Source: an uncultured bacterium (GTDB taxonomy: Bacteria > Patescibacteriota > Minisyncoccia > Phycocordibacterales > Zambryskibacteraceae). From it: a DNA stretch of 64,000 nucleotides. The notes beneath the pieces are model-generated. The model was not told the origin of the DNA. It made no database searches and saw nothing but the letters and a program-made list of their open reading frames with translations. Of the stretch, positions 1 to 64,000 are shown piece after piece. The stretch is from contig CAWBLF010000003.1 of the NCBI GenBank assembly GCA_963789635.1, forward strand, positions 67,388-131,387. Direction: 5' to 3'. The position numbers and the translations under genes were made by a program. Positions within the stretch are counted from its first letter, which is position 1, and each line of letters starts with the position of its first letter.

Positions 1-1
1 T

Positions 2-175
2 CTTGCTGCTGGAGATGATGAAAAGAAGAAAGAGGGCCGAAATATCATGATTTGGGGAGTTGTCGCTTTGTTTGTCATGGTTTCAGTCTGGGGTCTAGTG
101 TCATTTATTGGTAACGCTCTTGGTATTGGTCAGGGCGCAACAATCAACTCTGTTCCTGGTGTAGGTGGAGTATAG
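2..175 (+). CDS. C-terminal part of small two-TM membrane protein (paralog of next ORF; pilin-like/TrbC-like family uncertain)
   Basis: In-frame ORF running off the window start; its C-terminal half (EGRNIMIWGVVALFVMVSVWGLVSFIGNALG) aligns with ORF 185-451 (EGKKAILWGLIGMFIMFSVFGIIHIILNTFG); hydrophobic helices. Confidence 0.4.
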   Translation, partial: LAAGDDEKKKEGRNIMIWGVVALFVMVSVWGLVSFIGNALGIGQGATINSVPGVGGV

Positions 176-184
176 TTCTATCAC

Positions 185-451
185 ATGTCGATTGATCCCT
201 TTCTCGGCAAAGTGGCGGAGGTTATTCTCAATCCTCTGATTGTGTTTGGTTTCTTTGTCGCGATGCTTTACTTTTTTTGGGGAATATTCAAGTTTGTCTT
301 GTCTTCCGGCAATCCGTCTGATCACGAAGAAGGTAAAAAAGCTATTTTATGGGGGCTCATCGGGATGTTTATTATGTTTTCAGTTTTTGGAATCATTCAC
401 ATTATTCTGAACACATTCGGCATTCCGATAACCGCTCAAGTTCAACAATAA
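185..451 (+). CDS. small two-TM membrane protein (tandem paralog family)
   Basis: 88-aa ORF with two hydrophobic helices; tandem paralog of the upstream partial ORF; followed by a strong terminator. Confidence 0.5.
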   Translation: MSIDPFLGKVAEVILNPLIVFGFFVAMLYFFWGIFKFVLSSGNPSDHEEGKKAILWGLIGMFIMFSVFGIIHIILNTFGIPITAQVQQ

Positions 452-452
452 A

Positions 453-484
453 AACACCCCGCACTGCGGGGTGTTTTTATTTTG
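453..484 (+). terminator. Rho-independent terminator
   Basis: Hairpin CACCCCGCA-ct-GCGGGGTG followed by TTTTTATTTT. Confidence 0.7.
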
Positions 485-589
485 AAGAAACTATATTGAA
501 TCTGGTATTAAGATATTTTTTGGCTTTATGTTTAAGAAAAGGCCGACTCGCGTATGCGAGTCGGCCTGGCTTTTCTCACGCGTGCACAG

Positions 590-1798
590 TTACGATATTC
601 CTCTGATTATCATCACTGTGCCCGCTTGTTTTGAGGAACAAAACCTCATCACGTCCACATGCTGGGGCAAAGTGGACTCCGTCCCCGTGACGGGTTTTAT
701 GACGTTTTCACTCTTTGCACAATCTTCACTACAAACTTCCTGTGTGCAAAGAGTGATATCCATCCCGTTTTGGGCGATGACTTTTGAGCCCTTTCCGTAC
801 ATGTAGACCGGTTGAGTCCACTTACCATCAGTCGTCGTGTTTACGACGACGGTGTCGATTTTGCCAGACATTATGGCGATTGCCTCCGCCTGGCGGGGAT
901 TGCTCTGTGGTGCAACTTCACCACCGCCCCTTCCCGATAACTCATGATCTCTCCAGCAAGGGGCTGAGCTGTTCCACGGAGTCGTACCCCTTTCATTGTA
1001 TAGCGCTTGCGCAACCTCCATGTTCCCGCGCAGGGTACTTATGTTTCGGCCCGACTGAGCGACGAAATCGCTGTTTGCGATTTCGTTTATCTGCATGACA
1101 CCGAGGTCGTGAGGGTTTACCTTCCCCCTCAAGACCTGAGTCCTTCCGAGATCCTCAAACTGTCTGAACCCCGACTCGCAGGCCGCGATTTCAACCAGTA
1201 TTGAGTCTTGCGGACTGACTGAGAAGAAAGCGATGACGCTGTCACGGTCCGGTCCGTGAAAATAATCCCTAGGGTTGCCACTGAAATGTCCCGGAACCGT
1301 ATTCCTGTATGGAACGACTGGTCTCGGAATCGGTTTGTGCTCGTATATTGCGTAGCCGATTCCGACTACCACAATCAAAACAAGCAAAACCATTGAGAAC
1401 CCCGAATTATCTTTCTTCGGGATTTTACGAGTGACAACAACTTCCTTCTTCTGTGGAGCTGGGTGCGCGGAACGGTCATCGTCTGAAACGGTTTTTTCTC
1501 TCCGTTTCGTCGCCGCCCAAATCAAAAAAAACATCAAAGCTATTCCGCCGGCCGTTGCAAAGATGATTCCCCATGGCAGCTTCAATCCAGAAACCCAATT
1601 GCCGGTTCTGATGATTGAGGTTGCCACAATGTAAATCATCCCCAGAGCAACGGTGAGAACAACCATTGCTCCGAAGGCCCTCTTCGGATGGGTGTTAATT
1701 TTTTTACCGAGCTTTTCGACTTCCGCCAACACGTATTGGAAACTCTTTTTGAAAAAAGTTTCCAAATTGATTTTCCAGCTATGCAGTAGCCCTTTCAT
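590..1798 (-). CDS. membrane protein with transglycosylase-like (Rpf/lysozyme-like) domain
   Basis: Three N-terminal TM segments; motif AACESGF...GVMQINE...W..PCW resembles the PF06737/SLT-type lysozyme-like fold. Confidence 0.5.
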   Translation of the reverse strand: MKGLLHSWKINLETFFKKSFQYVLAEVEKLGKKINTHPKRAFGAMVVLTVALGMIYIVATSIIRTGNWVSGLKLPWGIIFATAGGIALMFFLIWAATKRREKTVSDDDRSAHPAPQKKEVVVTRKIPKKDNSGFSMVLLVLIVVVGIGYAIYEHKPIPRPVVPYRNTVPGHFSGNPRDYFHGPDRDSVIAFFSVSPQDSILVEIAACESGFRQFEDLGRTQVLRGKVNPHDLGVMQINEIANSDFVAQSGRNISTLRGNMEVAQALYNERGTTPWNSSAPCWRDHELSGRGGGEVAPQSNPRQAEAIAIMSGKIDTVVVNTTTDGKWTQPVYMYGKGSKVIAQNGMDITLCTQEVCSEDCAKSENVIKPVTGTESTLPQHVDVMRFCSSKQAGTVMIIRGIS

Positions 1799-1948
1799 GC
1801 TACCCCCCGTATTTTGGACGATGGTTTTGTTCGAATCAAAGAACTTATATACTATTATAATTATAGCATGTTTAATACCGATTTGTCAAATAAAAAAGAA
1901 AGGCCAAACACATATGTGCTTGGCCTATCCGTAACTCGAACTAACTTT

Positions 1949-3160
1949 CTATTGCGATGGAACAGCGCTAGGTGCTGGTTTTTCTCTCAGAGCCCCTAGG
2001 TCAATGATTTGCCCATGATCTGCACCAAGGGTTAGCACCTGGATGTTGGTCTTTTCGATGGCTTCTGCCATACGAATTGCAGGTCCCCCGGGCGCCTTTG
2101 CTACCGGCAAAATCGCCCGTTTGACATAGTCGGCAGACACGTCATTTGCCAACAGACCGACAGCCCGGGCCGCTTCCCCCTCTATGACCTTGGTCTTTTT
2201 ATCCATTTCTGCCTGGAGAAGTTGAGCGGCAGTTTCGCCTCTCTTGGCGATAATTACCATTCTTCTTTCGGCTTGGGCTACCTGAACGCGAGCCTTCTGC
2301 TCGCGCTTGGTGCGCTCTGCAAGCTCAAATAGTGCGCGTTCTTTGGCGTTGACATCCAGGTGGTAAACCTCGGTGTCAAATATTGAGAGGCCGATTTGTT
2401 CCTCGGCTTCAGCAATGATACTGTCCACGGCCTTTGCTATCTTCTCTTTGACCTCTTGCTTGCCGGCAAGAATTTCTTCGGGTTTCATGGTTCCTGTGAT
2501 AGCCACTACTCTTGCATTAGCCATAATAGTAATTATGGCATTGGCATCGGCTACTCGCAGGACAGATCGGACAAAATAAGTCCGCTCCCATAGAAAATTG
2601 AGACCAATATCCACCGTGAAAGTTCCCTTGGCCTCCGCGCCTTTGATATCAACCGCAAGCGCTCCCGAAAAAAACGGAAATAGTGTGTCGTAGGTTCTGG
2701 ACTCTACCCCGTACACATCCTCGTCCTCACCTCTTTCATTTTTCCGAGTCGTTTTCGTATAGCGGAGTTCGTTGATAGTGCAGACTCGGATTTCTCTCCA
2801 CGGTCCAAGGAAAAAAGCTCCCCCAGTAATCCAGTGCCAGAAACCCCAATCTTCTTCACCCTCAATCATCTGCCAAGCCATCGGATCAGGGCTAATCTTT
2901 TTACGTTTCTTCCCTGGGATGCCGTGAATCAAATTAAATACTGGACCGCCACTTCTCACGACTGTGCCGGTGGCATTGTCGCGAACATTGGTGTTTTGTT
3001 TACCCACGACCAATGCTCCTGTATTTGCGGGGACAAACACCCACCACCTTTTGTCGGTGATGGAGTATTTCTCTGCTGAATGTCGGATCCAAAAAATTGC
3101 TCCAACAACCAGCCCTACCACAGTTAAAGTGGCGATGAGAATCGCAAAAATGTTGAGCAC
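1949..3160 (-). CDS. SPFH/band-7 (flotillin/stomatin-like) membrane protein
   Basis: N-terminal TM, SPFH-like core, long Ala/Glu-rich coiled-coil tail (AQAERRMVIIAKRGETAAQLLQAEMDKK). Confidence 0.7.
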   Translation of the reverse strand: MLNIFAILIATLTVVGLVVGAIFWIRHSAEKYSITDKRWWVFVPANTGALVVGKQNTNVRDNATGTVVRSGGPVFNLIHGIPGKKRKKISPDPMAWQMIEGEEDWGFWHWITGGAFFLGPWREIRVCTINELRYTKTTRKNERGEDEDVYGVESRTYDTLFPFFSGALAVDIKGAEAKGTFTVDIGLNFLWERTYFVRSVLRVADANAIITIMANARVVAITGTMKPEEILAGKQEVKEKIAKAVDSIIAEAEEQIGLSIFDTEVYHLDVNAKERALFELAERTKREQKARVQVAQAERRMVIIAKRGETAAQLLQAEMDKKTKVIEGEAARAVGLLANDVSADYVKRAILPVAKAPGGPAIRMAEAIEKTNIQVLTLGADHGQIIDLGALREKPAPSAVPSQ

Positions 3161-3298
3161 GGTAGTTCTCCTTACGATTTGAGTAAAAAAGTTAGTATGT
3201 TTAACGATCTAGTTCTGTTTGAATGCTATCACAAAATAACAAAAAAGTCAAATATGAAAATAGAGTAAATAACGCAAGTATGATAAAGTGTTTTCCAT

Positions 3299-3380
3299 GC
3301 TGGGGTGGCGGAATTGGTATACGCGCTAGTCTTAGGAACTAGTCCCGTAAGGGTTAGGAGTTCGAGTCTCCTCCCCAGCA
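3299..3380 (+). tRNA. tRNA-Leu (anticodon TAG)
   Basis: Acceptor GCTGGGG/CCCCAGC; anticodon stem CTAGT/ACTAG with loop CTTAGGA; long variable arm TCCCGTAAGGG; T-arm AGGAG-TTCGAGT-CTCCT. Confidence 0.8.
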
Positions 3381-3421
3381 CATATTTCTGTCTTTGTGGT
3401 CACAGATAATAAAATTGCCGT

Positions 3422-3470
3422 CGCAATTTTATTTCTGCGACCCCGGCTCACCATAGCCAATTGCTATTGG
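3422..3470. repeat. partial copy (M4) of conserved tRNA-flank motif, plus a 9-bp perfect palindrome
   Basis: TTCTGCGACCCCGGCTCACCAT resembles the GCGCGACCCCGCCTCGCACCAT core seen at 13.7, 22.0 and 25.0 kb; ATAGCCAAT-tgct-ATTGGCTAT palindrome. Confidence 0.35.
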
Positions 3471-3534
3471 CTATATGGTTGCGCCTCGCACAGAATCAGA
3501 AAATCCCGCGCAGGCGGGATGTTTCTGTATTCTG

Positions 3535-3607
3535 TGCGCCCACCTGGATTCGAACCAGGGACCATCTCCTTAAGAGGGAGTTGCTCTACCAACTGAGCTA
3601 TGGGCGC
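3535..3607 (-). tRNA. tRNA-Lys (anticodon CTT)
   Basis: Reverse complement gives GCGCCCA-TA-GCTC-AGTTGGTA-GAGC...ACTCC-CTCTTAA-GGAGA...CCTGG-TTCGAAT-CCAGG-TGGGCGC-A. Confidence 0.8.
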
Positions 3608-3631
3608 AAAAAATGAAACCAAAAATAAACA

Positions 3632-3715
3632 GGTGGGTCAGGAGGGAGTCGAACCCTCATCCGCATAGCGGATAACATTTTAAGTGTTACGTGTATACCA
3701 TTCCACCACTGACCC
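3632..3715 (-). tRNA. tRNA-Leu (anticodon TAA)
   Basis: Reverse complement gives GGGTCAG...TAACA-CTTAAAA-TGTTA, long variable arm CCGCTATGCGG, GAGGG-TTCGACT-CCCTC, CTGACCC-A-CC. Confidence 0.8.
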
Positions 3716-3717
3716 GT

Positions 3718-3791
3718 GGAGGCGTGGAGGGGAATCGAACCCCTGAATAAAGCTTTTGCAGAGCTTCGCCTTACCACTTGGCTACCACGCC
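3718..3791 (-). tRNA. tRNA-Cys (anticodon GCA)
   Basis: Reverse complement gives GGCGTGG-TA-GCC-AAGTGGTAA-GGC...AAGCT-CTGCAAA-AGCTT...AGGGG-TTCGATT-CCCCT-CCACGCC-T-CC. Confidence 0.8.
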
Positions 3792-3841
3792 CTATTTTTT
3801 CATCTAAAGTGCGGACGAGCGAACAGGGATTCAACTAAATA

Positions 3842-4174
3842 CTAGTCTGAATTTGATAGAAAATCAATTTTCTGGCGATTCTTTTCGCCAAGATCAAGAG
3901 CAAAAGAAATATCAGGCGCTCTGCCGATACGGGATTTTTCTCTGATAAACATTCTAAATTCTTTGCGTTTTCTTTTTAAAAAATCAGAAGCGGCTTCCTC
4001 CTGATTATCGGGTAGCACCGTAAAGAAAACGGTCCCGTATTTATTGTCCGGAGAAAGTTTACAGCCGGTCACTGTGATGAGGGAAGTGCGATTTGACTCT
4101 ATGCCGATGAATTCGGCTGCGAGATGAGCGATAAGCTCAGGCATTTTTTCGTTGTGGTAGCTTGTTTGTCTCAT
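3842..4174 (-). CDS. rbfA: ribosome-binding factor A
   Basis: 110 aa; RbfA-like sequence; immediately downstream of infB. Confidence 0.8.
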   Translation of the reverse strand: MRQTSYHNEKMPELIAHLAAEFIGIESNRTSLITVTGCKLSPDNKYGTVFFTVLPDNQEEAASDFLKRKRKEFRMFIREKSRIGRAPDISFALDLGEKNRQKIDFLSNSD

Positions 4175-4183
4175 GGAGATAAT

Positions 4184-5683
4184 TTATTTTTGCGTCAGCG
4201 CAAAACATTCTATCTTGTCCCCAGGAGCAATTTCCATCTTGGATTCTATCATCGCGCCAAACTCTTTTCCTTCTTCGACACGTCCAATTTTATTCTTCTG
4301 CATTTGCAGTTCACGTATTCGTCCACGCCCGATTTCAGAATCTCGTCTCATAATTTTTATTTGTTCTCCGGAAACGATTTCTCCAGATTCCACACGCCCG
4401 CCGATAACCTGCTTGTCTTTATTTTTTGAAAAAAATTTGAGAATTTTGGCCGTACCTTTGGTTTCCTCGGATTCCACTCTGGGTGTTTGCTCTTTTAGAG
4501 TTTCTTCAAGCCATTCGGTGAGTTTGTATATGATGTCAAAGGTGTGAACCGTGATGCCGGAACGTAAGGCCAGACTTTCCGCTTTGGGGTCGCTTTGTAC
4601 ATGAAAACCAATGACCAATGCGTTGCCCGAAGTTTGCGATGTCCGAATATCGTTTTCAGAAATAGGTCCTAGTCCAGACAATACAATTTTGGGAATTATT
4701 CTTTCATTTTCCAACTTTTCGATTTCGTAGACAAGAGCATCAAGACTTCCGGATGTGTCGGTCTTGAGAATGATTGGTACGGTATGTTTTTCACCCTCGC
4801 TTTCTGTCTTTGGAGTTTGTAATGATGGGGTGTCTTTAAATTTGGCTACAATTGCAAGAGCCTCTTTCTTGTTTTTGACACAAACAAAACGTTCTCCGAC
4901 CGAAGGTGGTGTGTCCCAGCCGATAATGCGTACAGGGCTCGAGAATACGGCATTTTCAATTGGTTTGCCTTGAAAGTCTTCCACGATTCTAAGCGGTGAA
5001 ATACTTTTACCGCATACAGCAAATTCGCCTCGTCTCAATGTTCCATCTTTGATTATGGCTGTTGCGGTGATGCCTTTTCTAGCATCCATGTTGCTTTCAA
5101 TAATAATCCCTTCAGCCGGTAAGGCCGTGTTACCGGTCAATTCAAGCATTTCCGCAGATAAAATGATGAGATCCAATAGTTCCGATACACCCTCTCCGGT
5201 TTTGGCGGAAATAGCGGCCCACGGAATATCACCACCAAATCCTTCCACATACATGTCGTTTTCAGCTAAATTTTGTTTTGTTCTTTCCACGTTTGCTTCC
5301 GGTCTATCAATTTTATTTATAGCAATTACAAACGGCACTTTGTCCTTACGAAGTACTTTTAGCGCTTCTAGAGTTTGTGGTTTGACTCCGTCTTCGGCTG
5401 AAACAACCAAGACACCAATATCGGCAACTTTTGCCCCACGGATACGAATTGCTCCAAAAGCTTCATGTCCTGGCGTGTCCAAAAAAGTAATCTTGTGTTC
5501 GCGGCCGTCTTTGCCTTCGTGAACCACTTCATAAGCCGAAAGATGCTGGGTGATACCTCCCGCTTCTCCATCAACTACATTGCTTTTTCGGATAGAATCC
5601 AAAAGGGTGGATTTGCCGTGGTCAATGTGGCCCATAATCGTGACGACTGGTGGGCGTTCTGTTTTTTCTCCTTTGGATTGCAT
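4184..5683 (-). CDS. infB: translation initiation factor IF-2 (short form)
   Basis: G-domain motifs [24 protein letters not shown]; IF-2 domain order; 499 aa without the long N-terminal region. Confidence 0.9.
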
Positions 5684-5688
5684 AATAA

Positions 5689-6213
5689 TTATGTCGACTT
5701 GTGAGCCAAAGATTCTTTAGCCTGATTTAATACGGTTTTTTCTTCGGTAGTCGTTTCAAATTCAGCTTGAAATTTTTTTACCGGTTTGGAGAAGACGCTT
5801 ACGTGGTCGCGTGAGTAAAGAGAGGAGATTACTACGCCGTCACCTTTTTCGTTCATAAACGCGGTAGAAAAACTTTGATTGCCTCCAGAGCCGGTACCCT
5901 TGAACGGATTGAATCGTATGGTCTCAACTGCCTGAAGACTTCGTCTGAGACGCGCTTCAATGTTTTTTAGATAATCAATAGAATCAATTTTGAATTTCTC
6001 ATGATCTTCAATTTCCCTGGTCATTGCGATAATGGAATCTTCCAAACTTTTGCCGTCTTTACCGGTCATAAACCTCTTTAGACGTATTTCCAGATAAATT
6101 ACCCAGATGAGAAGAACGACCACCACGGAAAAAAGTATATAGACGACTATTGGCAGGCTTATATTTTGGAGGAATGAAAATTGCATATAAGTGGAATAAG
6201 TGGCGTTTAGCAT
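5689..6213 (-). CDS. membrane-anchored hypothetical protein (DUF4446-like)
   Basis: One N-terminal TM then a soluble domain; first gene of the apparent operon with infB-rbfA. Confidence 0.4.
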
Positions 6214-6320
6214 AGCAAAAATTGACGTTTATGCAAAGTAGTCAAAGCGATCATGCTTTCGGTCGGTAAAAAATTTCCAGAGCTTTATGTTTGAAGTTTA
6301 AAATGCTATAACAAGCGCTT

Positions 6321-7547
6321 ATGAAAGACGGCAAAAAATTATCAAAACTTTCGAACAAAAGTCCGAGAAAAGCGTCAAGACGAGTATATCTTGATTATGC
6401 TTCCACGACACCGATTGATAAGTCGGTTCTTAGAGAAATGAAACCATTTTTGGATGAACATTTTGAGAACCCATCTTCTTTATACAAAGAAGGCGTGGAA
6501 AATAACAAAATAATTATAAATGCGCGCGCAGGGGTTGCTCGTAGTCTTCATGCTCTTCCCGATGAAATAGTTTTTACCGGAAGTGGAACAGAGGCGGACA
6601 ACCTTGCTATTTTGGGAGTGGTAAAAGCTTCATTCAAGCTTATCAAAAAGCCACATATTGTTATTTCTGCCATTGAACACCCGGCAATTATTGAGTTGCA
6701 AAATGAAATAAAGCGAATGGGGGCTATGATTAGTGTCGTATACCCGAAAACAAATGGAATTATTGAACCGAAAGAGATTCAAAAAAATTTGAGGCAAAAT
6801 ACTGTGCTGGTATCCGTCATGTATGCCAATAACGAAATCGGGACCATTCAACCAATAAAAGAAGTTTCAAAAGTAATTCGTTTTTACAGAAAGCAAAAGG
6901 CAAAAGATTCACAATTACCTTATTTTCACACTGATGCCAGTCAGGCGGCTAATTATTGTTCGCTCAACGTATCGGAACTCGGAGTGGACCTTTTGACTAT
7001 AGATGGTTCCAAAATATATGGTCCAAAAGGTATAGGGGTGTTGTATATAAGGCGAAATACCGCTATAGAGCCCATTATATTTGGTGGTGGGCAGGAGAGG
7101 GGAATGCGTTCTGGCACAGAAAATTTGGCGCTCATTGTCGGTTTTGCAAAAGCTCTTGATCTTGTAAATAAATCTCGTGTCAAAGAATCGGCGCGCCTGA
7201 CTATACTAAGAGATTGGGCTATTAAAGAAATTCTTAAGAAATTTCCAGAAGCAACTTTGAATGGCGATTTGAAATTGCGTTTGCCAAATAATATAAATAT
7301 TTGCTTTCCTCAGTTAGACAGCGAGTACGCGGTAATTAAGGCAGATGCGTTTGGTGTATTGATATCGGCTGCTAGTTCATGCCGCACTTTATCGGAGAAT
7401 ACCACTTCTTATGTTTTGGAAAATATTGGTTCTATCGAATGCGCCGGGTCCAGTCTTAGGTTTACCTTAGGTCGAGACACAACGATGACGGAAATAAAAA
7501 TTTTACTGAAATTACTTCCTAAAATTGTACTTAATTATAATTTTTAA
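6321..7547 (+). CDS. cysteine desulfurase (class V aminotransferase, IscS/NifS-like)
   Basis: PLP-lysine region TIDGSKIYGPKGIGVLYIRR; active-site Cys loop SAASSC; about 400 aa. Confidence 0.85.
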   Translation: MKDGKKLSKLSNKSPRKASRRVYLDYASTTPIDKSVLREMKPFLDEHFENPSSLYKEGVENNKIIINARAGVARSLHALPDEIVFTGSGTEADNLAILGVVKASFKLIKKPHIVISAIEHPAIIELQNEIKRMGAMISVVYPKTNGIIEPKEIQKNLRQNTVLVSVMYANNEIGTIQPIKEVSKVIRFYRKQKAKDSQLPYFHTDASQAANYCSLNVSELGVDLLTIDGSKIYGPKGIGVLYIRRNTAIEPIIFGGGQERGMRSGTENLALIVGFAKALDLVNKSRVKESARLTILRDWAIKEILKKFPEATLNGDLKLRLPNNINICFPQLDSEYAVIKADAFGVLISAASSCRTLSENTTSYVLENIGSIECAGSSLRFTLGRDTTMTEIKILLKLLPKIVLNYNF

Positions 7548-7569
7548 TTTATTTTTTGATTCTTGATTA

Positions 7570-8409
7570 TTGCCATTTTTTTGTTATTATTTACTTATGT
7601 TAGATCAACTCAATAAACACCAGATAATACTGTTGACACTACTCATTAGCTTCGTGACATCCATTGCCACAGGCATTATTACTTTTTCTTTGCTACAGCA
7701 GGCTCCTCCTCTCGTCACACAAACTATCAATCGCGTAGTGGAACAAACTATCCAACAGGTCACTACACCATCGGATTCAGGTGCAAAGACCGTGAAGGAG
7801 ACAACCGTGGTGGTCAAAGAAGATGACCAAGTGGTTAATGCAATCTCCCAAAATACTCCGAGCGTTGTCCGAGTTTCAGACAACACCACAACCCCGGACC
7901 CGTTCTATTCTCTCGGTGTTGTTCTTACAAAAGACGGACTAATCATTGTTCCTGCTCGTAGCACCTTTAATGCGGGATACACATATTATGCGAAGTTTTC
8001 CGACGGGACCAACCAAACCCTGAAATACCTTGGTCAAGACATCACAAACAAAGTACTTTATTTCAAAGTCGTGCCAAGCACTGGAAACACTTTCTCCGGT
8101 ACCCCTGTTACAGTGGAAAGCGGTCTAGTCAAACTTGGTCAAACAGTCATTTTGATTGAGGGCGAAGCAAACGACATTGTGTCAGTGGGACATATATCAG
8201 CGTACAATTACACAGACCCGACAAACCACAATACCCAAAACGGGGTGGAGACAGATCTCACACCCAAAACTGCAGTATTGGGGAGCCCGCTTTTCAATCT
8301 AACGGGAGAATTTGTGGGATTCCGTATTTCTGATACGACATCTACAGGTGACCCAATTTTCCTTTCTCCCGAAATTATCGCCAGTTCGACCGCGCAGTAT
8401 TCAAAATAG
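7570..8409 (+). CDS. membrane-anchored secreted hypothetical protein (possible degenerate trypsin-like fold)
   Basis: N-terminal TM; Thr/Ser-rich; weak resemblance to S1/HtrA-like beta-barrel segments (LGSPLFNLTGEFVGF) with no clear catalytic triad. Confidence 0.3.
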   Translation: MPFFCYYLLMLDQLNKHQIILLTLLISFVTSIATGIITFSLLQQAPPLVTQTINRVVEQTIQQVTTPSDSGAKTVKETTVVVKEDDQVVNAISQNTPSVVRVSDNTTTPDPFYSLGVVLTKDGLIIVPARSTFNAGYTYYAKFSDGTNQTLKYLGQDITNKVLYFKVVPSTGNTFSGTPVTVESGLVKLGQTVILIEGEANDIVSVGHISAYNYTDPTNHNTQNGVETDLTPKTAVLGSPLFNLTGEFVGFRISDTTSTGDPIFLSPEIIASSTAQYSK

Positions 8410-8428
8410 GGCCTGAATAGGGCCTGAA
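8407..8428 (+). promoter_or_regulatory. tandem direct repeat TAGGGCCTGAA x2 upstream of clpB (candidate operator)
   Basis: Two perfect 11-nt tandem copies about 60 nt upstream of the clpB start; a TATAAT hexamer lies at 8460-8465. Confidence 0.3.
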
Positions 8429-8485
8429 AGCACAATGCACCAATTGTTTGCCACGAACGTATAATCGTTATATATTACACACCCA

Positions 8486-11188
8486 ATGCCACCACCATTT
8501 AGCCAATTTACCACCAAAGCCAAGGAAGTCATCCGCAAAGCGCATGAACTGGCCATAGAACGCGGGCAAAATCACGTAAGCCCTATGCACCTTTTGGCTG
8601 CCCTCATTCTCCAAGACGAAAGCATGGTTTCTTCTATTTTGGACCGTCTTGATATAGACACGATTTTGCTCACTGATTCTCTCTTGGAGTCTATTGAGTC
8701 GCCGGATGCCGGTGGCACAATGTCACCTTCGTACCAAATTTATCTTACGCCGGAACTGGCGCAGATTATCGACAGCAGTATGAAAGTGGCTCAGAACTTG
8801 GGAGATGAATTTGTTTCAACTGAGCATCTTTTTCTTTCGGTCATTGATACACCAGGAGTCGCTCACGATTTGCTCGCCCGATTTAAGATTGATCGCGCAA
8901 CAGTGGTGCGTTTGATTGAAGAACTCAAGACGACAAAATCTCATGATGTCAAAGAACCAAAAAAGTTTAAATCAATTCTCAAATATACACGGTCACTCAC
9001 CAAACTGGCGTCGCAGAACAAACTTGACCCAGTCATCGGTCGAGAGAATGAAATTTCACGCATAATTCAAATCCTTTCCCGTCGCACCAAAAACAACCCT
9101 ATACTTATAGGTGAAGCCGGTGTGGGCAAAACGGCAATTGTGGAAGGTCTTGCAATCAAGATCGCAAACGGAAGCGTGCCGGAAAGCCTGCGTGACAAAG
9201 AGCTTGTTTCATTGGATTTGGGAATGCTCATTGCCGGGACAAAATATCGCGGAGAGTTTGAAGAGCGATTGAAAAATATTTTGAAGGAAATTGAGCGCTC
9301 GGAGGGCAAAATTATTCTTTTCATTGATGAAATCCATACGATCGTGGGCGCGGGAGCCGCAGACGGAGCTATGGACGCGTCAAATATGCTTAAGCCGGCA
9401 CTTTCACGAGGAGAATTGCGAGCGATAGGGGCAACTACTTTGAAAGAATATCAAAAACACATTGAAAAGGACCCGGCTCTTACTCGTCGTTTTCAGCCTG
9501 TATATGTCAACGAACCATCGCAAGATGATGCCGTCACTATTCTTCGTGGTTTAAAAGAAAAATATGAGCTCTACCACGGAGTACGTATAACAGATGATGC
9601 CATTGTGGCGGCAGTAAACTTCTCTTCACGATATATCACGGATCGTTTTTTGCCTGACAAAGCGGTGGACTTGATAGACGAAGCGGCTTCTCATTTGAAA
9701 ATTTCTCTGGAAAATATGCCACCCATACTTGAGGAAACTCATGCCAAGATTATGAAACTTGAAATTGAAAAAGAAGCGTTGAAAAAAGAAGCCAACGGGG
9801 GTAAAAATTCCAAAGTTAAGGCGCGAGTCAAAGAAATCACGGAAGCGATAGCGGATTTGAAGGAAAAAACTTCCGAGATTGAATTAAAGTGGAAAAACGA
9901 AAAAGAAACGGTAAACGGCATCAAGTCGGCCAAAAAGGATTTGGAAAAATTGCGTTTGGAAGCCGAATCTGCCGAAGCTCGGGCCGATCTTTCTCTGGCT
10001 GCTGAAATTCGTTATGGCAAGATTCCTACAATAGAACGAGAGCTTGACCAAAAGAGTAAGAGGCTAAAGCGTTTGCAAAGTTCTCGCAGAATTCTCAAAG
10101 AAGAGATCACTGAGTCGGACATCGCCGATGTGGTGGCGCGCTGGACAGGTATTCCCGTATCAAGGATGCTTGAAGAAGAAGCAGAAAAACTTTCGCGTAT
10201 GGAAGAATTTCTCAAGAAAAGAATTGTCGGTCAAGACGAAGCGGTTCAGAAAATTTCAGATACAGTCAAGCGATCCCGAGCCGGCATATCGGACCCGAAT
10301 CGACCCATCGGTTCATTTATCTTTCTCGGTCCGACCGGAGTGGGCAAGACTGAGCTGACCAAAGCTCTTGCTGAATTTATGTTTGATGATGAAAAAGCGC
10401 TCATTCGCGTCGATATGTCCGAATTTATGGAACGTCATGCCGTGTCAAAACTTATCGGCGCGCCACCTGGATATGTAGGACACGATGAAGCGGGGACGTT
10501 TACGGAGCTCGTCCGTCATCGACCCTACTCGGTCATACTTTTTGATGAAATAGAAAAGGCGCATCCCGATGTCTTTAATATTCTATTGCAAGTTCTGGAC
10601 AACGGTCGTCTGACCGACTCAAAGGGCAGGGTGGTGAACTTCAAAAATACGGTGGTTATTTTGACATCAAATATTGGAGCCCAATACATAGATAAAATGG
10701 AAAAAATCGGTTTTGCTGAAAAGAGTGAAGCAAAACAAAACTACGAAGAGGCAAAACAAAAAGTGATGGAAGCGCTAAAAGACAGTTTCCGTCCGGAATT
10801 TCTTAACCGTTTGGATGATATTATTCTCTTTAATATTCTTTCACCGGAAGCTGTGGAGGATATAGTGAGAATCCAAGTTGAGCTGGTAATGAAGCGACTG
10901 GCAGAAAAGGAAATTACCCTAGAAGTTTCAAAAACCGCATACGAATTTTTGGCCAAGGAAGGATATAATCCCCAATACGGAGCCAGACCACTCAAGCGCC
11001 TTATCCAAAACAAAATTCTTACACCTGTCGCCGGTATGATGATTTCCAAAGGAGTATTGAAAGGAGGAACCGTTACCGTCGATGTGAAAAACGGAGAGTT
11101 TGTTTTTGATGTTAAGAAAGGAAAAAAGGGAAGTCTTTGGGTGGAAAATCTGACTGAAAGGAAAGAAAAAACCGGAAAATCCAAATAA
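8486..11188 (+). CDS. clpB: chaperone ClpB (AAA+ disaggregase)
   Basis: Clp N-domain, NBD1 [15 protein letters not shown], long coiled-coil M-domain, NBD2 [15 protein letters not shown], ClpB C-terminal domain; 900 aa. Confidence 0.9.
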
Positions 11189-11346
11189 CGCTTGAAAAAA
11201 AGCCATTTTTCGTTAAAATGAGTGGCGTTGCGTCGGTGGATAAAATCTGAAGTAGTTCAGCTTTTTATCCGTAGCGAAGCGGAGGTGGCTACCACCAACG
11301 CTATGTGCCGAGTGTAACTAGGGTTGCGACCTAATGTCGCAAAATT

Positions 11347-11429
11347 GCGTCGGTGGTAGAGTGGTCAATTACAACAGACTGTAAATCTCTCGGCTTCGGC
11401 CTACGAAGGTTCGAATCCTTCCCGGCGCA
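11347..11429 (+). tRNA. tRNA-Tyr (anticodon GTA)
   Basis: Acceptor GCGTCGG/CCGGCGC; anticodon loop CTGTAAA; long variable arm CGGCTTCGGCC; GAAGG-TTCGAAT-CCTTC; one mismatch in the anticodon stem. Confidence 0.7.
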
Positions 11430-11434
11430 CATGC

Positions 11435-11458
11435 AAACCCCGAAAGGGGTTTTGCTTT
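11435..11458 (+). terminator. Rho-independent terminator after tRNA-Tyr
   Basis: AAACCCC-GAAA-GGGGTTTTGCTTTG. Confidence 0.6.
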
Positions 11459-11587
11459 GTGCGTCGAGCAAGCAAACTACTTTGCTTGCATGGAAGATTC
11501 GAAAACCTTGAGTATATCGCGTAGCGATAAGAAAGGTGCACAGCTCCTGTCAGGAGAGAATCTTTGTGAACACCAAAAAGAAGCTTT

Positions 11588-12223
11588 TTAGAACAATTTT
11601 GTTTGGGGCAATTTTTCTTTTTTCTTGTCCTCAACGCGCGGAGGTAAGTTTGACTTGGCAAATTCTTTCAGGAAATCGCCGTTTACAACTTTTGGAAGTT
11701 TTTTAAAATCTTCTCTCAAATCATTGAGGACGGCGGTAGCGCGAAGCGCCGCCGCTGGGTGATAAAGAGGGAATATAGTTTGTCCATTGGCTTTAAAAAC
11801 TTTGCCGTGAGATGAGCTGATTTTGGCAAAAGGCAAAAAGTAGTTCATTGAAAATCTGCCAAGAGGTGCGACAACCTTGGGAGCGATGATTTCAATTTGT
11901 TTTGCCAAATATGGTTTGTAAGCTTCTATTTCATCAGGAGTGGGATCGCGATTTTCCGGAGGTCGGCGTTTTACAATATTGGAAATATAGACGTCTTCAC
12001 GTTTCCACCCAATTTCATTTATTAATTGGTCAAGTAGTTTGCCTGAACGGCCCACAAACGGCCTACCGAGCTCGTCTTCTTTTTGGCCGGGGGCTTCACC
12101 GATAAACAGCACATCGCAATCCGGATTGCCTTCGCCAAACACCAGATTTGCTTCCATTAAAGGCAGACTATGATCATTTAGAATTTCCTTTTTCAAATTC
12201 TCGAGGTCTTCCTTTTTGTTCAT
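11588..12223 (-). CDS. uracil-DNA glycosylase, family 4
   Basis: Family-4 UDG motifs GEAPGQKEDELGRPFVGRSGKLL and HPAAALR. Confidence 0.8.
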   Translation of the reverse strand: MNKKEDLENLKKEILNDHSLPLMEANLVFGEGNPDCDVLFIGEAPGQKEDELGRPFVGRSGKLLDQLINEIGWKREDVYISNIVKRRPPENRDPTPDEIEAYKPYLAKQIEIIAPKVVAPLGRFSMNYFLPFAKISSSHGKVFKANGQTIFPLYHPAAALRATAVLNDLREDFKKLPKVVNGDFLKEFAKSNLPPRVEDKKKEKLPQTKLF

Positions 12224-12291
12224 ATCGGAATTTTACCACAACCCTTACTGGTGTTGCATTTTTCAACTAGTATGATATTCTCTTCTCCACT

Positions 12292-12447
12292 ATGTCACAG
12301 GATAATCTAATATTGCTTCGCAACAAGGAGACCGGAGAGGTCTATTTTAGTCGTAAGAATAAGCGCAAGGTCGAACGCAAAATTGAACTAAAAAAGTACT
12401 CTAAAAAACTTCGCAAACGAGTAGTATTCAAAGAGGCCAAAAAGTAA
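12292..12447 (+). CDS. rpmG: 50S ribosomal protein bL33 (missed by ORF track, 51 aa)
   Basis: MSQDNLILLRNKETGEVYFSRKNKRKVERKIELKKYSKKLRKRVVFKEAKK has the bL33 signature (KNKRN..ERLELKKY..K..VHKE), non-zinc form; followed by a terminator. Confidence 0.65.
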   Translation: MSQDNLILLRNKETGEVYFSRKNKRKVERKIELKKYSKKLRKRVVFKEAKK

Positions 12448-12450
12448 ACA

Positions 12451-12482
12451 AAAACCGCGTTTTGCGGTTTTTGTTTTTTTGT
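12451..12482 (+). terminator. Rho-independent terminator
   Basis: AAAACCGC-gtttt-GCGGTTTT followed by TGTTTTTTT. Confidence 0.65.
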
Positions 12483-12506
12483 ATTGGAAACATTATACTA
12501 ACTCCC

Positions 12507-13643
12507 ATGTCCAAGATATCTGAGAAACAGCGAACATGGGTGGAGATAGACACCAAAGCTCTTATCCGAAACCTCAAGTATTTGAAGAAAATTCTTTCCG
12601 AAAAAACCGAGCTTTTGTGCGTGGTCAAATCAAACGCATACGGTCACGGTATCGTGGAGATATCACAAACTTTACAAAAAATTGGCGGAGTCCGTCTGGC
12701 AGTGGACTCTTTTGATGAAGCAATTTTACTGCGCAGGCACAATATAAAACTTCCTATTCTTGTTTTTGGCTATACTCCAAAAATTTGGTTTAAAGATGCA
12801 GTCAGGCATTCTATTGAGCTCACCATTTCAAATACAAAATCTTTGAATGAAGCGCTTTTGTTTCGCACCTCGAAACCACTCCGTATTTCCATAAAAGTGG
12901 ATACGGGGTTGCATCGTCAAGGATTTTTGCCGGCAGAAAAGCAAAAAGTGTTGTCTATAATTGGGAGGAAGAATAAGTCGGTTTTGATTACAGGATTGTA
13001 TTCACACTTTGCCATTTCAGAGAGTAAGTCGCACAAAAAATTTACATTAATGCAGATTGAAAGACTAAAGGAGTGGTCTAAAGGTTTTAGGGCTCTGGGT
13101 TTGTCTCCGGACGTCCATATATCCTCAAGCGCCGGCCTTATAGCGTACCCCGAGGCTCATTTTGATGCGGCTAGGGCCGGTATAGCCCTATATGGCTTAT
13201 GGCCTTCCCCAGATATAAAAAATGCTACAAAAAATGGCAATGGTCTGGCACCGGTGCTTTCGTTTAGAACGTTGGTATCGGAAATAAAGGCAGTAAAAAA
13301 AGGTGAAGCGATTGGTTACGATTTGACAGAGACACTAAAAAGAAATTCCACAATTGCCATTTGTCCCGTGGGTTACTGGCATGGATATCCCAGAAGTCTT
13401 TCTCGTGTGGGTGTGACGCTTGTCAACGGCAAGCGGGCGAAAGTGCTCGGCACAATTTCCATGGATATGATGATGATTGATGTTACCGGAGTAAAGAATG
13501 TGAAAGAGGGAACAGTCGTAACACTAATCGGCAAAGATGGAAAGGAATATATGTCCGCTGATGAGGTCGCAGAACGATCCGGCACGATTAATTATGAAAT
13601 AGTAACTAGGATAAATCCTTTTGTAAAAAGGATTTATAGATAG
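12507..13643 (+). CDS. alr: alanine racemase
   Basis: PLP motif VVKSNAYGHG; overall length and fold; likely start MSKISEKQ inside the longer listed ORF. Confidence 0.85.
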   Translation: MSKISEKQRTWVEIDTKALIRNLKYLKKILSEKTELLCVVKSNAYGHGIVEISQTLQKIGGVRLAVDSFDEAILLRRHNIKLPILVFGYTPKIWFKDAVRHSIELTISNTKSLNEALLFRTSKPLRISIKVDTGLHRQGFLPAEKQKVLSIIGRKNKSVLITGLYSHFAISESKSHKKFTLMQIERLKEWSKGFRALGLSPDVHISSSAGLIAYPEAHFDAARAGIALYGLWPSPDIKNATKNGNGLAPVLSFRTLVSEIKAVKKGEAIGYDLTETLKRNSTIAICPVGYWHGYPRSLSRVGVTLVNGKRAKVLGTISMDMMMIDVTGVKNVKEGTVVTLIGKDGKEYMSADEVAERSGTINYEIVTRINPFVKRIYR

Positions 13644-13649
13644 TTTTAG

Positions 13650-13800
13650 GATTGCGGGCGGTGAAGGAATCGGTCGGACGTCGATTTCTGCTGAAATCGC
13701 GCACGACCCTGCCTCGCGCCACCGCGCTCCGGCTTTCGATTCCTTTCGCACACGCAATGATGTTCCACTCGGAAGTCTCAGCGGTCTTGCGTGATCATTG
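13650..13800. mobile_element. about 128-bp tRNA-flank module between a 22-bp direct repeat of the tRNA-Trp 3' end (M1 motif)
   Basis: ATTGCGGGCGGTGAAGGAATCG at 13651-13672 and 13797-13818; between them hairpin CGATTTC-tgctg-GAAATCG and a GC-rich second hairpin shared with motif copies at 21962 and 25021. Confidence 0.5.
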
Positions 13801-13871
13801 CGGGCGGTGAAGGAATCGAACCCTCGACAGCGGTTTTGGAGACCGCAGTTATGCCACTTAACTAACCGCCC
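13801..13871 (-). tRNA. tRNA-Trp (anticodon CCA)
   Basis: Reverse complement gives GGGCGGT-TA-GTTA-AGTGGCA-TAAC-T-GCGGT-CTCCAAA-ACCGC...GAGGG-TTCGATT-CCTTC-ACCGCCC-G. Confidence 0.8.
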
Positions 13872-13910
13872 GGAAGTCATATCCTACCAGCTTTTGGGGT
13901 GTCTTTCCAT

Positions 13911-14831
13911 TTACTTGGTCAACACTCGGTGTTGACCAAGTAAGAGAAATTTATTAACCAGGTTATTTATTTGTTTGCTATTGTTTTTAATATTCTGGTC
14001 AAACCACATGATTTTGTCGTTAGCTTTAAACCAGGTCATTTGTCGTTTTGCATACTTTATTATTTCTCCCGTGAGCTGATGGAGCATTTCTTCTTTTGAA
14101 ATTTGATTTCGTAAATATCGTGACACATATCGATATTCCAACCCAAGCGCTTCCATACGTTTCCAAGACAGGCCGTTTTTATGTAGATTGTTAACTTCGG
14201 CAATCATACCCTGGCGGATACGTTTCAAAAGCCTTTTTTTAATGCGTGTTTCTAAATCTTTTGGGTATAGACCAATGTACAAAACATCATAAGGAGTATT
14301 TTTTTTCCACAGCGGTGGAACTTTACCGAGCTTTTTGACAATTTCAATAGACCGAATAATTCTCACCTGATTGTGCTTGTCAATTTTTTTGGCTCTGCTT
14401 GCGTCAATTTTTTTCAGCATTCCAAAAAGCTCAGACGTTGTCCTTTTTTCCAACATCTTACGAAGTTTTGGATTCGGTGGCACCTCAGGCAAAGAAATTT
14501 TATCCAACAGAGTATCTATATAAAGTCCTGTTCCACCGCAAACAAAAGGAATTTTGCTTTTTGACGTTATGGAATTTATCGCTTTTTGCCCAAACTTTTT
14601 GTATTCCGCGACGGAAAATTGTTCTTCGGGATTGATTATGTCGATGAGATGATGAGGAATTCCACGCATTTCACTCTTTGTGATTTTTCCTGTGCCAAGA
14701 TTCATTCCTCGGTAAACTTGTCGTGAGTCGGCAGAAATTATTTCACCATTCCATTTTTGGGAAAGATGAATAGCCAAAGAACTTTTGCCAGAAGCGGTCG
14801 GTCCTAGTATGACAATAATTCTAGGCTTCAT
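13911..14831 (-). CDS. miaA: tRNA dimethylallyltransferase
   Basis: P-loop ILGPTASGKSSLAI, motif ISADSRQVYRGMNLGT, MiaA length. Confidence 0.85.
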   Translation of the reverse strand: MKPRIIVILGPTASGKSSLAIHLSQKWNGEIISADSRQVYRGMNLGTGKITKSEMRGIPHHLIDIINPEEQFSVAEYKKFGQKAINSITSKSKIPFVCGGTGLYIDTLLDKISLPEVPPNPKLRKMLEKRTTSELFGMLKKIDASRAKKIDKHNQVRIIRSIEIVKKLGKVPPLWKKNTPYDVLYIGLYPKDLETRIKKRLLKRIRQGMIAEVNNLHKNGLSWKRMEALGLEYRYVSRYLRNQISKEEMLHQLTGEIIKYAKRQMTWFKANDKIMWFDQNIKNNSKQINNLVNKFLLLGQHRVLTK

Positions 14832-14882
14832 GCCCGTATTGTATCAATGAAATACAAAAATTAATTTTTAATGCACAGAAAA

Positions 14883-15629
14883 TTATATTGATCCTCCGCT
14901 CGGTATTGAACCACCGCTCTGTATAGAGCCACCACTAGGAATCGATCCGCTCTGTATTGGTTGTGTTGTGGATATAGACCCACCGCTTGGGATAAATCCG
15001 CCCGCGTAAATATATCCGCCAGGAGATGCGGGATTATATGCTCCGGTTGGAAAATATAAATTGTTCCCTAGGCTAATGCTCGTATTGCAGTAGTAGAAAT
15101 AGGTGTAGTAATAACCGCTCGTTGTAAAATGTTTTTGAGGAAATACTGTCACGCTTGAGCAGGTGTTGATTGATCCTCCGGTAGCTATAGAACCTCCCGA
15201 TGGTATTGTGCCACCGCTATTAATAGTGCCACCGTTCGTACCGGTAGTACCACTTGATTGTCCAGTTTGGTTGCTTGAAGTAAATGCTCCAAGAATCTTT
15301 TCCAAAAGGCTTTGCTTTGGTGGTGGCGGGTTTGAAGAAACAACGTAATTGGGACATGCAGGATCCTGGGAATTGATCAATCCATTGCCTGCGTTATCGA
15401 CACTTACAAAACATTTCGGACAATTGGAATCCTGCATATCGGTTTTTCCATTACCGTTGTTGTCTACGCCGTCAAAACACATAGCGTAGAAGTTTGCGGG
15501 GTATGGGTCGGTGTTGCTTGGAAACTCGGCTTTGACAATGGCTATGGGAATAAATAGCATCAAAACAAGCCCGATGGCAAAAGCCGGTTTAATTTGAACG
15601 TTTTGGAGTTTTGATTTAATTGATTTCAT
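14883..15629 (-). CDS. secreted Gly/Ser-repeat protein with Cys-rich D-x-D-x-D-G modules
   Basis: Signal-peptide-like N-terminus; CFDGVDNNGNGKTDMQD...C repeats (calcium-binding-like); C-terminal (PSGGSI)n low-complexity repeats. Confidence 0.4.
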   Translation of the reverse strand: MKSIKSKLQNVQIKPAFAIGLVLMLFIPIAIVKAEFPSNTDPYPANFYAMCFDGVDNNGNGKTDMQDSNCPKCFVSVDNAGNGLINSQDPACPNYVVSSNPPPPKQSLLEKILGAFTSSNQTGQSSGTTGTNGGTINSGGTIPSGGSIATGGSINTCSSVTVFPQKHFTTSGYYYTYFYYCNTSISLGNNLYFPTGAYNPASPGGYIYAGGFIPSGGSISTTQPIQSGSIPSGGSIQSGGSIPSGGSI

Positions 15630-15771
15630 GCCTCAGCATAATACCATAGATTAAATAAAAAAGCAAGTAGATAATGATAGATGAGCAATTGTTGGTATTT
15701 ATGGCTCAAATAGGCCATAAAATTGGTAAAAAAGGGAGACCGCGCAAGCAAATGAGCTTGCGCGGTCTTTT

Positions 15772-16398
15772 TCAATCATTTATCCAACTTACCTTGGTTA
15801 GGGTGTTGACGGCATCGACTTCTTCCTGAGTCAGCCTCTCTTGTGGCTGAAAGGAATTAAGCAAATCACGATACTTCAGAGCCGAGGATTTCATTTCTGG
15901 TTTGCCGGTCACGGCCCTCATGAATGCCATGATGCTCGTCCTATGTGAGCTGATTAGTTTCAATCCGCTCGGATGTTTGTCATTCAAAAGAGTGGACACT
16001 TCGACCCACTCCAAAGGGCCGTGAAATTCATCTGGATCGTCTTTGTCGATCTTGGAGAAATTTCGTATCTCTCCCTTTTTGATCTCCATAACCACGGAGA
16101 TCTTGGCATGGTATGCGCCTGAATTTTTCTGATCGGAATCGAGCGTCGCGCTTGCCATGCTTCGGATTTCCACCTCGAACTTCATTTTGTCCTTTGCGAC
16201 CTCTTCTTCGGCGCCACGATACGCCGTTTGACTGACGGATTCACCGTGCTTGCCGGTTTCTGCCGGCAGACGAAGAGTCGTATATGCCCTGGGGGAACCG
16301 TAGTGCTTTGTGTAGGGCATAATGGCAAGAAGAATAGTGCCATCGCTCTCAAACTTCGGAATGATGATTTGTACCGTGTAGCTTACAATCGGTTTCAT
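15772..16398 (-). CDS. hypothetical protein
   Basis: 208-aa ORF; no confident family assignment (weak Nudix-like feel only). Confidence 0.35.
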   Translation of the reverse strand: MKPIVSYTVQIIIPKFESDGTILLAIMPYTKHYGSPRAYTTLRLPAETGKHGESVSQTAYRGAEEEVAKDKMKFEVEIRSMASATLDSDQKNSGAYHAKISVVMEIKKGEIRNFSKIDKDDPDEFHGPLEWVEVSTLLNDKHPSGLKLISSHRTSIMAFMRAVTGKPEMKSSALKYRDLLNSFQPQERLTQEEVDAVNTLTKVSWIND

Positions 16399-16524
16399 TT
16401 GCCCTCCTAAGGCAAAGAGATGAACGTTCTATGATGATTGCCATGAGCAATCATTCTCGCACTATTATATTATATACTTTAACTATTGTCAAATCATCGA
16501 AATGAAGCAATGTTTTTTACAATA

Positions 16525-16547
16525 TGGTGCCGGAGAGAGGACTCGAA
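16525..16547. repeat. 23-bp direct repeat of tRNA-Leu(CAA) 3' end (candidate distal att site)
   Basis: TGGTGCCGGAGAGAGGACTCGAA is identical to 22079-22101; an imperfect inverted copy TTCGAGTCCTCTCAC at 16619-16633 lets the interval fold into a long hairpin. Confidence 0.6.
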
Positions 16548-16666
16548 TCTTACAGATTCGGTACACCTTTCTTATCGTACTCCCCGCTAGCGCGTGGTCC
16601 GTGCGATATACTCAAGGTCTTCGAGTCCTCTCACGCAAGTAAAATAATTTACTTGCTTCCGACACG

Positions 16667-17068
16667 CAAAAACCCCTAAAAGGGGTTTTCTTGTGCTGTA
16701 ATTATACACTTTGCGCGAACCTTTTTCGAGCGGAAACTGAACGAATGAATCAGCCCCGCCACCGCCTCGCAGAGCCTCGGCGGACACCAAAGAAAAATGT
16801 TCCTTGCTTTTCGGATTTGCGCGCGACCAATTTCTTCTAAAAAGGAAAGGACATTTTTCTTTGGTGCTCTGCCCTCCAAGTATTCGGGCAGGTGGCGGGA
16901 CTAATGCGGACGAGGTTTTGCGAAAACTTTTTTTTGGGGAAAGGATTTCGCAAAACACTCGGCTAATCTTTTTTGAATTCGGAAGTCGCAAGCGGAGGAG
17001 GAGGGGTTTGGGGAGGAATCCTCCGCTTGCTCCGCTGTTTTCTTTTTGGGGATTTCGGGCGGGCGGTG
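16667..17068 (-). repeat. about 400-bp inverted repeat, copy 1 (non-coding, structured)
   Basis: Reverse complement is about 90-95% identical to 21547-21940; contains a 20-bp perfect internal hairpin (CACCAAAGAAAAATGTCCTT...AAGGAACATTTTTCTTTGGTG) and a CCCC/GGGG terminator-like hairpin. Confidence 0.7.
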
Positions 17069-17079
17069 GACTAGAAATA

Positions 17080-19071
17080 CTAAGGAATAAGTCTTTTGTA
17101 TGTCCTTGGGAAAGGAACGGCGTCTGAAATCATTTCTTTGGCTAGAATTTTAGCAACAAGTCTGTCCAACCCAAGACAAAAACCTCCATGATCTACAGCT
17201 TTGTCTACAATAGAAATATAAAATTCATAATCGCTTATATTGATTCCTGACAATAACATTGATTTTTTAATTTGTGCCCCGTCTGTTTGTCTAATCGCAC
17301 CACTTACAAGCTCCCAGCCATCAACGATAATATCAAAAGTTTCAGTCAATCCACCAGATTTATTTTTTGTATAAAACTTTTTTATCGTATCTGGGTAATC
17401 TTTTATGATAAAAATATCACTAGCATTTCTGCTTTTGATTAACTGACCTAATTTAGCTTCACTCACTAGGCCAAGATCATCGCCCATTGTTACGGGGTTA
17501 CCATTTTCTTGAAGCAGTTTGACTGCTTCACAATATGTCAGCACAGGAATTTTATCAATTTCAGGTAGAACCAAATAGCTTGTAAGACTAAAAGTTTTAA
17601 TCAAATCATCGTTTGTCTTCTTAATTATCTGGCAAGCCAAATAATACAAGTTCTCTAAATTCTTTGGATTTTTCAACTCAATATCTAATCCAATTGATTC
17701 TTGTAGGTGTCGATAGGATTCACTCGTTTCTTTCCTCCAAAAGGGGCCAATTTCATATATCTTCTCCAGACCAGATGCAACAAGAATTTGTTTGTAGATT
17801 TGATTAGATTGTCTCAAAAACGCAGGAGCTCCATTCATCCAATCTACATTTATTGTCCCTCCCTTATCAACTTTTGGTGGGTCGGTAGAAAGGCCTACGA
17901 TATATGGTGTCGTTACCTCTAGAAACTTTTGATCATCCAAATAATTTCTGATAATTTTGTACATTTTACTTCTCTGACTGACCAAATCTAATTTATCCTT
18001 ACCCAGCTTTTTAAAATTACTTTGTCTTTGTTGATTTATATACAGCTTTGCGACATTCCTGTTAATTTGATCAACAATTACACCTAATTTCTTGTCTATA
18101 ATACTTTTTGCTTTACTAATTTCATTTTTTCTTGCCCCAACATTGTTTTCTGCGATTTCTGATAGTTTTTCTATCCCAATAAAGCTACTGACTTTGCCCG
18201 CTAACAATGAGGGCGTTGATAAATCAACAAAGAAAATCCTGTTAAGATCATCAATCTTGTTTAGCAAACCGCCTACAACTCGCTTGGTCTCGGCATTATT
18301 ATCAAGAGCAATAATAATACATGCTATATCTTCCGATGATTTGAAATCTGCAAAAGACGAGTATTGAACACTCGTTTCATTAAGATTTTCTTTTGGAACA
18401 TCAATAATTGTCCTATTGACTATGTGTAGTGGCAAAGCATTTTCTACGTTTAAAATTTTAGCAACAAGCTTTCCGGACTTCCCATAACCAATTAATACAG
18501 ATCTCTTTCCTTCTGGGATATTTTTTACCACAAGCTCACTTGCTATTCTTTCCAAAGAAGTGTTCCCTTCAAAAATACTAGTTTTTAGTTTACATTCATT
18601 GGCAAGCTCATTAAGCCAATCAGCAATGAATACAAAAGGGCTTCCATCTCCGTGTATTCCAGACTTTAATCCTTCAGCCATTTGCGATAAAACCTGAGAA
18701 TCGCCAATTGTAACGCTATGAATTCCGACAGCACATTCGCCTAAAAATTTTATAGCGTTGATCTCATCATAAAATTTTATATCCCTAATCAAACTCATTA
18801 TTCCACCATGTGCATGAGAATCCCAAGTTGATAACATTCTCCCTCTCAGATACTCAAAAGAAAGATCGTCTTGGTAAGAAATTAACAACATAACAGCATT
18901 ACACTTCTTTATCACTGCAATAGAATCAATATTAAGTCCTAGATCATTTTTAAATTGATTTAGAAATTCAGAATCATTTTTTAGATCTGCCAATTGTAAA
19001 TTACTCAGAGCCTTTTCATCAAGTCTTTGATAGTTCAACGCTGCACAAATTATTTTATTAGAGAGTGTCAT
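17080..19071 (-). CDS. fusion protein: glutamyl-tRNA reductase-like (HemA-like) N-domain plus class II aaRS (AspRS/AsnRS-type) catalytic core
   Basis: N-terminus aligns with GluTR (CN(A) active-site Cys region KKCNAVMLL, GDSQVLSQMAEG, Rossmann VLIGYGKSGKLVAKIL...IVNRT, FFVDLSTP); C-terminus has class II motifs 1 to 3 (FLEVTTPYIV; IGPFWRKETSESYRHLQESIGLDIE; HGGFCLGLDRLVAKIL) and no anticodon-binding domain. Confidence 0.55.
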   Translation of the reverse strand: MTLSNKIICAALNYQRLDEKALSNLQLADLKNDSEFLNQFKNDLGLNIDSIAVIKKCNAVMLLISYQDDLSFEYLRGRMLSTWDSHAHGGIMSLIRDIKFYDEINAIKFLGECAVGIHSVTIGDSQVLSQMAEGLKSGIHGDGSPFVFIADWLNELANECKLKTSIFEGNTSLERIASELVVKNIPEGKRSVLIGYGKSGKLVAKILNVENALPLHIVNRTIIDVPKENLNETSVQYSSFADFKSSEDIACIIIALDNNAETKRVVGGLLNKIDDLNRIFFVDLSTPSLLAGKVSSFIGIEKLSEIAENNVGARKNEISKAKSIIDKKLGVIVDQINRNVAKLYINQQRQSNFKKLGKDKLDLVSQRSKMYKIIRNYLDDQKFLEVTTPYIVGLSTDPPKVDKGGTINVDWMNGAPAFLRQSNQIYKQILVASGLEKIYEIGPFWRKETSESYRHLQESIGLDIELKNPKNLENLYYLACQIIKKTNDDLIKTFSLTSYLVLPEIDKIPVLTYCEAVKLLQENGNPVTMGDDLGLVSEAKLGQLIKSRNASDIFIIKDYPDTIKKFYTKNKSGGLTETFDIIVDGWELVSGAIRQTDGAQIKKSMLLSGINISDYEFYISIVDKAVDHGGFCLGLDRLVAKILAKEMISDAVPFPRTYKRLIP

Positions 19072-19817
19072 ATGTTTTTATGAATAACTTCTACAGTTGC
19101 TTGGTGTAGTGGAGTAACCGTAATCTCATTTATTTGAACATGTTCTGAAAGATTTATTACATATTTAATAATATCAGCAATGTCGTCTCCTGATAATGGC
19201 TTAATCCCTTTGTATACATTTTTAGCTTGTTTAGTATCTCCGCCGAAACGAACATTACTAAAGTTTGTTTCAACTAATCCTGGCTGTATATTTGTTACTC
19301 TAATGTCATTTTCTACTACTTCCTTTCTAAGTCCGTCAGAGATAGATTTTACAGCCGCTTTCGTTGCTGCATATACAATACCTTTGGAATAAGATGAGAT
19401 ACCTGCAATAGAACCAATATTGATAATATGTCCGCTGTTTCTTTCTTTCATACCCTTAAGCGCAAGCTTGGAAACCATAAGCAATCCTTTTATGTTGGTA
19501 TCAATCATCTGATCCCAATCCTTTATACAACCGTCTTCTAGTTTTTCTAATCCTAAAGCAAGACCAGCAGAGTTTATTAATACGTCTGGATAAAGATTGA
19601 GAGATTCTAAATTTTCAAACATTTTAGAAATCTGGGACTGGCTAGTAACATCAACAGCGAAAACATGTACGTCCTTATTGTTGCTTAGCTCTGATTTAAT
19701 ATTTTCTAACCCTGAGAGATTTCTGGAGCACAAAATCAATCTATTTCCGTCAGACAGTTTTTTGACACATGCCAATCCAATACCACTGCTTGCTCCTGTA
19801 ATTAGTATCGTTTTCAT
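19068..19817 (-). CDS. short-chain dehydrogenase/reductase (SDR)
   Basis: TGASSGIG cofactor motif, NSAG, catalytic YAATKAA; 4-nt start/stop overlaps with neighbours indicate an operon. Confidence 0.8.
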   Translation of the reverse strand: MKTILITGASSGIGLACVKKLSDGNRLILCSRNLSGLENIKSELSNNKDVHVFAVDVTSQSQISKMFENLESLNLYPDVLINSAGLALGLEKLEDGCIKDWDQMIDTNIKGLLMVSKLALKGMKERNSGHIINIGSIAGISSYSKGIVYAATKAAVKSISDGLRKEVVENDIRVTNIQPGLVETNFSNVRFGGDTKQAKNVYKGIKPLSGDDIADIIKYVINLSEHVQINEITVTPLHQATVEVIHKNI

Positions 19818-21232
19818 AGAGAAGATTTTTTAAAGTTTATTCCCAGCTCAACTTTTTGCTTTTCAGATATTTCAGCTGGCGCATTCATCATTAAATCTTT
19901 TCCATCACCCGTTTTTGCAAAAGCAATGATCTCCCTAATATTTGGCTCCTGTTCAAGGATCATCATAAGTCTGTCGAATCCCCACGCAATGCCACCATGC
20001 GGTGGAGCGCCAAGCTCCAACGCTTTCAACATATGACCAAAATTGTTTTCTATTCTTTCATTGTTATACCCCATAATCTCGAAAGTAGTTCGTAGTGCAG
20101 AAGGTTTGTGATTCCTTATACTTCCGCCGCCGATTTCGAGCCCATTCAAAGTAATATCGTATTGTGTGGTAACAATTTCTCCAATACTTTCTTTCCGCAT
20201 AAATTTCTCAAAATCATTGTCTCTTGGTTTTGAAAAAGGATTATGGGTGAATGTCCACTCGCCAGTGCCATCAACATTATCCTCTCCTGTCTTTTCAAAC
20301 ATAGGGAAATCTACAATCCAAAGAAATGCAAGAAGATTTGTGTCTGTTTTATCCTCTCTTATGTCAGGTTTATCATTCCCATATTTTTTCATTGCTTCTT
20401 TGTAGGACATTCTCGGAAACGGTATTTGTTGTATCTTTTTTTCCGGATAGTTTATTTTTACGATATCAATTAATAGTTTTTCATTTAATTGCATAATGTC
20501 ATCTTCAGTAACAAAGGACATTTCCATATCAAGCTGAGTAAACTCGGGCTGTCTATCCCCGCGAGTATCCTCATCTCTCATACAACGCGCAAACTGAAAA
20601 TATTTTTCAAAACCGCCAACCATCAAAAGTTGCTTATATTGTTGCGGAGATTGAGGAAGTGAATAAAAACTTCCTTTGTAAATTCTGCTTGGCACAACAT
20701 ATGAGCGAGATCCTTCAGGTGTTGGCGCAGACAAAAGAGGCGTTTCTATTTCTAAAAAGTCATCTTTTCCAAGATAATTTCGAATGAAATTTTGAATCTT
20801 AAATCTATTTGCAATATTTTTGTGCATTCTGTCGTTTCGTAAATCCAAATATCTATATTTGAGACGAATAGATTCATTCACCTCCCTAGTATCACCACTA
20901 ATCGGGAACGGCAAAGTTGCCGATTCATTTAAAACATTGATATGCAAAATCTCAAGTTCTATATCTCCATTTAGTATTCCTAATTTTTTATTTTTCTCGG
21001 GTCTTTCGTTTACCTTTCCAGTAACTTCAACTACAAATTCTTCTCGTAGAGTTTTACCGACTTCCATTGCATTACTGTTTGGTAATATCACACCTTGTAC
21101 AATGCCTGATGTATCACGAAAATCCAGAAAGATCATTTTCCCTTGATCACGGCGAACATTAACCCAACCATAAACAATGACGGTTTCCTGTTTTTTTCCT
21201 GACAATTCATTTATGTAAGTTCTTTTTTGCAT
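19814..21232 (-). CDS. aspS: aspartyl-tRNA synthetase, bacterial type lacking the GAD insertion domain
   Basis: OB-fold N-domain, RLKYRYLDLR, motif 1 FLEIETPLL, QSPQQYKQLLMVGG...FARCMRDEDTRGDRQPEFTQLDMEMSF, GGGSIRNH, motif 3 HGGIAWGFDRLMMIL; 472 aa with no approximately 110-aa GAD insert. Confidence 0.8.
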   Translation of the reverse strand: MQKRTYINELSGKKQETVIVYGWVNVRRDQGKMIFLDFRDTSGIVQGVILPNSNAMEVGKTLREEFVVEVTGKVNERPEKNKKLGILNGDIELEILHINVLNESATLPFPISGDTREVNESIRLKYRYLDLRNDRMHKNIANRFKIQNFIRNYLGKDDFLEIETPLLSAPTPEGSRSYVVPSRIYKGSFYSLPQSPQQYKQLLMVGGFEKYFQFARCMRDEDTRGDRQPEFTQLDMEMSFVTEDDIMQLNEKLLIDIVKINYPEKKIQQIPFPRMSYKEAMKKYGNDKPDIREDKTDTNLLAFLWIVDFPMFEKTGEDNVDGTGEWTFTHNPFSKPRDNDFEKFMRKESIGEIVTTQYDITLNGLEIGGGSIRNHKPSALRTTFEIMGYNNERIENNFGHMLKALELGAPPHGGIAWGFDRLMMILEQEPNIREIIAFAKTGDGKDLMMNAPAEISEKQKVELGINFKKSSL

Positions 21233-21237
21233 ATACT

Positions 21238-21447
21238 TTATTTCATTAAAACATCAAGCGAAACGCCAAGCGCGTCTGCAATTTTTTTGACTGTATCAAT
21301 AGTAGGGTTGGGCGTTGAGCCAGCTTCTATTTTAGCAATTGTATGAAAAGCCAAATTTGCCTTTTTTGATAAGACATCTTGAGAAATGCCGAGCTTGTTT
21401 CGGTATTTCTTTATGTTGTCCCCAATTGTGGATTTATCGTTTGACAT
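21238..21447 (-). CDS. XRE-family helix-turn-helix transcriptional regulator
   Basis: 69 aa; HTH_XRE pattern IKKYRNKLGISQDVLSKKANLAFHTIAKIEAG. Confidence 0.75.
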   Translation of the reverse strand: MSNDKSTIGDNIKKYRNKLGISQDVLSKKANLAFHTIAKIEAGSTPNPTIDTVKKIADALGVSLDVLMK

Positions 21448-21546
21448 ATTCGTATAGTTTTACTATTATAGTTAGTATGTATATAAAGTCCTAACTATAT
21501 ACGAGTTAGTATATGAAATTTTCACCATTTAGTCAAACGAAATTGT

Positions 21547-21940
21547 CCGCCCGAAATCGCCAAAAGAAAACAGCGGAGCAAATGGAAAATTCCTCCCCAA
21601 ACCCCTCCTCTTCCATTTGCGACATCCGAATTCAAAAACAAATGAGCCGAAGTTTTGGCGAAATCCTTTCCCCAAAAAATAGTTTTGCCAAAACTTCGTC
21701 CGCATTAGTCCCGCCACCTGCCCGAATACTTGGAGGGCAGAGCACCAAAGAAAAATGTCCTTTCCTTTTTAGAAGAAATTGGTCGCGCGCAAATCTGAAA
21801 AGCAAGGAACATTTTTCTTTGGTGTTCGCCGAGGCTCTGCGAGGCGGTGGCGGGGCTGATTCATTCGTTCAGTTTCCGCTCGAAAAAGGTTCGCGCAAAG
21901 TGTATGATTACAGCACAAGAAAACCCCTTTTAGGGGTTTT
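21547..21940 (+). repeat. about 400-bp inverted repeat, copy 2
   Basis: Near-identical to the reverse complement of 16667-17068; followed directly by a tRNA-Leu 3'-end copy (21944-21961). Confidence 0.7.
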
Positions 21941-21943
21941 CTT

Positions 21944-22078
21944 GTGCCGGAGAGAGGACTCGGTCACACATAAAATTCTGCTGAATTTTTGCGCGACCCC
22001 GCCTCGCACCATCGTGCTCCGGCCTTCTCGTCCTCTCACCAAAATATAAAAACCAGCAGTAAGCTGGTATTTATATTT
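21944..22078. mobile_element. about 127-bp tRNA-flank module (M2 motif) between an 18-bp direct repeat of the tRNA-Leu(CAA) 3' end
   Basis: TGCCGGAGAGAGGACTCG at 21944-21961 and 22081-22098; hairpin AAAATTC-tgctg-GAATTTT; GCGCGACCCCGCCTCGCACCATCGTGCTCCGG; imperfect inverted arm CTCGTCCTCTC; AT-rich spacer. Confidence 0.5.
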
Positions 22079-22162
22079 TGGTGCCGGAGAGAGGACTCGA
22101 ACCTCCACCCCTTGCGAGACACGATTTTGAGTCGTGCGCGTCTGCCATTCCGCCACTCCGGC
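22079..22162 (-). tRNA. tRNA-Leu (anticodon CAA), CCA encoded
   Basis: Reverse complement gives GCCGGAG-TG-GCGGAATGGCAGACGC-G-CACGA-CTCAAAA-TCGTG, variable arm TCTCGCAAGGGGT, GGAGG-TTCGAGT-CCTCT-CTCCGGC-A-CCA. Confidence 0.8.
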
Positions 22163-22298
22163 ATTACTACTACTGACAACATACAACTTACAACAAATAA
22201 AATGATGAAACAAGAAGATAATCTTGTGGTGTTACCCAATTTAAATTTTGGCTAAAATTTGTTTGGGATGATTGCTTATTGTATGTTAAAATCAACGT

Positions 22299-23297
22299 AT
22301 GAGCCAATTCTATAAAGATTCTATTTTTTGGATTGAACTGGATAAAATAGAACCCAATCCATTTCAACCTCGTCGGGAATTCAGCGAGCCTGAACTGCAA
22401 AGTTTGGCGGATTCTATCCGTCAATATGGTGTGCTTCAGGCTTTGGTTGTGACCCGCAAGGAATTTCAAAAAGAAGACGGAGGAATCGGAGTGAAATATG
22501 AACTTATCGCAGGTGAACGCAGACTTCGAGCCTCGCGGGTGGCGGGACTGACACAGGTGCCGGTGCTTATTAAGACCGGTGACGACACAGACTTGATGAA
22601 GCTTGAACTTTCCATCATTGAAAATATTCAGCGTGAGGATCTGAATCCAGTGGACAGGGCGAGAGCGTTTGACAGACTTGCCAACGAATTCGGTTTTAAA
22701 CATCACATCATTGCTCAAAAAATCGGTAAAAGCAGGGAATATGTATCAAACAGCCTTCGTCTTTTGATGTTGCCGGATTTTATCTTGCAGGCCTTGAGTC
22801 AGGGTAAAATTTCCGAAGGTCATACACGACCATTGATGATGCTCCAAGACAGGACAGATGAACAAACAGTGTTGTTTAAAGAAATAATGTTTAAAAAATT
22901 GACGGTCCGTGAAGCGGAGGGGATAGCCCGTCGCATCGCCGTAGACAAAGTCCGCAAAAAAGAAAATATTATTGATCCCGAACTTATTGATTTGGAAGAA
23001 AAGTTGCGGGAAGCGCTTGGGACTCGGGTACAGATAGAAAGACGCGAGCAGGGCGGAAAAATTATGATTGATTTTTTTAACAATGACGATTTGAAAGGTC
23101 TTTTGGATATTTTTCAGACAAATGTTGTTAAAGACCCGAACGAAGCTTTGAAAAAATTTGAAACTGAACATGGGCAAGCAACAGGAAATATAGCGCAATC
23201 GGGAGAAAGTATCACAGATGAAATGCCGATTGATGATCGTTCTCAAGCGGAAAAGAATGATGATCAAATGTACTCGGTCAGCAATTTTTCGATTTAA
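22299..23297 (+). CDS. parB: chromosome partitioning protein ParB/Spo0J
   Basis: ParB N-domain GERRLRAS, HTH, C-terminal dimerisation region; 332 aa. Confidence 0.8.
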   Translation: MSQFYKDSIFWIELDKIEPNPFQPRREFSEPELQSLADSIRQYGVLQALVVTRKEFQKEDGGIGVKYELIAGERRLRASRVAGLTQVPVLIKTGDDTDLMKLELSIIENIQREDLNPVDRARAFDRLANEFGFKHHIIAQKIGKSREYVSNSLRLLMLPDFILQALSQGKISEGHTRPLMMLQDRTDEQTVLFKEIMFKKLTVREAEGIARRIAVDKVRKKENIIDPELIDLEEKLREALGTRVQIERREQGGKIMIDFFNNDDLKGLLDIFQTNVVKDPNEALKKFETEHGQATGNIAQSGESITDEMPIDDRSQAEKNDDQMYSVSNFSI

Positions 23298-23300
23298 GTT

Positions 23301-24830
23301 TTACCACTTTCTGCTTTTTTGCACGGCAATCCGAATATGACGTTTGGCTCCCGTGGTTTTGGCATATTCCAACCATTTTGCGGTCGGTTTGTTGTTTGGT
23401 CTTGTCACAATTTCCACCACATCTCCGCCAAGAAGCACCGTATCAAGGGATACCAACTTGCCGTTGACCTTTGCACCGGACATATGATTGCCAATGTCCG
23501 AGTGAATGGAGTAAGCGAAATCTACCGGGGTGGAATCTTTCGGTAAATCCACCACATCGCCTTCCGGAGTGAAGACAAATATTCTGTATTGAAAAAAATC
23601 GCTTCGCAAATCTTCTTTCAATTTTTCATTATCCGTGACATTTCCTTGATGTTTTACAAGATCCTTTATCCAATGCGGGATATCTTCAAATTTTGAAGAA
23701 AAAATAGGCACTGATTTCCAGTCGATTACTTCTTTGAAATTTTGTTTTGGAAGAAGTTGTCTTAACCATGAGAAATTTTCACCTTTGGCTCCCTTTTTGT
23801 TTCCTTCTTTGTATGAAATGTGGGAGGCAATGCCGTATTCCGAGTGAAGATACATTTCCTCCGTTTTTATTTGAACTTCCACTACATTGCCGTCCCCGGT
23901 AAAAACGGTGGTATGTAGCGCCTGATAGCCGTTTGGTTTTGGAAAAGCGATGTAGTCCTTGATGCGTCCGGGAAGTGGACGGTATGTGCCGTGTATAACA
24001 CCGAGAGCCTGATAACAATCTGCAATAGTTGGCACAATGACGCGTAGTGCAAGAATGTCGGTCACTTCTTCCAAGTGTCTTTTCTTTCCTTGCAATTTTT
24101 TATACAGACTAAACAATCCTTTGACCCTATACTCGGTACGAATGTATGTAACATTCTCTTTTGCCAAAGTTTTCTTGAGAGATTTTAAAAATTTTTCCAA
24201 ACTTTGCAAATTTTCTTCATGTTGGATTTTTACTTCCTTTTGAAGTTTTTCATACTCCTTCGGGTAGACGTAGGGGAAGGACAAGTCTTCAAGTTCGCGT
24301 GACAACTTTCTAATACCCAATCTGTATGCAATTGGGGCATAGATTTCCAAAGTTTCACTGGCTATGCGTTTACGTTTTTCTGCCGGAACATGAATAAGGG
24401 TGCGCATATTGTGGAGGCGGTCGGCGAGTTTGATCATCAGAACTCTGATGTCCTGGGCCATTGCCACAAATAGTTTGCGCATACTTTCGTTGTGACGGTC
24501 GGCCCCGTGATATTGGAGTTTGCCGAGTTTGGTAACCCCCTCAACCAAAAAAAGAATCTCGGAGTTGAATTCTTTCTCAATAACTTTCGGCGCAGTACCA
24601 ATGTCTTCTATAGTGTCGTGCAGTAGTCCGGCGGCAACAGTGGAAGCTCCCATGCCGTATTCGGCAAGAATTTTTGCAGTTTCGGACAAATGTGAAAAAT
24701 ATGGTTCACCGGATAGGCGAAGGTGATCTCTATGTGCTTCTTCTGCGAATGTATAGGCATGACGAACCACTTCCTTATCTTCTTCGGAGGAATTGTCCAT
24801 TGATGCGAGTATTTCCTCGATGGCGGCCAT
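23301..24830 (-). CDS. RelA/SpoT-homolog (p)ppGpp synthetase/hydrolase, short form
   Basis: HD hydrolase motif HDTIEDIG, RelA_SpoT synthetase region, TGS domain; no ACT domain. Confidence 0.85.
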   Translation of the reverse strand: MAAIEEILASMDNSSEEDKEVVRHAYTFAEEAHRDHLRLSGEPYFSHLSETAKILAEYGMGASTVAAGLLHDTIEDIGTAPKVIEKEFNSEILFLVEGVTKLGKLQYHGADRHNESMRKLFVAMAQDIRVLMIKLADRLHNMRTLIHVPAEKRKRIASETLEIYAPIAYRLGIRKLSRELEDLSFPYVYPKEYEKLQKEVKIQHEENLQSLEKFLKSLKKTLAKENVTYIRTEYRVKGLFSLYKKLQGKKRHLEEVTDILALRVIVPTIADCYQALGVIHGTYRPLPGRIKDYIAFPKPNGYQALHTTVFTGDGNVVEVQIKTEEMYLHSEYGIASHISYKEGNKKGAKGENFSWLRQLLPKQNFKEVIDWKSVPIFSSKFEDIPHWIKDLVKHQGNVTDNEKLKEDLRSDFFQYRIFVFTPEGDVVDLPKDSTPVDFAYSIHSDIGNHMSGAKVNGKLVSLDTVLLGGDVVEIVTRPNNKPTAKWLEYAKTTGAKRHIRIAVQKSRKW

Positions 24831-24976
24831 GTGCCCATTATATTGGTAAGGAGAAAAAATAAAAGCACCGAGTCAAAACATCCTATGTCCCAACGCATTG
24901 GGACATCGGATGTCTGATTCGCCATTCCTTACGGGACTGCGAGATTACTTCGGTTTATTTAATTTATCCGGTCGAT

Positions 24977-25400
24977 GATTTGGGCACTTGTTATTACTGC
25001 AACGAACAGGGATTGTTTTTGGTCACACATAAAATTCTGATGAATTTTTGCGCGACCCAGCCTCGCGCCGTCGCGCTCCGGTTCACCAAGACCCGCGCGC
25101 AGGCAGCCCCGTTGCCTGCTTCTATTCGGACTTGTCAATTTTGTGTGGATTATGATTTTTGCAAGATTTATTTGAACAGCGCACGGGGATTGTTTTTAGT
25201 CACAAATATTTTGCTCACCGCCATTCGCAAAATTTTGCGACCCCGACTCGGCATTTTTTCTGCTGAAAAAATATGCCTCCGTCTCACAAAAACAAGTGAG
25301 TACGCAGTCTATACTGCGTACTTTCAAAACTACTTCATTAACTTATGCGGATTGTGATTTGGGCAAGCTTTATTACTGCAACGAACAGGGATTGTTTTTG
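24977..25400. mobile_element. about 334-bp insert downstream of topA bounded by 45-bp direct repeats derived from the topA 3' end; holds motif copies M3 and M5
   Basis: 24977-25021 matches 25356-25400 (about 40/45), which encodes the topA C-terminus (CSNKACPNHNPHKL); interior has GTCACACATAAAATTCTGATGAATTTTTGCGCGACCCAGCCTCGCGCC and a rearranged copy at 25215-25275. Confidence 0.5.
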
Positions 25401-27546
25401 TGCCTTCCATCATCAAGGAACCGCAAAGTTTGCAGATTTCTCCGGTCGGTTTGGCTTTGATAGCGTATCGGCATTTGGGATAGTTGGTGCAAGAATAAAA
25501 AATGCCAAAACGGCCGCGGCGTTCAATCATCTCCCCGTCACCGCATACCGAACATTTGATGCCGGTGAGAAGTTTTTTTCTGGTCTCTGGATCATCTTTA
25601 ATAAATTTACACTTTGGGTATCGGGCACAAGAAATAAACCGGCCAAATTTTCCGTCCCTCTCCACCAGATTGGCCTTGCCACATTTGGGGCAGAGTTCAC
25701 CTGTGTCTTTGGGTCCCTCCATAGCCACACCATCTATGGTGCGAGCGCCATGGCAGTCCGGAAACTTATCACAAGAAAGGAATCTGCCATTTTTGCCAAG
25801 TTTTACTATCATTCCGGAACCGCAGACAGGGCACTTCCATTTTGCGTCCGCGGAACCCATATTGGTAATCTTGGCAATTTTATCTTTGGATTTAACGTCT
25901 TTAAGAAAAGGCCCATAAAACTCTTTTAGTGTTTTGACGTAGTCGCGTTTGCCGAGAGCGATTTCATCCAATTCATTTTCCATTTCAGCGGTGAAAGTAT
26001 CGCTGATGTAATTCATAAAATTGTTTTCAAGAAAGGTGCTGACCACGTCTCCGGTGTCGGTGGGGACGAGCGCGCGATCTATTTTCATAACGTAGCCACG
26101 ATCGATAATGGTTTTGATGATGGAGGCGTACGTCGACGGTCTACCGATACCGCGTTTTTCGAGTTCTTTGACAAGACCGGCTTCTGAATAGTGCGCTGGA
26201 GGAGTAGTTTCTTTTTCTTCAGTTCGAAAATCTTTGAGTTTTAAATTTTCACCTTTTGCAATTTTTGGAAGCTCCACATCTTCTTGTCGAGCGCGGGGGT
26301 CTGCGACAAGCCAACCATCAAAGAGTATATGAGAGCCAGTTACAGAAAAATTTGGGATTATATTCGCGCTACTGCGCTCAGTATCTTCGTCGCTCCCGCT
26401 CCTCGACACATTGGCAATTATCTTGGTGCGCAAGGTATTGGCGGAAGCCATTTGAGATGCCACTGTTCGCGCCCAAATCAAGTTGTATAACTTTTTTTGT
26501 TCTTCATTGAAACCGGCGTTTTCTTTTCTCAAATCGGATGGTCGGATGGCTTCATGGGCCTCTTGGGCGTTTTTGCTTTTTCGCGAATATACTCGCGCTT
26601 CATAATATTTTTCACCAAATTTTGATTTTACAATGTTTTCAATTTGTTGTTTTGCCACGACAGACAAGTTTGTACTATCGGTACGCATATAGGTAATTAA
26701 CCCCGCCTCGTAAAGTTTTTGAGCGGTGCCCATAGTGCGTGAAGGTGAAAAACCAAGTCTAGAGCTGGCGGCTTGTTGCAGAGTGGAAGTAATGAAAGGC
26801 GGTCGAGGCTGGCGTTTGACTTCGGTCTCTTTGATATCTATTACCGACCAATCTTCTTTCTTTGCACTGTCGACGATTTTTTCTACTGTTTCATAGTTGC
26901 GAGGTTCTTCTTCACAGGTCAGTGTTATTGGTGTTTTATCTGAAGTAAGAAAATCTGCAGTCAATGTCCAAAATTTTTCCGGCACGAAGGCTCTGATTTC
27001 ACGCTCACGCTCCATCAATATGCGAAGAGCGGGGGATTGGACACGTCCCGCAGAAAGGCCATAACGCACCTTTTTCCAAATCAAACCGGATAGGTCATAA
27101 CCCACAAGGCGGTCTAGGACTCTGCGTGCTTCTTGGGCAATTTTTAGGTTATTGTCGATTCCACGGGGATGTTTTATGGCTTCCGATACTGCGTCTTTGG
27201 TAATTTCATAAAAAACAACACGTTTGGGTTTCTTCAGTCCTACGGCCTCAGAAATGTGCCAAGCGATAGCTTCACCCTCACGGTCCGGGTCGGTGGCTAG
27301 GAGGACTTCTTCGCTATTTGCGGCAAGGTGGCGAATTTCGTTTACCACTTTTTCTTTACCTTTTGAGATTTCGTAATGAGGAACAAATCCGGCTTCGATA
27401 TCAATAGCTTTTTTGTTTGATTTTGGGAGATCACGGACATGACCAACAGAAGCGACTACATCGTATTCGCCATCAAGATATTTTGAAATTGTTTTCGCTT
27501 TTGCTGGTGACTCCACAATCAAAAGCTTTTTACCTTTTGTTGCCAT
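25330..27546 (-). CDS. topA: DNA topoisomerase I with C-terminal zinc ribbons
   Basis: TOPRIM N-terminus KLLIVESPAKAKTI; topoisomerase IA core; multiple C4 zinc-ribbon repeats. Confidence 0.9.
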   Translation of the reverse strand: MATKGKKLLIVESPAKAKTISKYLDGEYDVVASVGHVRDLPKSNKKAIDIEAGFVPHYEISKGKEKVVNEIRHLAANSEEVLLATDPDREGEAIAWHISEAVGLKKPKRVVFYEITKDAVSEAIKHPRGIDNNLKIAQEARRVLDRLVGYDLSGLIWKKVRYGLSAGRVQSPALRILMEREREIRAFVPEKFWTLTADFLTSDKTPITLTCEEEPRNYETVEKIVDSAKKEDWSVIDIKETEVKRQPRPPFITSTLQQAASSRLGFSPSRTMGTAQKLYEAGLITYMRTDSTNLSVVAKQQIENIVKSKFGEKYYEARVYSRKSKNAQEAHEAIRPSDLRKENAGFNEEQKKLYNLIWARTVASQMASANTLRTKIIANVSRSGSDEDTERSSANIIPNFSVTGSHILFDGWLVADPRARQEDVELPKIAKGENLKLKDFRTEEKETTPPAHYSEAGLVKELEKRGIGRPSTYASIIKTIIDRGYVMKIDRALVPTDTGDVVSTFLENNFMNYISDTFTAEMENELDEIALGKRDYVKTLKEFYGPFLKDVKSKDKIAKITNMGSADAKWKCPVCGSGMIVKLGKNGRFLSCDKFPDCHGARTIDGVAMEGPKDTGELCPKCGKANLVERDGKFGRFISCARYPKCKFIKDDPETRKKLLTGIKCSVCGDGEMIERRGRFGIFYSCTNYPKCRYAIKAKPTGEICKLCGSLMMEGTKTIPVRCSNKACPNHNPHKLMK

Positions 27547-27660
27547 TGGTCCTCATTAGTACTACAGATATTTATTTGTTGCAAGTTTTTTGACAATTAA
27601 AATGGAAAATAAAACTTTTTATTTCATCGTAGCTTAGTATTTTGGTAAATAAAAAAATAG

Positions 27661-28518
27661 TTAATTTAATCTCATTTCGCCCATGCTTTCTGTCACCACC
27701 CCGCGGATTTCCAAGACGGCCAGTGTGGAGTTTGCAATGTGAGTAGGTAGGCCACTTTCACGGATAATTTCATCCCGAGACTTCGGTGTTTCCAGCAAGT
27801 CTAGTATTGTTTGCTCTTCCGGATTTTGCGCTTGATATATAACTTTTTCCTTTTCTTCCGGAGAAAAGCCAAGAGCCAATAAAATGTCATCAGCTTTGCG
27901 AATTGGTGTCGCCCCTAGACGAATGAGCATATGGGGTCCTTCGGATTGCTTGGAAAATATTGAGCCGGGAACGGCAAAGACATCGCGGTTGTATTCCGTG
28001 GCAAGTTTTGAAGTGATGAGTGTCCCGGATTTTTCCTCTGCCTCAATGACCAGCACAGCGTGACTCATCCCGGCCATGATGCGATTACGTTGGGGAAAGC
28101 TCCATTGGGTCGGTCGGAAGTCATCGGCAAATTCCGACAGCAAACCGCCTCCGGATTCAATAATATTTTCTGCCAGTCTCAAGTGGCTTTGGGGATACAA
28201 CACTTTTGGGTTGAGACCGGAACCAGGCACGGCAACGGTATGTATATTGTGTGCAAGCGCCGTCTTGTGGGCGATAGAATCAATACCTAGAGCCAGACCC
28301 GATACAATAGTAATGGGGTAACCGGCTAGACCGGATACCAAGGTTTCGCAAACCTCACGGCCGTATTCGGTGTGCTTGCGGGATCCCACAACACAAAGAA
28401 TTTTGTTCTCACTGGGTGGCAAAATCCCTGCAAAGCGAAGCGCATCTGGAGGGTCTGTGATTTCGGCTAATAGTGGCGGAAAGTCTTCCTGTTGTAAATC
28501 TTGAATGGAATACGGCAT
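27661..28518 (-). CDS. dprA: DNA processing protein DprA (Smf)
   Basis: DprA Rossmann-like domain (VSGLALGIDSIAHKTAL, VLVIEAEEKSGTLITS). Confidence 0.8.
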   Translation of the reverse strand: MPYSIQDLQQEDFPPLLAEITDPPDALRFAGILPPSENKILCVVGSRKHTEYGREVCETLVSGLAGYPITIVSGLALGIDSIAHKTALAHNIHTVAVPGSGLNPKVLYPQSHLRLAENIIESGGGLLSEFADDFRPTQWSFPQRNRIMAGMSHAVLVIEAEEKSGTLITSKLATEYNRDVFAVPGSIFSKQSEGPHMLIRLGATPIRKADDILLALGFSPEEKEKVIYQAQNPEEQTILDLLETPKSRDEIIRESGLPTHIANSTLAVLEIRGVVTESMGEMRLN

Positions 28519-28635
28519 CTTTTTATTGTATCATTGAAGCAAAGAAGCAATAAAATCATTCTTCCATCGTCCCTTGAATGAGTCGGGACTCAGGATGATA
28601 ATTTTCTAATCGCTTCTATCAAGAAAATCTATAAT

Positions 28636-29910
28636 ATGCTAGACATAAAATTTATAAGAGACAATAAGGACCTCATCATTGAAGCGGCTCGCAAGAAACA
28701 TGTGAAGTTTGACGTGAATGAGCTTATAAAGATTGACGACAAACGTCGGGAACTTCTTGGGTCCGTGGAGAGCAAGCGTACCATTCAAAACGAAATGAGT
28801 ATGGAGATTGTCAAAGAATCCAGCTCCACGGTGAAGCTCCAATTGATTGAGAAAATGAAAACGCTGAAGGAAGCGCTTCAAAAGGAAGAGGAAGAGCTAA
28901 AAGAGGTGATGCATAATTGGCAGATGAAAATGGTTGAAGTGCCAAACGTTCCAGATATTTCTGTGCCGGAAGGAGACAGCGACAAAGACAACAGAGAAAT
29001 AAAAAATTGGGGTCAAAAACCGCAATTTGATTTCAAACCAAAAAGTCATATTGATATTATGACTGAACTTGATATTGCCGATTTTGAACGGGGAACCAAA
29101 GTAGCCGGGTTTCGTGGATATTTTTTAAAGAATGACGGGGTACTCCTTTCTTTGGCTATCTGGCAGTACTCTATGGATTTTTTTTCGGCAAAAGGATTTG
29201 GGCCTATGCTTGTGCCATCACTCGTGCGTAGGGAAAACTTGCTTGGCACCGGATTTATTCCGCAAGGCGAAGAAGATCTGTACAAAACCCAAGATGCCGA
29301 CTATTTGGCCGGCACAGCCGAAGTGGCATTGATGGGGTATCGGGCAGGTGAGATTCTTTCATTGAAAGATTTCCCAATAAAATATTTAGGATTTTCCCCG
29401 TGTTTTCGCCGGGAAGCGGGCAGTCATTCCAAAGATGTCAAAGGCCTTATCCGTGTTCATGAATTTTACAAACTGGAACAAGTAATTCTTTGTGAAGCAG
29501 ACCACGAGACTTCGGTCAATTATCATGAAGCACTAACTCGCAACACAGAGGAGTTTATGGAATCGTTGAAAATTCCGTATCGCACAGTGGTAAATTGCGG
29601 AGGAGATCTCGGACTAGGGCAAGTAAAGAAATATGATATTGAACTTTGGGTACCGCTTGAAAATACTTATCGGGAAATAGCCTCGGCGTCATATTTTCAT
29701 GATTTCCAAACCCGTCGTCTCAACATTAGGTACAAAGACGCAGGCGGAAAGATGAAATACGCACACTCTCTCAATAATACCGCTACCCCGACCCCAAGAC
29801 TTCTCGTGTCGCTCGTGGAAAATTACCAACAGGCAGACGGCTCGGTGAAGATTCCCGATGCCTTGCAGAAATATATGGGTGGCCGAACAGCGATTGTCAG
29901 GCGTCCATAA
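28636..29910 (+). CDS. serS: seryl-tRNA synthetase
   Basis: N-terminal coiled-coil arm; class II motifs (FRREAGSHSKDVKGLIRVHEF, ATPTPRLLVSLVENYQ). Confidence 0.9.
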   Translation: MLDIKFIRDNKDLIIEAARKKHVKFDVNELIKIDDKRRELLGSVESKRTIQNEMSMEIVKESSSTVKLQLIEKMKTLKEALQKEEEELKEVMHNWQMKMVEVPNVPDISVPEGDSDKDNREIKNWGQKPQFDFKPKSHIDIMTELDIADFERGTKVAGFRGYFLKNDGVLLSLAIWQYSMDFFSAKGFGPMLVPSLVRRENLLGTGFIPQGEEDLYKTQDADYLAGTAEVALMGYRAGEILSLKDFPIKYLGFSPCFRREAGSHSKDVKGLIRVHEFYKLEQVILCEADHETSVNYHEALTRNTEEFMESLKIPYRTVVNCGGDLGLGQVKKYDIELWVPLENTYREIASASYFHDFQTRRLNIRYKDAGGKMKYAHSLNNTATPTPRLLVSLVENYQQADGSVKIPDALQKYMGGRTAIVRRP

Positions 29911-29915
29911 TTATA

Positions 29916-30719
29916 ATGGCGTACAAAGTTCATTCACAAAGGCTACTTAAAAAGAGAAGAAAGCGCTTCATCTGGCGAATGATTTTTATTGTGGCTGGCA
30001 CAATTTTTATCATCGTCGGTCCGATAATGTTTTTGCGAATGCAATTTTGGCAAATCTCAACAGTTAATGTCTCGGGCAATATTGCCGTGGCAAGCACCAC
30101 CATAGAAAATCTTGTTCAAGCCGACATTTCTGGAGATTATGCTTTTGTTTTTCCAAAATCAAATATTTTGTTTTACCCAAAACACGCCATTGAAACCGAT
30201 ATTCTGAAAATATTTTCACGTATTGAAAGCGTGAAAGTTTCCACAAGTGGCTTGCGGTCAATATCGGTTGCAGTAAATGAACGCACCCCGACCGCCACAT
30301 GGTGCCAAGATATCAGCTGTTATCTTATGGATAAGAACGGATATATTTTTGATACCGCTCCGGAATTTAACAGTTCCACGACCTTAAAATATGAAGGGTC
30401 AATAAACGGTGGTCCGATAGGGGCGGAGTATACCTCTCCGGAGGAATTTGCATTAATTGTGTCGTTGGTGGATGGAATAAAGGCCCTTTCGCTTACCCCT
30501 GTGTTGGTCAACGCTATAGGAAGCAAGGATTATGAGGTGACCCTTTCCGGCGGAGAAGTGATTACCCTAAGTATTGGAGCACCGGTAAATCAAACTCTTT
30601 CCAACTTGGCTTCTCTTCTTTCGGATCCAAAATTATCGCTTCGTTCTGGAACAGGTCTTTCTGTATCATCCCTTGACCTGCGTTATGACAATAAAGTGTA
30701 TTTTATAAGGAAAAAATAA
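29916..30719 (+). CDS. cell division protein FtsQ/DivIB-like (POTRA plus beta domain)
   Basis: Basic N-terminus, single TM, POTRA-like QISTVNVSGNIAVASTTIENLV; FtsQ-like size. Confidence 0.45.
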   Translation: MAYKVHSQRLLKKRRKRFIWRMIFIVAGTIFIIVGPIMFLRMQFWQISTVNVSGNIAVASTTIENLVQADISGDYAFVFPKSNILFYPKHAIETDILKIFSRIESVKVSTSGLRSISVAVNERTPTATWCQDISCYLMDKNGYIFDTAPEFNSSTTLKYEGSINGGPIGAEYTSPEEFALIVSLVDGIKALSLTPVLVNAIGSKDYEVTLSGGEVITLSIGAPVNQTLSNLASLLSDPKLSLRSGTGLSVSSLDLRYDNKVYFIRKK

Positions 30720-30788
30720 TGCGTTTTACATTGAAGGCGACGCAAGCTTTTGTGAGATTTTAAAATATATAAGCGTTATAATAAAAAG

Positions 30789-31178
30789 ATGGATTTTTTT
30801 CTAATCGTTCCTTATTACACACGATGGCACTATACACGGGGAATTCGTGAATTTGTTGATAATTGGGTTGATTTTGTTTGGTTTATATCCAAATTTTTTT
30901 CCTTAGGCATACTTTTTAAGACGCTATTTTCTCCGTGGGAGAAGATGAATGAGAGCTACGGTGGTCGTTTTGATATAGCCAATATTGTGCAGACATTCAC
31001 AGTCAATTTGCTCATGCGAGCGGTGGGTTTCGTGATAAGGGTGGTGGTGCTTGTAGTCGGTTTTGCGTCAATAATTGTCGCTACATTGTTGGGGTTGATA
31101 CTTTTTGTGGTTTGGTTCCTGTTTCCGGTGATTGTTTTCTTTTTGCTTTCACTCTCAATATATAATCTTTTTAAATGA
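30789..31178 (+). CDS. small multi-TM membrane protein
   Basis: 129 aa, hydrophobic; 4-nt overlap (ATGA) with the downstream ATPase gene. Confidence 0.4.
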   Translation: MDFFLIVPYYTRWHYTRGIREFVDNWVDFVWFISKFFSLGILFKTLFSPWEKMNESYGGRFDIANIVQTFTVNLLMRAVGFVIRVVVLVVGFASIIVATLLGLILFVVWFLFPVIVFFLLSLSIYNLFK

Positions 31179-33550
31179 CATACGCAGAACTCAAAAAGAA
31201 AACAAATTATTTACAGCCAGTATTTGCGCTTGAAAGTATTTTGTCGCATCGGGCCCGCGTTATGATGAAAAACTTATTTTTGATTGTAACTCTGATACTG
31301 CTAGCGCTTTCCTCTAACATATTTTTTCCCGCATCGGCGCAAATGACCGGTCTTTTCTTTTTGTCATTAGTCTTTTTTATGATATTTGTCGCCGTCGACG
31401 CTTTTTATTATTCATTTATGTATGAATATAATCCGGCCGAACCATACATTTTTGAACTTGGTGAAATTCTTTTTTATACAAAAGACAATGACATTATCGG
31501 TGGATTTGTAAAATCGCCAGTCGGGAGAATTATTATTTTTCGTTTAGGCGTAGATGCTGAAGCGATCAAAAATTATCTCAATAAACGCACATCCTTTGTG
31601 TCGGCCAGTTCTATGATATTGCCACCATCCGGTAACACTTTTTCTTCATTTCTTTTGGGACTTTATCAGTCAGACAAAGGATTCGAACATTTGCTGATTT
31701 CTCATGGTATAGAAGCGCAGACATTTGTCAGTTGTGCTTTGTGGGTGGCAGAAAGACAAAGACGAGATGATTACTCACATCGATGGTGGTCGCGAGAGAG
31801 ACTTGAGTCGATAGACAGCTTGGGACGTGACTGGGCATACGGTAAAGCCTATACCCTGATGAGGGTGAGCACACCACTGAGATTTTCTCGTTATCAATAC
31901 ACGGAATTGCACAGTCAGACGGTTGACCGTGTCGAACTGGTTTTGGCCAGGTCAGCGGAAGCGAATATACTTTTGGTGGGGGATGAAGGAGTGGCCAAAA
32001 TGGAAGTACTGGAAGGTCTAGCGCGCAAGACACTCCGCCAAAAAGCGATGCCCAAACTTGCAGACAAACATTTTTTTGTTTTGGATTTGGAGAGTTTGGG
32101 AGCGCGAGCAAAAGACAGACAAACATTTGAAAACACATTCACCAAAGTTTTTGTAGAAGCGGCGCGTGCCGGCAATATAATTTTTATTATTCCCGATATG
32201 GCTGGCTTACTCAGACTCGGGGAATCTGTGGGGGCAGAAATAGTTTCTCTTATGTCACGCTTCCTTGCGTCCACATCCCTTCAGGTCGTGGCCATATCCG
32301 ATTCCGATGATTTTCATAAATCAATTAAACCAAATCGCGAACTGATGCGTCACTTTGTGAAAATTCAAGTTGATGAAGTAGATGAACACATTATGTTGCA
32401 GACTATTGAAGACACCGTCATTACTCTGGAAGCGGAAAACGGCGTCTTTTTCAGTTATCCGGCTCTGGTGGAATCGGTGCAAAGCGCCAAAAGATATTTT
32501 ATTGATACCCCGTTTATCGATGCTGTCACCGATATTTTGACAGAATCTGCATCGTCAGCAAGAAATGAAAGTAGATTTGTGGTGGAGAAAGAAGACGTAC
32601 TTCTTCAAGTACAAGAAAAGACGGGCATTGCAACGGGGGAAGTGGAAAATCAGGAAAAAGACCGACTGATGAACCTTGAAACTCTTTTGCATGAGCGTGT
32701 GGTGGGGCAAAATGAAGCAATTTCCGCAATAGCCAATGCGGTGCGACGTTCCAGGGCGGGTATCGGCAATCCCGACAGACCGATCGGATCACTCCTTTTC
32801 CTAGGGCCGACCGGGGTGGGAAAAACAGAAACAGCAAAAGCGCTTTCCGAGATCTTTTTCGGTCCCAAGGCTTCAATGTTACGTCTGGATATGACCGAAT
32901 ATAGCGGAGAGGACAGTCTGAATCGTCTTATAGGAAGCATCGGAATGAAAATATCTGGAGTTCTCTCCGATATGATACGTGACCATAAATATGGTGTGTT
33001 GTTGCTCGACGAGTTTGAAAAGACAAGTGGCAAGGTGCTTGATCTTTTTTTGCAAATACTCGATGAAGGTTTTTTCACCGATGCTACCGGCCATAGAGTC
33101 AACGCTCGTAATCTTTTTGTTGTGGCTACTTCAAACGCAGGCAGTCAATACATATTTGATGTTATGAAGACAGGAGCGGACTTGTTGTCCAAACGAGAAG
33201 AAATAGTGGAGCATTTGATAGACGACGGTGTATTCAAACCCGAACTATTAAATCGTTTTGATGGAGTAATTCTTTTCCATCCACTTCTTGATATACATCT
33301 TATGGGAGTTGCAAAAATAATGCTCAGTCGCCTAGCATGGAGGCTCAAAGAAAAAGGCATGACACTGGTAATAAATGACGCGTTGCTAAATTTTGTAGTA
33401 TCGGCCGGGCGCGACCCAAAGTTCGGAGCAAGACCTTTGAACCGTTTCATACAAGACGTGGTGGAAAAAAAGATTGCCGATGGCGTGATTTCCGGTAAAT
33501 ACAAGGCTAGTTCGACCATAGAATTTTCATCAGCCGATTTTCAGGTCTAA
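31175..33550 (+). CDS. membrane-anchored Clp/Hsp100-like AAA+ ATPase with degenerate NBD1
   Basis: N-terminus has several TM helices; first AAA domain lacks the Walker A lysine (GDEGVAKMEVLEGLA versus GEAGVGKT in clpB); second has canonical [15 protein letters not shown], sensor and ClpB-like C-terminal domain. Confidence 0.6.
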   Translation: MTYAELKKKTNYLQPVFALESILSHRARVMMKNLFLIVTLILLALSSNIFFPASAQMTGLFFLSLVFFMIFVAVDAFYYSFMYEYNPAEPYIFELGEILFYTKDNDIIGGFVKSPVGRIIIFRLGVDAEAIKNYLNKRTSFVSASSMILPPSGNTFSSFLLGLYQSDKGFEHLLISHGIEAQTFVSCALWVAERQRRDDYSHRWWSRERLESIDSLGRDWAYGKAYTLMRVSTPLRFSRYQYTELHSQTVDRVELVLARSAEANILLVGDEGVAKMEVLEGLARKTLRQKAMPKLADKHFFVLDLESLGARAKDRQTFENTFTKVFVEAARAGNIIFIIPDMAGLLRLGESVGAEIVSLMSRFLASTSLQVVAISDSDDFHKSIKPNRELMRHFVKIQVDEVDEHIMLQTIEDTVITLEAENGVFFSYPALVESVQSAKRYFIDTPFIDAVTDILTESASSARNESRFVVEKEDVLLQVQEKTGIATGEVENQEKDRLMNLETLLHERVVGQNEAISAIANAVRRSRAGIGNPDRPIGSLLFLGPTGVGKTETAKALSEIFFGPKASMLRLDMTEYSGEDSLNRLIGSIGMKISGVLSDMIRDHKYGVLLLDEFEKTSGKVLDLFLQILDEGFFTDATGHRVNARNLFVVATSNAGSQYIFDVMKTGADLLSKREEIVEHLIDDGVFKPELLNRFDGVILFHPLLDIHLMGVAKIMLSRLAWRLKEKGMTLVINDALLNFVVSAGRDPKFGARPLNRFIQDVVEKKIADGVISGKYKASSTIEFSSADFQV

Positions 33551-33635
33551 TTTTGATCAAAGGCGATTTGCTCCGCCTGGATTTAAGTAAGTGTGGGATA
33601 TTTGCATAAAAATGTGAATGTGTTATACTATTGCC

Positions 33636-33893
33636 CTGGTAGCCCGTAGCCCGAGGCTGACCAGGTCGAATTCGCTTTCCTCCACCGTCGGGGGGACAAC
33701 AGGATGACTCATTGTCATCGTCGACATGGACACTGGGGCTTTGCCTAGCCGGCAACCCCATACCATCGTCTCTCGTCCGCCTGGGGCGAGAGACAGAACA
33801 TATCGGTCGCTTATTTTTTGGCGACCAGACAAATATATAGGAGGTTCACCTCCGCTCCGTGGACGGCTCGTAAGAGTCGTCCATATTTTTTTA
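33636..33893 (+). ncRNA. candidate small structured RNA (unclassified) with its own promoter and terminator
   Basis: Near-consensus promoter TTGCAT-16-TGtTATACT (33602-33629); strong terminator GGACGGCTC-GTAA-GAGTCGTCC plus T-run (33861-33893); many internal helices; no ORF. Confidence 0.35.
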
Positions 33894-33932
33894 TTATCCG
33901 TAGTTTATCGTTTTTTATGATATTTTATCAAT

Positions 33933-34898
33933 ATGAATTTTTGGAAAGAGCTTCATAAACCATTTTTCGTCCTGGCTCCAATGGCTGATGTCACTGATGT
34001 GGCCTTTCGTCGGGTAATTGCAAAATATGGCAAGCCCGACGTTTTGTGGACTGAGTTTGTTTCGGCAGACGGCCTAGTGCTGGCTAGTGATGAGGGCAAG
34101 AAAAAATTGATGCGAGATTTGATATATACGGAGGCAGAGAGACCTATAGTGGCACAGCTTTTCAGTTCAGATCCAGAAAATATGAAAAAGGCCGCAAAAC
34201 TTATCGCCTCGCTTGGTTTTGACGGACTAGACATAAATATGGGGTGTCCGGATAAATCAATTGAAAAACAAGGAGCTGGAGCGGCGCATATAAGAAATGC
34301 AAAGCAAGCGCGTGAAGTCATACGATCGGCAAAGGAAGGAGTGGACAATATTCCGGTGTCTGTAAAAACTCGTATTGGTTACAATAAAGACGAACTTGAT
34401 TCTTGGTTGCCGGAAATATTGGGAGAAGGAGTGTCGGCGGTTACCATACATGCGCGAACGCGAAAAGAAATGTCCAAAGTTCCCGCGCAATGGAGTGCAG
34501 TGTCACGTGCCGTAAAAATGAGAAATGAAATTGCACCCGATACGCTAATTATCGGAAATGGGGATGTCAAAAGCATGGCGCACGCTAGACAGCTTGCCGA
34601 AGAAACAAAATGCGACGGGGTGATGTTTGGCAGAGCAATATTTGGTAACCCTTGGTTGTTTGCCGAACGAGCAGTAACCACTGAAGAAAAATTGAAAGTT
34701 TTAATTGAGCATACAAAGCTTTTTGATGAACTACTTGGCGATGTAAAGAGTTTTGCTGTTATGAAAAAACACTTTAAGTCATATATTTCAGACTTTAATG
34801 GCGCCGGGGAACTTCGTTTTTTGCTAATGCAGGCAAACAACGCCTTGGAAGTAGAAACTATCATAAACAAGTTTCTGGAGAACTATCAAAAAACCTAG
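33933..34898 (+). CDS. tRNA-dihydrouridine synthase
   Basis: Dus signature VLAPMADVTDVAFRR; FMN TIM-barrel; catalytic Cys region INMGCPD. Confidence 0.85.
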   Translation: MNFWKELHKPFFVLAPMADVTDVAFRRVIAKYGKPDVLWTEFVSADGLVLASDEGKKKLMRDLIYTEAERPIVAQLFSSDPENMKKAAKLIASLGFDGLDINMGCPDKSIEKQGAGAAHIRNAKQAREVIRSAKEGVDNIPVSVKTRIGYNKDELDSWLPEILGEGVSAVTIHARTRKEMSKVPAQWSAVSRAVKMRNEIAPDTLIIGNGDVKSMAHARQLAEETKCDGVMFGRAIFGNPWLFAERAVTTEEKLKVLIEHTKLFDELLGDVKSFAVMKKHFKSYISDFNGAGELRFLLMQANNALEVETIINKFLENYQKT

Positions 34899-34982
34899 TA
34901 TTTTCAACATATTTTAGCAATTATATCTTTCTATATACAAATAGTGCTTGACTTTATCATCATAGGGTGCTACAATGTTACT

Positions 34983-35132
34983 GTTCATGGTTGGTGGAAG
35001 GTCCAAGAGACCACACCCTGTCAGGCGGACCAAGTTCGGATGTTTGGATAATCCGCAAGGCCTTCCACCAACCGTGGGCACAATTCCGCTTTTAGCGGAA
35101 GTATAAGACGAGGCCAGTTCCTCGTCTTTTTT
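34983..35132 (+). ncRNA. candidate small RNA (about 150 nt) with promoter and terminator
   Basis: Promoter TTGACT-17-TGcTACAAT (34948-34976); 13-bp closing helix GGUUGGUGGAAGG/CCUUCCACCAACC; terminator GACGAGG-ccaguu-CCUCGUC plus UUUUUU (35107-35132). Confidence 0.35.
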
Positions 35133-35195
35133 GTTGTTTAAATTTATTAAAAAAACTATTGAAATTTGACTTTTGTTTTGTAAGTAGTAGACTAA

Positions 35196-35446
35196 ATGAA
35201 GAAATTTTTTGTTATCATAAAAATTCAAATAGAGGGTTGTGCAAGCGTATAGATGTTGAGCTTGAGCGCGGACAAAGCACCGTCATTAATCGCTGCTTAA
35301 CGGCCGAACACCGTGCGCAATATGTACCGATGCCCGATAGGTATGTGAGAAGGGGAAAACTCACATATACCCGGTACACGCGTTCGCTCCGCTTGCACAA
35401 TCTTCACCCACTATGGTCCCGCGATGTTGCGGGACTTTCTTTTTTG
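35196..35446 (+). ncRNA. candidate structured leader or sRNA upstream of ORF 35489 (start uncertain)
   Basis: GC-rich; long-range pairing GGUUGUGCAAGCG...CGCUUGCACAAUC; long hairpin GUACCG...CGGUAC; ends in terminator GTCCCGC-gatgtt-GCGGGAC plus TTTCTTTTTT (35416-35446). Confidence 0.3.
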
Positions 35447-35488
35447 TAAACTAGTGGTACTATTGGTAATAGAAGTAAAAAAGCACCT

Positions 35489-35983
35489 TTGGTTGTACTG
35501 ATCGCAGTTCTTTTAGTTTTTACCATTTACCGCCGGGGGAAGTGGATTATGAAAGAAAGGAAGGAAGCAAAAAAAGGAAGTGCCTCTGCAGAGAGGGAAC
35601 CCTTCGACGAAGACAGAGCGGTTCCGATTGACGATGCGATCCGGCATTTGAACAACACGGCATGTTGTTCAAGTGATACGGTAAAGCGTAGGTCTGAAGT
35701 GGTAGGGCATGTACCGGTTCAGCCACTTTCCGATCAGGGTGACGAATTTCCTGATGAGGATGCCGAACAGTGCGGAAGTGGTTATCTCACCGGTGAAATG
35801 CCGATGACTACGGGAGAGCATCAAGTAAGATCCAAGCCGATTGACGAAAGCGACAGGTCGCCGCTCCTCTTGGGGGACGCCGAGGAAATGATCCCCGGCT
35901 TTCTGCCAGAGAGCGGCGTGCAAGTCTACGAATCGGCCCGTAACATGCGTGAAAGAGAAAGAAAGCATTTGAAACTCCGGTGA
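35489..35983 (+). CDS. hypothetical acidic protein with N-terminal TM anchor
   Basis: 164-aa ORF in a GC-rich block; N-terminal hydrophobic helix then an Asp/Glu-rich region. Confidence 0.4.
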   Translation: MVVLIAVLLVFTIYRRGKWIMKERKEAKKGSASAEREPFDEDRAVPIDDAIRHLNNTACCSSDTVKRRSEVVGHVPVQPLSDQGDEFPDEDAEQCGSGYLTGEMPMTTGEHQVRSKPIDESDRSPLLLGDAEEMIPGFLPESGVQVYESARNMRERERKHLKLR

Positions 35984-36180
35984 AGAAATGTCGGAAAGCG
36001 TAAGCGAAGCGAAGCGAAAAAAAGCACATTAGGAGGGGGCGAGTCTATCGGACTCGCCTTTGTTGTTTATATTCAAAATTTTTTCTTGACTTATATCTGA
36101 CTTTGTTGTAATGTCGCTTTGGAAGTTCATCACTTGCGTAGCTGTTGTGAATACAGTTATGTACACAACCGGGAGGAAAG

Positions 36181-37089
36181 ATGAGGTTTAACACCAGGTT
36201 TTACGGGGTTGCGATAATTCTGTCGGCAATGTTCGTGGCGTGTGATAGTGACCACGACGTGACGACTCCCAAGCAACCGGTAACAGTGACATTGTCACTG
36301 GCGGTGCACAACGACACGGTCGAGGCAGGAAAGACGGTGCAAGTGGGTATCGGCACAATGACAGTGACTCCGTCGGGAACGTCCACTGACATCGCGTGGT
36401 CAAGTACCAATGCGTCGGTAGCCACCGTTTCTCAAAACGGCATGGTCACCGGTGTGGCGACAGGTAGCGTCTTCATCATCGCAACTTCGGTTGCGGCTCC
36501 GGGCGTAAAGGATTCGGCATTGTTCACGGTGATGGAGCCGGTTTTGGCAACGATCACCATCAGTCCGCACAGCGCAAGCACGATTGCGGGAGGGCAGGTC
36601 GTCCTCACCGCAAACATCAAGGTGATAAACGGGCTATCCGACGGCATCGTGTGGTCAAGCTCGAACAACGCCGTGGCCACCGTTTCTCAAAACGGGGTTG
36701 TCAGCACCATGGCTGGCGGTTCGGTACTGATCACAGCTTCGTCGGTTGCTGTTCCGGCGGTGAAGGATACTTCGCGGATTACAGTGATACCGATTCCGCA
36801 AGTGCAATCCATCTCACCACCTTTTACCTCGGATACGATAAGGGTAGGACATACCCAGAACCTGAAGTTGTTTACCGTGGTCGCCGATTCTGGAGTGGTG
36901 ACGACTTATCATTGCCTCTCCACCAACCCTTTGGTGGCGACGATTGATCCGGTGACTTGTGTGCTCAAGGCATGGGCCACTAGCCCCTCGGGTGGGGCGT
37001 TGCCAATTCAGATCATCGCCACGACAGACGGTGTGAATCTGAAGTTGGGGCAACTCTCGGCGGGGATCAACGTGTATGTATTGCCATGA
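36181..37089 (+). CDS. lipoprotein with two Big_2 (bacterial Ig-like) domains
   Basis: Signal peptide plus lipobox (AMFVAC); repeated W(S)S(T/S)N..VATVSQNG(M/V)V...GSV.I.A(T/S)S modules; high GC. Confidence 0.6.
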   Translation: MRFNTRFYGVAIILSAMFVACDSDHDVTTPKQPVTVTLSLAVHNDTVEAGKTVQVGIGTMTVTPSGTSTDIAWSSTNASVATVSQNGMVTGVATGSVFIIATSVAAPGVKDSALFTVMEPVLATITISPHSASTIAGGQVVLTANIKVINGLSDGIVWSSSNNAVATVSQNGVVSTMAGGSVLITASSVAVPAVKDTSRITVIPIPQVQSISPPFTSDTIRVGHTQNLKLFTVVADSGVVTTYHCLSTNPLVATIDPVTCVLKAWATSPSGGALPIQIIATTDGVNLKLGQLSAGINVYVLP

Positions 37090-37094
37090 TGGAT

Positions 37095-37135
37095 GGGGCG
37101 GAGTCTCTTTCGAGAGACCCCGCCCCGTATTTTTT
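37095..37135 (+). terminator. Rho-independent terminator
   Basis: GGGGCGGAGTCTC-tttc-GAGAGACCCCGCCCC then TATTTTTT. Confidence 0.7.
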
Positions 37136-37156
37136 ACTCTGAAATTTTTCTAAAAA

Positions 37157-38254
37157 TTGGCTATAATGCACACAATGTCCAAGTCATCAAAAAAGGAAAA
37201 CCACGTAGCTTTATACCGCAAATATAGACCGGAGACTTTTAAAGACGTCATCGGTCAGGACCAGGTGGTATCTGTGCTTGAGGCGGCGATAAAAAATAAA
37301 AGTATTTCGCACGCCTATCTTTTTGCCGGTTCGCGCGGAACGGGCAAGACATCGGTGGCTCGCATTGTGGCGCGCGAGATTGGCTGTAAGGCAAATGACT
37401 TGTATGAAATAGACGCGGCGTCAAACCGTGGCATAGACGATGTGAGAGAAATAAAAGAATCGGTTGGGACAACGCCTTTTGAATCACCATATAAGGTTTA
37501 TATTATTGACGAGGTGCATATGCTCACCAAAGAAGCGTTTAACGCGTTGCTCAAAACTTTGGAAGAACCGCCTTCATACGTCGTATTTATTTTGGCTACA
37601 ACCGAAATAGACAAAATCCCCGAAACTGTGCTTTCACGATGCCAAGTATTTCAGTTCAAAAAACCATCGGAGGCGATGCTCAAAGAGGTAGTACTATCCG
37701 TGGCAAAACAAGAAGGATTTGCCATAGAAACCTCAGCCGCCGAGCTCATCGCTCTGCTTGGAGATGGTTCATTCAGGGATACTCAAGGAACGCTTCAAAA
37801 AGTATTGGGTCTTTCGTCGGACAAGAAAGTCAGTCTTGCGGAAGTGGAAAAAATCACAGGCGCTCCTCGCAACACACTGGTGAATGAATTTGTCAGTGCA
37901 GTGTCCGCTTCGGATGTCGGCGCGGCTCTTGAGACACTAAGTAAAGTGACAGAAGGGAATACTGATGTAAAAATGTTTCTCAAACTGGGGTTAATGAAAA
38001 TGCGCTACGTTCTTCTCCTTAAATACGCCAAGGAAATGGAAAAAGTGATTAAAGAAAAAGTTTCGTCGGATGATTTCAAATTACTTTTAAAATTGTCCAG
38101 CGAAAAAAGTAGCGGTATCAATTCTATTCTTCTATATGAACTGCTCGGTGCTTATGATATGGTGAGTCGCACCCAGATTCCGGAGTTACCAATAGAGCTT
38201 GCATTAGTAAAAACACTTTCAACTCACAACCAACAACCGACAACGAATTCGTAA
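37157..38254 (+). CDS. dnaX: DNA polymerase III subunit gamma/tau (short)
   Basis: AAA+ clamp-loader motifs GSRGTGKTS, DEVHML, SRC; 365 aa. Confidence 0.85.
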   Translation: MAIMHTMSKSSKKENHVALYRKYRPETFKDVIGQDQVVSVLEAAIKNKSISHAYLFAGSRGTGKTSVARIVAREIGCKANDLYEIDAASNRGIDDVREIKESVGTTPFESPYKVYIIDEVHMLTKEAFNALLKTLEEPPSYVVFILATTEIDKIPETVLSRCQVFQFKKPSEAMLKEVVLSVAKQEGFAIETSAAELIALLGDGSFRDTQGTLQKVLGLSSDKKVSLAEVEKITGAPRNTLVNEFVSAVSASDVGAALETLSKVTEGNTDVKMFLKLGLMKMRYVLLLKYAKEMEKVIKEKVSSDDFKLLLKLSSEKSSGINSILLYELLGAYDMVSRTQIPELPIELALVKTLSTHNQQPTTNS

Positions 38255-38316
38255 TCCGTTTCTTTTATCTCCATTTTATTGTAAGTTGTAGGTTGTCTGT
38301 TGTTTGTTTTATACAT

Positions 38317-38390
38317 TGCGGGATCGTCTAAAGGTAGGACATATGCCTTTGAAGCATAGTATCTTGGTTCGATTCCAAGTCCCGCAGCCA
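38317..38390 (+). tRNA. tRNA-Gln (anticodon TTG), CCA encoded
   Basis: U1-A72 acceptor TGCGGGA/TCCCGCA, discriminator G73; anticodon stem TATGC/GCATA with loop CTTTGAA; CTTGG-TTCGATT-CCAAG. Confidence 0.8.
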
Positions 38391-38459
38391 ACTTGAGATA
38401 GGTTATTGTGCTCGGGATGCGTCGATAATCTTTCGTAACTATTTTGTTATAATAAAGTT

Positions 38460-39203
38460 ATGAATTCTAGTAAGATAAAAATTGCTGTTATAACTGGATC
38501 AAGTAGTGGAATAGGTAAGGCTATTACTGAGTTATTGATTGAAAATAAGTATAAGGTTTATGGAATTTCTCGTGAAGAAAGTGTGATAAATAATCCAAAT
38601 TTTACTCAAATTAAAGCAGATTTGCTCGACTTAACTTTTTATGAAAAGGTAGCAGATCTTATTAATGAACCCTACATTGATATACTTATTAATAATGCTG
38701 GAATAATAACTAAACAAAAAGGTTTAGAATTCACAGAAGATATTTTTAAGAAAACATTTGGTACTAATTTTAAAGCCTCCATTCTTCTTACTCAAGCTAT
38801 GAAGAATAAATTAAATAATAGCTTAGTGATAAATATCTCTTCTGTATCGGATAGATTGGTTGGTGAAGAGTCTGGTATTTATTGTGCTTCTAAGTCAGCG
38901 TTGAATAAATATTTTGAAACAATCGCACTAGAAGAAAAGACAATAAAATTCGTTAGTATTCTACCTAGTTATGTGGATACACCACTTTTGCATAGATTAG
39001 AGGATGGGAACGATTTTAATTGGAGTGAGGTGATTAAACCTGAACAGATTGCTCTTCTAATAAAAAAGATTGTTGGTGAAGAAATTAAAGTTTCTTCAGG
39101 TGCGAAAATAATTGTTGTAACTGAAGCTTTAAAAGAAGATCTAGAGTATGACGAGGATATATGGGGCTATAATGTTGATTCTCAAGCTTTAACAAAATTA
39201 TAA
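38460..39203 (+). CDS. short-chain dehydrogenase/reductase (SDR), AT-rich gene
   Basis: TGSSSGIG, NNAG, catalytic YCASKSA; GC about 30%, well below neighbouring core genes. Confidence 0.75.
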   Translation: MNSSKIKIAVITGSSSGIGKAITELLIENKYKVYGISREESVINNPNFTQIKADLLDLTFYEKVADLINEPYIDILINNAGIITKQKGLEFTEDIFKKTFGTNFKASILLTQAMKNKLNNSLVINISSVSDRLVGEESGIYCASKSALNKYFETIALEEKTIKFVSILPSYVDTPLLHRLEDGNDFNWSEVIKPEQIALLIKKIVGEEIKVSSGAKIIVVTEALKEDLEYDEDIWGYNVDSQALTKL

Positions 39204-39214
39204 CTTTATTGAAT

Positions 39215-39235
39215 TGCCGAGGCTTAACCTCGGCA
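39215..39235. repeat. 21-bp perfect palindrome TGCCGAGG(C)TTAA(G)CCTCGGCA, copy 1 of 3
   Basis: Same palindrome at 42562-42582 and 47303-47323; here between convergent genes, where it could act as a bidirectional terminator. Confidence 0.6.
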
Positions 39236-39292
39236 AATTGATAGATTAAAGCCCCGTGACATACGGGGCTCTAGGGTGTAGGCATATTGGAA

Positions 39293-39721
39293 CTAATTAT
39301 TCCGGATTTGATCAAGTGGGGGGCGTGAATTATGGATCAGTTCCTCAAGCATTTCCAACTCTTCATTCAGATCGTTTTCATCTTGGATTTCTTCCAATAA
39401 ATCATCGATAATATTACGGTTCGAAGGAAGCGCAGAAAGTGCAAGTTGATTTTCGAGGAAATCCCTTTCTTCGCTGGACAGGGTATTTTCTTCGAAAGCA
39501 AAATCAATCTCAATTTTGCCAGTCTGCTTTGACCCGAAATCAGGACTTTCTGTTCCGTTTGCGAATACAATACAAGCGTGTCCGCCACAATCTTTGCATA
39601 TTTTAAGATATGCTGACTTCCTTATCTTTCCCATATGCAGCCTCGTTTTTGAATGTGATACATAATTTCTGTTTATCAGATTAACACAACAGTTAGATAA
39701 TGTAAATATGGGAAATTCCAC
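39293..39721 (-). CDS. hypothetical protein (acidic C-terminus)
   Basis: ORF only; contains a CxxC pair. Confidence 0.3.
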   Translation of the reverse strand: MEFPIFTLSNCCVNLINRNYVSHSKTRLHMGKIRKSAYLKICKDCGGHACIVFANGTESPDFGSKQTGKIEIDFAFEENTLSSEERDFLENQLALSALPSNRNIIDDLLEEIQDENDLNEELEMLEELIHNSRPPLDQIRNN

Positions 39722-40017
39722 CGATAGAGCGCGAGTAAAACATTATTGTCAAATAACGACGGCAAAATAGTCGCCGTTATGATGGAGATAGTGGTTCGGC
39801 CATAGACGAGTCTGTGGCCATTTTGCCTTTAAAATGAGGCTTATTTCAGCGTTCAAATTTAATACCTGTATTGCGAGCGATTTATAGTGAAAAAATTTTA
39901 GAAATATTAACTAATAACAAAATCCAGTGAGATAATTCAGCTACGTTTGAAAGCGGCTTAAGTAAAGGTGCTGACATTGGAGACTCAAATTATTATTAAT
40001 AACCAAACAAAAATAAT

Positions 40018-40947
40018 ATGAAAACAAAAATCGTAATAATACTGACGCTAATGTTTTGGCTTAGCTTTAGTGGTTTTGTGTATGCGCAAGGTAAAGGGAG
40101 TGGAGGATCTTCAGGAGGGTCTTCCGGTGGTGCTATTCAGGTAGGAGGTAGTGGTCAGGGTCTACAAGGTGGGGCAGTGGTCAACACGACTTCTGTTGTC
40201 ACTCCGTCCAGCGGGACTCAAGACCAAATCCGTCTTCAAGACAGAGATCAGATCAGGGATCCGAGTACCCACGATGGCACTGTCCCAATTCAAGATCGTG
40301 ATATGACCCAAACTAGGGATCGTTTGTATTTAAACAGCACCACTTCTACAACTACCAGTACCACCACAGCTGGTGATCAATTGCAAGATAGAGACAGGAT
40401 ACGCGACAGGGATATGATACACATCAATCCTGAAAGTGTGCCCGTTCCCGCCGGTTCGGTACTGCAGTTGAGACAAATGATACAAACACGCTCCGGTCAG
40501 CTTGATCAAGAAGTGGCGACAAGTACAGCTTCTGAACAAGAAACCATTAAAAATCAAAATCGGGTGAGATTGGCGGTCAATACCATGCTCTCCGCCCAAA
40601 CTCTTTTGGGAGGTATTGGTCTTCAGGTTTCAAATATTGCCAAACAAATAGATAATTCGCTACAAGTCACTGTAAACGCAGAAGATAGGATTCAAAATAG
40701 AAGCGCGCTCGCCAGAATATTTATGGGGGGTGATAGCGCAAACGCTAATGCGATAAAACAAGAAGTCGAACAAAATCAGACACGCATCCAACAGCTAACA
40801 CAGCTTATAAATCAAGCCAACGTTTCGAGTGATGTTAAGACTGTTCTGCAAGCACAGATACAAAATATGACGGCCGAGCAAACGCGTCTGCAGAATTTGG
40901 CAAACCAGCAACTTGGTCAATGGGGCATATTTAGTTGGAGATTCTAA
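40018..40947 (+). CDS. secreted low-complexity repeat protein
   Basis: Signal peptide; Gly/Ser-rich region; repeated QDRDQIRD/RDRIRDRD units; Gln-rich C-terminus. Confidence 0.45.
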   Translation: MKTKIVIILTLMFWLSFSGFVYAQGKGSGGSSGGSSGGAIQVGGSGQGLQGGAVVNTTSVVTPSSGTQDQIRLQDRDQIRDPSTHDGTVPIQDRDMTQTRDRLYLNSTTSTTTSTTTAGDQLQDRDRIRDRDMIHINPESVPVPAGSVLQLRQMIQTRSGQLDQEVATSTASEQETIKNQNRVRLAVNTMLSAQTLLGGIGLQVSNIAKQIDNSLQVTVNAEDRIQNRSALARIFMGGDSANANAIKQEVEQNQTRIQQLTQLINQANVSSDVKTVLQAQIQNMTAEQTRLQNLANQQLGQWGIFSWRF

Positions 40948-40988
40948 AACTAACTACCGAGGAGACTCCTCGGTAGATTAGGGTATGT

Positions 40989-42164
40989 CTAGGGGTTGGT
41001 TGAACTTCCTGTTGTAGGCGTGGAGGAAGAATATTGTCCAGATGTTTGCGTGTCAACGCCACCTTGTTGTTGAGTGTCGTTTTGACTTTGTTGTTGTCCA
41101 CCTTGCCAGTTGCCCATTTTTTGGAAGACTGCCTGACATTCGGCTTGGTGACTCACCACACTGCAGTAGGCATCGCAACTTTGTTGTGAATTACAGCCTC
41201 CCGGGCCAGCAATGTTTTGCTCATTACCATTTTGTTGGCCGTTGTTTTGATTGCCATTTTGTTGATTGCCGTTTTGGTTGCCTCCTTGCCAGTTGCCCAT
41301 TTTTTGGAAGACTGCCTGACATTCGGCTTGGTGACTCACCACACTGCAGTAGGCATCGCAACTTTGTTGTGAATTACAGCCACCAGGACCTTGGAAATTG
41401 TTGTGAATCTGGGCATTTTGCGTCATGGCACTATCAAACCCCATTAATTGCGTAAACACGGTGCATTCTGCGCCGTGACTGGGATCACTGCAATAAGATT
41501 CGCATGCTGAAAATTCGCTACAACCGTTTGGTGTTTTTCCTTGTTGGACCAAGGTGTTAAATTTTTGCAAAACCTCCGGACTGACATTGTCCAAACCTCC
41601 TTGTCCGGTAGGATTTATATTTAAACCGATAGCTTTAAATGTTTGCATGCACGCATCCATATGGGCCGGATTTGAACAATATGTTTGACAAGAGGATTTT
41701 GAGGTGCAGTTGCCAGGCATTTGGCCACCACTTTGTAGATATTTCAAAACTTTTTTACCTTCCGTGAGGTCAGGCGTGGTGAAGCCGTTTTTCTGGGCGA
41801 AATTCAGACAAGTCGAAAGGTTGCTGATGGTAGAGCAATAAGCATCACAAGCGTCGGCAGAATCGCATCCACCCGGGCCGTTGCCGTGTGTCAAGAGCGC
41901 AGCATACTGGCTCGCTGTCGACGCTTCATCGGCTGTTATCATGCCGTGTTCCTTGGCGAAGTTTGCACAGGCAGGAATATTGGCGGCGATATCACAGTAA
42001 GCATGGCACGAAGTCTGATCGGTGCAGTTGCCGAGCGCGGCAACAGGGAAGCTAATGCCGTTTTGATTCCCTGAATTTTGCGCCAATACCCTTTGGGAAG
42101 TAAAAAAACTACTTAAAATCATCGCACAAATAAGCAAAACTTTTATTGTTTTAGTGTTTTTCAT
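40989..42164 (-). CDS. secreted cysteine-rich tandem-repeat protein
   Basis: Signal peptide; at least 6 repeats of an about 45-aa C...C..YC......C module; two near-identical DNA repeat units about 135 nt long around 41100-41400. Confidence 0.5.
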   Translation of the reverse strand: MKNTKTIKVLLICAMILSSFFTSQRVLAQNSGNQNGISFPVAALGNCTDQTSCHAYCDIAANIPACANFAKEHGMITADEASTASQYAALLTHGNGPGGCDSADACDAYCSTISNLSTCLNFAQKNGFTTPDLTEGKKVLKYLQSGGQMPGNCTSKSSCQTYCSNPAHMDACMQTFKAIGLNINPTGQGGLDNVSPEVLQKFNTLVQQGKTPNGCSEFSACESYCSDPSHGAECTVFTQLMGFDSAMTQNAQIHNNFQGPGGCNSQQSCDAYCSVVSHQAECQAVFQKMGNWQGGNQNGNQQNGNQNNGQQNGNEQNIAGPGGCNSQQSCDAYCSVVSHQAECQAVFQKMGNWQGGQQQSQNDTQQQGGVDTQTSGQYSSSTPTTGSSTNP

Positions 42165-42183
42165 TTTTAAGCGAGTTTAGTTT

Positions 42184-42435
42184 TTAAAATGGATTTTTGT
42201 AAACGCTTTGGATTGGATTTACCACAGGATTAACAGACGAAGGTGTGCTTGATCCCGTTTGCGTCGTAGTCGAAGCGACACTCTGTGTCGCTTGGGAGGT
42301 GGTCGCTTCCGCGTTATTAGCCGTGGGAGTCTGCGAGCCGGGTAAAGAATTCATATAAATGACAATACCAACAATTATAACGACAACTACCGCAACGGCG
42401 ATAATTATTTCTTTTTTTGGTGAAGTCTGTTGCAT
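42184..42435 (-). CDS. small membrane-anchored Ser/Thr-rich protein
   Basis: N-terminal TM IIIAVAVVVVIIVGIVIY, Thr/Ser-rich tail. Confidence 0.35.
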   Translation of the reverse strand: MQQTSPKKEIIIAVAVVVVIIVGIVIYMNSLPGSQTPTANNAEATTSQATQSVASTTTQTGSSTPSSVNPVVNPIQSVYKNPF

Positions 42436-42561
42436 ATATTATTACGAATTTATTAAAACTTAACTCTAAGCTTCTAATTATATAATAATAAATTTATTGT
42501 AAACTAACACTCTCTTTTCAACACTATCGTTTTACAATTTTATCAGAATTTGGTTTGATTT

Positions 42562-42582
42562 TGCCGAGGTTAAGCCTCGGCA
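42562..42582. promoter_or_regulatory. 21-bp palindrome copy 2, nested in a larger inverted repeat just upstream of the P-type ATPase promoter (candidate operator)
   Basis: ATCAGAATTT...TGCCGAGGTTAAGCCTCGGCA...AAATTCTGAT; -10-like TACAAT at 42598-42603; ATPase start at 42620. Confidence 0.45.
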
Positions 42583-42619
42583 GAATCTGGAAATGAAAAA
42601 ATTCTGATACAATCTAAGT

Positions 42620-44965
42620 ATGAAGGAAGAAACGCCAATTTACACACTAAACGGACTAAACGAAACGGAAGTCGCAGGATTGCGAGCCAAATACGGGTAC
42701 AACGAACTGCCGGCTCCACATGAAAACGCATTACTTTCGTATCTGAAAAATTTTTGGGGGCCGTTGCCGTGGCTCATGGAGCTTTTGGTTTTTTTAAGCT
42801 TTTTTTCAGGTCAGCGAATAGAAGGAGGGGTAATCGCCTTGTTACTTTTTTTAAATAGTCTGGTGAGCAGTATGCAGAGAAGAACCTCCGATGCTGCGCT
42901 TGCGACGTTGGTAAAAAATCTGAGTGTCTCCGCCAGAGTAAAAAGAAATGGAAATTGGCAAAGTATACAGACTAGGGAGCTTCTACCCGGGGATATCATA
43001 AGAGTGAGGACAGGAGACATAGTCCCGGCTGACGCCAAGATCGTGGAGGGAAATATTAGCGTGGATGTATCAAGTCTGACCGGGGAATCACTTCCAAAGG
43101 ACGTAGCCTCCGGTGACGACATTTTTTCTGGGAGTGTGGTAAGGCGTGGAGAAGCCACTGCTCAAGTGACTTCCATCGGAATTTCTACAGCATATGGCAA
43201 GACGGCGGAACTACTGGAAACATCACATCCGCCGACTCATATGGAAAAGATTATATTCAGCATCATCAAGTATTTATTTTTCCTGAATCTTTTTTTGGCA
43301 TTTGTAATCATCGTATTCGGCATTGCTGTGCACGCAGAAGAAACAGAGATAATTAATTTTGTCATAGTGTTACTCTTGACCTCGGTGCCGGTAGCTTTTC
43401 CGACAATGTTTGCTGTCGCCCAAAGTTATGGAGCACTTGACCTTGCCAAAAGTAAGGACAAAGGGGTTCTGGTTCACAGACTTGCGGCTGTTCAGGAATT
43501 TGCCATGGTGGATGTGCTTTGCAGTGATAAGACAGGAACACTGACAAAAAATGAATTGAAGGTTGTCAGCGTTCAATCCTATGGAACTTTTGAACAAGAT
43601 GATGTGTTGTCCTTTGCGATGGTGGCAAGCGACGAAGCTGACAAGGATTCCATAGATGAAGCAATTTTCGAAGAAGCCAAAAGTAGAAACATCACGTCGC
43701 CAGCGAAGAAAAATTTCAAACCGTTTGATCCGATAACAAAAAGAACGGAGGCGGATATGGTTTCCAAAAATGGCGAAAATGTTCACATCCTTATGGGTTT
43801 GCCTGAATTGTTGCTTAATTCCGAAATACCAAATCATGATGATATTAAAAATGATGTTTTGAAATTGAGCGAAAAGGGTTTGAGGGTGGTGGCCGTGGTG
43901 ATAGAAGATGGAGCTCTTGGCACGCAGTGCGCCGGAATCATCGCTTTGGCGGACCCGATACGAGATGACGCTTCGGAGATGCTCCAAGAGCTCAAGGAAC
44001 TTGGCATCAGAGTGGTAATGATAACTGGCGATGGGCTTGCCACAGCGCGAACAGTAGCGTCAGAACTCGGTCTTTCCGGTAAGGTAATCACCGCGTCTGA
44101 ATTGAAAAATAATCCGGAAGAGGCGGTGGAAGCTTCGGTTTTTGCCGAGGCATATCCGGAAGACAAACTGACTATTATCAGAGCTTTTCAGCGCACTGGG
44201 CACACAGTGGCAATGACGGGTGATGGGGTCAATGATGCGCCGGCACTGAGACAGGCCGAAGTGGGGATAGCGGTTTTGGGAGCCACAGATGTGGCAAAAC
44301 AGTCTGCAAGCTTTATTCTGACAAGCTCGGGGCTTGAGGGAGTGGTACGAGCCGTAAAAGTCAGTCGTAGCGTGTATGCCAGACTGAGAACTTGGGCGCT
44401 CAATAAGATATTGAAATCATTTGAAGTATCCTTTTTTACAACGATTATATTTTTTATTACAAAATCATACATATTGACTCCACTTCTTGCGGTGCTACTC
44501 ATTTTTGCAAATGATTTTGTTACCATATCCATAGCAACCGATAACACAAAGCCGGTGGATTATCCCGGACACTGGCATATCGGAAGTTTTATTCTGGGTG
44601 TGGCGGTTTTGTCGATAGCTCCACTACTTATTTTGTGGCCGACGTACTTCTTTACTCAATGGCAAGGATTTTCACTTGATGTCACACGAACCGCGGTGTA
44701 CCTGGCTTTAATCGTATACGGCAAGGCCAATTTGTACGGACTTCGTGCGTGGCCACACGCTTGGAATGTGCGTCCAAGCCGCACACTGGTATTGGCAACA
44801 TCTTTTTCTGTTATTTTTGCCGCTACTATATCCGGTTTTGGTGTTTTGATTGCGCCAGTGCCGATGATGTATATATTGCTAGTTTTGGCCGCGGGAATCG
44901 TCAATTTCTTTTTTATCGATTTCATCAAGCATACTCGTTTATTGAAAAAACTTTTGGCGTATTAG
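42620..44965 (+). CDS. P-type ATPase, P3-type (H+/Mg2+-transporting-like)
   Basis: DKTGTLT phosphorylation site, TGDGVNDAPAL hinge, KYGYNEL N-terminal signature, 8 to 10 TM. Confidence 0.85.
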   Translation: MKEETPIYTLNGLNETEVAGLRAKYGYNELPAPHENALLSYLKNFWGPLPWLMELLVFLSFFSGQRIEGGVIALLLFLNSLVSSMQRRTSDAALATLVKNLSVSARVKRNGNWQSIQTRELLPGDIIRVRTGDIVPADAKIVEGNISVDVSSLTGESLPKDVASGDDIFSGSVVRRGEATAQVTSIGISTAYGKTAELLETSHPPTHMEKIIFSIIKYLFFLNLFLAFVIIVFGIAVHAEETEIINFVIVLLLTSVPVAFPTMFAVAQSYGALDLAKSKDKGVLVHRLAAVQEFAMVDVLCSDKTGTLTKNELKVVSVQSYGTFEQDDVLSFAMVASDEADKDSIDEAIFEEAKSRNITSPAKKNFKPFDPITKRTEADMVSKNGENVHILMGLPELLLNSEIPNHDDIKNDVLKLSEKGLRVVAVVIEDGALGTQCAGIIALADPIRDDASEMLQELKELGIRVVMITGDGLATARTVASELGLSGKVITASELKNNPEEAVEASVFAEAYPEDKLTIIRAFQRTGHTVAMTGDGVNDAPALRQAEVGIAVLGATDVAKQSASFILTSSGLEGVVRAVKVSRSVYARLRTWALNKILKSFEVSFFTTIIFFITKSYILTPLLAVLLIFANDFVTISIATDNTKPVDYPGHWHIGSFILGVAVLSIAPLLILWPTYFFTQWQGFSLDVTRTAVYLALIVYGKANLYGLRAWPHAWNVRPSRTLVLATSFSVIFAATISGFGVLIAPVPMMYILLVLAAGIVNFFFIDFIKHTRLLKKLLAY

Positions 44966-45017
44966 GTTTTTGTTTGGCCCAGATAAGGCTAGTTGGACTT
45001 TGTGATACGATTTACAG

Positions 45018-45422
45018 ATGAAACAAAATATAATTGTAAGGATTCAAGAGCTCAATCTGCCTGAAGGGCAATATATGGTTTGTGGAAGCGCTATCCTTGA
45101 ATTATTTGGAATCCGAAATGCAGAGGACATAGACCTCCTTGTTTCTCCGGAACTTTTTGCGGAGCTTGAGTCAATTCGTGGATGGATTCGCAATCCAAAG
45201 TATCCGACTGGGATAGATTCACTTGACCAGAAGGCAGGAGCAAAGCAGAGTCTTGATTTTATGAAGGAGAACTATAATTTAGAAGAGTTGCTTCCCAATG
45301 CATATTTACATGATGGAATTCATTTTATGAGTCTTGAAATGTTAATGGAAGCAAAAATTCAACTTGGTCGCGAAAAAGATCTTCAAGATATTAAACTCAT
45401 TGCCGAGTATCTTTCTATATAA
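45018..45422 (+). CDS. nucleotidyltransferase-fold protein (minimal NTase-like)
   Basis: GS...x(n)...EDIDLLV pattern typical of the Pol-beta-like NTase fold; 134 aa. Confidence 0.4.
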   Translation: MKQNIIVRIQELNLPEGQYMVCGSAILELFGIRNAEDIDLLVSPELFAELESIRGWIRNPKYPTGIDSLDQKAGAKQSLDFMKENYNLEELLPNAYLHDGIHFMSLEMLMEAKIQLGREKDLQDIKLIAEYLSI

Positions 45423-45431
45423 TTCACAAAT

Positions 45432-45944
45432 ATGACGGGAGAAATAAACACAAACTCAAATACTCGGGAAAAAAGAATTGATTTATTTTTTCGTGTGGGC
45501 ATTTTTCTCAAAGGATTGTTTTCTTTGACCGAAGTGACTGCCGGAATATTGGCGTTTTTCATACCAGCTTCCAGCGTGACCACAATTATCATCAATTTGG
45601 CGCAAGGGGAGTTGTCCGAGGACCCAGGCGACTTTATCGCTTCGCATATTATTCCGTTTGCCCATCAGATTTCAATCGCTAGCGGAGTTTTTATTGCTTT
45701 TTATCTACTGAGCCGAGGCTTCATAAAACTTTTTTTGGTTTTTGCTCTTTTAAAAAATCAGCTTTGGGCTTATCCGAGTTCGCTCGTTGTTTTGTTTTTG
45801 TTCGTTTTGTATCAGCTTAGTCAGATAATTCAGACTTTTTCACTGTTACTTATTATTCTTACTGTTTTTGATTTTGTCGTTATGTGGCTTATATGGGCGG
45901 AATACAAAATAGTGAAAGAACATTTGAAAGCTCGACAATTGTAA
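45432..45944 (+). CDS. multi-TM membrane protein (DUF2127-like)
   Basis: 170 aa; 4 predicted TM helices. Confidence 0.35.
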   Translation: MTGEINTNSNTREKRIDLFFRVGIFLKGLFSLTEVTAGILAFFIPASSVTTIIINLAQGELSEDPGDFIASHIIPFAHQISIASGVFIAFYLLSRGFIKLFLVFALLKNQLWAYPSSLVVLFLFVLYQLSQIIQTFSLLLIILTVFDFVVMWLIWAEYKIVKEHLKARQL

Positions 45945-45979
45945 TTTGTGATTTAAAGTGTTTTGTAAATCCCAGTTAT

Positions 45980-47248
45980 TCAACCGTTGATAATGACTTT
46001 GGAAATGCCGTAGATACTCCTAATGGTGTAGTGCGAATTGAAACTAATGTCTTTACCATTTGCTATATATGGATCGCGCATTAAATAGTTGCCCCTACTA
46101 CCGCTCGTGAGGACGACAAAGTGCGTACCACCGTAGGCATGCAAACCTACCACTACAGGGTTGCCCGATTGCAAGGTGGCGTCTATCTTGGCGGTTTTTC
46201 GTGTCGCTGATATTCCGTCAACATAAATGGTGAACATAAGATACGCTGGATAATAAACGGCAAAGTTGTTCGGGTTTGAGTTTATAGTAACCGGAGTGAC
46301 ATCACGATAACCATAATGCGTCATTACCATAGCCATAGCGGTAACGAGACAGCCGTCACTGGCGAGATGGTAGCTGGTGCCATTTAAAGGGTCGTTGCCC
46401 CAAGCCGAGTCGCGTTGGTTGTAGTAACAGCCCCACGCGTCGCAACTGGTCTGGTTTGTGAGTAGTTTGGACCCGCCAGCGCTTTGGGTGAAAGTGGAGA
46501 AACTATTTAGTTCGGCTTTTGCTTGTACTATCAAATTTTGGTAAACAGATTCCTGCGCCTTCGTCTCTACCAATAATTGATTTTCCGACTGTTTCGTTTG
46601 ATTGAGAGAGATTTGTTGGGAGGTGAGCAATTTTTTCTGAGCAGTCAGATTGTCCTGCTGTTGTTTGGATGAAGCTTGTGATGAAGTAAGTTTGCTTTTT
46701 TGAGTTTTTAGTATTTGAGTACTGTTCCTTATAGAGTTTAGGATTTGCGTAATTGAATTGACGTCGTTCCATGCGTCATAGACATTGTCTGTTGAAAATA
46801 TCTGCAACAACATGGGTTGGGAGTCAATTTCCTGCAAACTTCTGATGCTGGAGGAAAGCGCCAAATTATTGGTAGAGATCGTCTGTTGTGTGTCCGCGAT
46901 GCCGGTGCCCAATTGTTCAATCTGCAACTGGGTGGCATTGATTTGGTGTTGGGTCAAAGCGATTTGGGCTTTCACTTTGTTTATTTGCAAATTGAGCGAG
47001 TTTATAGCGTCTTGTAGAGTTTTTTTATTATTGCCGATTTTTTGGAGTTCGACCTGATACTGCGCGATTTGCAGGTTGATAGCATTTATCTGCTGATTTT
47101 GGGCATCAATTTGGCTTTGCAAGTTGCTTGGGGTTGTCGCTGTCGTAGTAGTCAAAGCTAGGACGATGGATTCGTCCGGCAAAGATGTGGCAAAAAGAAA
47201 TATGGCAACAAAAAAAGATACTCCAAATATTTTGAAAAATATTTTCAC
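45980..47248 (-). CDS. secreted coiled-coil protein with C-terminal papain-like (NlpC/P60- or C39-like) cysteine peptidase domain
   Basis: Signal peptide, long Gln-rich coiled coil, then Cys (ASDGCLVTAMAM) ... His (GGTHFVVLT) catalytic-dyad-like arrangement; CwlO-like architecture. Confidence 0.5.
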   Translation of the reverse strand: MKIFFKIFGVSFFVAIFLFATSLPDESIVLALTTTTATTPSNLQSQIDAQNQQINAINLQIAQYQVELQKIGNNKKTLQDAINSLNLQINKVKAQIALTQHQINATQLQIEQLGTGIADTQQTISTNNLALSSSIRSLQEIDSQPMLLQIFSTDNVYDAWNDVNSITQILNSIRNSTQILKTQKSKLTSSQASSKQQQDNLTAQKKLLTSQQISLNQTKQSENQLLVETKAQESVYQNLIVQAKAELNSFSTFTQSAGGSKLLTNQTSCDAWGCYYNQRDSAWGNDPLNGTSYHLASDGCLVTAMAMVMTHYGYRDVTPVTINSNPNNFAVYYPAYLMFTIYVDGISATRKTAKIDATLQSGNPVVVGLHAYGGTHFVVLTSGSRGNYLMRDPYIANGKDISFNSHYTIRSIYGISKVIING

Positions 47249-47302
47249 ATAGCTATTCTATCAGCATATCAGAAAGCATGAAACTCTTTGGTTATAAAAA
47301 TC

Positions 47303-47323
47303 TGCCGAGGTTAAGCCTCGGCA
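47303..47323. repeat. 21-bp palindrome copy 3 (upstream region of nadK)
   Basis: TGCCGAGGTTAAGCCTCGGCA followed by TTGACATATATTAT. Confidence 0.5.
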
Positions 47324-47509
47324 GAGGGAAGGCAGATTGACATATATTATGAATAGTTGTTTATTTTGCTTAGATGGCATGGCATACAGACTTTGATTTT
47401 ATACAGAGGTTTTTACTTACCGGACAAAATGTCGTTTACTAGCTCTTGCGTTTGATATCATTGTTTTAACCCGTACAATACGATAGACTTTCTCTTTACC
47501 GATAATCAA

Positions 47510-48361
47510 ATGTCATCTAAATTGAACAAAATAAAAAAAATAAGTTTTTATTACCGAGAGAATAACGAAGAGGCAAGAGAGTGGCGGACAAAAATTGAAT
47601 CTTGGCTGAAAGATAATCAGACACAAGTCGAGGTAGTGGAAAAATCACCAGATACCGTAATCGTCCTTGGTGGAGATGGGACCATAATGGAAGCTTCAAG
47701 AAAATTTGCAAATGAAGACATTGTTATTTTTGGTATAAATTTGGGTCAGCTTGGATTTTTGTCATCAGTCAATAATCCGGAGGATTTTTCGATGATGCTC
47801 GGCAAGTTTTTTAACGGGGAATACACAGAAAATCCAGGAATGATTGTCCAAGCCAGAGTGATCAGGGACAAAAAGGAGATTTATGTTACAGACGCGTTCA
47901 ATGAAATTGTGGTTCAAAATCCTTTGGGTATCGTTGAAATAAATGTGGTGGTAAGAGACGAGGTGGTGGAGTCGATACAAGGCAGTGGTATTTTGGTGGC
48001 AACCCCGCTCGGTTCAACTGCATACAATCTTTCCGCGCACGGTCCGGTCGTGGCGCCCGGCATCGACTGCATTGTGGTGACGGAACTGTTTGACCACGAT
48101 ATCCCTACACCAAGCTTGGTGTTGTCTTCCGGAGAAACCATAAAATTAATTATTGAAAAATTTCGTGAACATAAACTTTTAAAAATCGGAGTTACAGGCG
48201 AACCCCTAGACGTATTACTGATAGCGGATGGCAGGTCTCCGTTTGTGTTGAAACAAAAAGACGAAATACGCATAGCCAGAGCGGACAGCAAGTTTAAATT
48301 GGTGTCTTTTGAACCAAATCAATTTTTCAAAAACTTTCGTTCAAGATTTGATTTCAAATAA
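47510..48361 (+). CDS. nadK: NAD+ kinase
   Basis: GGDGT motif (VIVLGGDGTIMEAS), NE/D short motif, NadK length. Confidence 0.85.
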   Translation: MSSKLNKIKKISFYYRENNEEAREWRTKIESWLKDNQTQVEVVEKSPDTVIVLGGDGTIMEASRKFANEDIVIFGINLGQLGFLSSVNNPEDFSMMLGKFFNGEYTENPGMIVQARVIRDKKEIYVTDAFNEIVVQNPLGIVEINVVVRDEVVESIQGSGILVATPLGSTAYNLSAHGPVVAPGIDCIVVTELFDHDIPTPSLVLSSGETIKLIIEKFREHKLLKIGVTGEPLDVLLIADGRSPFVLKQKDEIRIARADSKFKLVSFEPNQFFKNFRSRFDFK

Positions 48362-48381
48362 ATTTCGATGCTTGTGATAAA

Positions 48382-49794
48382 ATGGTATTTATGGATGATA
48401 CTGATGGTTCCAAAACATCGTTTAAGGAAATAGTTTTCGATCTTATGATTAGGAACGTGCCGTCTTTTGCCAACAAGATTTATTATTCACTTGGTTTTCT
48501 TTCGATGACAAGTCTGATGATGCTTGTCATTTCCGGAATAGTGTTGGTCTTCAATGGACCAAATTGGTGGCTGACCACGCCTATCGGGCTGTATGTGAGA
48601 AGCGTGCACCTTTGGGCGGCTCAGGCGTTTATTTTTTTCATACTTCTGCATTTGTTGATCGTTTTTTTGACCTCAGGCTATAAAAAACCCAGACGTCTGA
48701 CTTGGGTGCTTGGTGCCTTGATGTTATTTTTTGCAATTGCCGAAGCGGAATTCGGATACGGATTGAGAGGAGATTTTTCTTCGCAGTGGAGGGTGTTGCA
48801 GGCGGCGGACTTATACAACGGTAGCGGACTCGGACTTTTTATCAATAATTTGAATTACGCGCAGATTTACGGCATTCATATTGTCGCCATTCCGCTCGTC
48901 ATTATTGTTCTTTTATTTTTTCATTATTTGTTGGTCAAGGTTCGTGGAATTGCAAAGCCGTTCAAGCCGGAAGTGAAATACGAGGTGGTGCGGGCTAATC
49001 ACACGGTTTTGTTTGCCCGCGGGGCGACGCTTGTAGCCGTAATAATGTTGCTAGCGGTTGTTTTCAAATCACCGTTTATAATTCCCACGACAATACAAAG
49101 TGTCGCCCAAGATGATCCATCACTCGTGGCCAAGACGCTTGTTTCCGAAATCACCGGAACTTCGGACACGGCAACTTATTCGGACAACATTGACCCGTAT
49201 ACTTTTGATACCAAGATGGTCTATGTGACGACACCATTTTCTCAATATACGCAAAGCGGGAATTTGCCGGATAGTCTGGCTATTTTTGACGGTCAACAAT
49301 CGGGTTTGCAACAGATGGAACTGTCGCAAGCAAATGATTATTTTGATGGCGGGGGCGTATTGAATCAGAATTCTGACAACCCAGTCATTGCCACAGTGAG
49401 CGTTTTGACCAAAATGGCACAGAGCGGACTTTATGAGTCTGCGTTGAGTAGTGAAAGCGCCGGCAATGACAAAACTTACGTCACTAGGTTTCTACAGGAT
49501 ACCGGGATTATGGATGTCAAAGCCCTGCAATTGAAAATGACGACCGAACAATATGGCATGATTCGTGAGGAGAGCGGGATTTTGCCTCCCGGTGCTTGGT
49601 GGTTGATGCCTATTGGTGTGTTGGACCACACCATACTGGCCAACGATGAAAATCAGGACAGGGATGGAGCGGAAATTCTTGGGTTGGGTCTCTTGCTTTT
49701 GATTGCTTTCCCGTATATTCCGTATTTGAATCGTCTGCCGGAGAAACTTGGCCTGGATGTCTTTATATGGAGAGATAAAAAAGCAAAAGATTAG
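48382..49794 (+). CDS. cytochrome b/b6 N-terminal-like di-haem membrane domain protein with large C-terminal extracytoplasmic region
   Basis: Four TM helices with paired histidines spaced 13 and 14 residues apart (SVHLW...ILLHLL; GIHIV...FFHYLL), like bis-haem cytochrome b; soluble C-terminal about 250 aa. Confidence 0.45.
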   Translation: MVFMDDTDGSKTSFKEIVFDLMIRNVPSFANKIYYSLGFLSMTSLMMLVISGIVLVFNGPNWWLTTPIGLYVRSVHLWAAQAFIFFILLHLLIVFLTSGYKKPRRLTWVLGALMLFFAIAEAEFGYGLRGDFSSQWRVLQAADLYNGSGLGLFINNLNYAQIYGIHIVAIPLVIIVLLFFHYLLVKVRGIAKPFKPEVKYEVVRANHTVLFARGATLVAVIMLLAVVFKSPFIIPTTIQSVAQDDPSLVAKTLVSEITGTSDTATYSDNIDPYTFDTKMVYVTTPFSQYTQSGNLPDSLAIFDGQQSGLQQMELSQANDYFDGGGVLNQNSDNPVIATVSVLTKMAQSGLYESALSSESAGNDKTYVTRFLQDTGIMDVKALQLKMTTEQYGMIREESGILPPGAWWLMPIGVLDHTILANDENQDRDGAEILGLGLLLLIAFPYIPYLNRLPEKLGLDVFIWRDKKAKD

Positions 49795-49816
49795 ACTTTC
49801 AATAACAAATTTTAAC

Positions 49817-50236
49817 ATGGCAATTCCTTGGTTTAGCACCTTAACACTTTTTACCGAAATATTGGTCACAGCAAGCATTCTTTACAGTTTTTATTCTGCA
49901 ATGAAAAAGAATCGTTTTCCTTACATTCTTGTATCCATTACGCTTGCTTATGAAATTTTGTTCAACATAAGTTATATGGCCTCACGCGCTGTTTCAGGCG
50001 AAAATCCGAGCAAGCTTGAGTCACCACTTATTATTGGCTTGGCTATTTTCCATGGGATTTTTTCCTTGGTGATGTTTGTTTCGCTTCTCGTTTTCATGGT
50101 TTTGGCTTGGCGGAATTATAAGAAAGGAATTAATTTTTTCTCCAATCACAAAAAAATTTCTTATAGTTTTATTTTTCTTTGGCTGATTGCCGTTTTTTCC
50201 GGTATTTTCTTTTATTTTTTAACCTACTTTTCATAA
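49817..50236 (+). CDS. multi-TM membrane protein
   Basis: Start chosen at MAIPWF, downstream of the overlap with the preceding gene; 4 hydrophobic helices. Confidence 0.4.
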   Translation: MAIPWFSTLTLFTEILVTASILYSFYSAMKKNRFPYILVSITLAYEILFNISYMASRAVSGENPSKLESPLIIGLAIFHGIFSLVMFVSLLVFMVLAWRNYKKGINFFSNHKKISYSFIFLWLIAVFSGIFFYFLTYFS

Positions 50237-50255
50237 AATGCTTAATACTTAATAT

Positions 50256-50435
50256 ATGAAATATCTCAAAAACGTAGCCATAGCAGGGAATATACTTTTC
50301 ATTCTTTGGATTATTTACAACGGTATTGATGAAGGTTTTAGAGCGGTCGGTCGGGTGGAAGCTTTTTCTTTGACTGGTCTATTGTGTCTTTTGGTTCTAA
50401 ATATTTTTCTTTTATTTAGAAAAAATAGTGTATAG
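50256..50435 (+). CDS. small (59 aa) two-TM membrane peptide, not in ORF track
   Basis: MKYLKNVAIAGNILFILWIIYNG...LLCLLVLNIFLLF; intergenic position. Confidence 0.3.
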   Translation: MKYLKNVAIAGNILFILWIIYNGIDEGFRAVGRVEAFSLTGLLCLLVLNIFLLFRKNSV

Positions 50436-50602
50436 TAGAGTTCATGGCAAAAAGATTCGCAGTAAATACCAAGAACAAAACTTCGCGTTCCAAGAAAACT
50501 AAAAAACGTTTGGCTTTGAAGAATGCCAAGATTCAAGCGAAACGCAAGAGGTTTTAGTTTTATATCAAAAAACTTTTTGGGTTTTTGATATAATGCAGTT
50601 AT

Positions 50603-50998
50603 ATGAAAAAACTTTTAATAACACTATTTGTTCTAGTGGCGATTTTATTAATCATCGGGTTTTTGCCGGCCGGTCCCTCGTCGCAAACACAATTGAATGC
50701 GCCGACGACAAACATCGTCCAATATACCTGTGATGGTGGAAAGGTGATTTTGGCCCGATATTACGAGGGGACAACGACACCACCGTCGGCTCCGGGAGAA
50801 CCACCGATTCCTAGCGGAAGTGTGTCGTTGACGCTTGATGATGGCAGTAGCATGACATTACCACGGACAATATCTGCGGATGGTCTCAGGTATGCAAACA
50901 GCGACGAGTCTTTTGTCTTCTGGAGCAAAGGACAAGACGCTTTAGTGCTTGAAAATGGCGCTCCCAAAAACTACACCAACTGCGTAGCCAATCAGTAA
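50603..50998 (+). CDS. MliC-family (membrane-bound lysozyme inhibitor of C-type lysozyme)-like secreted protein
   Basis: Signal peptide; Cys...Cys frame with YxCDGGKVILARY...LTLDDGSSMTLPRTISADGLRYAN...FVFWSKG..A.L....C pattern typical of MliC/PliC. Confidence 0.5.
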   Translation: MKKLLITLFVLVAILLIIGFLPAGPSSQTQLNAPTTNIVQYTCDGGKVILARYYEGTTTPPSAPGEPPIPSGSVSLTLDDGSSMTLPRTISADGLRYANSDESFVFWSKGQDALVLENGAPKNYTNCVANQ

Positions 50999-51117
50999 AC
51001 AAATTACCATCTGGTAGTTTGTTCAGCTTCTCCATGGTAATTTCGTAAAGCACCGTAATTCAAACTTAATTCGTATATAATGTAATTGTCCTTTTATAAG
51101 CACAATTCTCATTTTGT

Positions 51118-52554
51118 ATGAAAAGAATATATATTGCTCCTTTAGTGGTACTGTTTTTCGCGGTTTTTTTGATGCCCATTCATTTTGTTTCAGCTTTTAC
51201 TTTGGGCCAGAATCTTATTACTGTTCAACAAGGGCAGACAGTATATGTGAGCATCTCCGCCAGTAGTGGAGTTTCTATAAACAATTCCAGTTCAGCTGTC
51301 GCCACGGTTTCTCTTTCAGGTAATCAAATCAGTATTACCGGTGTTTCTGGCGGTCAAACATTGGCGACCATTTGTGTTTCCGGAGATAGTTGCCAGACTC
51401 TTACTATCACGGTTCCGGCTGTTTCCGCGTTTACTCTGAGCCAAAACGCCATAACGGTGCAGACAGGGCAGACGGTGTATGTCAGCAGTTCTGTAAGTAG
51501 TGGCGTGTCAATCAGTAATTCAAATTCTTCCGTCGCCACCGCTTCTTTTTCCGGAAACCAAATCAGTGTTACCGGAGTAGCCAGTGGTCAGACCACCATC
51601 ACTCTTTGTGTCGCCGGACAAAATTGCCAAGCACTTACCGTTACTGTCCCTGCAGTCGTTACTACCACGACCACTGTGACGACGCCTCCCACTTTTAGCT
51701 CCAGCAATACTCTTTCAATGCAAGCCGGGGCAAACCAGGTTGTGACTATTTCGGGCGCCGGAGGATTCACACTTTCCAACAACTCCAATCCTTCTGTGGT
51801 TGGCGCCAGTGTCGTGGGGAACAATATTTATGTAATGGCCAATAGCCAGGGGGGAGACAATCTGACAATCTGTGACCAATCAAACCAATGCAGTGTGCTT
51901 TATGTCTCAGTCAGTGGTACGGTTGCCCAAACAAGTGTTCCCATAACCCTCGTGTCGTTTACGGTTGCCTCAAACAACAATCAAGGAAGCTTTCTCCATA
52001 TCGGTAGCAATATTCAATTTAGTTTTAATACCAATATTCCTGTGACCAATGCCACAGTTGTCGTGGGCAACGCCCATATTGACGCGGTAGGGAGTGGGTC
52101 CGGTCCGTATACGGCCAGTTACACTATGGGTGGATATGAATCGATTCCAATTCCGGTGACAATTACTGTGAGTGACGCAAATAATAACTCCGGACAATTT
52201 TCTTTCAGTCTTGGCGCAGGTGTGCCAGCGACGACTGCACCTCCGGCGCCGGTTGTTGTTTCTACTCCGGTAAATACGACCACGACGACGTCTGACACCG
52301 CAACATCCTCCGTGACGACACCTTCAATTATGCTGTATAAATTCAAAAATTATTTGTATGAAGGAATGACAAGCACCGACGTTCTTGCTTTGCAGGAACG
52401 CCTGAAATTAGAGGGCGTTTTCAGAGGACCTTCGACTGGCTTTTTTGGCCCATTGACCGTAGCTGCGGTCAAAGTGTATCAGGCCAAACATGGTTTGGAT
52501 CAGCTTGGAGTTGTAGGCCCGGCCACCAGATCCTCATTAAATAATGGTAATTAG
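51118..52554 (+). CDS. cell-surface protein with tandem Ig-like repeats and C-terminal peptidoglycan-binding (PG_binding_1) domain
   Basis: Signal peptide; two near-identical about 95-aa repeats (SAFTL.QN.ITVQ.GQTVYVS...); C-terminal LYEGMTSTDVLALQERLKLEGVF...GFFGPLTVAAVKVYQAKHGL matches PG_binding_1. Confidence 0.55.
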   Translation: MKRIYIAPLVVLFFAVFLMPIHFVSAFTLGQNLITVQQGQTVYVSISASSGVSINNSSSAVATVSLSGNQISITGVSGGQTLATICVSGDSCQTLTITVPAVSAFTLSQNAITVQTGQTVYVSSSVSSGVSISNSNSSVATASFSGNQISVTGVASGQTTITLCVAGQNCQALTVTVPAVVTTTTTVTTPPTFSSSNTLSMQAGANQVVTISGAGGFTLSNNSNPSVVGASVVGNNIYVMANSQGGDNLTICDQSNQCSVLYVSVSGTVAQTSVPITLVSFTVASNNNQGSFLHIGSNIQFSFNTNIPVTNATVVVGNAHIDAVGSGSGPYTASYTMGGYESIPIPVTITVSDANNNSGQFSFSLGAGVPATTAPPAPVVVSTPVNTTTTTSDTATSSVTTPSIMLYKFKNYLYEGMTSTDVLALQERLKLEGVFRGPSTGFFGPLTVAAVKVYQAKHGLDQLGVVGPATRSSLNNGN

Positions 52555-52678
52555 CCATATTTATTGGTTTGAATGACTGATTTTTTAATTTCAGCTATTC
52601 AAGAGTGGTCTTGATATGCCAAGGACGGGGTATATAATTAACAGCTGTGCTCGTTTACCATTAATTAATTTCCAATAT

Positions 52679-52987
52679 ATGTCATCAAAAAAGTGGGTTA
52701 TTATTGTTGTCGTTATCGTTCTCATTCTTATAGGCTGGTGGTTCTTTAGCAGTCAGGGTTCAAGTAGTACTACCGTTCCGGCCACGACGCAGCCTGCCGT
52801 GACACAAACACAAACGGGTCAAGCCAACTCGCCTTCTGCTCAAAATACTTCCAACAACGGTGTTTCTAGCACGGATACTTCCAATGCTGCGCTTACCCAA
52901 GATATGAGCGCAGTTGATTCACAGATGAGCGGTCTCAGTGCCGATACAGCGAATGCCGATGCCGGTTTGAGTCAGCCAAATCAGTAA
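52679..52987 (+). CDS. small membrane-anchored Thr/Ser/Gln-rich protein
   Basis: Start at MSSKKW inside the listed ORF; TM VIIVVVIVLILIGWWFF. Confidence 0.35.
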   Translation: MSSKKWVIIVVVIVLILIGWWFFSSQGSSSTTVPATTQPAVTQTQTGQANSPSAQNTSNNGVSSTDTSNAALTQDMSAVDSQMSGLSADTANADAGLSQPNQ

Positions 52988-53041
52988 ACCAAAAACTTGG
53001 ATTTCAACCCCCTTATAACTAAAACTTACAAATATACACAT

Positions 53042-53833
53042 ATGACTTATAAAAAAATTACCGCTTCAATCGTTTCGTTTTTGATTTCTCTGATGGCTTT
53101 TTCCGGTTTGGCAGTTGTGCCAGCTTTTGCCGCCACTACGAGCACAAACGTGACCGCAAACACCGCCACCCGTGAGCAAAAAATTATTACCCGTAGTGAT
53201 ACTGAAATTGCCAAACGTATCACCACACTTAACAATATTTCCGAGCGTATTTCTGGGATGAAAAATTTATCGGATGCCGAAAAAACAAGTATTAACAATG
53301 AAATCAATGCAAACATTACCGGGCTGACAGCTCTAAAGGCAAAGATAGACGGCGAGACAGATTTGACGACGTTGCTGGCCGATGAAAAATCCATCATCAC
53401 CACGTTTCGCATTTATGTTCTCATCGTTCCGCAAGGATACATTGCCGCTGCTTCTGACCGCATAACAACAGTTTCATCAATGCTTTCTACGGTGGCAAGT
53501 AAATTGCAAACCAGAATTACCGAGGCCCAAAGCGCAGGTAAAAACGTGGCTACACTTGTGACTACACTTGCAGACCTAAATGCCAAATTGGCTGACGCAA
53601 ACACACAGGCAGCCAAAGCTCAAAGCAGAGTTGTCTCTTTGGTACCGGATCAGGGCAACACCACTGTAGCCGCATCAAACCACGCCGCACTAGTGGCAGC
53701 ACGAGCCGATATTAAGGTTGCTACGGCCGATCTCAAGGCAGCACGACAGGATGCCGGCACGATAATCAAGGCTATCATTGCGTTCCATATTGAAAACACC
53801 CCCGCCACCACCACCCCGACAATCACTCAATAG
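53042..53833 (+). CDS. secreted alpha-helical hypothetical protein
   Basis: Signal peptide ending AFA; Ala/Thr-rich helical repeats. Confidence 0.4.
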   Translation: MTYKKITASIVSFLISLMAFSGLAVVPAFAATTSTNVTANTATREQKIITRSDTEIAKRITTLNNISERISGMKNLSDAEKTSINNEINANITGLTALKAKIDGETDLTTLLADEKSIITTFRIYVLIVPQGYIAAASDRITTVSSMLSTVASKLQTRITEAQSAGKNVATLVTTLADLNAKLADANTQAAKAQSRVVSLVPDQGNTTVAASNHAALVAARADIKVATADLKAARQDAGTIIKAIIAFHIENTPATTTPTITQ

Positions 53834-53910
53834 TTTTGACGCACGTTTGGTTTAGTACAACAAAAAATGAGCACTCGTATGCTCATTTTTTGTTGTATAA
53901 TGTATAAAGC

Positions 53911-54555
53911 ATGTCCACTAAATTTTCCACACCGCTTCTTGTTTTTATCATTCTCATTTCAATCGGGACCGGTATTTATTTTTATCCGGTGCTTCCCGCA
54001 CGCATCGCTTCACATTGGGATTCCAGCGGTCAGGTCACCGGTTTTATGGACAAAGGCGTGGGAGTATTTTTGATTCCGCTCATTGAAGCCTTGGTGTTTA
54101 TTTTTTATCTCATCATTCCATATATTGACCCGCACAAACAAAACTTTTGGTTGTTTAGAAAAGAATACAATGCCTTTTTTATTTTGATTGGTTTGTTTCT
54201 TTTTGGCATTGAGCTAATGACGCTTTTGTGGAACAGCGGGGTGTATTTTAATATGATTGAAATCGTTTTGCCTATGACAGGGATTCTTTTTTTCTATATC
54301 GGCACATTGTTGCACTACACCAAACCAAACTGGTTTGTGGGGATAAGAACACCGTGGACATTGAGTAATCCTATCGTTTGGGACAAGACACACGCTCTTG
54401 GAGGAAATTTATTCAAGATTTCGGGTATTTTTGCCTGTATAGGCATGCTTGTTCCAAATTATGGAGTGTGGTTTGTTTTGGTGCCGGCAATTGGGGTGAG
54501 TTTGTTTTTGGTTGTATATTCGTACATTATCTATCAAAGAATAGTGCCAAGTTAA
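53911..54555 (+). CDS. SdpI/YhfL-family membrane protein (DUF1648 plus SdpI)
   Basis: Motif NWFVGIRTPWTLSNPIVWDKTHALGG; 4 to 6 TM. Confidence 0.6.
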   Translation: MSTKFSTPLLVFIILISIGTGIYFYPVLPARIASHWDSSGQVTGFMDKGVGVFLIPLIEALVFIFYLIIPYIDPHKQNFWLFRKEYNAFFILIGLFLFGIELMTLLWNSGVYFNMIEIVLPMTGILFFYIGTLLHYTKPNWFVGIRTPWTLSNPIVWDKTHALGGNLFKISGIFACIGMLVPNYGVWFVLVPAIGVSLFLVVYSYIIYQRIVPS

Positions 54556-54624
54556 CTTTGGTAAACGGAGCAACGATTCATGGTGATGCATTTCAAAAAT
54601 ATTATGCCATATTAAAATAATCTT

Positions 54625-55029
54625 ATGCCGGAACACAATACTAATACAAAGAAAAAAGTGATTATCTCAGGGGTGATTGTCCTACTCGTCATTTTCGGAC
54701 TTTTCTTTTTTGCCCGTTATAACAACAATCAAATTTATACTTCTACGGAGCAAACCACCTCTACCCCTACGGTAGCTTCGGAAATGGCTCGAAGCACCAC
54801 TTACACGTGTGGCGATAATTTTTCTGTTGGCGCAGTTTATAGTGATAATCAAGTGGTGCTTACATTGAGTGATGGTCGAACAATGACTCTTTTACAAACT
54901 CCGGTTTCTAGCGGAGTAGAATTTACAAATGGCGATGGCAGTTTCATTTTCTTGACCAAAGGGCCGAGTGCCACTATTACTGAGGGAGGAATAGTTACTC
55001 ACAACGACTGTATCGAACCAAAAGGTTAA
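54625..55029 (+). CDS. second MliC-family-like secreted protein
   Basis: TM/signal; YTCGDNFSVGAVYSDNQVVLTLSDGRTMTLLQTPVSSGVEFTNGDGSFIFLTKG...C frame parallels ORF 50603. Confidence 0.45.
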   Translation: MPEHNTNTKKKVIISGVIVLLVIFGLFFFARYNNNQIYTSTEQTTSTPTVASEMARSTTYTCGDNFSVGAVYSDNQVVLTLSDGRTMTLLQTPVSSGVEFTNGDGSFIFLTKGPSATITEGGIVTHNDCIEPKG

Positions 55030-55080
55030 TTTTTGATACAATTAGAAATATTTATTAAGTATAAAGACTAATCTCATTAG

Positions 55081-55242
55081 ATGAAATCATTTATTTGGCT
55101 TGGATTGTTTGTCGGTTCGACCATAGGAGGCATGGTGCCTATGCTTTGGGGAGGGAATGCTCTTTCCGTTTCCTCGGTCATTTTTGGCGCAGTGGGTGGA
55201 ATTTTGGGAATTTGGGCAGGGTATAGAATAGGTGAGCCATAG
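55081..55242 (+). CDS. small (53 aa) two-TM membrane peptide, not in ORF track
   Basis: MKSFIWLGLFVGSTIGGMVPMLWGG...GAVGGILGIWAGYRIG (GxxxG-rich). Confidence 0.3.
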   Translation: MKSFIWLGLFVGSTIGGMVPMLWGGNALSVSSVIFGAVGGILGIWAGYRIGEP

Positions 55243-55437
55243 TTTTGCTATTGGCAAATTAGAGCCAACAAAAAGGGTTTATTAAGCGAAATACCCAACA
55301 ATTTTTATGACCAAATTTCTTCTGGTATTTAACAGTTTTTGTGTTATTGTCCTAGGTAGGAGCCCTTATGTGGCTATTGCGCGTAGTGCGTTTTTCGATT
55401 GCCAAACCGGATAATTTTTGTTTAGGTTTTACATTTT

Positions 55438-56571
55438 ATGAAGTATTTATTGCCATTTTTCATTTTTGTTGTCCTGGTCATGCCGGTGGTCAGTCACGCG
55501 GCTGTTTTTAGTGCCAGTAACTCATACACCTTGAGACAAGGTGATGTTGTGAATGAAGATCTGTATGCCGCAGGAGTCAATGTGACTGCAGTCGGCAATG
55601 TCAAAGGAGATGCTTCTTTGGTCGGAGCGAATATTTTTGTCGGTGATTCAATTACCGATAATGCTTTTTTGATTGGCGGAACGGTAGACGTCATCGGTGA
55701 TATTGGAAAAAATCTTCGCATTATGTCCGGTAAAACTATTTTTCACGGCACAGTGGGGCATGATCTCGTTGTCGCTTCGGGAAATTTTCAAATATTGCCG
55801 CAGTCCACGATTACCGGTGATGTGGCCATGGCTGTAGCCAACGCCGTCATCGATGGCACGATAAAGGGTGACGTCAAAGGGGTCTTTGGTTCTCTGGTCA
55901 TAAACGGCACCGTTTTGGGTTCTGTCAAAGTAACAGCCGATTCAATTACCGTTGGTCCAAACGCCCACATTGTTGGTAATTTTGATTATTCTTCTTCACA
56001 ACCAGCAAATATAGATAAAATGGCGGCGATAAACGGACAAGTCACTTATACCAATGTGGATACCCGTTCACGTTTCGAAAGGTTGCTTCCAACCGTTTGG
56101 GGCACTTGGATTGTAATTAAATTTATCATTCTTCTCATCTCGGCTCTTGTCATTCAAGGAGTCTTTCGTTCTACCTCTCAAGTTTTTGTCCGCACAGCAA
56201 TAGAAGATTCGTTCTGGTCTTTTATCCGTGGTTTTGTCATTGTGGTGGCGACACCTCTTGCTTTGGCTGTGCTCTTTCTCACATTTGTCGGCATTCCTTT
56301 TGTAATTCTGGGTCTTTCTCTCTATACTTCGTTTTTAGTTTTGGCATACCTTTTTAGTCCGATTGTTCTTGGTGGCTTATTGACGAAACTTTTCTGGCGT
56401 AATCACAACCTGACAATTAACTGGAAAAGTATCGTGCTCGGCGTATGTGCTTTCATGATACTTTCGCCACTCGGTTGGTTTGGCACCGCTCTGCAAGCAA
56501 TACTTTTTCTTGTAACACTAGGGTCTCTTTACAAAGTTCTACTCGAACGTTTCGCCAGAGCTAGGGAATAG
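55438..56571 (+). CDS. membrane protein with bactofilin-like beta-helical repeat region (polymer-forming/DUF342-like) plus C-terminal TM domain
   Basis: Signal/TM; repeated (V/I)xGxVxGD units (NVKGDASLVGANIFVGDSITDNAFLIGGTVDVIGDIG...); then 4 TM helices. Confidence 0.45.
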   Translation: MKYLLPFFIFVVLVMPVVSHAAVFSASNSYTLRQGDVVNEDLYAAGVNVTAVGNVKGDASLVGANIFVGDSITDNAFLIGGTVDVIGDIGKNLRIMSGKTIFHGTVGHDLVVASGNFQILPQSTITGDVAMAVANAVIDGTIKGDVKGVFGSLVINGTVLGSVKVTADSITVGPNAHIVGNFDYSSSQPANIDKMAAINGQVTYTNVDTRSRFERLLPTVWGTWIVIKFIILLISALVIQGVFRSTSQVFVRTAIEDSFWSFIRGFVIVVATPLALAVLFLTFVGIPFVILGLSLYTSFLVLAYLFSPIVLGGLLTKLFWRNHNLTINWKSIVLGVCAFMILSPLGWFGTALQAILFLVTLGSLYKVLLERFARARE

Positions 56572-56577
56572 GCGATA

Positions 56578-57756
56578 TTATTTGGTATCTTTCAGTTTGT
56601 AAGCAAAATATATTCCCAGCACGCAAAATAAGGCAAAAATCAGAAAAATCAGTCGAAACGGCATAAATAGGAGTGACACGGCCGCTATAATTGGAGCGAT
56701 AATGTATCCAAGTGGATGAGTGGCTCTGAATATGCTGATGAAATCCGCATCGGTTTCGTTGACATGTTTAAAAAAGTAACTTTCAGTTGTAGCTTCGACG
56801 AAACTTGCGCCTATTCTTGAAGCTACCAGTACCGCTGTCCACGCAAGAAATGTGGCTTGTGTCACAAAAGGGAAAAATAAAAGCGAACCAATTATAATCA
56901 AAAATCCAAACATCATCATTTCTTTCTCGCCGATCCATCTGTCGGCGATTATTCCCACCGGAATTTCTATGACCACGAAAGGTACAAGCATTATTGTGAA
57001 GATAATACCAAGAGTCGACCAAGGGAAACCAATATATTCATGAAGATATATGGGAGTGTAGATTATCATCCACGTGTAAAAAGTTTGCAGTACAATCGAA
57101 GCTCCGGTGATATAACGAATATCTCTTTTTTTCCATATCTCCTTGAGCGTATGAAATACGGCGGTGTGCGCCGGCGCTGTGACGACTTTTTTACCCAAAC
57201 CGCCGATGACCACAAGAATGAAAGGAATGATGGAAAGTGCCGACAAAATATAGACTGGTCGGTAATCATTGTTTGTCACGAAGAACGCGACAATCAAAGG
57301 ACAAACTACGAGCACGGCATTTGCTACGGTTATATACATTGTGCGCAACCTACCGGTCTGATTTTCACCCATGATTTCGCTTTCAAAAAAGACATCTAGA
57401 CCGAACCCGATAAGGGCGATAATTGTCTGATGAACCAAAAAAGCAAGGATGATGATGAGCGGGCTGTGGGCAAAAATAAAAGTAGTTATGGCAGAGGCTT
57501 CTAATATCGCTCCGATGAGAAGAAAACGGTATATACCGATTTTCTTGATTATTCCTGCCGATGGCAGAAACAGTAGTAGATTGATGATGGAGCCGGCTAC
57601 ATAAAGAATGGATAGACCAGTATTGTTGAAAAAACCAGAAAGAAACGATGAATTAATATAGATAATTAGATAATAGTGAAATGACAAAAACAAATTCGCC
57701 AAAAAAATTTCAAGAAGAATCATCCCGTTAGAAGCAGGTCGCGGGCAGCGTGACAT
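56578..57756 (-). CDS. MFS transporter
   Basis: 12 TM; MFS-like loop motifs. Confidence 0.75.
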   Translation of the reverse strand: MSRCPRPASNGMILLEIFLANLFLSFHYYLIIYINSSFLSGFFNNTGLSILYVAGSIINLLLFLPSAGIIKKIGIYRFLLIGAILEASAITTFIFAHSPLIIILAFLVHQTIIALIGFGLDVFFESEIMGENQTGRLRTMYITVANAVLVVCPLIVAFFVTNNDYRPVYILSALSIIPFILVVIGGLGKKVVTAPAHTAVFHTLKEIWKKRDIRYITGASIVLQTFYTWMIIYTPIYLHEYIGFPWSTLGIIFTIMLVPFVVIEIPVGIIADRWIGEKEMMMFGFLIIIGSLLFFPFVTQATFLAWTAVLVASRIGASFVEATTESYFFKHVNETDADFISIFRATHPLGYIIAPIIAAVSLLFMPFRLIFLIFALFCVLGIYFAYKLKDTK

Positions 57757-57924
57757 GCGTAAGATTAAAATGGTAAATGTTCTGACCCTTTTTCATATAT
57801 TTGAAAGTAATAATTGAAACCGTGACCGTGGCTTCGTACGGGATCAGAAAAAAGTGTCCTTTTATTATAACGTATTTTTAGCGTATTCGGGGCTTAGTCT
57901 TTATGATTTGATTGAATTTTGGAC

Positions 57925-58082
57925 TCGATTTGGTATCCGAGGTTTAATCTTTTAACATTTCGAGGACTTAGCCTCTGGGTACCAAAAAGACGTCAAAGAA
58001 TTAGCAAATACTAGTAATCCTAAATAGTATTCGAGGTTTAGCCTTGAGAATTTGAAACTAAGGCTAAATCCTCGGATCCGAA
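57925..58082. promoter_or_regulatory. cluster of three CGAGG(T/A)(T/C)TTAGCCT repeats ending in a 14-bp-stem hairpin between the rnj 3' end and the MFS 5' region
   Basis: CGAGGTTTAGCCTT-N14-AAGGCTAAATCCTCG inverted repeat at 58032-58073 (likely rnj terminator); earlier direct copies at 57927 and 57961. Confidence 0.4.
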
Positions 58083-58093
58083 TTATTTATTGT

Positions 58094-59971
58094 TTACACT
58101 CCCAGTATTACCGGTATGACCAAGGGTCTCTTGGCCGTCTTTTGGAACAAAAATCTTTCTATCGTGTCTGTAACATTTCCTTTGACCAAGTCAAAGTTTA
58201 TCGGGTTCATTCCTTGAGTAGTCTGTTCTATTGAACGCTTGATGACAATACGAGTTTCTTGCAACAAACCTTGCGATTCACGCAAATAGACGAAGCCACG
58301 GGAAATAATATCCGGAGATTTTCTCAACTTGCCGGTTTTGGCGTTGACAGAAGCGACGATGACGACAAAACCGTCTTCGGCTAGCATTTTGCGATCACGC
58401 ATTACCACTTCCTGCACATCTCCGACTGAAAATCCATCCACCAACACGTCATTGGAAGGCGCTTTTACCGGAAGCATTCTGATTTTTTGTCCGTCCGGTG
58501 AAATTTCTATGATTGAACCGTTGTCCGGCACAACCACATTCTCTCTTGGTACTCCTCTGCGGTAAGCCAGTTCAGCATGCTGTCGAAGCATGTAGTGGTG
58601 TCCGTGTACGGGCATAAAGAAACGATAGTTGATGTGATCGTGTATCCATTTAAGTTCTTCACGGTTGCCGTGTCCCGAGGCGTGCACGTCTGCGTCCAAA
58701 TATGTAATGATTTTCGCTTCCGAACGATACAGATTGTCTTTTAGTTTTACAACCGCGTTGAAGTTTGAAGGAATAATGGAGCTGGACAAAAGGATTGTGT
58801 CTGTCGCTCTCAAACGCAAATACTTGTGAGTTTTGTTGGCAATTCTCATGAGAGCGGAATATTCTTCACCTTGTCCTCCGGTCACCAACATCACTATTTT
58901 GTCCGGAGGATAATTTTCAATTTCTTCAATCGGAATGATAATTTTTTCGGTATCCACGAGCTTCAGTTGTTTGATGATATCAATGTTGGTTTTCATACTT
59001 CGGCCTTCTATCACCACTTTTTTGTTTAGTTCACGGCAAATATTGATGATGGCAATAATGCGCTCTACCTGCGAGGCAAAAGTGGCGATGATGAGGCGAG
59101 AGCCTACGGATTTAACAATGTTTTCAATATTTTTTATGACCACCTGCTCGGACAAAGAGAATCCGGGTTTTTCTATGGAAGTGGAATCCATAGTCAAAAG
59201 AAGAACGTCCATATCTTTAAATCTTTTATACTGTTCGTTTTCTTCTTCGGTCGGCACTCCTTCTATGTTGTCCACGCGCACGTCTTCGATAAACACGATG
59301 TTTCCTATAGGAGTTTTGATGACTAGTCCCATGGAGTCGGGGATGGTGTGCGATATTGGGAATGTGGAAATTTTGAAGTTCTCCGAAATGGTGATATTTT
59401 CATCGCCGTCAATTACTTTTATGTTGAGTGGCGCAAATTGAGGAAATTCTTCTTGTCTCTTCTGAATCATAATTGCTCCGAACTGGCGAGTATAAATCGG
59501 CGGATTGCCAATCATATTCATAATGTAGGGGATACCGCCAATGTGGTCTAGATGTCCGTGAGTTATGAAGACCGCTCGGATTTTATCTTTGCGTTCTTCA
59601 AGATATTTGGTATTTGGCAAAATATAATCAATGCCGGGAGTTTCTTCCTCACGAAACTGAAAACCGATATCAACAATGATGATGTCGTTTTTGTATTCTA
59701 AGGCGGTCATATTTTTGCCCACTTCTTCCACTCCGCCTAGAGGAATGATACGCAAATTATCACCAGCCGGAGGGATAATGTCCGGCTTTTTTCTAGTGTC
59801 TCGGTCAAATGCCGGGGCAGGGAAACGACGATTGCGTGCAGGCAACCTTCTGCTGCCGACGCTTCTCATGTGCCTGTGTGATCCTGTTTGGATAGGACGC
59901 GGAGGACGAACTGGGTTATTGCCACGCTGTGCGTCCGGTCTTTCTGGTTGATTTGGTGTTGACGGGTTCAT
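58094..59971 (-). CDS. rnj: ribonuclease J (beta-CASP metallo-beta-lactamase) with Arg/Pro-rich N-terminal extension
   Basis: HxHxDH motif ITHGHLDHIGGIPY; beta-CASP and C-terminal domain; first about 75 aa low complexity. Confidence 0.85.
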   Translation of the reverse strand: MNPSTPNQPERPDAQRGNNPVRPPRPIQTGSHRHMRSVGSRRLPARNRRFPAPAFDRDTRKKPDIIPPAGDNLRIIPLGGVEEVGKNMTALEYKNDIIIVDIGFQFREEETPGIDYILPNTKYLEERKDKIRAVFITHGHLDHIGGIPYIMNMIGNPPIYTRQFGAIMIQKRQEEFPQFAPLNIKVIDGDENITISENFKISTFPISHTIPDSMGLVIKTPIGNIVFIEDVRVDNIEGVPTEEENEQYKRFKDMDVLLLTMDSTSIEKPGFSLSEQVVIKNIENIVKSVGSRLIIATFASQVERIIAIINICRELNKKVVIEGRSMKTNIDIIKQLKLVDTEKIIIPIEEIENYPPDKIVMLVTGGQGEEYSALMRIANKTHKYLRLRATDTILLSSSIIPSNFNAVVKLKDNLYRSEAKIITYLDADVHASGHGNREELKWIHDHINYRFFMPVHGHHYMLRQHAELAYRRGVPRENVVVPDNGSIIEISPDGQKIRMLPVKAPSNDVLVDGFSVGDVQEVVMRDRKMLAEDGFVVIVASVNAKTGKLRKSPDIISRGFVYLRESQGLLQETRIVIKRSIEQTTQGMNPINFDLVKGNVTDTIERFLFQKTAKRPLVIPVILGV

Positions 59972-60005
59972 TTGATTGATTTTGTTACGAGCTTGCGAGT
60001 TTCAA

Positions 60006-60050
60006 AATCATCACCCCGCCATCATTCAGGATCCTCTCTGGTGAGGGTGG
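60006..60050 (-). terminator. probable terminator of SBP gene
   Basis: Imperfect hairpin ACCCCGCCATCA...GGTGAGGGTGGGGT followed by a U-rich tract on the minus strand. Confidence 0.35.
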
Positions 60051-60091
60051 GGTAATTAAATTTATAGTCGCTTCGCTCCTTAATTTAATAA

Positions 60092-61837
60092 TTATTTTTT
60101 AATAAAAATATTCCAAATATGATTTGTTTCCACATACCATTCGTTTATTCCAGCGAATCTTTCGGACGGTACGGTCAGATAACTAATATTGACGCCCCGC
60201 ACTTTCTTCGGAAGTATATATAGGAAACTTGGTGAATACACAAATATCGCAGGTTTGTCGTTCTTAATTATTTGTTCAAAGGCCGCATAATCCGAATCTC
60301 GCAAAGCAAAATCAGAAGTGGCTCGTGCTTTTTCCAGTAGTTTGTCAGCAGCCGAGTTGACATAAAGGGCTATGTTTAGACCTGGGTCATTTCGTTCCGT
60401 AGAATGCCAAAAGGGGTACAGGTCCACACTGCGACCGATAATTTCACCAAACAGAAGCGCGTCGTATTTTCTCGGCCGGATGATGTTTTGGTTTAAGTCT
60501 CCCGATTCGTAGACTTGGACATCCACTTGCGCGCCAAGAGCTGTCCAGTCATTTTTGATTATATTTGCGACGGCCTTTAGCTCAGGCGTATCACCGGTAG
60601 CTATGGAGAAGGCAAGAGTCTGAGTGCCACTTTTTGTTTTCTTTTGCCAAATTCCGGTTGAAGAACTTATTTTCCATCCGGCCTTTGCCAAAGTCGTACT
60701 TGCGATGGCGAGACGTTCCACTTCGGTAGTAGTTGAAACCAAATAATTTTTTGTTTTTGGCGGAATGGGTCCGTCTATGGTGGCGCCGAACCCAAACAAG
60801 ACCTCTTTCACTATGGCCGCCTTATCAAGACTTTGGTCAAGCGCCAGTCTTACTTCATTGTTCGCAAGCACATGCGCCTGATTTTGATTGAAAAATACTC
60901 CAAAAATTCTTGGCAAAACAGATTCAATGATATTGATGTTGTCATTTTTTAACCCGTAGACGGTTTGAGCCGAAAGTCCATACACGCTTTCTATATCTCC
61001 CGCATTATATGCGCTTATAAGGTCATTCTCGTCTTGATAAAACTTCATTGTTAAGGTGGAGATATACGGCTCGCCACTTATATAGTGTGAGAAACTCTTC
61101 AAGGTGTAGGCGCTTGGAATGCCGTTTGAATCTTGCGATATGCTACTTACTTCATATGGTCCGGATCCGACTGGAGTTATGTTGTATTTGCTGAACGGAA
61201 ATTGCTCCGGTGCCACAGCGCTCCAAATGTGTTCCGGCAGAATGCCGAGAGTGGTGTTGTCAAGGAAAGGACCGTATGGCTGTTTCAAGATAAATTGGAT
61301 TTCATGGTCATTTACCACGTGGACAGTAACGCCATCCCAATTTGCCTGCATAGGGCTTTTGATTATCGGATCTTCGGCTTTGGCTATTGTAAATTCCACA
61401 TCATTTGCGGTTACCGGAGTGCCGTCTTGAAAAGTGGCATCTTTGCGGATGACAAAATCATAAGTCAGCCCGTCGGGAGAGATGGAGTAGTGGTCCGCCA
61501 AGTCTGTAACCAATGTTCCGTCCGGTCCGGCCTTGAGAAGTCCGGAGTATGTCAGAGCCACCAGATCCTTGTCAGTATCGCTCATGGCCAAAAGAGGATT
61601 TATGAAACGTGGTGTGCCGATGACACCCTCGGTAAGCTCTCCGCCGTGGGCCGGCACTTCGGTCTGATACGCCAGACTGACTTTTTCCAAAAGAGCAATT
61701 CCGGAAAAGATGAAAACTGCCACAAAAAACCAAAAAATGATTTTTTCGGTTAATGAAAAAGAGCGGATTGCATTTTCAATGACGTCTTTTTTGGGAAAAT
61801 TAAAACGCTTGGTGAACAAAGCTAAAAAATCTTTCAT
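60092..61837 (-). CDS. ABC transporter substrate-binding protein, family 5 (peptide/nickel/OppA-like), membrane-anchored
   Basis: N-terminal TM anchor; SBP_bac_5 architecture and length. Confidence 0.75.
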   Translation of the reverse strand: MKDFLALFTKRFNFPKKDVIENAIRSFSLTEKIIFWFFVAVFIFSGIALLEKVSLAYQTEVPAHGGELTEGVIGTPRFINPLLAMSDTDKDLVALTYSGLLKAGPDGTLVTDLADHYSISPDGLTYDFVIRKDATFQDGTPVTANDVEFTIAKAEDPIIKSPMQANWDGVTVHVVNDHEIQFILKQPYGPFLDNTTLGILPEHIWSAVAPEQFPFSKYNITPVGSGPYEVSSISQDSNGIPSAYTLKSFSHYISGEPYISTLTMKFYQDENDLISAYNAGDIESVYGLSAQTVYGLKNDNINIIESVLPRIFGVFFNQNQAHVLANNEVRLALDQSLDKAAIVKEVLFGFGATIDGPIPPKTKNYLVSTTTEVERLAIASTTLAKAGWKISSSTGIWQKKTKSGTQTLAFSIATGDTPELKAVANIIKNDWTALGAQVDVQVYESGDLNQNIIRPRKYDALLFGEIIGRSVDLYPFWHSTERNDPGLNIALYVNSAADKLLEKARATSDFALRDSDYAAFEQIIKNDKPAIFVYSPSFLYILPKKVRGVNISYLTVPSERFAGINEWYVETNHIWNIFIKK

Positions 61838-61902
61838 AATTAGAAAATAAGAAATAATTCGAAAAATAATTCAAATCGTAACAATCGCGTTTAAGTGTCG
61901 TG

Positions 61903-62136
61903 TTAACGCGCGAGAATGAGTGCAATAATTGCCGAAAGGGCGAAGAGAATAGAGACTACAATGGTCAGTCTAAACAATGTTTTTTCAGCCCCTCTTCGGA
62001 CGTATCCTCCCGTACTAAAAGAGTCAGCACCGAAGGCGCTACCCAGTCCAGCATCAGATCGTTGCAAGAGGACTCCTCCGACGAGGATAATCGAGAGCAA
62101 GATTTGAATATATGGGAGAATCGCAGAAATACTCAT
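61903..62136 (-). CDS. secG: preprotein translocase subunit SecG
   Basis: 77 aa, two TM; LLQRSDAGLGSAFGADSFSTGG...LFALSAIIALIL matches SecG. Confidence 0.7.
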   Translation of the reverse strand: MSISAILPYIQILLSIILVGGVLLQRSDAGLGSAFGADSFSTGGYVRRGAEKTLFRLTIVVSILFALSAIIALILAR

Positions 62137-62357
62137 TAGTTAGACACGATACACGAAACCTGCATTGAAGTAAAGAGGTGAAATGAAATTTGTGTTTTGA
62201 ATTAGGTTCAACTTTGATTTCCTAATGTTTGGTCACTGGATATTGGTTCCGAAACAAAACCTCAAAGTCGATGAAACACAGTAGCAACATACCCATATTT
62301 CTAGCTATTTTATGGCTATTTTAACGCTTCAAGATTTGCAACTTGTCAATTTTATGC

Positions 62358-62385
62358 TTGACATATATTGCATATATGCTATAAT
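62358..62385 (+). promoter_or_regulatory. consensus sigma-70-type promoter TTGACA-16-TATAAT driving the GC-rich cassette
   Basis: TTGACA (62358-62363), 16-nt spacer, TATAAT (62380-62385). Confidence 0.55.
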
Positions 62386-62471
62386 TGGAGGAGCAGTTTC
62401 ATTCGTTCTGTAACATCTCTATTTCACACATTGCTTGCTTTCTTTCAGGCCCAAAAGGGCGGAGGCTCCAA

Positions 62472-62627
62472 ATGGACAACGCGAAGATCGTCGCCGAAGC
62501 GAACCAGAAGTTCCTTGGCGAAATGAACATGCTTCGACAGGATGTCGAAAGCGCAAAGTTGGTCAACGGTTTCGCGTTCCAGTACATCCTCGACCTTCTC
62601 ACGATTCTCGAGCGCGTCGCGTTCTGA
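62472..62627 (+). CDS. small hypothetical protein (GC-rich cassette gene 1)
   Basis: Start MDNAKIV within listed ORF 62385-62627; high-GC codon usage unlike flanking genes. Confidence 0.3.
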   Translation: MDNAKIVAEANQKFLGEMNMLRQDVESAKLVNGFAFQYILDLLTILERVAF

Positions 62628-62665
62628 TCCTGAAGGAGCCGTTACAGTCGAACCCCAAGAGGGTC

Positions 62666-62872
62666 ATGGCTGCCACAGTCGAGGCGACTCGCGCCATCAG
62701 GGCTCTCCAGTCGGACCGTGAGGCCTTCTTCCTCAATAGGGAGAAGGAACACACGATGGCCAAGTTGGCGGTGGCACGTCGTCTTTTCACCCACTTCGTC
62801 AAGCTCCTCAATACCGAGCTTGCAGTGGCAAAGAGGGTGGTCAGGTTTGACATCCCCGACTTCGGTGATTGA
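62666..62872 (+). CDS. small hypothetical protein (GC-rich cassette gene 2)
   Basis: Start MAATVEAT within listed ORF 62435-62872; helical. Confidence 0.3.
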   Translation: MAATVEATRAIRALQSDREAFFLNREKEHTMAKLAVARRLFTHFVKLLNTELAVAKRVVRFDIPDFGD

Positions 62873-62899
62873 GGTTGAGCGCGGTAGCTCTTCGTCGAC

Positions 62900-63103
62900 A
62901 TGGCGCTTGAGCTAGCGGAGGCGACGAATGAATCCGTCTGGCGTTATGAGGAGGAGGCAAAGAACGTCTCTACGGCGTTCAACACCGTTCGCAGTCTGCA
63001 GGAAAGCTTTCTGCAGAAAAAGAAAGTGGTTGCGATACTCTACGACCGCGCTCGAGCCGTTCGCGACTATCCTGCAGTGTTCGGCGAGGACCCCGATCGG
63101 TGA
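62900..63103 (+). CDS. small hypothetical protein (GC-rich cassette gene 3)
   Basis: 67-aa ORF; 4-nt overlap with next ORF. Confidence 0.3.
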   Translation: MALELAEATNESVWRYEEEAKNVSTAFNTVRSLQESFLQKKKVVAILYDRARAVRDYPAVFGEDPDR

Positions 63104-63405
63104 TCTTCACCAACATCCGGCGGCTCGAGCATCGTATCCTCAAGGGGCATGTCTCTCTCGATACGTTGCGCAGTGAGTACATCGAGATCACCACGTCGCT
63201 CTGGAATCGAGAAGGAGACTCCACCGATGGCAGTGGCGAAGTCCCTGACGTCAAGCGCTTTCTTCTTGGCCTCGAAAACGAGGCCAACCTGACAGAGAAG
63301 AGGCCGACGGCGACTGACAGGATCAGCGAAGTCCGAAGCCAAGTGCCAGAACGGTCTCAAGACCTGCGTCAAAGCGGAGGCACAAGCCCGGGCTTTGCCG
63401 CGTAA
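63100..63405 (+). CDS. small hypothetical protein (GC-rich cassette gene 4)
   Basis: 101-aa ORF ending just before a strong terminator. Confidence 0.3.
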   Translation: MIFTNIRRLEHRILKGHVSLDTLRSEYIEITTSLWNREGDSTDGSGEVPDVKRFLLGLENEANLTEKRPTATDRISEVRSQVPERSQDLRQSGGTSPGFAA

Positions 63406-63437
63406 GCGGCGTGGGGCAGGTAGCAAACAGAAAAAGA

Positions 63438-63478
63438 GAACGCCGACGACTTCGTGTCGTCGGCGTTTTTTCTTTTTT
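63438..63478 (+). terminator. strong Rho-independent terminator
   Basis: GAACGCCGACGAC-ttcgt-GTCGTCGGCGTT followed by TTTTTCTTTTTT. Confidence 0.75.
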
Positions 63479-63489
63479 GGTCTTAAAAT

Positions 63490-63545
63490 CACTTGGACAT
63501 CCTTATTGTCCAAGTGATTGACATAGGGTGACCTATCAATATAAT
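63490..63545 (+). promoter_or_regulatory. groES promoter TTGACA-16-TATAAT preceded by a perfect inverted repeat CACTTGGACA-N7-TGTCCAAGTG (candidate heat-shock operator, HAIR-like rather than CIRCE)
   Basis: IR at 63490-63516; -35 at 63518-63523; -10 at 63540-63545; no CIRCE (TTAGCACTC-N9-GAGTGCTAA) present. Confidence 0.5.
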
Positions 63546-63581
63546 GAGGGCCTCATTACCAGCAAACAATTGCTTTTGAAT

Positions 63582-63929
63582 ATGAAAAAAATAAAAAATA
63601 AGACAGCCCAAAAAGCAACTCCTTCGAGAGTTAAACCCCTCGGTCTCACTCCTCTCGGCGACCGGGTCTTGGTCAAAGAAATCAAAACAAAGGAAGACAA
63701 GAAAACTGATTCGGGCATCTTTATACCGGCTTCGGTAAAGGCGGATGATGGCACTAAGAGAGGTATAGTCGTCGCAATCGGACGTGGTCGCATTGAAGAC
63801 GGCAAACTTATCCCGGTCAATCTAAAAGTCGGTGACGAAGTATTGTATCAGTGGGGCGAAAATCTTATTTTCAAAGATGAAGAATATACTTTGGTCAAAG
63901 AGTCGGAAATTTCTGCGTTAATCAACTGA
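63582..63929 (+). CDS. groES: co-chaperonin GroES
   Basis: LKPLGDRVLVKE...DSGIFIPASVKADDGTKRGIVVAIGRGR...KVGDEVLY signature; start at MKKIKNK inside the longer listed ORF. Confidence 0.8.
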   Translation: MKKIKNKTAQKATPSRVKPLGLTPLGDRVLVKEIKTKEDKKTDSGIFIPASVKADDGTKRGIVVAIGRGRIEDGKLIPVNLKVGDEVLYQWGENLIFKDEEYTLVKESEISALIN

Positions 63930-64000
63930 CAACAAACAACCCACAACAGACAATTATACAAACGAGTTTTTGAATTTTGTCGGTTGAGGGTTGTTTGTTA

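Follow-up and report, generated by a model that had tools for sequence, protein, structure and literature searches.

Downstream of the tRNA-Trp gene and at several other gene 3′ ends of the window (the whole stretch of 64,000 nucleotides that was analysed), a motif of two hairpins recurs which we interpret, with moderate confidence, as the conserved core of gene-less, non-autonomous and site-specific integrative modules of about 110–200 bp. That the element is a mobile integrative module is highly likely, and the integration system involved is probably undescribed and structure-guided. The further proposal that the core is a recombination site acting as folded single-stranded DNA is made more tentatively, as a serious possibility. 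A full-text literature search found no paper describing the element, and it is not described in the report on group I introns in tRNA genes of Patescibacteria (PMC13011429).

The anatomy of the module is well illustrated by the copy at tRNA-Trp (c2). As stated in the original prediction, an exact copy of the tRNA 3′ end is present there, forming a direct repeat of 22 bp (ATTGCGGGCGGTGAAGGAATCG) at 13651–13672 and 13797–13818, the right arm of which extends from T-loop nucleotide 56 to the 3′ end of the tRNA, plus 3 nt. The segment between the two arms is 124 bp long (13673–13796) and not 128 bp as proposed, and it contains both of the anticipated hairpins, designated here P2 (hairpin 1) and P3 (hairpin 2). 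The parts of c2 are as follows:

13651–13672, minus strand: displaced old tRNA-Trp 3′ end (t′), left arm of the 22-bp repeat
13673–13707, minus strand: P2 hairpin, reading GUCGUGCGCGAUUUC-AGCAG-GAAAUCGACGUCCGAC on the gene strand
13711–13733, minus strand: P3 hairpin, with a GGA/GA internal loop on the gene strand
13737–13758, minus strand: Y, an imperfect inverted copy of the tRNA-Trp 3′ end
13759–13796, minus strand: spacer between Y and tRNA-Trp, with a weak hairpin only
13797–13871, minus strand: tRNA-Trp (13800–13871) plus 3 nt, of which 13797–13818 is the functional gene end (t_new)

The 3′ foot of P2 adjoins the displaced tRNA-Trp end with zero spacer, Y can pair with either direct copy of this end, and no terminator-like site was found on either strand of the spacer. 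More generally, on the strand of the target gene the unit reads as the replacement 3′ end of the gene (t_new), a hairpin that is often terminator-like (T), an inverted partial copy of t_new (Y), an AAAG junction, P3 and P2, followed by the displaced t′. Three hairpins are formed on this strand: H, in which t_new is paired with Y and T serves as cap, P3, and P2, whose foot GUCGCG/UGUGAC includes an invariant G·U pair.

With the covariance model, exactly five copies are found in the window, the next match having E = 0.38; tRNA-Lys, tRNA-Trp and tRNA-Leu have one each and the 3′ end of topA has two in tandem. The related copies named beforehand are all genuine, and the one at 3422–3470, which had been taken as partial, is actually complete and lies beside tRNA-Lys. 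The core pattern itself gives 7 matches in the window at ≤2 mismatches, compared to 2.06 expected. The copies other than c2 (model match 13663–13745, 88 bits) are:

3384–3533, minus strand: c1 (model match 3395–3492, 35 bits), downstream of tRNA-Lys (3534–3607); degenerate old copy 3384–3398, P2 3399–3441, long P3 3445–3485, Y 3486–3496, terminator-like hairpin 3503–3520
21944–22099, minus strand: c3 (model match 21953–22035, 92.8 bits), at tRNA-Leu(CAA) (22079–22162); old copy 21944–21962, P2 21963–21997, P3 22001–22023, Y 22030–22040, bidirectional terminator-like hairpin 22037–22082, functional end 22081–22099, with a direct repeat of 19 bp
24959–25135, minus strand: c4 (model match 25012–25094, 75 bits), at topA; P2 25022–25056, P3 25060–25082, Y approximately 25083–25095, hairpin 25099–25119
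25136–25329, minus strand: c5 (model match 25193–25292, 45 bits), at topA; P2 25199–25241, long P3 25245–25283, Y 25284–25298, hairpin 25299–25322
11486–11578, plus strand: possible sixth copy, divergent or decayed, downstream of tRNA-Tyr

The tRNA-Tyr candidate has the same three-way-junction topology, with an outer stem GGAAGAUUC...GAAUCUUU, a GAAAA junction and two hairpins; covariance model R1 gives no match at this position. Modules are present at three of the eight tRNA genes of the window, or four if this decayed copy is counted. The tip sequence GCCGTCGC has three matches in the window, two of them inside elements, versus 0.83 expected; it was rejected as a DNA-uptake sequence, having these three window matches only and no genome-wide signal.

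Beyond the window, a pattern scan of one genome per species returned at least 120 loci. The collection pattern has 20 specified bases and 31 gap lengths and should match 596 Gb about 30 times by chance, and family membership hence rests on the covariance model, which confirms 119 of the 120 loci listed. Together with the aligned copies, this establishes the single motif family that had been postulated. The confirmed loci belong to at least 119 genomes, nearly all from Patescibacteria (CPR) with a few from Elusimicrobia, and 18 of these 119 loci contain 2–3 copies within ≤8 kb. The association with duplicated gene 3′ ends, also predicted, holds across the family: a tRNA gene is located 84–600 nt away in 83 of 132 instances, without exception pointing the same way as the folded strand, and the targets include at least 17 tRNA isotypes as well as topA, rplL and tmRNA. 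Of the 46 scorable cases, 37 have the joint between tRNA nucleotides 55 and 56 and seven have it 3–5 nt from the 3′ end. Exact direct repeats reach 40 nt, and for repeats of ≥9 nt the right copy always ends 90–380 nt from the joint.

Such traits (3′ ends of tRNA, tmRNA and conserved protein genes, a T-loop joint and a restored gene end) are classic for islands inserted by tyrosine integrases, and the copies might be regarded as scars, that is, attL/attR remnants or CIME-like deletion derivatives of large islands or prophages having ordinary tRNA-specific integrases. We consider this improbable, as more than 120 copies are uniform in size with identical boundaries, none of those with a flanking repeat of ≥9 nt carries cargo or adjoins an integrase, and one covarying core is used with all these isotypes and with several protein genes, so that a single arm sequence would have to be common to integrases of many specificities. 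Moreover, the motif is absent from viral contigs, in which the sole match, inside a coding region, was rejected by the covariance model; a phage attP was discarded on the same result. The module resembles tRNA/tmRNA islands and CIMEs in its use of the 3′ part of the gene, its T-loop crossover, the replacement end that it carries and the displaced partial copy that forms the repeat, and it differs from them by its size of 110–200 bp, by having neither integrase nor cargo, by combining one core with many targets and by the extra inverted copy Y. Regarding cargo, no version bearing any was found among the motif loci, where all direct repeats of ≥9 nt lie 90–380 nt apart, and no recombinase stood out at the 121 loci.

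Insertion is indicated by the topA locus and by relatives with empty sites, in line with the insertion-like behaviour suggested by the original prediction. At topA, three successive 3′ ends are preserved:

24959–25021, minus strand: X0, the oldest displaced TopA C-terminus, encoding KTIPVRCSNNKCPNHRPDKLNKPK*
25136–25198, minus strand: X1, the C-terminus brought by c4 and displaced later, encoding KTIPVRCSNKSCKNHNPHKIDKSE*
25330–25400, minus strand: X2, the current topA 3′ end, brought by c5, encoding KTIPVRCSNKACPNHNPHKLMK*

The encoded TopA C-terminus is intact and ends with a stop codon in all of X0, X1 and X2, although their DNA identity is only 63–84%, and the identity of X2 with X0 and X1 begins at the joint sequence AAAAACAATCCC; the X1 reading frame runs on to a stop at 25122–25124, within the span of c4. 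Insertion is also favoured by c3 (tRNA-Leu) and c4 (topA), whose P2–P3 parts are nearly identical and whose t and Y are unrelated. In a relative with 86% MiaA identity, the tRNA-Trp site is empty (alr, 40 nt, then tRNA-Trp), and in another with 60% MiaA identity both the topA site (a topA–relA gap of 21 nt) and the tRNA-Leu(CAA) site (tRNA-Leu(CAA) adjoining parB) are empty. Since these relatives are only 86% and 60% identical in MiaA, recent mobility is not implied. A diversity-generating retroelement was rejected as the source of the topA repeats: on reading, they differ at all base types and each is an ordinary conserved C-terminus, the window has no reverse transcriptase, and the tRNA ends are undiversified.

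The structure of the core is under selection, as had been argued from a handful of copies, and the covariation is very strong across 118 distinct aligned copies. Double changes are seen in 27 of 31 pairs, and 90.6% of cells are paired versus 68% after shuffling, the structure beating 500 of 500 shuffles; when partners are slid by 1–3 columns, only 34–49% remain paired. A chance origin of the structure is excluded. The compensatory changes reported for hairpin 1 hold with all these copies, although one of the three examples given compared non-homologous hairpins: in c5, the stem GGCATTTTTT/AAAAAATATGCC (copy 25199–25283) is an extended P3, and the true hairpin 1 is ATTTTGC/GCAAAAT at 25208–25234. 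An outer stem involving the left duplicate is, in turn, not kept by selection and shows no strand bias (G·U 79 vs A·C 77).

The hairpins had been drawn on the plus strand of the window, and it is the minus strand, i.e., the strand of the adjacent gene, which folds well. Indeed, the gene strand gives the better fold for P2 in 116 of 117 copies and for P3 in 106 of 117. Two conserved positions of P2 are G·U pairs on this strand (the first in 117/117 copies; the second in 91, with 20 A-U and 7 G-C) and A×C mismatches on the other, and the internal loop of P3 is GGA/GA on the gene strand and a pyrimidine loop on the plus strand. These differences in the folds, mismatches and loops weigh against a small RNA made from the plus strand, on which the hairpins were initially drawn, that would be antisense to the tRNA and run from the left duplicate to hairpin T. 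Such an RNA would find some favour in hairpin T, which resembles a terminator in this direction in 42 of 70 cases and a little less frequently in the opposite one, and in the upstream alr, which could read into c2. It would have to start from a left flank which is whatever chromosomal DNA is present and supplies no promoter (relA, beside c4 and c5 at topA, is divergent), and no promoter-like site was found upstream of c2 on the plus strand; we thus judge it very improbable.

Hairpin T was terminator-like in both directions in 28 of 70 cases, on the plus strand only in 14, on the gene strand only in 5 and in neither in 23, which amounts to 33/70 in the gene direction. Its frequent resemblance to a terminator, the location downstream of genes and the multiple copies could evoke ordinary intrinsic terminators, or extragenic palindromes of the REP type, with no connection to the duplications. 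We find this barely credible, given that neither P2 nor P3 is followed by a U-tract, as an intrinsic terminator would be, that the core covaries and retains its sequence in different phyla, that duplications regularly flank the copies and comprise alternative coding ends which are intact, and that the window has five copies only, all at gene 3′ ends with duplications.

Regarding the t and Y segments, their complementarity is far above that of permuted partners (p = 1e-9), and Y favours the functional gene end over the displaced one as its pairing partner (22 vs 7). The resulting hairpin H is very stable, with a median z of −5.5, and folds better on the gene strand in 33 cases versus 18. In all copies, the joint coincides to the base with the foot of P2: UGUGAC is directly followed by t on the gene strand, and X by GTCACA on the plus strand.

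The best reading of the three-way junction appears to be a folded recombination site comparable to attC or CTX attP. If the unit were closed to a circle, the three hairpins would meet in a three-way junction with the joint at the zero-length P2/H junction. The element-borne t would then cross over with the chromosomal t, for which a short identity may be enough (12 nt at topA); the gene would retain a working end, the old end would be pushed outward, and if the same site were used again, the incoming module would be stacked on the gene side of the earlier one. The conserved P2–P3 junction would be recognised by a putative recombinase encoded elsewhere in the genome and probably acting on the folded single strand, as IntI does on attC and XerCD on CTX attP(+), with the H stem possibly providing a double-stranded image of the target. 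In this scheme we infer the circle as an intermediate, the DNA being single-stranded, and the type of enzyme; the sequences themselves show the family and its structure, the strand that folds, the position of the joint, filled and empty sites in different genomes, serially replaced gene ends and, among the loci covered, no linked enzyme gene.

Among the known systems, integrons offer close parallels. Like attC-bearing cassettes, the modules are small and probably mobile units whose proposed site is a strand-specific folded hairpin with its shape conserved over its sequence (here, 27 of 31 pairs covary and the gene strand is favoured), the crossover maps to the structure's foot, the recombinase is, as proposed here, provided in trans, and in the integrated state the outermost stem derives partly from flanking neighbour or target DNA; cassettes are likewise inserted serially, with the newest unit next to the entry point. 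Unlike them, the module has no R″/R′ consensus (RYYYAAC/GTTRRRY), attI, IntI gene or cassette ORF. GTTRRRY is absent from the joint in all copies, which thereby lack the attC crossover between G and TT, and the copies are dispersed at gene 3′ ends and not arrayed, with no tyrosine recombinase among the window ORFs (Pfam). Moreover, the targets are the 3′ ends of many genes, the repeated "core" of 9–63 nt rebuilds the gene end, and the fold is a three-way junction with a highly conserved junction sequence, whereas attC is a bulged hairpin. Of the origins initially put forward, a miniature site-specific integrative element with an attC-type hairpin site is the closest, and an att remnant, IS200/IS605 and a canonical attC do not agree with the absence of an integrase or transposase nearby and of the attC R-box consensus.

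In CTX-phi attP(+) and IMEX, as proposed for the module, a folded single-stranded site mimics a duplex site with a branch or unpaired region at the crossover, and the recombinase is host-encoded, the element needing no integrase of its own. IMEX differ in integrating only at dif and in carrying genes (phages or islands); furthermore, the arm spacing of P2 varies by >10 nt and its targets are gene 3′ ends, while dif has a fixed 6–8-bp centre. The arms of P2 (GGTCGCGCAAAA ... TTATGTGTGACC) weakly resemble those of the E. coli dif sequence (GGTGCGCATAA ... TTATGTTAAAT); as a dif/Xer site, P2 was rejected for its variable arm spacing and for having the crossover at the wrong end, leaving a weak lead.

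IS200/IS605 with PATE and REP/RAYT elements share with the module strand-specific hairpins and gene-less multi-copy derivatives downstream of genes, and in IS608 the target is likewise recognised by pairing with an internal guide. These elements differ by making no target duplication, having hairpins at both ends, using targets of 4–5 nt and having TnpA or RAYT in the genome; the modules have long gene-end duplications and hairpins at one end only, with no transposase noticed in the ORF clusters of the 121 loci. Several further candidates failed on their anatomy or for want of a partner gene, namely retrons, group I/II introns, T-boxes, tRNA-like or minihelix mimics and RNase P external guide sequences, and a hammerhead, suggested by the CUGAUGA of c4, was rejected because this sequence belongs to a variable loop and neither its strand nor its position is the right one.

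In the search for a linked enzyme, Pfam assigned only housekeeping genes among the 40 window ORFs, with no tyrosine recombinase, transposase, integrase or reverse transcriptase, and all-against-all clustering of 1640 ORFs from the 121 motif loci revealed no protein family common to more than nine loci. Among the recurrent ORF clusters of these loci, whose representatives were judged by eye from their first residues without a Pfam scan, no recombinase or transposase enriched beside the copies was noticed. Separately, one XerC/D-like ORF is located 2 kb from the copy at locus L091. At the gathering threshold, Rfam 15 identified only tRNA, rRNA and tmRNA in the window and 15 loci, with no match to hammerhead, twister, hatchet, HEARO/omega RNA, retron msr or tRNA-like families; when c2 and c3 were scanned permissively, nothing but weak miRNA-type hairpin matches appeared.

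Some features count against the main model. An invariant G·U pair and a tandem-GA loop would be less usual in a DNA site than in a functional RNA, P2 and P3 show little wobble asymmetry beyond their two conserved G·U pairs, and read-through RNA of the folded strand is possible, since no terminator separates tRNA-Trp from c2 and T is terminator-like in the gene direction in only 33/70. The P2–P3 junction might hence be a functional gene-strand RNA, made by read-through or as an excised form: either a guide or "bridge" RNA whose Y, by base pairing, directs a recombinase encoded in trans to the target, or an RNA that serves the cell in some role linked to tRNA genes, the DNA module being merely its carrier. 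Besides the invariant G·U, the GGA/GA loop and the A-rich junction, this would fit with the extreme conservation of the junction core sequence across CPR and Elusimicrobia, the constant co-orientation of the element with a promoter-bearing gene, the complementarity of Y to the crossover-proximal part of t, and the lack of a terminator at tRNA-Trp/c2 and, in the gene direction, in 37/70. A stable H would, however, compete with tRNA folding in a co-transcribed RNA, transcription in the gene direction would meet a terminator-like hairpin before reaching Y-P3-P2 in 33/70, and there is neither an Rfam match nor a linked protein gene among the 121 loci. The coincidence of the joint with the foot of P2, to the base, is moreover expected of a recombination site and not required of a passenger RNA gene, and we regard the functional-RNA explanation as a minority one, deserving some weight.

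IS110/IS1111 bridge (seek) RNAs are instructive in this respect, having a structured non-coding part at the very end of the element and a target-complementary segment, which suggests a programmable target. They differ from the module by their two internal loops and adjoining DEDD recombinase, their insertions leave no long repeats, and no Rfam or sequence similarity with the module exists. A bolder and rather doubtful variant is nucleic-acid-programmed integration, in which a single-stranded circle of 110–200 nt (DNA or RNA) with three hairpins would use P2–P3 to recruit a host enzyme, or as a catalytic part, and t:Y as an exchangeable address picking a gene 3′ end by homology and carrying the replacement end; the target would be reprogrammable by changing t/Y.

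Two other points count against the integrative-module model, which does not explain the gain of a new matched t/Y pair by a core lineage. In addition, "class 2" copies (L078, L098, L028 and L093) carry a local hairpin at the position of t:Y, and their flanks contain incomplete duplicates, direct or inverted, of 5S rRNA or of the 5′ portion of tRNAs; the simple model gives no account of them, and nothing in common was found among the ORFs around them.

Finally, the module is a prominent element of genome organisation across a vast and little-understood portion of the bacterial tree, being present at three of eight window tRNA genes and at the essential topA, in at least 119 species-level genomes and often in several copies per 8 kb. 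In genome annotation, programs that call genes or predict terminators can be led astray by displaced tRNA and protein pseudo-ends and by tRNA 3′ ends that recur as long inverted copies. If the core is a folded site served by a trans-encoded enzyme, DNA devoid of genes would have a novel route of spreading that spares essential genes, and the module would serve as a marker of horizontal exchange in which imported gene ends are traceable. It would also be a candidate for directing scar-tolerant insertions, in a programmable manner, to selected gene ends.

Within the window, a covariance model of the motif (R1) returned exactly five copies (E = 2.7e-23 to 2.3e-07, the next match being at E = 0.38), confirming the original prediction of a two-hairpin motif family beside duplicated gene 3' ends in this small Patescibacteria (Paceibacteria-like) genome. 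At tRNA-Trp, the exact copy of the tRNA 3' end was found as predicted, while the module of 128 bp is corrected to the 124 bp that separate both repeats and contain the two hairpins initially described, hereafter P2 (hairpin 1) and P3 (hairpin 2):

13800-13871, minus strand: tRNA-Trp
13797-13818: 22-mer ATTGCGGGCGGTGAAGGAATCG, the 3' part of the tRNA, starting at T-loop nucleotide 56, with 3 nt more
13651-13672: exact second copy of this 22-mer

The motif is also present beside tRNA-Lys, beside tRNA-Leu(CAA), with a 19-nt repeat, and twice in tandem at the topA 3' end, with three 63-nt repeats; one copy formerly called partial is complete, and one hairpin assignment has been corrected. All five copies are on the left side of a cumulative GC skew minimum (about 20000-28000) or at it. 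Gene orientation shifts there from mostly minus to mostly plus, parB (22299-23297) lies within it, and the region may hold a replication origin. Regarding the stretch 3' of tRNA-Tyr (11347-11430), at 11486-11578 (+), its topology matches the motif: the outer stem (GGAAGAUUC/GAAUCUUU) is similar to the T-arm of tRNA-Tyr, the junction is GAAAA, and a P3-like hairpin, which contains GA/GA loops, is accompanied by a short second one. Model R1 gives no match there and the core sequence differs; this is probably an old or divergent family member, in a region partly alignable with the syntenic one of a relative (L122).

The cognate recombinase that had been anticipated was not found among the window ORFs scanned with Pfam, which revealed housekeeping genes only and no recombinase, transposase or reverse transcriptase. 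Among the other genes, a 663-aa ORF (17080-19071, minus strand) is an unusual fusion of N-terminal domains like glutamyl-tRNA reductase and shikimate dehydrogenase with a class II (Asp/Lys/Asn-type) aminoacyl-tRNA synthetase core, its neighbours being a short-chain dehydrogenase and a normal LysRS-type gene. Two minus-strand ORFs with no Pfam match contain internal repeats, of 18-nt periodic units at 14887-15242 (ORF 14883-15629) and of 117 nt with 94% identity at 41091-41390 (ORF 40989-42164).

Beyond the window, the pattern GTCACANATA-N(10-40)-GCGACCCNGNCTC was searched in a one-genome-per-species collection and matches at least 120 loci. The covariance model confirmed 119 of the 120 listed, the sole exception, in Cryobacterium, being a chance pattern match; the single match in viral contigs was also rejected by the model. 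According to their record titles, the listed loci belong almost all to Saccharibacteria, Paceibacterota/Parcubacteria and other CPR groups, a few being Elusimicrobia, and two or three copies lie within 8 kb or less in 18 of the first 100. Rfam 15 contains no family for the motif, and full-text literature searches found it described nowhere.

All copies share one shape: besides an outer stem, it comprises the long hairpin P2, whose foot is conserved, and P3, in which the internal loop is conserved. The selection on structure predicted from compensatory changes is borne out by the alignment of 118 distinct copies, with both-sided changes in 27 of 31 pairs and standard pairs in 90.6% of cells versus 68.0% in shuffled alignments (none of 500 reaching the true value) and 34-49% in slid controls; a MAFFT alignment, not structure-fitted, left the picture unchanged (87.8% versus 70.4%). 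The folded strand, by contrast, has to be reversed. A plus-strand sRNA, as first drawn, is unlikely; on the strand originally read, A x C mismatches occur at two conserved positions of the P2 foot GTCACA/CGCGAC and P3 has a UC/UCC loop, whereas on the complementary strand both mismatches become G.U pairs and the loop a purine loop, GGA/GA. One of these G.U pairs is invariant (117 of 117 copies); the other position is G.U in 91, A-U in 20 and G-C in 7. P2 folds better on the complementary strand in 116/117 copies and P3 in 106/117, and this strand is always that of the neighbouring gene. On the gene strand, short forms have the tip motifs CAGCAG on P2 and GACG on P3 (e.g., window 21979-21985 and 22009-22014), and long forms CGAGCGACGGCGAG on P2 and CAGCAG on an extended P3 (e.g., window 25214-25227 and 25259-25266), a swap possibly due to a tertiary contact or to two contacts with protein.

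In 83 of 132 instances, a tRNA gene starts 84-600 nt beyond the motif, and all 83, which represent at least 17 isotypes, have the orientation of the folded strand; the only tRNAs listed as same-strand are more than 600 nt from the motif. The topA 3' end is targeted in the window and, as similar flanking sequence suggests, also in three further genomes, the rplL 3' end in three genomes and tmRNA once; that the copies are generic terminators or REPs is unlikely. Among 46 cases with a scorable flanking repeat, the joint (the boundary between the P2 foot and the displaced gene end) separates tRNA nucleotides 55 and 56 in 37 and lies 3-5 nt from the tRNA 3' end in 7. The longest exact repeats reach 40 nt and, for repeats of at least 9 nt, the right copy always ends 90-380 nt from the joint, so that none of these carries cargo; scars of large islands are an unlikely explanation. 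At two loci from other genomes, an element adjoins a 'tRNA-Stop' reported by ARAGORN (L060, about 1210, oriented coordinates) or abuts a tRNA-like sequence that has CUA in its anticodon loop (L096, about 5840-5900); these may be suppressor tRNAs or otherwise unusual tRNAs of Saccharibacteria.

On the gene strand, a unit consists of the gene body, the working gene end (t_new), an often terminator-like hairpin (T), Y, AAAG, P3, P2 and, without spacer, the displaced old end (t'). Y is an inverted, imperfect copy of the gene end t, with a complementarity far above chance (permuted partners, p = 1e-9). It pairs better with the functional than with the displaced copy (22 vs 7, p = 0.001), and its pairing with the latter is devoid of strand bias (G.U 79, A.C 77). 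The hairpin of t_new, T and Y, termed H, is very stable (median z = -5.5) and folds better on the gene strand (33 vs 18, p = 0.008). The preference of Y for the functional copy and the stability and strand bias of H indicate that the maintained structure comprises H, P3 and P2 as three hairpins. The outer stem of the integrated state is then a by-product of the second t copy adjoining P2. Class 2 copies, in which a local hairpin replaces H and the flanking repeat is absent, fit this plan; their local hairpin follows P3, where the inverted target copy would be, and their sites are beside a tRNA 5' end or downstream of a 5S gene. The simple model leaves the flanking partial direct/inverted duplicates of the following class 2 copies unexplained:

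L078, 590-760: duplicates of the neighbouring 5S rRNA
L098, about 2340-2460: duplicates of the neighbouring tRNA 5' part (D-arm region)
L028, 473-610: duplicates of the same tRNA part
L093, 4290-4450: duplicates of the same tRNA part

At L104 (about 6340-6560), adjoining tmRNA (6650-7053), a class 2 copy is seemingly nested in the P2 3' strand (at GCGAC) of a copy downstream of the tmRNA gene.

The proposed presence/absence comparison revealed empty sites. In a relative with 86% MiaA identity, gene order is kept and 40 nt separate alr from tRNA-Trp, with no element; in a relative with 60% MiaA identity, the topA-relA gap is 21 nt and tRNA-Leu(CAA) lies beside parB, both without element. The three topA repeats share only 63-84% DNA identity, and each encodes an intact TopA C-terminus with a stop codon:

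X2, current, in the gene: KTIPVRCSNKACPNHNPHKLMK*
X1, displaced: KTIPVRCSNKSCKNHNPHKIDKSE*
X0, displaced, oldest: KTIPVRCSNNKCPNHRPDKLNKPK*

This pattern is the prediction of serial integration, each module bringing a foreign topA end and the newest lying next to the gene. Identity at the topA joint is limited to AAAAACAATCCC, which argues for site-specific and not general homologous recombination. Moreover, the tRNA-Leu copy and one topA copy (c4) are nearly identical in P2-P3, whereas their t and Y are unrelated; a single core lineage is hence able to change its address.

The main rival, in which the core acts as RNA with Y possibly as a guide, appears rather unlikely to us. The invariant G.U pair, the A-rich junction and the tandem G.A pairs are RNA-typical features, tRNA-Trp and its element have nothing terminator-like between them, and no terminator-like hairpin precedes the element in gene direction in 37 of 70 cases; however, in a transcript shared with the tRNA, H and the tRNA fold would compete, and a joint exactly at the P2 foot is more natural for a recombination site. 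For such a site, we infer a circular form, a single-stranded DNA state and a recombinase. In the closed circle, H, P3 and P2 would meet at a three-way junction, the observed joint corresponding to its zero-length P2/H junction. The folded junction would be the recombination site, with the conserved P2-P3 core binding a recombinase encoded elsewhere and the H stem offering the address in duplex form. The chromosomal gene contains the identical sequence, and exchange between the two would put the unit in place and move the old end away from the gene.

Among the options first put forward, a miniature integrative element with an attC-like hairpin site came closest, the interpretation as a whole being partly supported. 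Its nearest known counterparts are integron attC sites and, in the CTX phage, the forked attP(+) hairpin; at attC sites, too, flanking DNA completes the outer stem of the integrated cassette, and the newest cassette adjoins the entry point. The family exists and is widespread, and nothing in Rfam 15 or in the literature that can be searched describes it. That its site is folded single-stranded DNA is a tentative proposal, with chances slightly short of even, and its units are very probably mobile integrative modules.

Follow-up and report, generated by a model that had tools for sequence, protein, structure and literature searches.

How does the 3′ end of a tRNA gene come to stand twice, on either side of a foreign-looking operon? 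The window analysed here is a stretch of 64,000 nucleotides in which the 23-mer TGGTGCCGGAGAGAGGACTCGAA occurs exactly at 16525-16547 and again at the 3′ end of tRNA-Leu(CAA). A pattern search confirms both copies, as first annotated, and the number of matches expected by chance is 0 (100 shuffles). A third copy matches at 20 of 23 positions (3 mismatches, 21942-21964); its earlier description as 18 bp at 21944-21961 is essentially right, the exact core being 19 nt (21944-21962). The initial annotation took the repeats for attL and attR of a single 5.5-kb element. The interval 16525-22162 instead combines elements of two kinds that are unrelated to each other, an inverted-repeat (IR) cassette and small structured units (Table 1).

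Table 1. Features of the tRNA-Leu(CAA) locus in the window.
Feature	Coordinates	Strand	Details
p248, native gene	14883-15629	minus	L004 homologue in same position between miaA and tRNA-Leu(CAA)
p208, strain-specific ORF left of islet	15772-16398	minus	12/12 sigma-70-like promoter, 16492 to 16464
Unit A (type A), 5.4 kb away from tRNA-Leu(CAA)	16525-16667	minus	nhmmer E=2.9e-9 at 16545-16633
IR-L, left inverted repeat	16658-17062	plus	Family-conserved part 16688-17062, begins CTGTAATTATACAC
Palindromic terminator T, left copy	16664-16696		3-4 mismatches in outer arm; repeat D3
Fusion protein, 663 aa, cargo	17080-19071	minus	Pfam, NCBIfam
Short-chain dehydrogenase (SDR), YdfG-like, 249 aa, cargo	19068-19817	minus	Pfam adh_short 9e-49; NCBIfam
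Aspartyl-tRNA synthetase (AspRS), bacterial-type, 472 aa, cargo	19814-21232	minus	Pfam tRNA-synt_2 and OB fold
XRE-type HTH regulator, 69 aa, first cassette gene	21238-21447	minus	Pfam HTH_3 1.2e-15
Promoter/operator region of cassette	21448-21546	minus	sigma-70-like promoter, 21536 to 21508 (TTGACT-17-TATACT)
IR-R, right inverted repeat	21547-21951	minus	Family-conserved part 21547-21921
Palindromic terminator T, right copy, GCACAAGAAAACCCCTTTTAGGGGTTTTCTTGTGC	21913-21947		I10; arms 16 nt, 100% complementary
Unit B (type B)	21942-22045	minus	nhmmer E=2e-19
Linker hairpin/terminator between tRNA-Leu(CAA) and unit B	22037-22083		Inverted repeat I7; terminator-like site 22052-22068
Proximal direct repeat, last 23 nt of tRNA-Leu(CAA)	22079-22101		Pattern search
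tRNA-Leu(CAA), intact, CCA encoded	22079-22162	minus	ARAGORN; Rfam tRNA 57.3 bits

The proposal that foreign DNA was inserted on the 3′ side of tRNA-Leu(CAA) is supported by empty sites in relatives and by a hot spot at this position. In 80 loci anchored on ParB, the gene order is tRNA-Trp, miaA, tRNA-Leu(caa), parB. In several (L007, L013, L020, L027, L039, L055 and L062) miaA lies 2-10 bp from the tRNA gene, and the genes for the fusion, the SDR, the HTH protein and p208 are absent from all 80. The closest relative (L004) carries miaA, a p248 homologue, one type-B unit, tRNA-Leu and parB, while in L023 a large serine recombinase abuts tRNA-Leu(CAA) at the variable flank. The 3′ flank of this tRNA gene is a clade-wide hot spot. 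Of the core genes named as flanks, miaA and parB, miaA does not adjoin the islet directly, as p248 and p208 intervene. The p248 protein is 33-52% identical to its L004 homologue (tblastn/blastp, E 6e-34); p208 has no homologue in any locus compared and belongs to the variable region, outside the cassette. The join at which p208, unit A and IR-L meet is known from one assembly, the view of the genome being the 64-kb window, and Logan contigs of the same organism break inside IR-L and inside tRNA-Leu(CAA).

Each tRNA 3′-end copy forms the end of a small structured unit (type A, B or C), and these units are independent of cargo. In relatives, the last 18 nt of 29 tRNAs are found in an additional copy, in the same orientation in 26 cases, mostly 117-160 nt downstream and with no cargo in between. 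The first identical position always falls 0-5 nt into the T-loop, and identity extends to between 0 and +42 nt beyond the tRNA. Nearly all matches to the unit profiles lie 36-90 nt downstream of a tRNA and are co-directional with it, the exception being unit A of the window. Here, a linker hairpin with 21-nt arms (95% complementary) begins at the CACCA of tRNA-Leu(CAA). Unit B is made up of an inverted T-arm copy that is imperfect (about 22025-22043), core B (21962-22043 as delimited by the profile) and the terminal 20/23 copy, and 16 of its 23 pairs covary. Unit A contains an acceptor-complement (about 16657-16667), an extra hairpin (16635-16656), a T-arm complement (16618-16632), core A and the exact 23-nt terminal copy that forms the distal direct repeat; its RNA fold has a z of -3.2. 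The distal repeat is exact at 23/23 while the proximal internal copy is degenerate, a pattern that also fits arrival of unit A and the cassette as one element. In L021, A and B units stand in tandem with no cargo, and units are also inserted in IR hairpins (L163, L138, L115). Removing the cassette and one terminator copy restores the canonical order of a, terminator, a′, core, a.

The cassette spans about 16688-21921 and comprises an IR, the XRE-HTH gene, the genes for AspRS, SDR and a GluTR-like/AspRS-like fusion, and the second IR. The AspRS scores 603.7 bits with NCBIfam NF001750 (cut-off 443) and has no insertion domain. The fusion protein joins a glutamyl-tRNA-reductase-like N-terminus (GlutR_N and an NAD(P)-binding domain) to the catalytic core of an archaeal/non-discriminating-type AspRS, without the anticodon-binding domain. 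Its family forms 112 clusters in our search, more than 100 of them full-length, and all organism names given by the sources are Patescibacteria. As previously noted, integrase domains are absent by Pfam from the four cargo ORFs and the two ORFs to the left.

The cargo was described as lower in GC than its surroundings, and both GC and tetranucleotide profiles make it the most atypical part of the 64 kb. Its GC content (17080-21447) is 0.351, against 0.435 and 0.431 in the two flanks and a comparison value of 0.432, the lowest of any 4.4-kb segment. The tetranucleotide distance is 0.0243 (mean 0.0134, sd 0.0026, z ~4.2). The same operon has a GC of 0.356 inside flanks of 0.495-0.499 in L083, and of 0.342 versus 0.382 in L085. 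In the low-GC genomes L089, L091 and L092, the operon matches its flanks (0.28-0.32) and neither the IR nor the HTH gene is present. Judged by composition, the cassette was evidently acquired horizontally, and the captured operon of AspRS, SDR and fusion is probably native to lower-GC CPR genomes.

The early guess that the element may use its long inverted repeats points at the real unit, the IR-bounded cassette. The two repeats are about 405 nt long and 90-94% complementary, with IR-R and IR-L 93.1% identical over 406 nt. Read from outer to inner end on the minus strand, IR-R closes with a hairpin and a T-run at an invariant inner boundary, 21547, and its outer 30 nt consist of terminator T and the end of unit B. 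The invariant inner boundary of IR-L, 17062, and the fusion-gene stop codon are 17 nt apart. The inner boundary has the same final base in 88 of about 120 copies, whereas the outer ends are variable or truncated. Across the family, the repeats range from 300 to 420 nt and are most strongly conserved at the inner end; a tip motif, GGTG(T)CTGTAAT / GGTGTCTATTGTA, is also conserved, with an outward TATAAT at the tip. The ~375-nt IR has a conserved fold supported by covariation. Its 68 pairs are formed in 98.3% of cells (45-58% in slid controls), with 113 double-change cells against 48±7 in shuffles (0/500) and 11 covarying pairs against 2-5 in slid controls.

A 33-nt probe from the inner IR matches at least 120 metagenome contigs, and 21 contigs carry convergent IR pairs 2.0-8.0 kb apart. 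The ~375-nt repeat is kept almost base for base, with about 330 nt conserved across cassettes of differing cargo, and the two members of a pair are often 100% identical. Other cargos include R-M systems, a Pycsar effector, glycosyltransferases, P-type ATPases, ABC transporters and a GluRS-like operon, and many family members carry R-M genes with a C-protein-like HTH. At least 11 cassettes begin with a gene for an HTH protein of ~70 aa. That of the window falls in one cluster with the 70-aa products of the first genes in 7 other cassettes, and a protein identical to it heads different cargo in L215-L219, which share the promoter region and HTH gene with the window (91-99% homology to 21537-21237). 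In L215, the cargo is GrpE/Hsp70/AAA and homology stops at the HTH stop codon. L083, from a 50%-GC genome, and L084 hold the same cassette as the window at 86-89% nucleotide identity including the IRs, between TraC/VirB4-like genes on one side and tRNA-Leu(tag) and tRNA-Pro on the other. Both tRNA-Leu-like ends in L083 lie on one side of the cassette, and in L083 and L172 the 3′ ends of tRNA-Leu(tag) are fused to internal IR positions at a short similarity, ..CCGGCAC(CA). No tRNA is near 37 of 44 evaluable cassette ends, and type A/B/C units and flanking tRNA-end direct repeats are absent at the cassettes of L083, L085, L127, L099 and L114.

We consider it probable that the locus combines an acquired IR cassette with units B and A in the tRNA-Leu(CAA) hot spot of a Parcubacteria/Paceibacteria (CPR) host. 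The cassette backbone consists of two inward-facing ~375-nt structured IRs, a promoter and the 69-aa XRE-HTH regulator, with the captured operon behind the regulator. Before the cassette arrived, the locus would have been a tandem array (tRNA-linker-B-terminator-A) like those after other tRNAs, and insertion at the terminator between B and A would have displaced A by 5.4 kb; this order of events is one we infer. An enzyme supplied in trans may act on the IRs to move the cassette. The 21 complete cassettes encode no recombinase or transposase acting on the IRs, and no integrase was detected in the window or about 170 loci by Pfam and a rough XerD tblastn. The cassette is non-autonomous and may move either through a recombinase in trans or by homologous exchange. 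No clear target-site duplication was seen, the only possible case being a 3-bp AGA in L127. The 33-nt terminator copies at both sides of the cassette fit inversion better than direct duplication, because their loops are inverted. That outer IR ends are ragged and inner ends invariant is contrary to what a classical TIR transposon predicts. The one IS3-family transposase located, in L120, belongs to an unconnected IS that has 19-nt terminal repeats and a GATC duplication of its own.

The same anatomy could also arise without a dedicated enzyme, through DNA uptake and homologous recombination, the IRs (and conserved tRNA genes) serving as portable arms of homology and new sites being reached by homology-facilitated illegitimate recombination. 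We hold this to be unlikely. In its favour, IR identity over about 330 nt far exceeds the needs of a transposase binding site, ragged outer and conserved inner ends are expected when crossovers occur anywhere in the IR, and the frequent identity of IR pairs, the cargo swaps exactly behind a shared HTH, the tRNA-Leu(tag) joints in L083 and L172 and the absence of a mobility gene from all cassettes inspected agree with it. Natural competence is known for some Patescibacteria. However, homologous exchange leaves the invariant inner boundary, the covariation-supported fold and the arrival of the first IR pair at a naive site unexplained, and since the arms are mutually inverted, a simple double crossover requires both to be present already in the recipient.

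A reading of the whole 5.5-kb islet as one integrative element, brought by site-specific recombination into the T-loop/3′ end of tRNA-Leu(CAA) and with an integrase that was lost or acts in trans, seems to us improbable. The 23-bp repeats would then be attL/attR and, as in CIMEs, the 21942 copy an accretion scar. The exact repeat does start in the T-loop, as T-loop crossover integrases predict, and the cargo has a tRNA-end copy on one side and a unit on the other, exactly its expected place if unit A were an att end. The hot spot and the serine recombinase of L023 also suit a single element, and the three nested copies resemble the successive, outward-pushing integrations of tycheposons (bioRxiv 10.1101/2020.12.28.424599). 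Against this, like repeats bound roughly 130-nt units without cargo at 26 tRNAs (29 with the inverted cases), while the cargo is bounded by its own IRs and recurs with them elsewhere, in the five loci free of units and tRNA-end repeats. The two tRNA-Leu-like ends on the same side in L083, the integrase searches and the partly seen non-tRNA sites likewise speak against it. A reading in which the repeats and segment reflect ancestral structure or faulty assembly, and were never mobile, is highly improbable: long IRs can cause mis-joins and the Logan contigs stop inside IR-L and the tRNA, but the segment is in 0/80 related loci with miaA abutting the tRNA in several, its composition is foreign, IR-L and IR-R differ at 7% of positions and so are distinguishable during assembly, and the IR-bounded cassette was assembled independently in ENA, NCBI and JGI records.

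The composite invites comparison with several known systems. Casposons combine long TIRs with direct repeats at tRNA-gene 3′ ends, which the window may be said to echo, but it has no Cas1 or PolB and its left direct repeat is separated from the TIR tip by unit A. attC sites and CTX-phage attP(+) hairpins are folded sites that mimic a double-stranded target, and the small units may resemble them. As a working analogy, integron attC cassettes would share sharp-bounded cargo modules and a structured, strand-specific imperfect palindrome with compensatory changes. Unlike integron cassettes or CTX, there is no IntI or Xer gene nearby and the cassette has its own promoter and regulator; it also has two inverted sites rather than one attC, and an IR several times longer. 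Tycheposons, CIMEs and other tRNA-targeting islands likewise have a tRNA 3′-end hot spot, scars in the form of partial tRNA copies, elements that are nested or in tandem and displaced outward, and cargo for niche or defence functions. Their hallmarks are a tyrosine (or serine) recombinase and att repeats at both cargo ends (bioRxiv 10.1101/2020.12.28.424599), whereas here the recombinase is absent and the repeats are parts of distinct ~130-nt units, which are also seen with no cargo. Similarities to non-autonomous TIR elements and MITE-bounded composite transposons are the terminal IRs, the lack of a transposase, the many copies in varied contexts, the conserved tip motif and the outward TATAAT at the tip, but the present repeats are 300-420 nt long, are conserved most strongly at the inner rather than outer end, and come with no autonomous partner or consistent target-site duplication found.

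R-M units flanked by long inverted repeats, and "insertion with long target duplication", have been described previously (Furuta, Abe & Kobayashi 2010, PMC2853133). Such units too are compact, have IRs of hundreds of bp, lack mobility genes of their own and are inserted in otherwise syntenic genomes, and R-M genes with a C-protein-like HTH recur in many members of the present family. That report describes no such shared IR backbone. Here, in contrast, one ~375-nt IR, conserved in its fold and invariant at its inner boundary, accompanies more than 100 cassettes of unrelated cargo in CPR metagenomes, the cargo of the window being a non-defence aaRS operon. This backbone of IR and regulator, joined to many cargos, appears to represent an undescribed family of mobile gene cassettes.

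Pattern search recovered the 23-mer TGGTGCCGGAGAGAGGACTCGAA exactly at both ends of the islet, where the initial annotation had reported direct repeats of the tRNA 3′ part, and the right-hand copy forms the 3′ end, including the CCA, of the tRNA-Leu(CAA) gene. A third copy is present as well, with 3 mismatches and an exact core of 19 nt instead of the 18 bp first given; none is expected by chance. Long inverted repeats of ~405 nt (IR-L and IR-R, 93% identical) flank the genes, as had been noted. The low GC of the cargo was borne out by measurement, at 0.351 for 17080-21447 against 0.435 and 0.431 in the two flanks, and the same interval is the most deviant 4.4-kb stretch of the 64 kb in tetranucleotide composition (0.0243 versus 0.0134 ± 0.0026, z ~4.2). 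Pfam searches of the four cargo ORFs and of p208 and p248, two ORFs to the left of the islet, found no integrase, again in line with the initial annotation. The flanking genes had been named only in part correctly, as miaA is not the immediate left neighbour and p208 and p248 stand on that side. The proposal that found no support is that the 23-bp repeats are the attL and attR of the islet, since cargo-less units at 26 other tRNAs have such repeats at their ends too. The islet is real, and of more interest than a decayed island.

Features of the tRNA-Leu(CAA) islet and of comparison loci (L numbers)
Locus	Feature	Positions	Strand	Remarks
Window	Unit piece beside tRNA-Tyr	11431-11560
Window	Unit piece beside tRNA-Trp	13651-13745
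Window	p248	14883-15629
Window	p208	15772-16398
Window	p208 promoter	16464-16492		perfect TTGACA-17-TATAAT
Window	23-mer, left copy	16525-16547
Window	Unit A with tRNA 3′-end copy	16525-16667
Window	IR-L	16658-17062
Window	Cassette, family-shared limits	16688-21921		CTGTAAT.. at 16688, its complement at 21921
Window	663-aa fusion	17080-19071	minus
Window	249-aa SDR	19068-19817	minus
Window	472-aa AspRS	19814-21232	minus
Window	69-aa XRE-type HTH		minus
Window	Operon promoter	21536 to 21508		just inside IR-R
Window	IR-R	21547-21951
Window	Unit B with tRNA 3′-end copy	21942-22045
Window	23-mer, third copy	21942-21964		exact core 21944-21962
Window	tRNA-Leu(CAA)	22079-22162	minus	23-mer, right copy, at 22079-22101
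Window	15 nt within parB	22535-22549		resembles IR long-hairpin arm (16888-16902, 21707-21721)
Window	Unit pieces downstream of topA	25000-25300
L016	LAGLIDADG homing-endonuclease-like ORF	6467-7093		directly downstream of tRNA-Leu(caa)
L018	LAGLIDADG homing-endonuclease-like ORF	6779-7357		directly downstream of tRNA-Leu(caa)
L077	LAGLIDADG homing-endonuclease-like ORF	8377-8955		directly downstream of tRNA-Leu(caa)
L023	Large serine recombinase, 550 aa	1551-3203	minus	Resolvase, Recombinase, Zn ribbon
L023	tRNA-Leu(caa)	1576-1659
L114	Type-B unit match	3536-3600
L114	Two adjacent cassettes	3622-9127		IR(-) 3622-3883, then IR(+) 4988 to IR(-) 9125
L115	Units inside long-IR hairpins	960-1045, 1497-1578		type B and type A among L115, L138 and L163
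L138	Unit inside long-IR hairpin	505-550
L163	Unit inside long-IR hairpin	430-530
L120	IS3-family IS	113-1538		orfA/orfB, TGTACCC.. terminal repeats, GATC duplication
L127	Similar IS end	about 95-120		immediately outside cassette tip
L215	Cassette (ERZ978390, groundwater)	1-7801		GrpE-like, 837-aa Hsp70, 611 aa, 313 aa, AAA ATPase, DUF6804

For comparison we used ParB-anchored loci from 80 species-representative genomes, which show that the window organism is a CPR bacterium of the Parcubacteria/Paceibacteria (Zambryskibacteria-like); among these loci, the best ParB matches are 74-78% identical. The gene order tRNA-Tyr, (alr), tRNA-Trp, miaA, tRNA-Leu(caa), parB, relA, topA is family-wide. In seven relatives (L007, L013, L020, L027, L039, L055 and L062) the site is empty, with miaA within a few bp of the tRNA, and in others tRNA-Leu(caa) is followed on its 3′ side by unrelated DNA, 0.7-8 kb long. 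The genes for the fusion, the SDR and the HTH, as well as p208, occur in 0 of the 80 loci. The segment is absent at the same site in relatives and atypical in composition, and the empty and variable sites therefore mark it as an insertion into a clade-wide hot spot. The closest relative, L004, has the order miaA, a p248-like gene, one small unit, tRNA-Leu and parB and is effectively a cassette-free reference; with its homologue lying there between miaA and the tRNA, p248 is a native gene. No homologue of p208 was found in any fetched locus or in the exact-match contig index. It has a weak NUDIX match only, a GC of 0.48-0.49, above its surroundings, and a promoter of its own, and may have been acquired separately, and earlier, at this hot spot. 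In L023 a serine recombinase ORF runs into the 3′ end of tRNA-Leu(caa) and heads a ~5.7-kb insertion between that tRNA and murA/murB, a genuine integrative element in this hot spot. Homing-endonuclease-like ORFs lie at this position in three further relatives. Among the relatives L003-L082, tRNA-Leu(caa) points either way with respect to miaA and parB, and tRNA-Trp and tRNA-Tyr flip likewise. In the flipped genomes the variable DNA still lies 3′ of tRNA-Leu(caa), that is, between the tRNA and parB, which suggests inversions spanning the tRNA and its trailing elements.

The direct repeats are explained by a second family, of small structured units bearing tRNA ends. Pieces of the islet boundary recur at three other places in the window; ~130 nt downstream of tRNA-Trp, for one, 21 nt of its 3′ end are repeated, enclosing a unit homologous to the one at tRNA-Leu. 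Among the relatives, the last 18 nt of 29 tRNAs (10 Trp, 10 Leu-caa and 9 Tyr) are present once more nearby, in the same orientation for 26 of them and mostly 117-160 nt downstream. Behind the tRNA come a linker hairpin or terminator and a short, imperfect copy of the T-arm/acceptor strand in inverted orientation, which an additional hairpin often interrupts; a structured core (types A, B, C and others) and the direct tRNA-end copy follow. The block of identity to the tRNA end always starts 0-5 nt into the T-loop and ends 0 to 42 nt past the tRNA. Profile searches found ~60 unit cores in the 80 loci, nearly all of them 36-90 nt downstream of a tRNA and co-directional with it; the clear exception is unit A of the window (16545-16633), which stands 5.4 kb away from the tRNA copied at its end. 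Units of ~100-150 nt trail tRNA-Trp, Leu-caa, Tyr, Cys and Leu-tag in the window and at many places in L003-L082. Type B also occurs downstream of topA in several genomes, with arms that resemble the topA 3′ end.

The fold of the type-B core covaries strongly, with two-sided changes in 16 of 23 pairs, and conserved G·U pairs lie on the tRNA-sense strand. The inverted arms match the end of their own tRNA with a mean local score of 8.7, compared with 6.9 when the arms come from tRNAs of other types and 6.4 after shuffling (t = 4.4, P ~2e-4), and only 7 of 27 exceed the 95th percentile; this complementarity is real but modest, and we toned down the notion of strongly target-matched arms. On other contigs, type-B and type-A units lie inside the hairpins of the long IRs, and the units are therefore independent insertions that also target hairpin loops outside tRNAs. 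No Rfam covariance model matched the IR or the units (tRNA alone matched in 16300-22300, at E up to 1), so neither belongs to a known RNA family, and no description of either was found in the searchable literature.

These units allow the islet to be taken apart. Just outside the cassette limits shared by the family lies a 33-nt palindromic terminator on both sides; next to it come, towards the tRNA, the end of unit B and, at the opposite side, the acceptor-complement of unit A. Removal of the cassette and one terminator restores the order tRNA, linker, unit B, terminator, unit A, the canonical tandem arrangement also seen in L021, where a cargo-free array runs from tRNA-Trp through unit A to unit B. 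The 23-bp repeats are therefore read as the ends of units A and B, between which the cassette would have inserted later, at the terminator. With their loops inverted, the two terminator copies are better related by inversion than by direct duplication; of tip-flanking duplications elsewhere, L127 has a possible 3-bp AGA, and other copies are cut by contig ends. Checked for the left junction of the islet, Logan contigs end within IR-L and within the tRNA. The islet is composite in its anatomy and foreign in origin.

The cassette belongs to a larger family. In L083 and L084 it is present whole, IRs included, at 86-89% identity to the window, with TraC/VirB4-like genes as neighbours on one side and, on the other, a gene for tRNA-Leu(tag) together with a 62-nt piece from the 3′ part of such a tRNA; no tRNA-end copy lies on the far side. 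A degenerate 33-nt probe for the inner IR matched at least 120 metagenome contigs and had 0 matches in IMG/VR, and a viral origin of the IR was rejected on that count. Convergent IR pairs stand 2.0-8.0 kb apart on 21 contigs, around cargo whose GC is usually below that of the flanks. Some 330 nt of the IR are conserved nearly base for base between cassettes with unrelated cargo, and the outer tips share the motif GGTG(T)CTGTAAT.. or GGTGTCTATTGTA... Besides restriction-modification genes (N6/N4 or D12 methylases with Tsp45I, MvaI/BcnI or HNH), the cargo includes a Pycsar effector, GmrSD, AAA_21 proteins, glycosyltransferases, P-type ATPases, Liv-type and other ABC transporters, a GluRS-like operon, DprA and large unknown proteins. 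At least 11 cassettes open with the gene for an XRE HTH of ~70 aa. The window HTH recurs at 100% amino acid identity at the head of the GrpE-like/Hsp70/AAA cargo of L215, where nucleotide homology to window 21537-21237 ends with the stop codon of the HTH gene; the boundaries of L215 are formed by a ~125-nt terminal inverted repeat of its own, related to but distinct from that of the window, with a GC-rich hairpin oriented the opposite way. Two cassettes lie side by side in L114, so cassettes can form arrays. A 3′-facing tRNA stands at 6 of 44 evaluable cassette ends against 0.9 expected (P ~4e-4); tRNA 3′ ends are thus enriched, yet most of the 44 ends have no tRNA, and a cassette is not obligatorily placed behind one.

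The IR ends sharply on one side. Its inner boundary is invariant, 88 of ~120 copies ending at the base that corresponds to window 17062 and 21547, and its outer starts fall into classes or are truncated; single-ended copies occur too. An alignment of 32 distinct copies yields a multi-helix consensus of 68 pairs, in which 98.3% of cells are paired, compared with 45-58% when partners are slid. Two-sided changes affect 113 cells versus 48 ± 7 in shuffles (0 of 500), and 11 pairs covary versus 2-5 in slid controls. The G·U pairs that support two of the helices exist on the outer-to-inner strand only, and a T-run follows the last hairpin exactly at the inner boundary. On this consensus fold, each IR looks like an inward-facing structured RNA or ssDNA element that ends at the cargo. 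A TATAAT faces outward at each IR tip. Within parB, the 15 nt GCGGGTGGCGGGACT agree with the arm of the long IR hairpin at 14 of 15 positions, probably by chance. Across the family, the IR and HTH form a recurrent backbone that holds many cargos within sharp boundaries, and the IR fold is conserved and strand-specific.

By NCBIfam equivalog cut-offs, the 472-aa cargo protein qualifies as a bacterial aspartyl-tRNA synthetase (NF001750, 603.7 versus a cut-off of 443; TIGR00459, 552 versus 373.85), the absence of the insertion domain dividing each match in two. The fusion joins a glutamyl-tRNA-reductase-like N-terminus to a class II AspRS-type catalytic core and scores below the cut-offs of both families (hemA TIGR01035, 67 versus 209.6; ND-AspRS NF003483, 214.9 versus 353); it lacks an anticodon-binding domain, which leaves its domain set incomplete. 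Its family comprises 112 clusters, more than 100 of them full-length, and every organism name given by the source is from the Patescibacteria. The fusion gene nearly always adjoins a short bacterial-type AspRS gene and often an SDR gene too, and close homologues are often on contigs of ~4.3-4.5 kb, the spacing of the window IRs. The operon suggests a putative, uncharacterised pathway in which an aspartyl (or related) ester would be reduced in a tRNA-dependent manner, and the literature searched contained nothing on it. Its GC is ~0.35 in genomes of 0.43 (window), 0.50 (L083) and 0.38 (L085); in low-GC CPR genomes it equals that of the surroundings (0.28-0.32), and IR and HTH are absent. This mismatch in recipients and match in low-GC genomes indicate a native operon that was captured and exported. 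The homologue of the cassette AspRS looks like the housekeeping copy in those low-GC genomes; were the cassette copy the sole AspRS of the window organism, a mobile cassette would carry an essential gene.

We favour the view that the cassettes are non-autonomous and that an enzyme encoded elsewhere would recognise the IRs and move them. The main rival is DNA uptake with homologous recombination, for which the IRs and tRNAs would serve as portable homology. It would account for the long identity of the IRs, for their ragged outer ends and for the tRNA-Leu(tag) ends fused by microhomology to internal IR positions (L083, L172), but leaves the invariant inner boundary and the IR fold unexplained. 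Had unit A and the cassette moved as one, the islet may instead be a single att-bounded island, but the data on the cassette family argue against it. As for an enzyme acting on the IRs, the cargo of the 21 complete cassettes and the recurrent families of 147 nearby ORFs contained no recombinase, no transposase and no autonomous relative with the same terminal repeats, and tblastn with an approximate E. coli XerD query found no XerD-like match in the window or any locus, a weak negative result. One of two rve matches was located, in an ordinary IS that lies inside the L120 cassette, 25 nt from the IR inner boundary, and encodes the sole transposase seen near an IR. We rejected its transposase as the mobiliser, the IS being independent with termini unlike the cassette tips; its position, and that of the similar IS end at L127, may be coincidence or a preference of the IS for inserting next to IRs. 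T-box leaders, self-cleaving ribozymes, tmRNA/tRNA-like genes, IS200/IS605 ends and bridge RNAs were dropped, having neither an Rfam match nor an associated protein.

A further-reaching proposal, which we think unlikely, combines the IR as the recombination module of a CPR-wide cassette-exchange system with the tRNA-end units as a second new class of mini-element. The IR would then be a strand-specific folded DNA or RNA site, akin to attC or to IS ends that bear guide RNAs, at which a host-encoded enzyme acting in trans would plug in regulator-led operons, even with an essential-type gene such as that for AspRS. The ~130-nt units, for their part, would target hairpin loops (tRNA T-loops, IR hairpins and gene ends) and acquire arms copied from their target.

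Among known systems, the closest analogues of the cassette are the restriction-modification units flanked by long inverted repeats and the insertions with long target duplication (Furuta et al. 2010, PMC2853133). In its tRNA hot spot, partial tRNA scars and nested elements the locus also resembles tRNA islands and tycheposons (bioRxiv 10.1101/2020.12.28.424599), but the recombinase that defines them is absent here. An integrase-mediated tRNA island or prophage remnant would share the tRNA-end repeats on both sides and the absence from relatives, but Pfam found no tyrosine or serine recombinase in the four cargo ORFs, p208 and p248. A CIME-type element mobilised in trans would presuppose a cognate integrative element with a matching att site and integrase in its genome or population; the analysis covered 64 kb of this genome, and in a relative, L023, a serine recombinase uses this tRNA flank. 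A non-autonomous TIR or composite transposon would, as here, have terminal inverted repeats common to independent copies, but no transposase-encoding relative was found in the cassettes and nearby ORFs screened. Integron gene cassettes depend on IntI and attI and are promoterless with one attC each, whereas this element has no integrase, its own promoter and regulator, and two inverted sites; Pfam found neither the Cas1 casposase nor the family B polymerase of casposons. TIR elements, integron attC cassettes and casposons are each alike in part, and each departs from it in at least one defining feature. The window element is a variant of the already known IR-flanked gene units without mobility genes, within what is apparently a widespread, undescribed family of regulator-led cassettes bounded by structured IRs.

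Direct tRNA-end repeats in these genomes are not readable as island boundaries, because the small structured units generate them alone. CPR bacteria (Patescibacteria) have tiny genomes with few recognised mobile elements, and gene exchange among them is therefore poorly understood. The locus opens onto a cassette family in which one structured IR and one small regulator accompany very different cargo, from restriction and other defence to transporters, chaperone-like systems and aminoacyl-tRNA-synthetase operons, without a mobility gene. Its own operon points to a predicted pathway that is probably reductive, tRNA-dependent and widespread in CPR. If the IRs are recombination sites, they would give a major, uncultivated section of the bacterial tree a simple, modular way of passing genes horizontally, and the invariance of the cargo boundary would open the system to direct tests.

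Follow-up and report, generated by a model that had tools for sequence, protein, structure and literature searches.

Two near-identical sequences that face each other across a four-gene operon could be the ends of a mobile element, the borders of an invertible segment, the source of a structured RNA, or modules of another kind. We addressed this question in a 64-kb stretch of a patescibacterial genome (64,000 nucleotides, hereafter the window) and in metagenome contigs with related sequences, which are called arms below.

The arms and the operon between them

Repeat searching and blastn delimited an inverted pair at 16658-17062 (plus strand) and 21547-21951 (minus strand), each 405 nt long. 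Alignment of one arm against the other gave 93.1% identity, with 27 of the 407 columns differing, including 4 indels, in agreement with the original prediction of inverted copies of about 400 bp and 90-95% identity. The similarity of the arms cannot be chance. Neither blastn nor the pair search found a third copy in the 64-kb window. As predicted, the pair lies outside an xre-aspS-SDR-fusion operon, and the annotation of this cargo was borne out and refined by the Pfam and PDB matches. The cassette is composed of the following features:

16658..17062, no strand: tail arm (left inverted repeat), non-coding, with multiple hairpins (repeat search, folding, blastn, family alignment and covariation)
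17080..19071, minus strand: cargo gene 4, a 663-aa fusion (Pfam GlutR_N, Shikimate_DH and tRNA-synt_2)
19068..19817, minus strand: cargo gene 3, a short-chain dehydrogenase/reductase (SDR) of 249 aa (Pfam adh_short, E 9e-49)
19814..21232, minus strand: cargo gene 2, a bacterial-type aspartyl-tRNA synthetase (AspRS) of 472 aa (Pfam; PDB 6hhv and 1efw, E about 3e-126)
21238..21447, minus strand: cassette regulator, a 69-aa Xre/C-protein-like HTH protein (Pfam HTH_3; PADLOC control protein, HTH_VI and capH)
21448..21546, no strand: head control region with divergent promoter-like sites (promoter scan)
21547..21951, no strand: head arm (right inverted repeat), with an outer-edge palindrome at 21913-21947 (repeat search, blastn)

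The N-terminal half of the fusion is glutamyl-tRNA-reductase (GluTR)-like (PDB 4n7r and 1gpj, E about 1e-9) and its C-terminal half is an archaeal-type AspRS catalytic core lacking the anticodon-binding domain (PDB 1n9w, E 5e-37), while the AspRS of cargo gene 2 carries an OB anticodon-binding domain. Homologues of the fusion form more than 100 clusters in Patescibacteria. The last cargo gene ends 17 nt from the inner end of the tail arm, and the G+C content of the cargo (0.33-0.36) differs from that of the flanks (0.43-0.47). At the cassette head, xre is the first gene and is predicted to be driven by a TTGACT-17-TATACT site on the minus strand of the control region; modules 88-95% identical to it in nucleotide sequence head cassettes with other cargo. 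A small Xre-type HTH gene leading the operon is a trait of R-M units regulated by controller (C) proteins, although the cargo in the window is not itself a restriction-modification (R-M) system.

Open reading frames of 134 and 178 aa lie over the arms (16587-16991, minus strand, and 21513-22049, plus strand), and their products are 89% identical over 107 aa. The original prediction had dismissed them as repeat artefacts, correctly so: the overlapping frames are lost among arm copies elsewhere, and the arms are non-coding. Because the indels among those copies are not multiples of three and break the frame, the arm ORFs are not genes. These ORFs, together with a related contig (L114) that is perfectly palindromic and probably misassembled, might suggest that the arms arose by a recent local duplication, through misassembly or from pieces of a protein-coding gene, an explanation that we consider hardly conceivable. 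Arms are carried by at least 120 independent contigs from many samples, and the two arms of the window carry different population alleles of hairpins H3 and H4, each of which recurs at many other loci. Contig recurrence, the comparison of arm copies and the frame-breaking indels refute this explanation. The right arm is 94.9% identical to an arm of locus L006, and the fusion proteins of these two loci are only 79% identical.

The island at tRNA-Leu(CAA)

The cassette and several small tRNA-derived units together make up a 5,554-nt insertion at the 3' end of tRNA-Leu(CAA), edged by exact 22-nt direct repeats of the tRNA 3' end (16526-16547 and 22080-22101). In a sister strain (L133) the site is empty, and the same chromosomal flank runs directly into the tRNA gene. 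Outside the arms, the island and its target comprise the following:

16526..16547, minus strand: direct repeat 1, a displaced tRNA-Leu(CAA) 3' end from T-loop to acceptor end (exact 22-mer GGTGCCGGAGAGAGGACTCGAA, also at 22080-22101)
16548..16656, minus strand: unit L, the island end (sequence inspection)
21943..21964, minus strand: direct repeat 2, a degenerate copy of the tRNA-Leu 3' end, 19/22 (repeat searches, family D1)
21965..22040, minus strand: unit R, an inverted tRNA T-arm copy (22027-22039) plus module B
22079..22162, minus strand: tRNA-Leu(CAA), the integration target (ARAGORN; Rfam tRNA, 57.3 bits)

Unit L consists of module A (TTGAGTATATCGC...GATAAGAAAGGTG), an inverted copy of the tRNA T-loop and T-stem (16620-16634) and a hairpin (GCAAGTAAA...TTACTTGC, 16635-16656), and its homologue adjoins tRNA-Tyr at about 11431-11570. 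Unit R, whose module B reads GGAGC.CG..GG.GCGAGGC.GGGTCGCGC...TTCAGCAGAA, is a small dispersed repeat with further copies by tRNA-Trp (13655-13750) and at 25021-25081. Direct repeat 3 is the last 22 nt of tRNA-Leu(CAA) itself (22080-22101), and a terminator hairpin lies at 22052-22068.

Each arm had been predicted to be followed by sequence derived from the tRNA-Leu 3' end. Such pieces exist, the degenerate one abutting the right arm and the exact one 110 nt outside the left arm, but they lie on the same strand, as direct repeats, outside the inverted repeat; they belong not to the arms but to an island, as its att-type repeats. Direct repeat 1 is the attR-like distal boundary of this island, and direct repeat 2, between the cassette and unit R, is an internal att-like site, as expected from tandem integration. 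As is typical of tDNA islands, the insertion lies in the 3' part of a tRNA gene, the gene is regenerated and a displaced 3' fragment forms a direct repeat; here identity to the tRNA ends in the T-loop. Pfam detected no integrase gene in the island, whose genes are xre, AspRS, SDR and the fusion only, and the window contains no large serine recombinase (LSR) and, by a heuristic regular expression, no tyrosine-recombinase box II motif. The island resembles an integrase-less (CIME-like) island; its delivery to the tRNA gene would have been a separate step that relied on a site-specific integrase, either supplied in trans or lost afterwards.

Comparable integrase-less islands at tRNA genes are cis-mobilisable elements (CIMEs) formed by accretion, Islander-type tDNA islands (PMC4383910) and tycheposon-shaped islands (bioRxiv 10.1101/2020.12.28.424599). 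The island in the window shares with these types the 3' tRNA insertion that regenerates the gene, the displaced 22-nt repeat, the internal degenerate repeat and the absence of an integrase of its own. This likeness covers the outer island only and not the arms; no cargo between long conserved inverted repeats is described in the abstracts of PMC4383910 and bioRxiv 10.1101/2020.12.28.424599.

The suggestion that the arms behave like the ends of a composite transposon did not hold up. The empty-site comparison places the insertion edges at the tRNA-Leu direct repeats and not at the arm tips, and the arms are 405-nt non-coding modules rather than IS copies, with no transposase inside and no target duplication. 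Composite transposon or IS ends were also rejected on the grounds that the arms had no match in phage, plasmid and viral collections and that Pfam found no transposase domain in the cassette.

Arm-bracketed cassettes in metagenomes and the hairpins of their arms

Comparison with other Patescibacteria, proposed with the original prediction, identified the 400-bp unit as a dispersed one. The inner 22 nt of the arm occur in at least 120 metagenome contigs, and relaxed matching revealed inward-facing pairs in nearly every contig long enough to hold both ends. About 25 pairs, spaced 2.0-8.0 kb apart, each frame a single operon. The layout consists of an arm, a control region of about 100 nt with an HTH gene, one unidirectional operon and the inverted arm. 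The HTH gene (66-81 aa) starts 85-175 nt inside one arm and encodes a small regulator of the Xre or sometimes ArsR-like type, and the second arm begins 10-35 nt past the last stop codon. The cargo includes many R-M systems, GmrSD, a Pycsar-type TM protein, a P-type ATPase, a Liv ABC transporter, a GluRS-like + S51 + GT + SAM_HAT set, a GDSL/PG-binding protein and the aaRS operon. In contig L120 an LSR homologue occupies the cargo position. These inverted-repeat-bracketed cassettes of accessory genes constitute a large and apparently undescribed family in Patescibacteria.

Arm length across the family ranges from 60 to 430 nt. Identity to the window arm is 80-95% in more than 80 copies, with truncation always from the outer side: the inner ~60 nt are nearly invariant, whereas the outer 300-370 nt are modular and end in at least three variants, often truncated. 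Modular hairpin repeats of 100-300 bp that stand alone in intergenic regions include the pneumococcal BOX, the Correia elements of Neisseria and REPINs. Like the arms, they are modular, do not encode proteins, consist of successive hairpins, exist in many copies, some of them variant or truncated, and can influence transcription; unlike the arms, they do not form inverted pairs that bracket cargo operons.

Within the arm we found imperfect inverted repeats with arms of 27 and 34 nt (I3 and I4), a perfect 12-bp stem (GCAAGCGGAGGA/TCCTCCGCTTGC) and an 11-bp stem. The predicted perfect internal hairpin of 20 bp was not found. The CCCC-loop-GGGG hairpin does occur at both outer edges (16668-16690, the palindrome AAAACCCC/GGGGTTTT of the tail arm, and 21913-21947); it is followed by only 4 T and received no call in the terminator scan. 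Both strands fold far more stably than their shuffles (z = -5.6 and -7.3, the latter for the outward strand). In the family alignment of arms, both partners have changed in 9 of the 40 consensus pairs; hairpin H3 occurs in four complementary alleles, and H4 has only two main alleles plus broken hybrids. In palindromic DNA, template switching between hairpin arms can be a selection-free source of such compensatory changes.

These compensatory changes and the z of -7.3 on the outward strand would also be expected if the arm were the gene for, or a cis-acting part of, a structured RNA of ~400 nt read outward from the cassette, which we regard as unlikely. The arm would then serve as a 3' UTR at the tail and as a divergent transcript at the head, the RNA would stabilise or terminate cassette transcripts or guide or assist a recombinase, and the inverted layout would exist only because both ends need an arm. 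Where wobble positions vary, they fit the outward strand (column pairs 89-247, 97-118, 98-117, 129-202, 149-181 and 388-407 of the family alignment), and the H4 hybrids have 3 G-U and 1 C-A on it. No separate terminator lies between the last stop codon and the arm, and in the window a hairpin and T-run follow just past the outer tip. However, G-U (17) and A-C (21) are equally rare among the pairs predicted for both strands, so there is no clear strand signal, and DNA hairpins would look alike. At the head, an 11/12 promoter match (TTGACA-17-TATTAT, plus strand of the control region) that points outward into the arm would favour such an RNA, but this site is uncertain because it overlaps the xre ATG-TCA start codons and is not conserved in other xre subfamilies. 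Many functional-looking cassettes, moreover, have on one side nothing left of the arm but the inner 60 nt, with most hairpins gone (L011, L101).

The proposed cmscan search assigned the arms to no known RNA family. Against Rfam 15, whose families include T-box, HEARO/omega RNA, ROOL, GOLLD and tmRNA, the arms had no match even at E up to 10 apart from sub-threshold chance matches to miRNA and CRISPR-DR models, and only tRNAs reached the gathering score in the window. A cassette-specific antisense or regulatory RNA, as had been suggested, is not supported: unrelated cargo lies between the same arms, and distant relatives of this aaRS operon lack arms altogether.

Transposition, inversion or exchange of cassettes

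Contig comparisons demonstrate, at the level of sequence, that the cassettes have recently been mobile. Contigs L051 and L108 share 100% identical cargo and the inner ~290 nt of one arm, and then switch to different outer-arm variants inside a hairpin. The same cargo thus occurs in different contexts with the identity breakpoint inside the arm, and xre modules and cargo reassort between cassettes. One flank, an LSR gene beside a tRNA, adjoins different cargo in both orientations (L045, L057, L061, L114, L118, L125); no locus with both flanks identical but different cargo was seen among the compared contigs. This LSR gene is itself bracketed by ~250-nt inverted copies of a 'module X'.

Mobile insertion cassettes are exemplified by MIC231 of Bacillus cereus. 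Flanking inverted repeats also delimit the 'transposon-like' R-M units of Furuta, Abe and Kobayashi 2010 (PMC2853133). Both resemble the arm cassettes in their compactness, varied contexts and passengers, often R-M, held between inverted repeats with no transposase. Their repeats, however, are IS-type ends of 26-65 bp with conserved outer tips and 8-bp target duplications, whereas the arm cassettes have hairpin arms of 60-430 nt common to more than 100 cassettes, conserved at the inner end, with an HTH regulator in each cassette, no target duplication and breakpoints inside the arms.

By this analogy, the arms might be the terminal inverted repeats of a transposon of the non-autonomous, foldback or MIC-like sort, with a transposase encoded elsewhere or the adjoining LSR binding them to cut and paste the whole cassette. 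Cargo that lacks a transposase but lies between inverted repeats typifies mobile insertion cassettes and 'transposon-like' R-M units (PMC2853133), the same cargo appears in different contexts, an LSR gene adjoins 10 of 54 arms, and the almost invariant inner core looks like a protein-binding site. Yet it is the cargo-side end that is conserved and indispensable, while the outer tips vary or are cut short; transposon ends show the opposite pattern. Neither the window nor L051 has a target-site duplication or direct repeat at the arm tips, the tRNA repeats that edge the insertion in the window lie 110 nt and 0 nt beyond the arms, and the identity breakpoint falls within the arm and not at its tip. 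A scan of about 70 cargo proteins detected no transposase, none of about 25 paired cassettes proved to be an autonomous relative encoding one between such repeats, and a segment between inverted sites can only be inverted, not excised, by a serine or tyrosine recombinase. We therefore consider such a transposon improbable.

Inversion is something long inverted repeats do undergo, and the arms could be the crossover sites of a segment flipped by a serine recombinase or RecA as a phase-variation switch. Both cassette orientations relative to the LSR flank, and the module X copies bracketing that gene, are in line with this. Both orientations, however, were seen only across different cassettes, and no two contigs share cargo and flank in opposite orientation. 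In the window, where the arms form an inverted pair, there is no recombinase within the 64 kb, and the promoter and regulator lie inside the segment, so a flip would produce no on/off switching. A phase-variation switch is very unlikely; the two orientations against one conserved flank fit inversion or orientation-free insertion.

We give about even odds to the explanation that cassettes are exchanged by way of the arms, which would act as portable stretches of homology and as insulators. Incoming DNA, taken up or island-borne, would recombine with resident arms in a RecA-type reaction, and whole regulator-led operons would be swapped. Because both arms are the same sequence inverted, a cassette could be inserted either way round or flip in place. 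The tail arm, read outward, would form the structured 3' end of the operon transcript, an arrangement by which the arms may shield the cassette from neighbouring sequence. Exchange of cassettes via flanking homology after natural transformation is known from the minimal mobile elements of Neisseria and from switching at the pneumococcal capsule locus. There too, in naturally competent bacteria, alternative gene sets occupy one slot and homologous recombination takes place in conserved flanks. Those flanks, however, are ordinary chromosomal genes, whereas each arm cassette moves together with its own flanks, an inverted non-coding module that is portable and dedicated to this role. Among Patescibacteria, genes for pili and competence are widespread (PMC12455944).

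Homologous exchange needs resident target arms and leaves the arrival of arms at new sites unexplained. The near-invariance of the inner ~60 nt and the selection on hairpins exceed what homology arms need and point to an additional sequence-specific protein-binding or RNA function. An LSR encoded just outside the arm, as in 10 of the 54 well-flanked copies, could be what actually catalyses the movement. The arms might then be a dedicated cassette-exchange platform, with the inverted 60-nt cores serving as LSR sites or acting in a step assisted by outward-read arm RNA, which we think quite unlikely. Integron attC cassettes resemble the arm cassettes in having a common structured, imperfectly palindromic recombination module on diverse exchangeable genes. 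They carry one attC each, form arrays in direct orientation, are usually promoter-less and need an adjacent IntI tyrosine recombinase and attI, whereas the arm cassettes have two inverted arms, their own promoter and regulator and no IntI, and are mostly single; in the window the heuristic expression found no tyrosine-recombinase box II motif. If the arms do form a dedicated exchange platform, they would represent another bacterial system of the integron kind, the second of its sort, and a naturally occurring equivalent of recombinase-mediated cassette exchange, in which complete regulator-led operons would be swapped or flipped and the inverted geometry would make the cassettes undeletable.

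Inverted arms and the operon they enclose

The original prediction placed two near-identical inverted copies of approximately 400 bp around a four-gene cargo. This description was confirmed: the arms of the window are both 405 nt long, inverted relative to one another, and 93% identical, with 27 of 407 alignment columns differing, four of them by indels. A repeat search found no third copy in the 64-kb window. The enclosed genes are poorest in G+C (0.33-0.36), the chromosome around them has 0.43-0.47, and the arms have ~0.50. Each strand of an arm folded far more stably than its shuffled controls (z = -5.6 and -7.3).

Features of the cassette in the window
16658-17062: left (tail) arm
21547-21951: right (head) arm, inverted relative to the left
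17080-21447, minus strand: enclosed operon of four genes, encoding a 69-aa Xre/controller-type HTH regulator, a bacterial-type AspRS, an SDR, and a 663-aa fusion protein
17080-21232, minus strand: the unusual cargo of a full AspRS, the SDR, and the GluTR-like::AspRS-core fusion

The ORFs overlapping the two arms lie on opposite strands and encode products that are 89% identical. Since arm copies elsewhere differ by 1-, 2-, and 5-nt indels that break the frames, these ORFs are non-coding, as the original prediction held in calling them repeat artefacts, and a protein-coding fragment was rejected as the nature of the arm. An origin in phage or plasmid sequence was also rejected, as searches of viral contigs and of phage and plasmid records gave no match to the arms. 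A known RNA family was rejected as well, neither arm having a match in Rfam at the gathering score or at E up to 10.

The 663-aa protein joins a glutamyl-tRNA-reductase-like half to an archaeal-type AspRS catalytic core devoid of the anticodon-binding domain. Its homologues form more than 100 clusters in Patescibacteria, many of them on contigs of 4.3-4.5 kb, which is the inter-arm distance. The AspRS-SDR-fusion set as a whole is conserved across more than 100 Patescibacteria clusters, armed or armless, and no description of it was found in the literature; the three enzymes suggest that an activated aspartyl (or related) ester is reduced, in a tRNA-dependent manner, to an aldehyde or alcohol. 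Close relatives (contigs L004 and L006, 79-89% amino acid identity) have the same arms on both sides, whereas more distant ones (L003, L001, and L007, 61-74%) carry the three enzymes without xre and without inverted repeats, so the arms are independent of the aminoacyl-tRNA synthetase (aaRS) cargo. A role of the arm as a tRNA-like substrate or T-box-like leader for this cargo was rejected because the same arms bracket unrelated genes and because the aaRS operons of L003, L007, and L001 lack both arms and xre. A known defense system was likewise rejected for the window cassette, in which PADLOC matched the Xre protein only.

A widespread family of arm-bracketed cassettes

The inner 22 nt of the arm (TTGCTCCGCTNTTTTCTTTTGG) are present in at least 120 metagenome contigs and in none of the viral contigs, so the arm is indeed a dispersed repeat, and a local artefact is excluded as its explanation. 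With relaxed matching, a pair of inward-facing motifs was found in almost every contig that reaches both ends. Many contigs end 20-90 nt outside the inner motif, as expected where assembly breaks at a multi-copy repeat, and the arms thus explain why cassettes assemble as isolated, repeat-terminated contigs of 3-8 kb. The related sequences are all metagenome contigs, many of them cut within the arms, and their taxonomy follows the names given by the sources (Patescibacteria, Parcubacteria, Paceibacterota, Kaiserbacteria, Falkowbacteria, and Saccharibacteria). The 6195-nt contig L114 is in its entirety a perfect palindrome centered on the cassette, the two flanks being the same over more than 1.8 kb; this is probably the assembler walking back via the inverted repeat rather than biology.

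Approximately 25 arm pairs are spaced at 2.0-8.0 kb, each around one unidirectional operon. At the cassette head, an HTH regulator gene starts 85-175 nt beyond the conserved arm motif; the regulators belong to several Xre subfamilies (66-81 aa), and three contigs (L055, L063, and L121) have an HTH protein of ~100 aa that looks ArsR-like by its sequence. At the tail, the last stop codon is an estimated ~10-35 nt off the inner edge of the other arm (17 nt in the window). The cargo includes many type II restriction-modification (R-M) systems (N6_N4_Mtase with Tsp45I, MvaI/BcnI, or HNH), other defense-type genes (GmrSD and a Pycsar-type transmembrane protein), two ABC systems (a Liv-type transporter and an exporter), a P-type ATPase accompanied by a glycosyltransferase, and the AspRS operon. 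Also found were a set of a GluRS-like protein with peptidase S51, a glycosyltransferase, and SAM hydroxide adenosyltransferase, a 1,111-aa GDSL/peptidoglycan-binding protein, and large proteins without a Pfam match, one of which has only a C-terminal GNAT domain. None of the scanned cargo proteins is a transposase or integrase. The cassettes thus make up a widespread family, each led by a regulator and set between inverted copies of a single non-coding module that is conserved and structured; no description of these arms was found in the literature.

Individual cargoes of other contigs
L050 134-4949, minus strand: a second aaRS-like accessory operon on the same platform, with genes for a GluRS/GlnRS-like protein (class I, truncated), peptidase S51 (cyanophycinase/dipeptidase E family), a glycosyltransferase, and SAM hydroxide adenosyltransferase
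L051 842-3622, plus strand: MvaI/BcnI-type R-M pair, then a Pycsar-effector-like transmembrane protein, then a 242-aa protein without a Pfam match
L004 1-5037: DUF87/TraG-like P-loop ATPase genes and a 945-aa protein upstream of the aaRS cassette, which hint that this cassette sits in a conjugative or T4SS-type element

More than 80 arm copies match the window arm at 80-95% identity. Among them, the sequence hardly varies in the inner ~60 nt (GGGGAGGAAT..TTGCTCCGCTGTTTTCTTTTGGCGAATTTCGGGCGG), whose border with the cargo is sharp. The outer arm has at least three variants (type A in the window, beginning (G)TGCTGTAATTATACAC) and is often shortened to around position 95, 130, 250, 285, 315, or 348; some cassettes retain the 60-nt core alone on one side, and in L015 and L011 the two arms of the same cassette differ in variant. 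Hairpins follow one another along the arm and carry compensatory substitutions, double changes being present in 9 of 40 consensus pairs among 45 distinct copies. Hairpin H3 has four complementary alleles (GGC/GCC, GCG/CGC, GCC/GGC, and GCA/TGC), H4 has two (GCAAGCGGAGGA/TCCTCCGCTTGC and GCAAATGGAAAA/TTTTCCATTTGC) plus a few broken hybrids, and the long hairpin H2 switches between ATGTCC/GGAACAT and ACACCC/GGAGTGT. The H3 and H4 alleles differ between the two window arms and each recurs at many loci, so these arms are not a recent local duplication.

This upkeep of hairpins bears on an RNA function of the arms, which is a live alternative. Among the pairs predicted on both strands, G-U (17) and A-C (21) are equally rare; at several variable positions, wobble pairing is possible only on the outward-read strand, which at the tail arm is the operon strand. 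An inward terminator/antiterminator formed through the duplicated CUCCGCU after H4 was rejected, as the AT-type H4 allele cannot pair alternatively. Many outward arm ends read ...CACCA, where the 3' end of a tRNA sits in contig L061; no T-arm or acceptor fold was found at such ends to support a tRNA-like 3' end, and that candidate was set aside.

Reassortment, serine recombinases, and tRNA-adjacent islands

The contigs L051 and L108 share a 100% identical cargo in different contexts. Their identity extends across the inner ~290 nt of the arm; beyond this, within H2, a type-B outer arm gives way to a type-A one. A crossover at such a position is characteristic of homologous recombination, whereas a site-specific enzyme would cut at the edge of the arm and a transposase at its tip. 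The original suggestion of composite-transposon ends is not supported, and no target-site duplication is visible at the arm tips. The ~300-nt xre module is 88-95% identical in nucleotides among cassettes with unrelated cargo; the window type heads an ABC exporter (L090) and a GmrSD system (L110) and is also present in L071, L118, and L127, whereas the aaRS cassettes of L004 and L006 have another type. The L006 arm and the right window arm share 94.9% identity, against just 79% for the two fusion proteins. Six loci (L045, L057, L061, L114, L118, and L125) have a common chromosomal flank, ~90% identical, and different cargo. As judged from these alignments, the cassettes have moved and been reassorted recently. 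The common flank is faced by the cassette head in some of the six loci and by the tail in others; inversion of cassettes via their arms is a live alternative here.

In this flank, a gene for a large serine recombinase (LSR; Resolvase, Recombinase, and Zn_ribbon_recom domains) separates the arm from a tRNA gene, and inverted copies of a module X, ~250 nt each, stand on either side of the recombinase gene. Of the 54 copies with 1.5 kb or more of flank, 10 have an LSR homologue just outside the arm. Movement of the cassettes by a recombinase or transposase acting in trans is also a live alternative. In the window, tblastn with an LSR query found no LSR, a motif regex as the sole method found no tyrosine recombinase, and these together with a domain search found no integrase gene in the island or window.

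Recombinase and LAGLIDADG_3 ORFs of related contigs
L061 6148-7749, minus strand: LSR gene between tRNA gene and cassette arm
L061 6180-6340 and 7793-7948: copies of module X
L120 2013-2789, minus strand: LSR homologue (40% identical to that of L061) in cargo position by an arm core; the sole candidate seen for a cassette with its own recombinase
L061 5227-5997, plus strand: free-standing LAGLIDADG_3 ORF directly upstream of a tRNA-Cys/tRNA-Leu pair
L131 1732-2535, plus strand: free-standing LAGLIDADG_3 ORF

The arrangement of LSR and module X recurs in L045, L057, L118, L125, and L051. Module X is rich in hairpins, and its outer end meets the CACCA of the tRNA on one side and the arm tip as TGGTG on the other, so that the arm tip stands where a tRNA 3' end would be.

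Pieces of the tRNA-Leu 3' end, which the original prediction noted beside each arm, were found near the window arms; they are direct rather than inverted repeats.

Repeats and mini-unit or module sites
16526-16547: exact 22-mer GGTGCCGGAGAGAGGACTCGAA
22080-22101: exact direct copy of the 22-mer, within tRNA-Leu(CAA)
21943-21964: degenerate copy of the 22-mer
21965-22040, 16548-16656, and 25021-25081: mini-unit or module sites
~13655-13750: unit at tRNA-Trp
~11431-11570: unit at tRNA-Tyr
L131 12963-13025: mini-unit or module site in a sister strain

In the sister strain L133 (ParB 94% identical), located through ParB homologues, the promoter region of the 208-aa neighbor joins the tRNA-Leu 3' end directly, with one 22-mer copy and no arm; an exact look-up of the 208-aa protein gave no match. 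Because this site is uninterrupted, the window carries a 5,554-nt insertion in the tRNA 3' end. Identity to the tRNA stops in the T-loop. In its sequence, this island bears the classical footprint of site-specific integration. On the minus strand from the tRNA, a mini-unit (terminator, inverted T-arm copy, and module B) is followed by the degenerate repeat, by arm-cassette-arm, and by a second unit (hairpins, inverted T-arm copy, and module A), a layout suggestive of two integrations in tandem. In another sister strain, L131 (91%), this place is taken by an unrelated 317-aa gene. Elsewhere, a tRNA, tmRNA, or partial tRNA often touches the arm tips (L004, L011, L016, L107, and L119), and these comparisons show that the cassettes reside in tRNA-adjacent islands.

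Mini-units of 80-180 nt ending in a duplicated tRNA 3' end follow the window tRNA-Trp and tRNAs in L030, L117, L119, and L126; the window tRNA-Tyr unit has hairpins, an inverted T-arm copy, and module A, with merely a degenerate trace of the tRNA 3' end. They consist of an inverted copy of the T-loop/T-stem of the adjacent tRNA, a 55-65-nt module (A or B), and a direct tRNA 3'-end copy, and both flanking pieces match the adjoining tRNA, be it Leu, Trp, or Tyr. Module B is also found alone. The units look like mini-elements targeting tRNA 3' ends.

Proposed cassette exchange and described systems

We give an even chance to the reading that cassettes are exchanged whole by RecA-type recombination, with the arms as their portable homology. 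DNA from outside, perhaps acquired by natural uptake, would recombine at the arms and exchange the cassette in full; its orientation would be immaterial, as both arms have the same sequence, and an arm read outward would act as a structured operon 3' end and insulate the operon from its neighbors. Pili and competence genes are prevalent in Patescibacteria (PMC12455944), which makes natural uptake a possible source of the DNA. The homology reading leaves unexplained the near-invariance of the inner 60 nt, the upkeep of the hairpins, and the arrival of arms at new sites, and for this reason the trans-acting enzyme, the RNA function, and inversion all stay alive as rivals.

Among the nearest described systems, transposase-less cargo between inverted repeats, as here, is found in MIC231, a cassette between IS-type inverted repeats, and in certain R-M units. 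The latter have 26-65-bp IS-type inverted repeats and 8-bp duplications and no transposase (Furuta et al., PMC2853133). Integron cassettes and flank-homology cassette exchange in competent bacteria are also among the nearest, and integrase-less tRNA islands match the outer island only, the features of a tDNA island being found in the outer 5.5-kb insertion alone. Since the arms lack the defining features of transposon ends and of integrons and are undescribed in the literature searched, we rate the cassettes as a previously undescribed variety of non-autonomous cassettes bracketed by inverted repeats; there is a modest chance that they form a distinct cassette-exchange system.

Patescibacteria have tiny genomes and few recognized mobile elements, and their gain of accessory and defense genes is poorly understood. 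In the arm family, one portable non-coding module brackets R-M systems, other defense genes, transporters, and odd metabolic operons, which would make the family a concrete vehicle for the flexible genome of Patescibacteria and the arm a ready bioinformatic marker for accessory genes of the phylum. If the arms are substrates of a dedicated recombinase, the cassettes would represent a new kind of gene cassette beside integrons, and their inverted-site geometry could then serve as a genetic tool for organisms in which transformation is only now becoming feasible.
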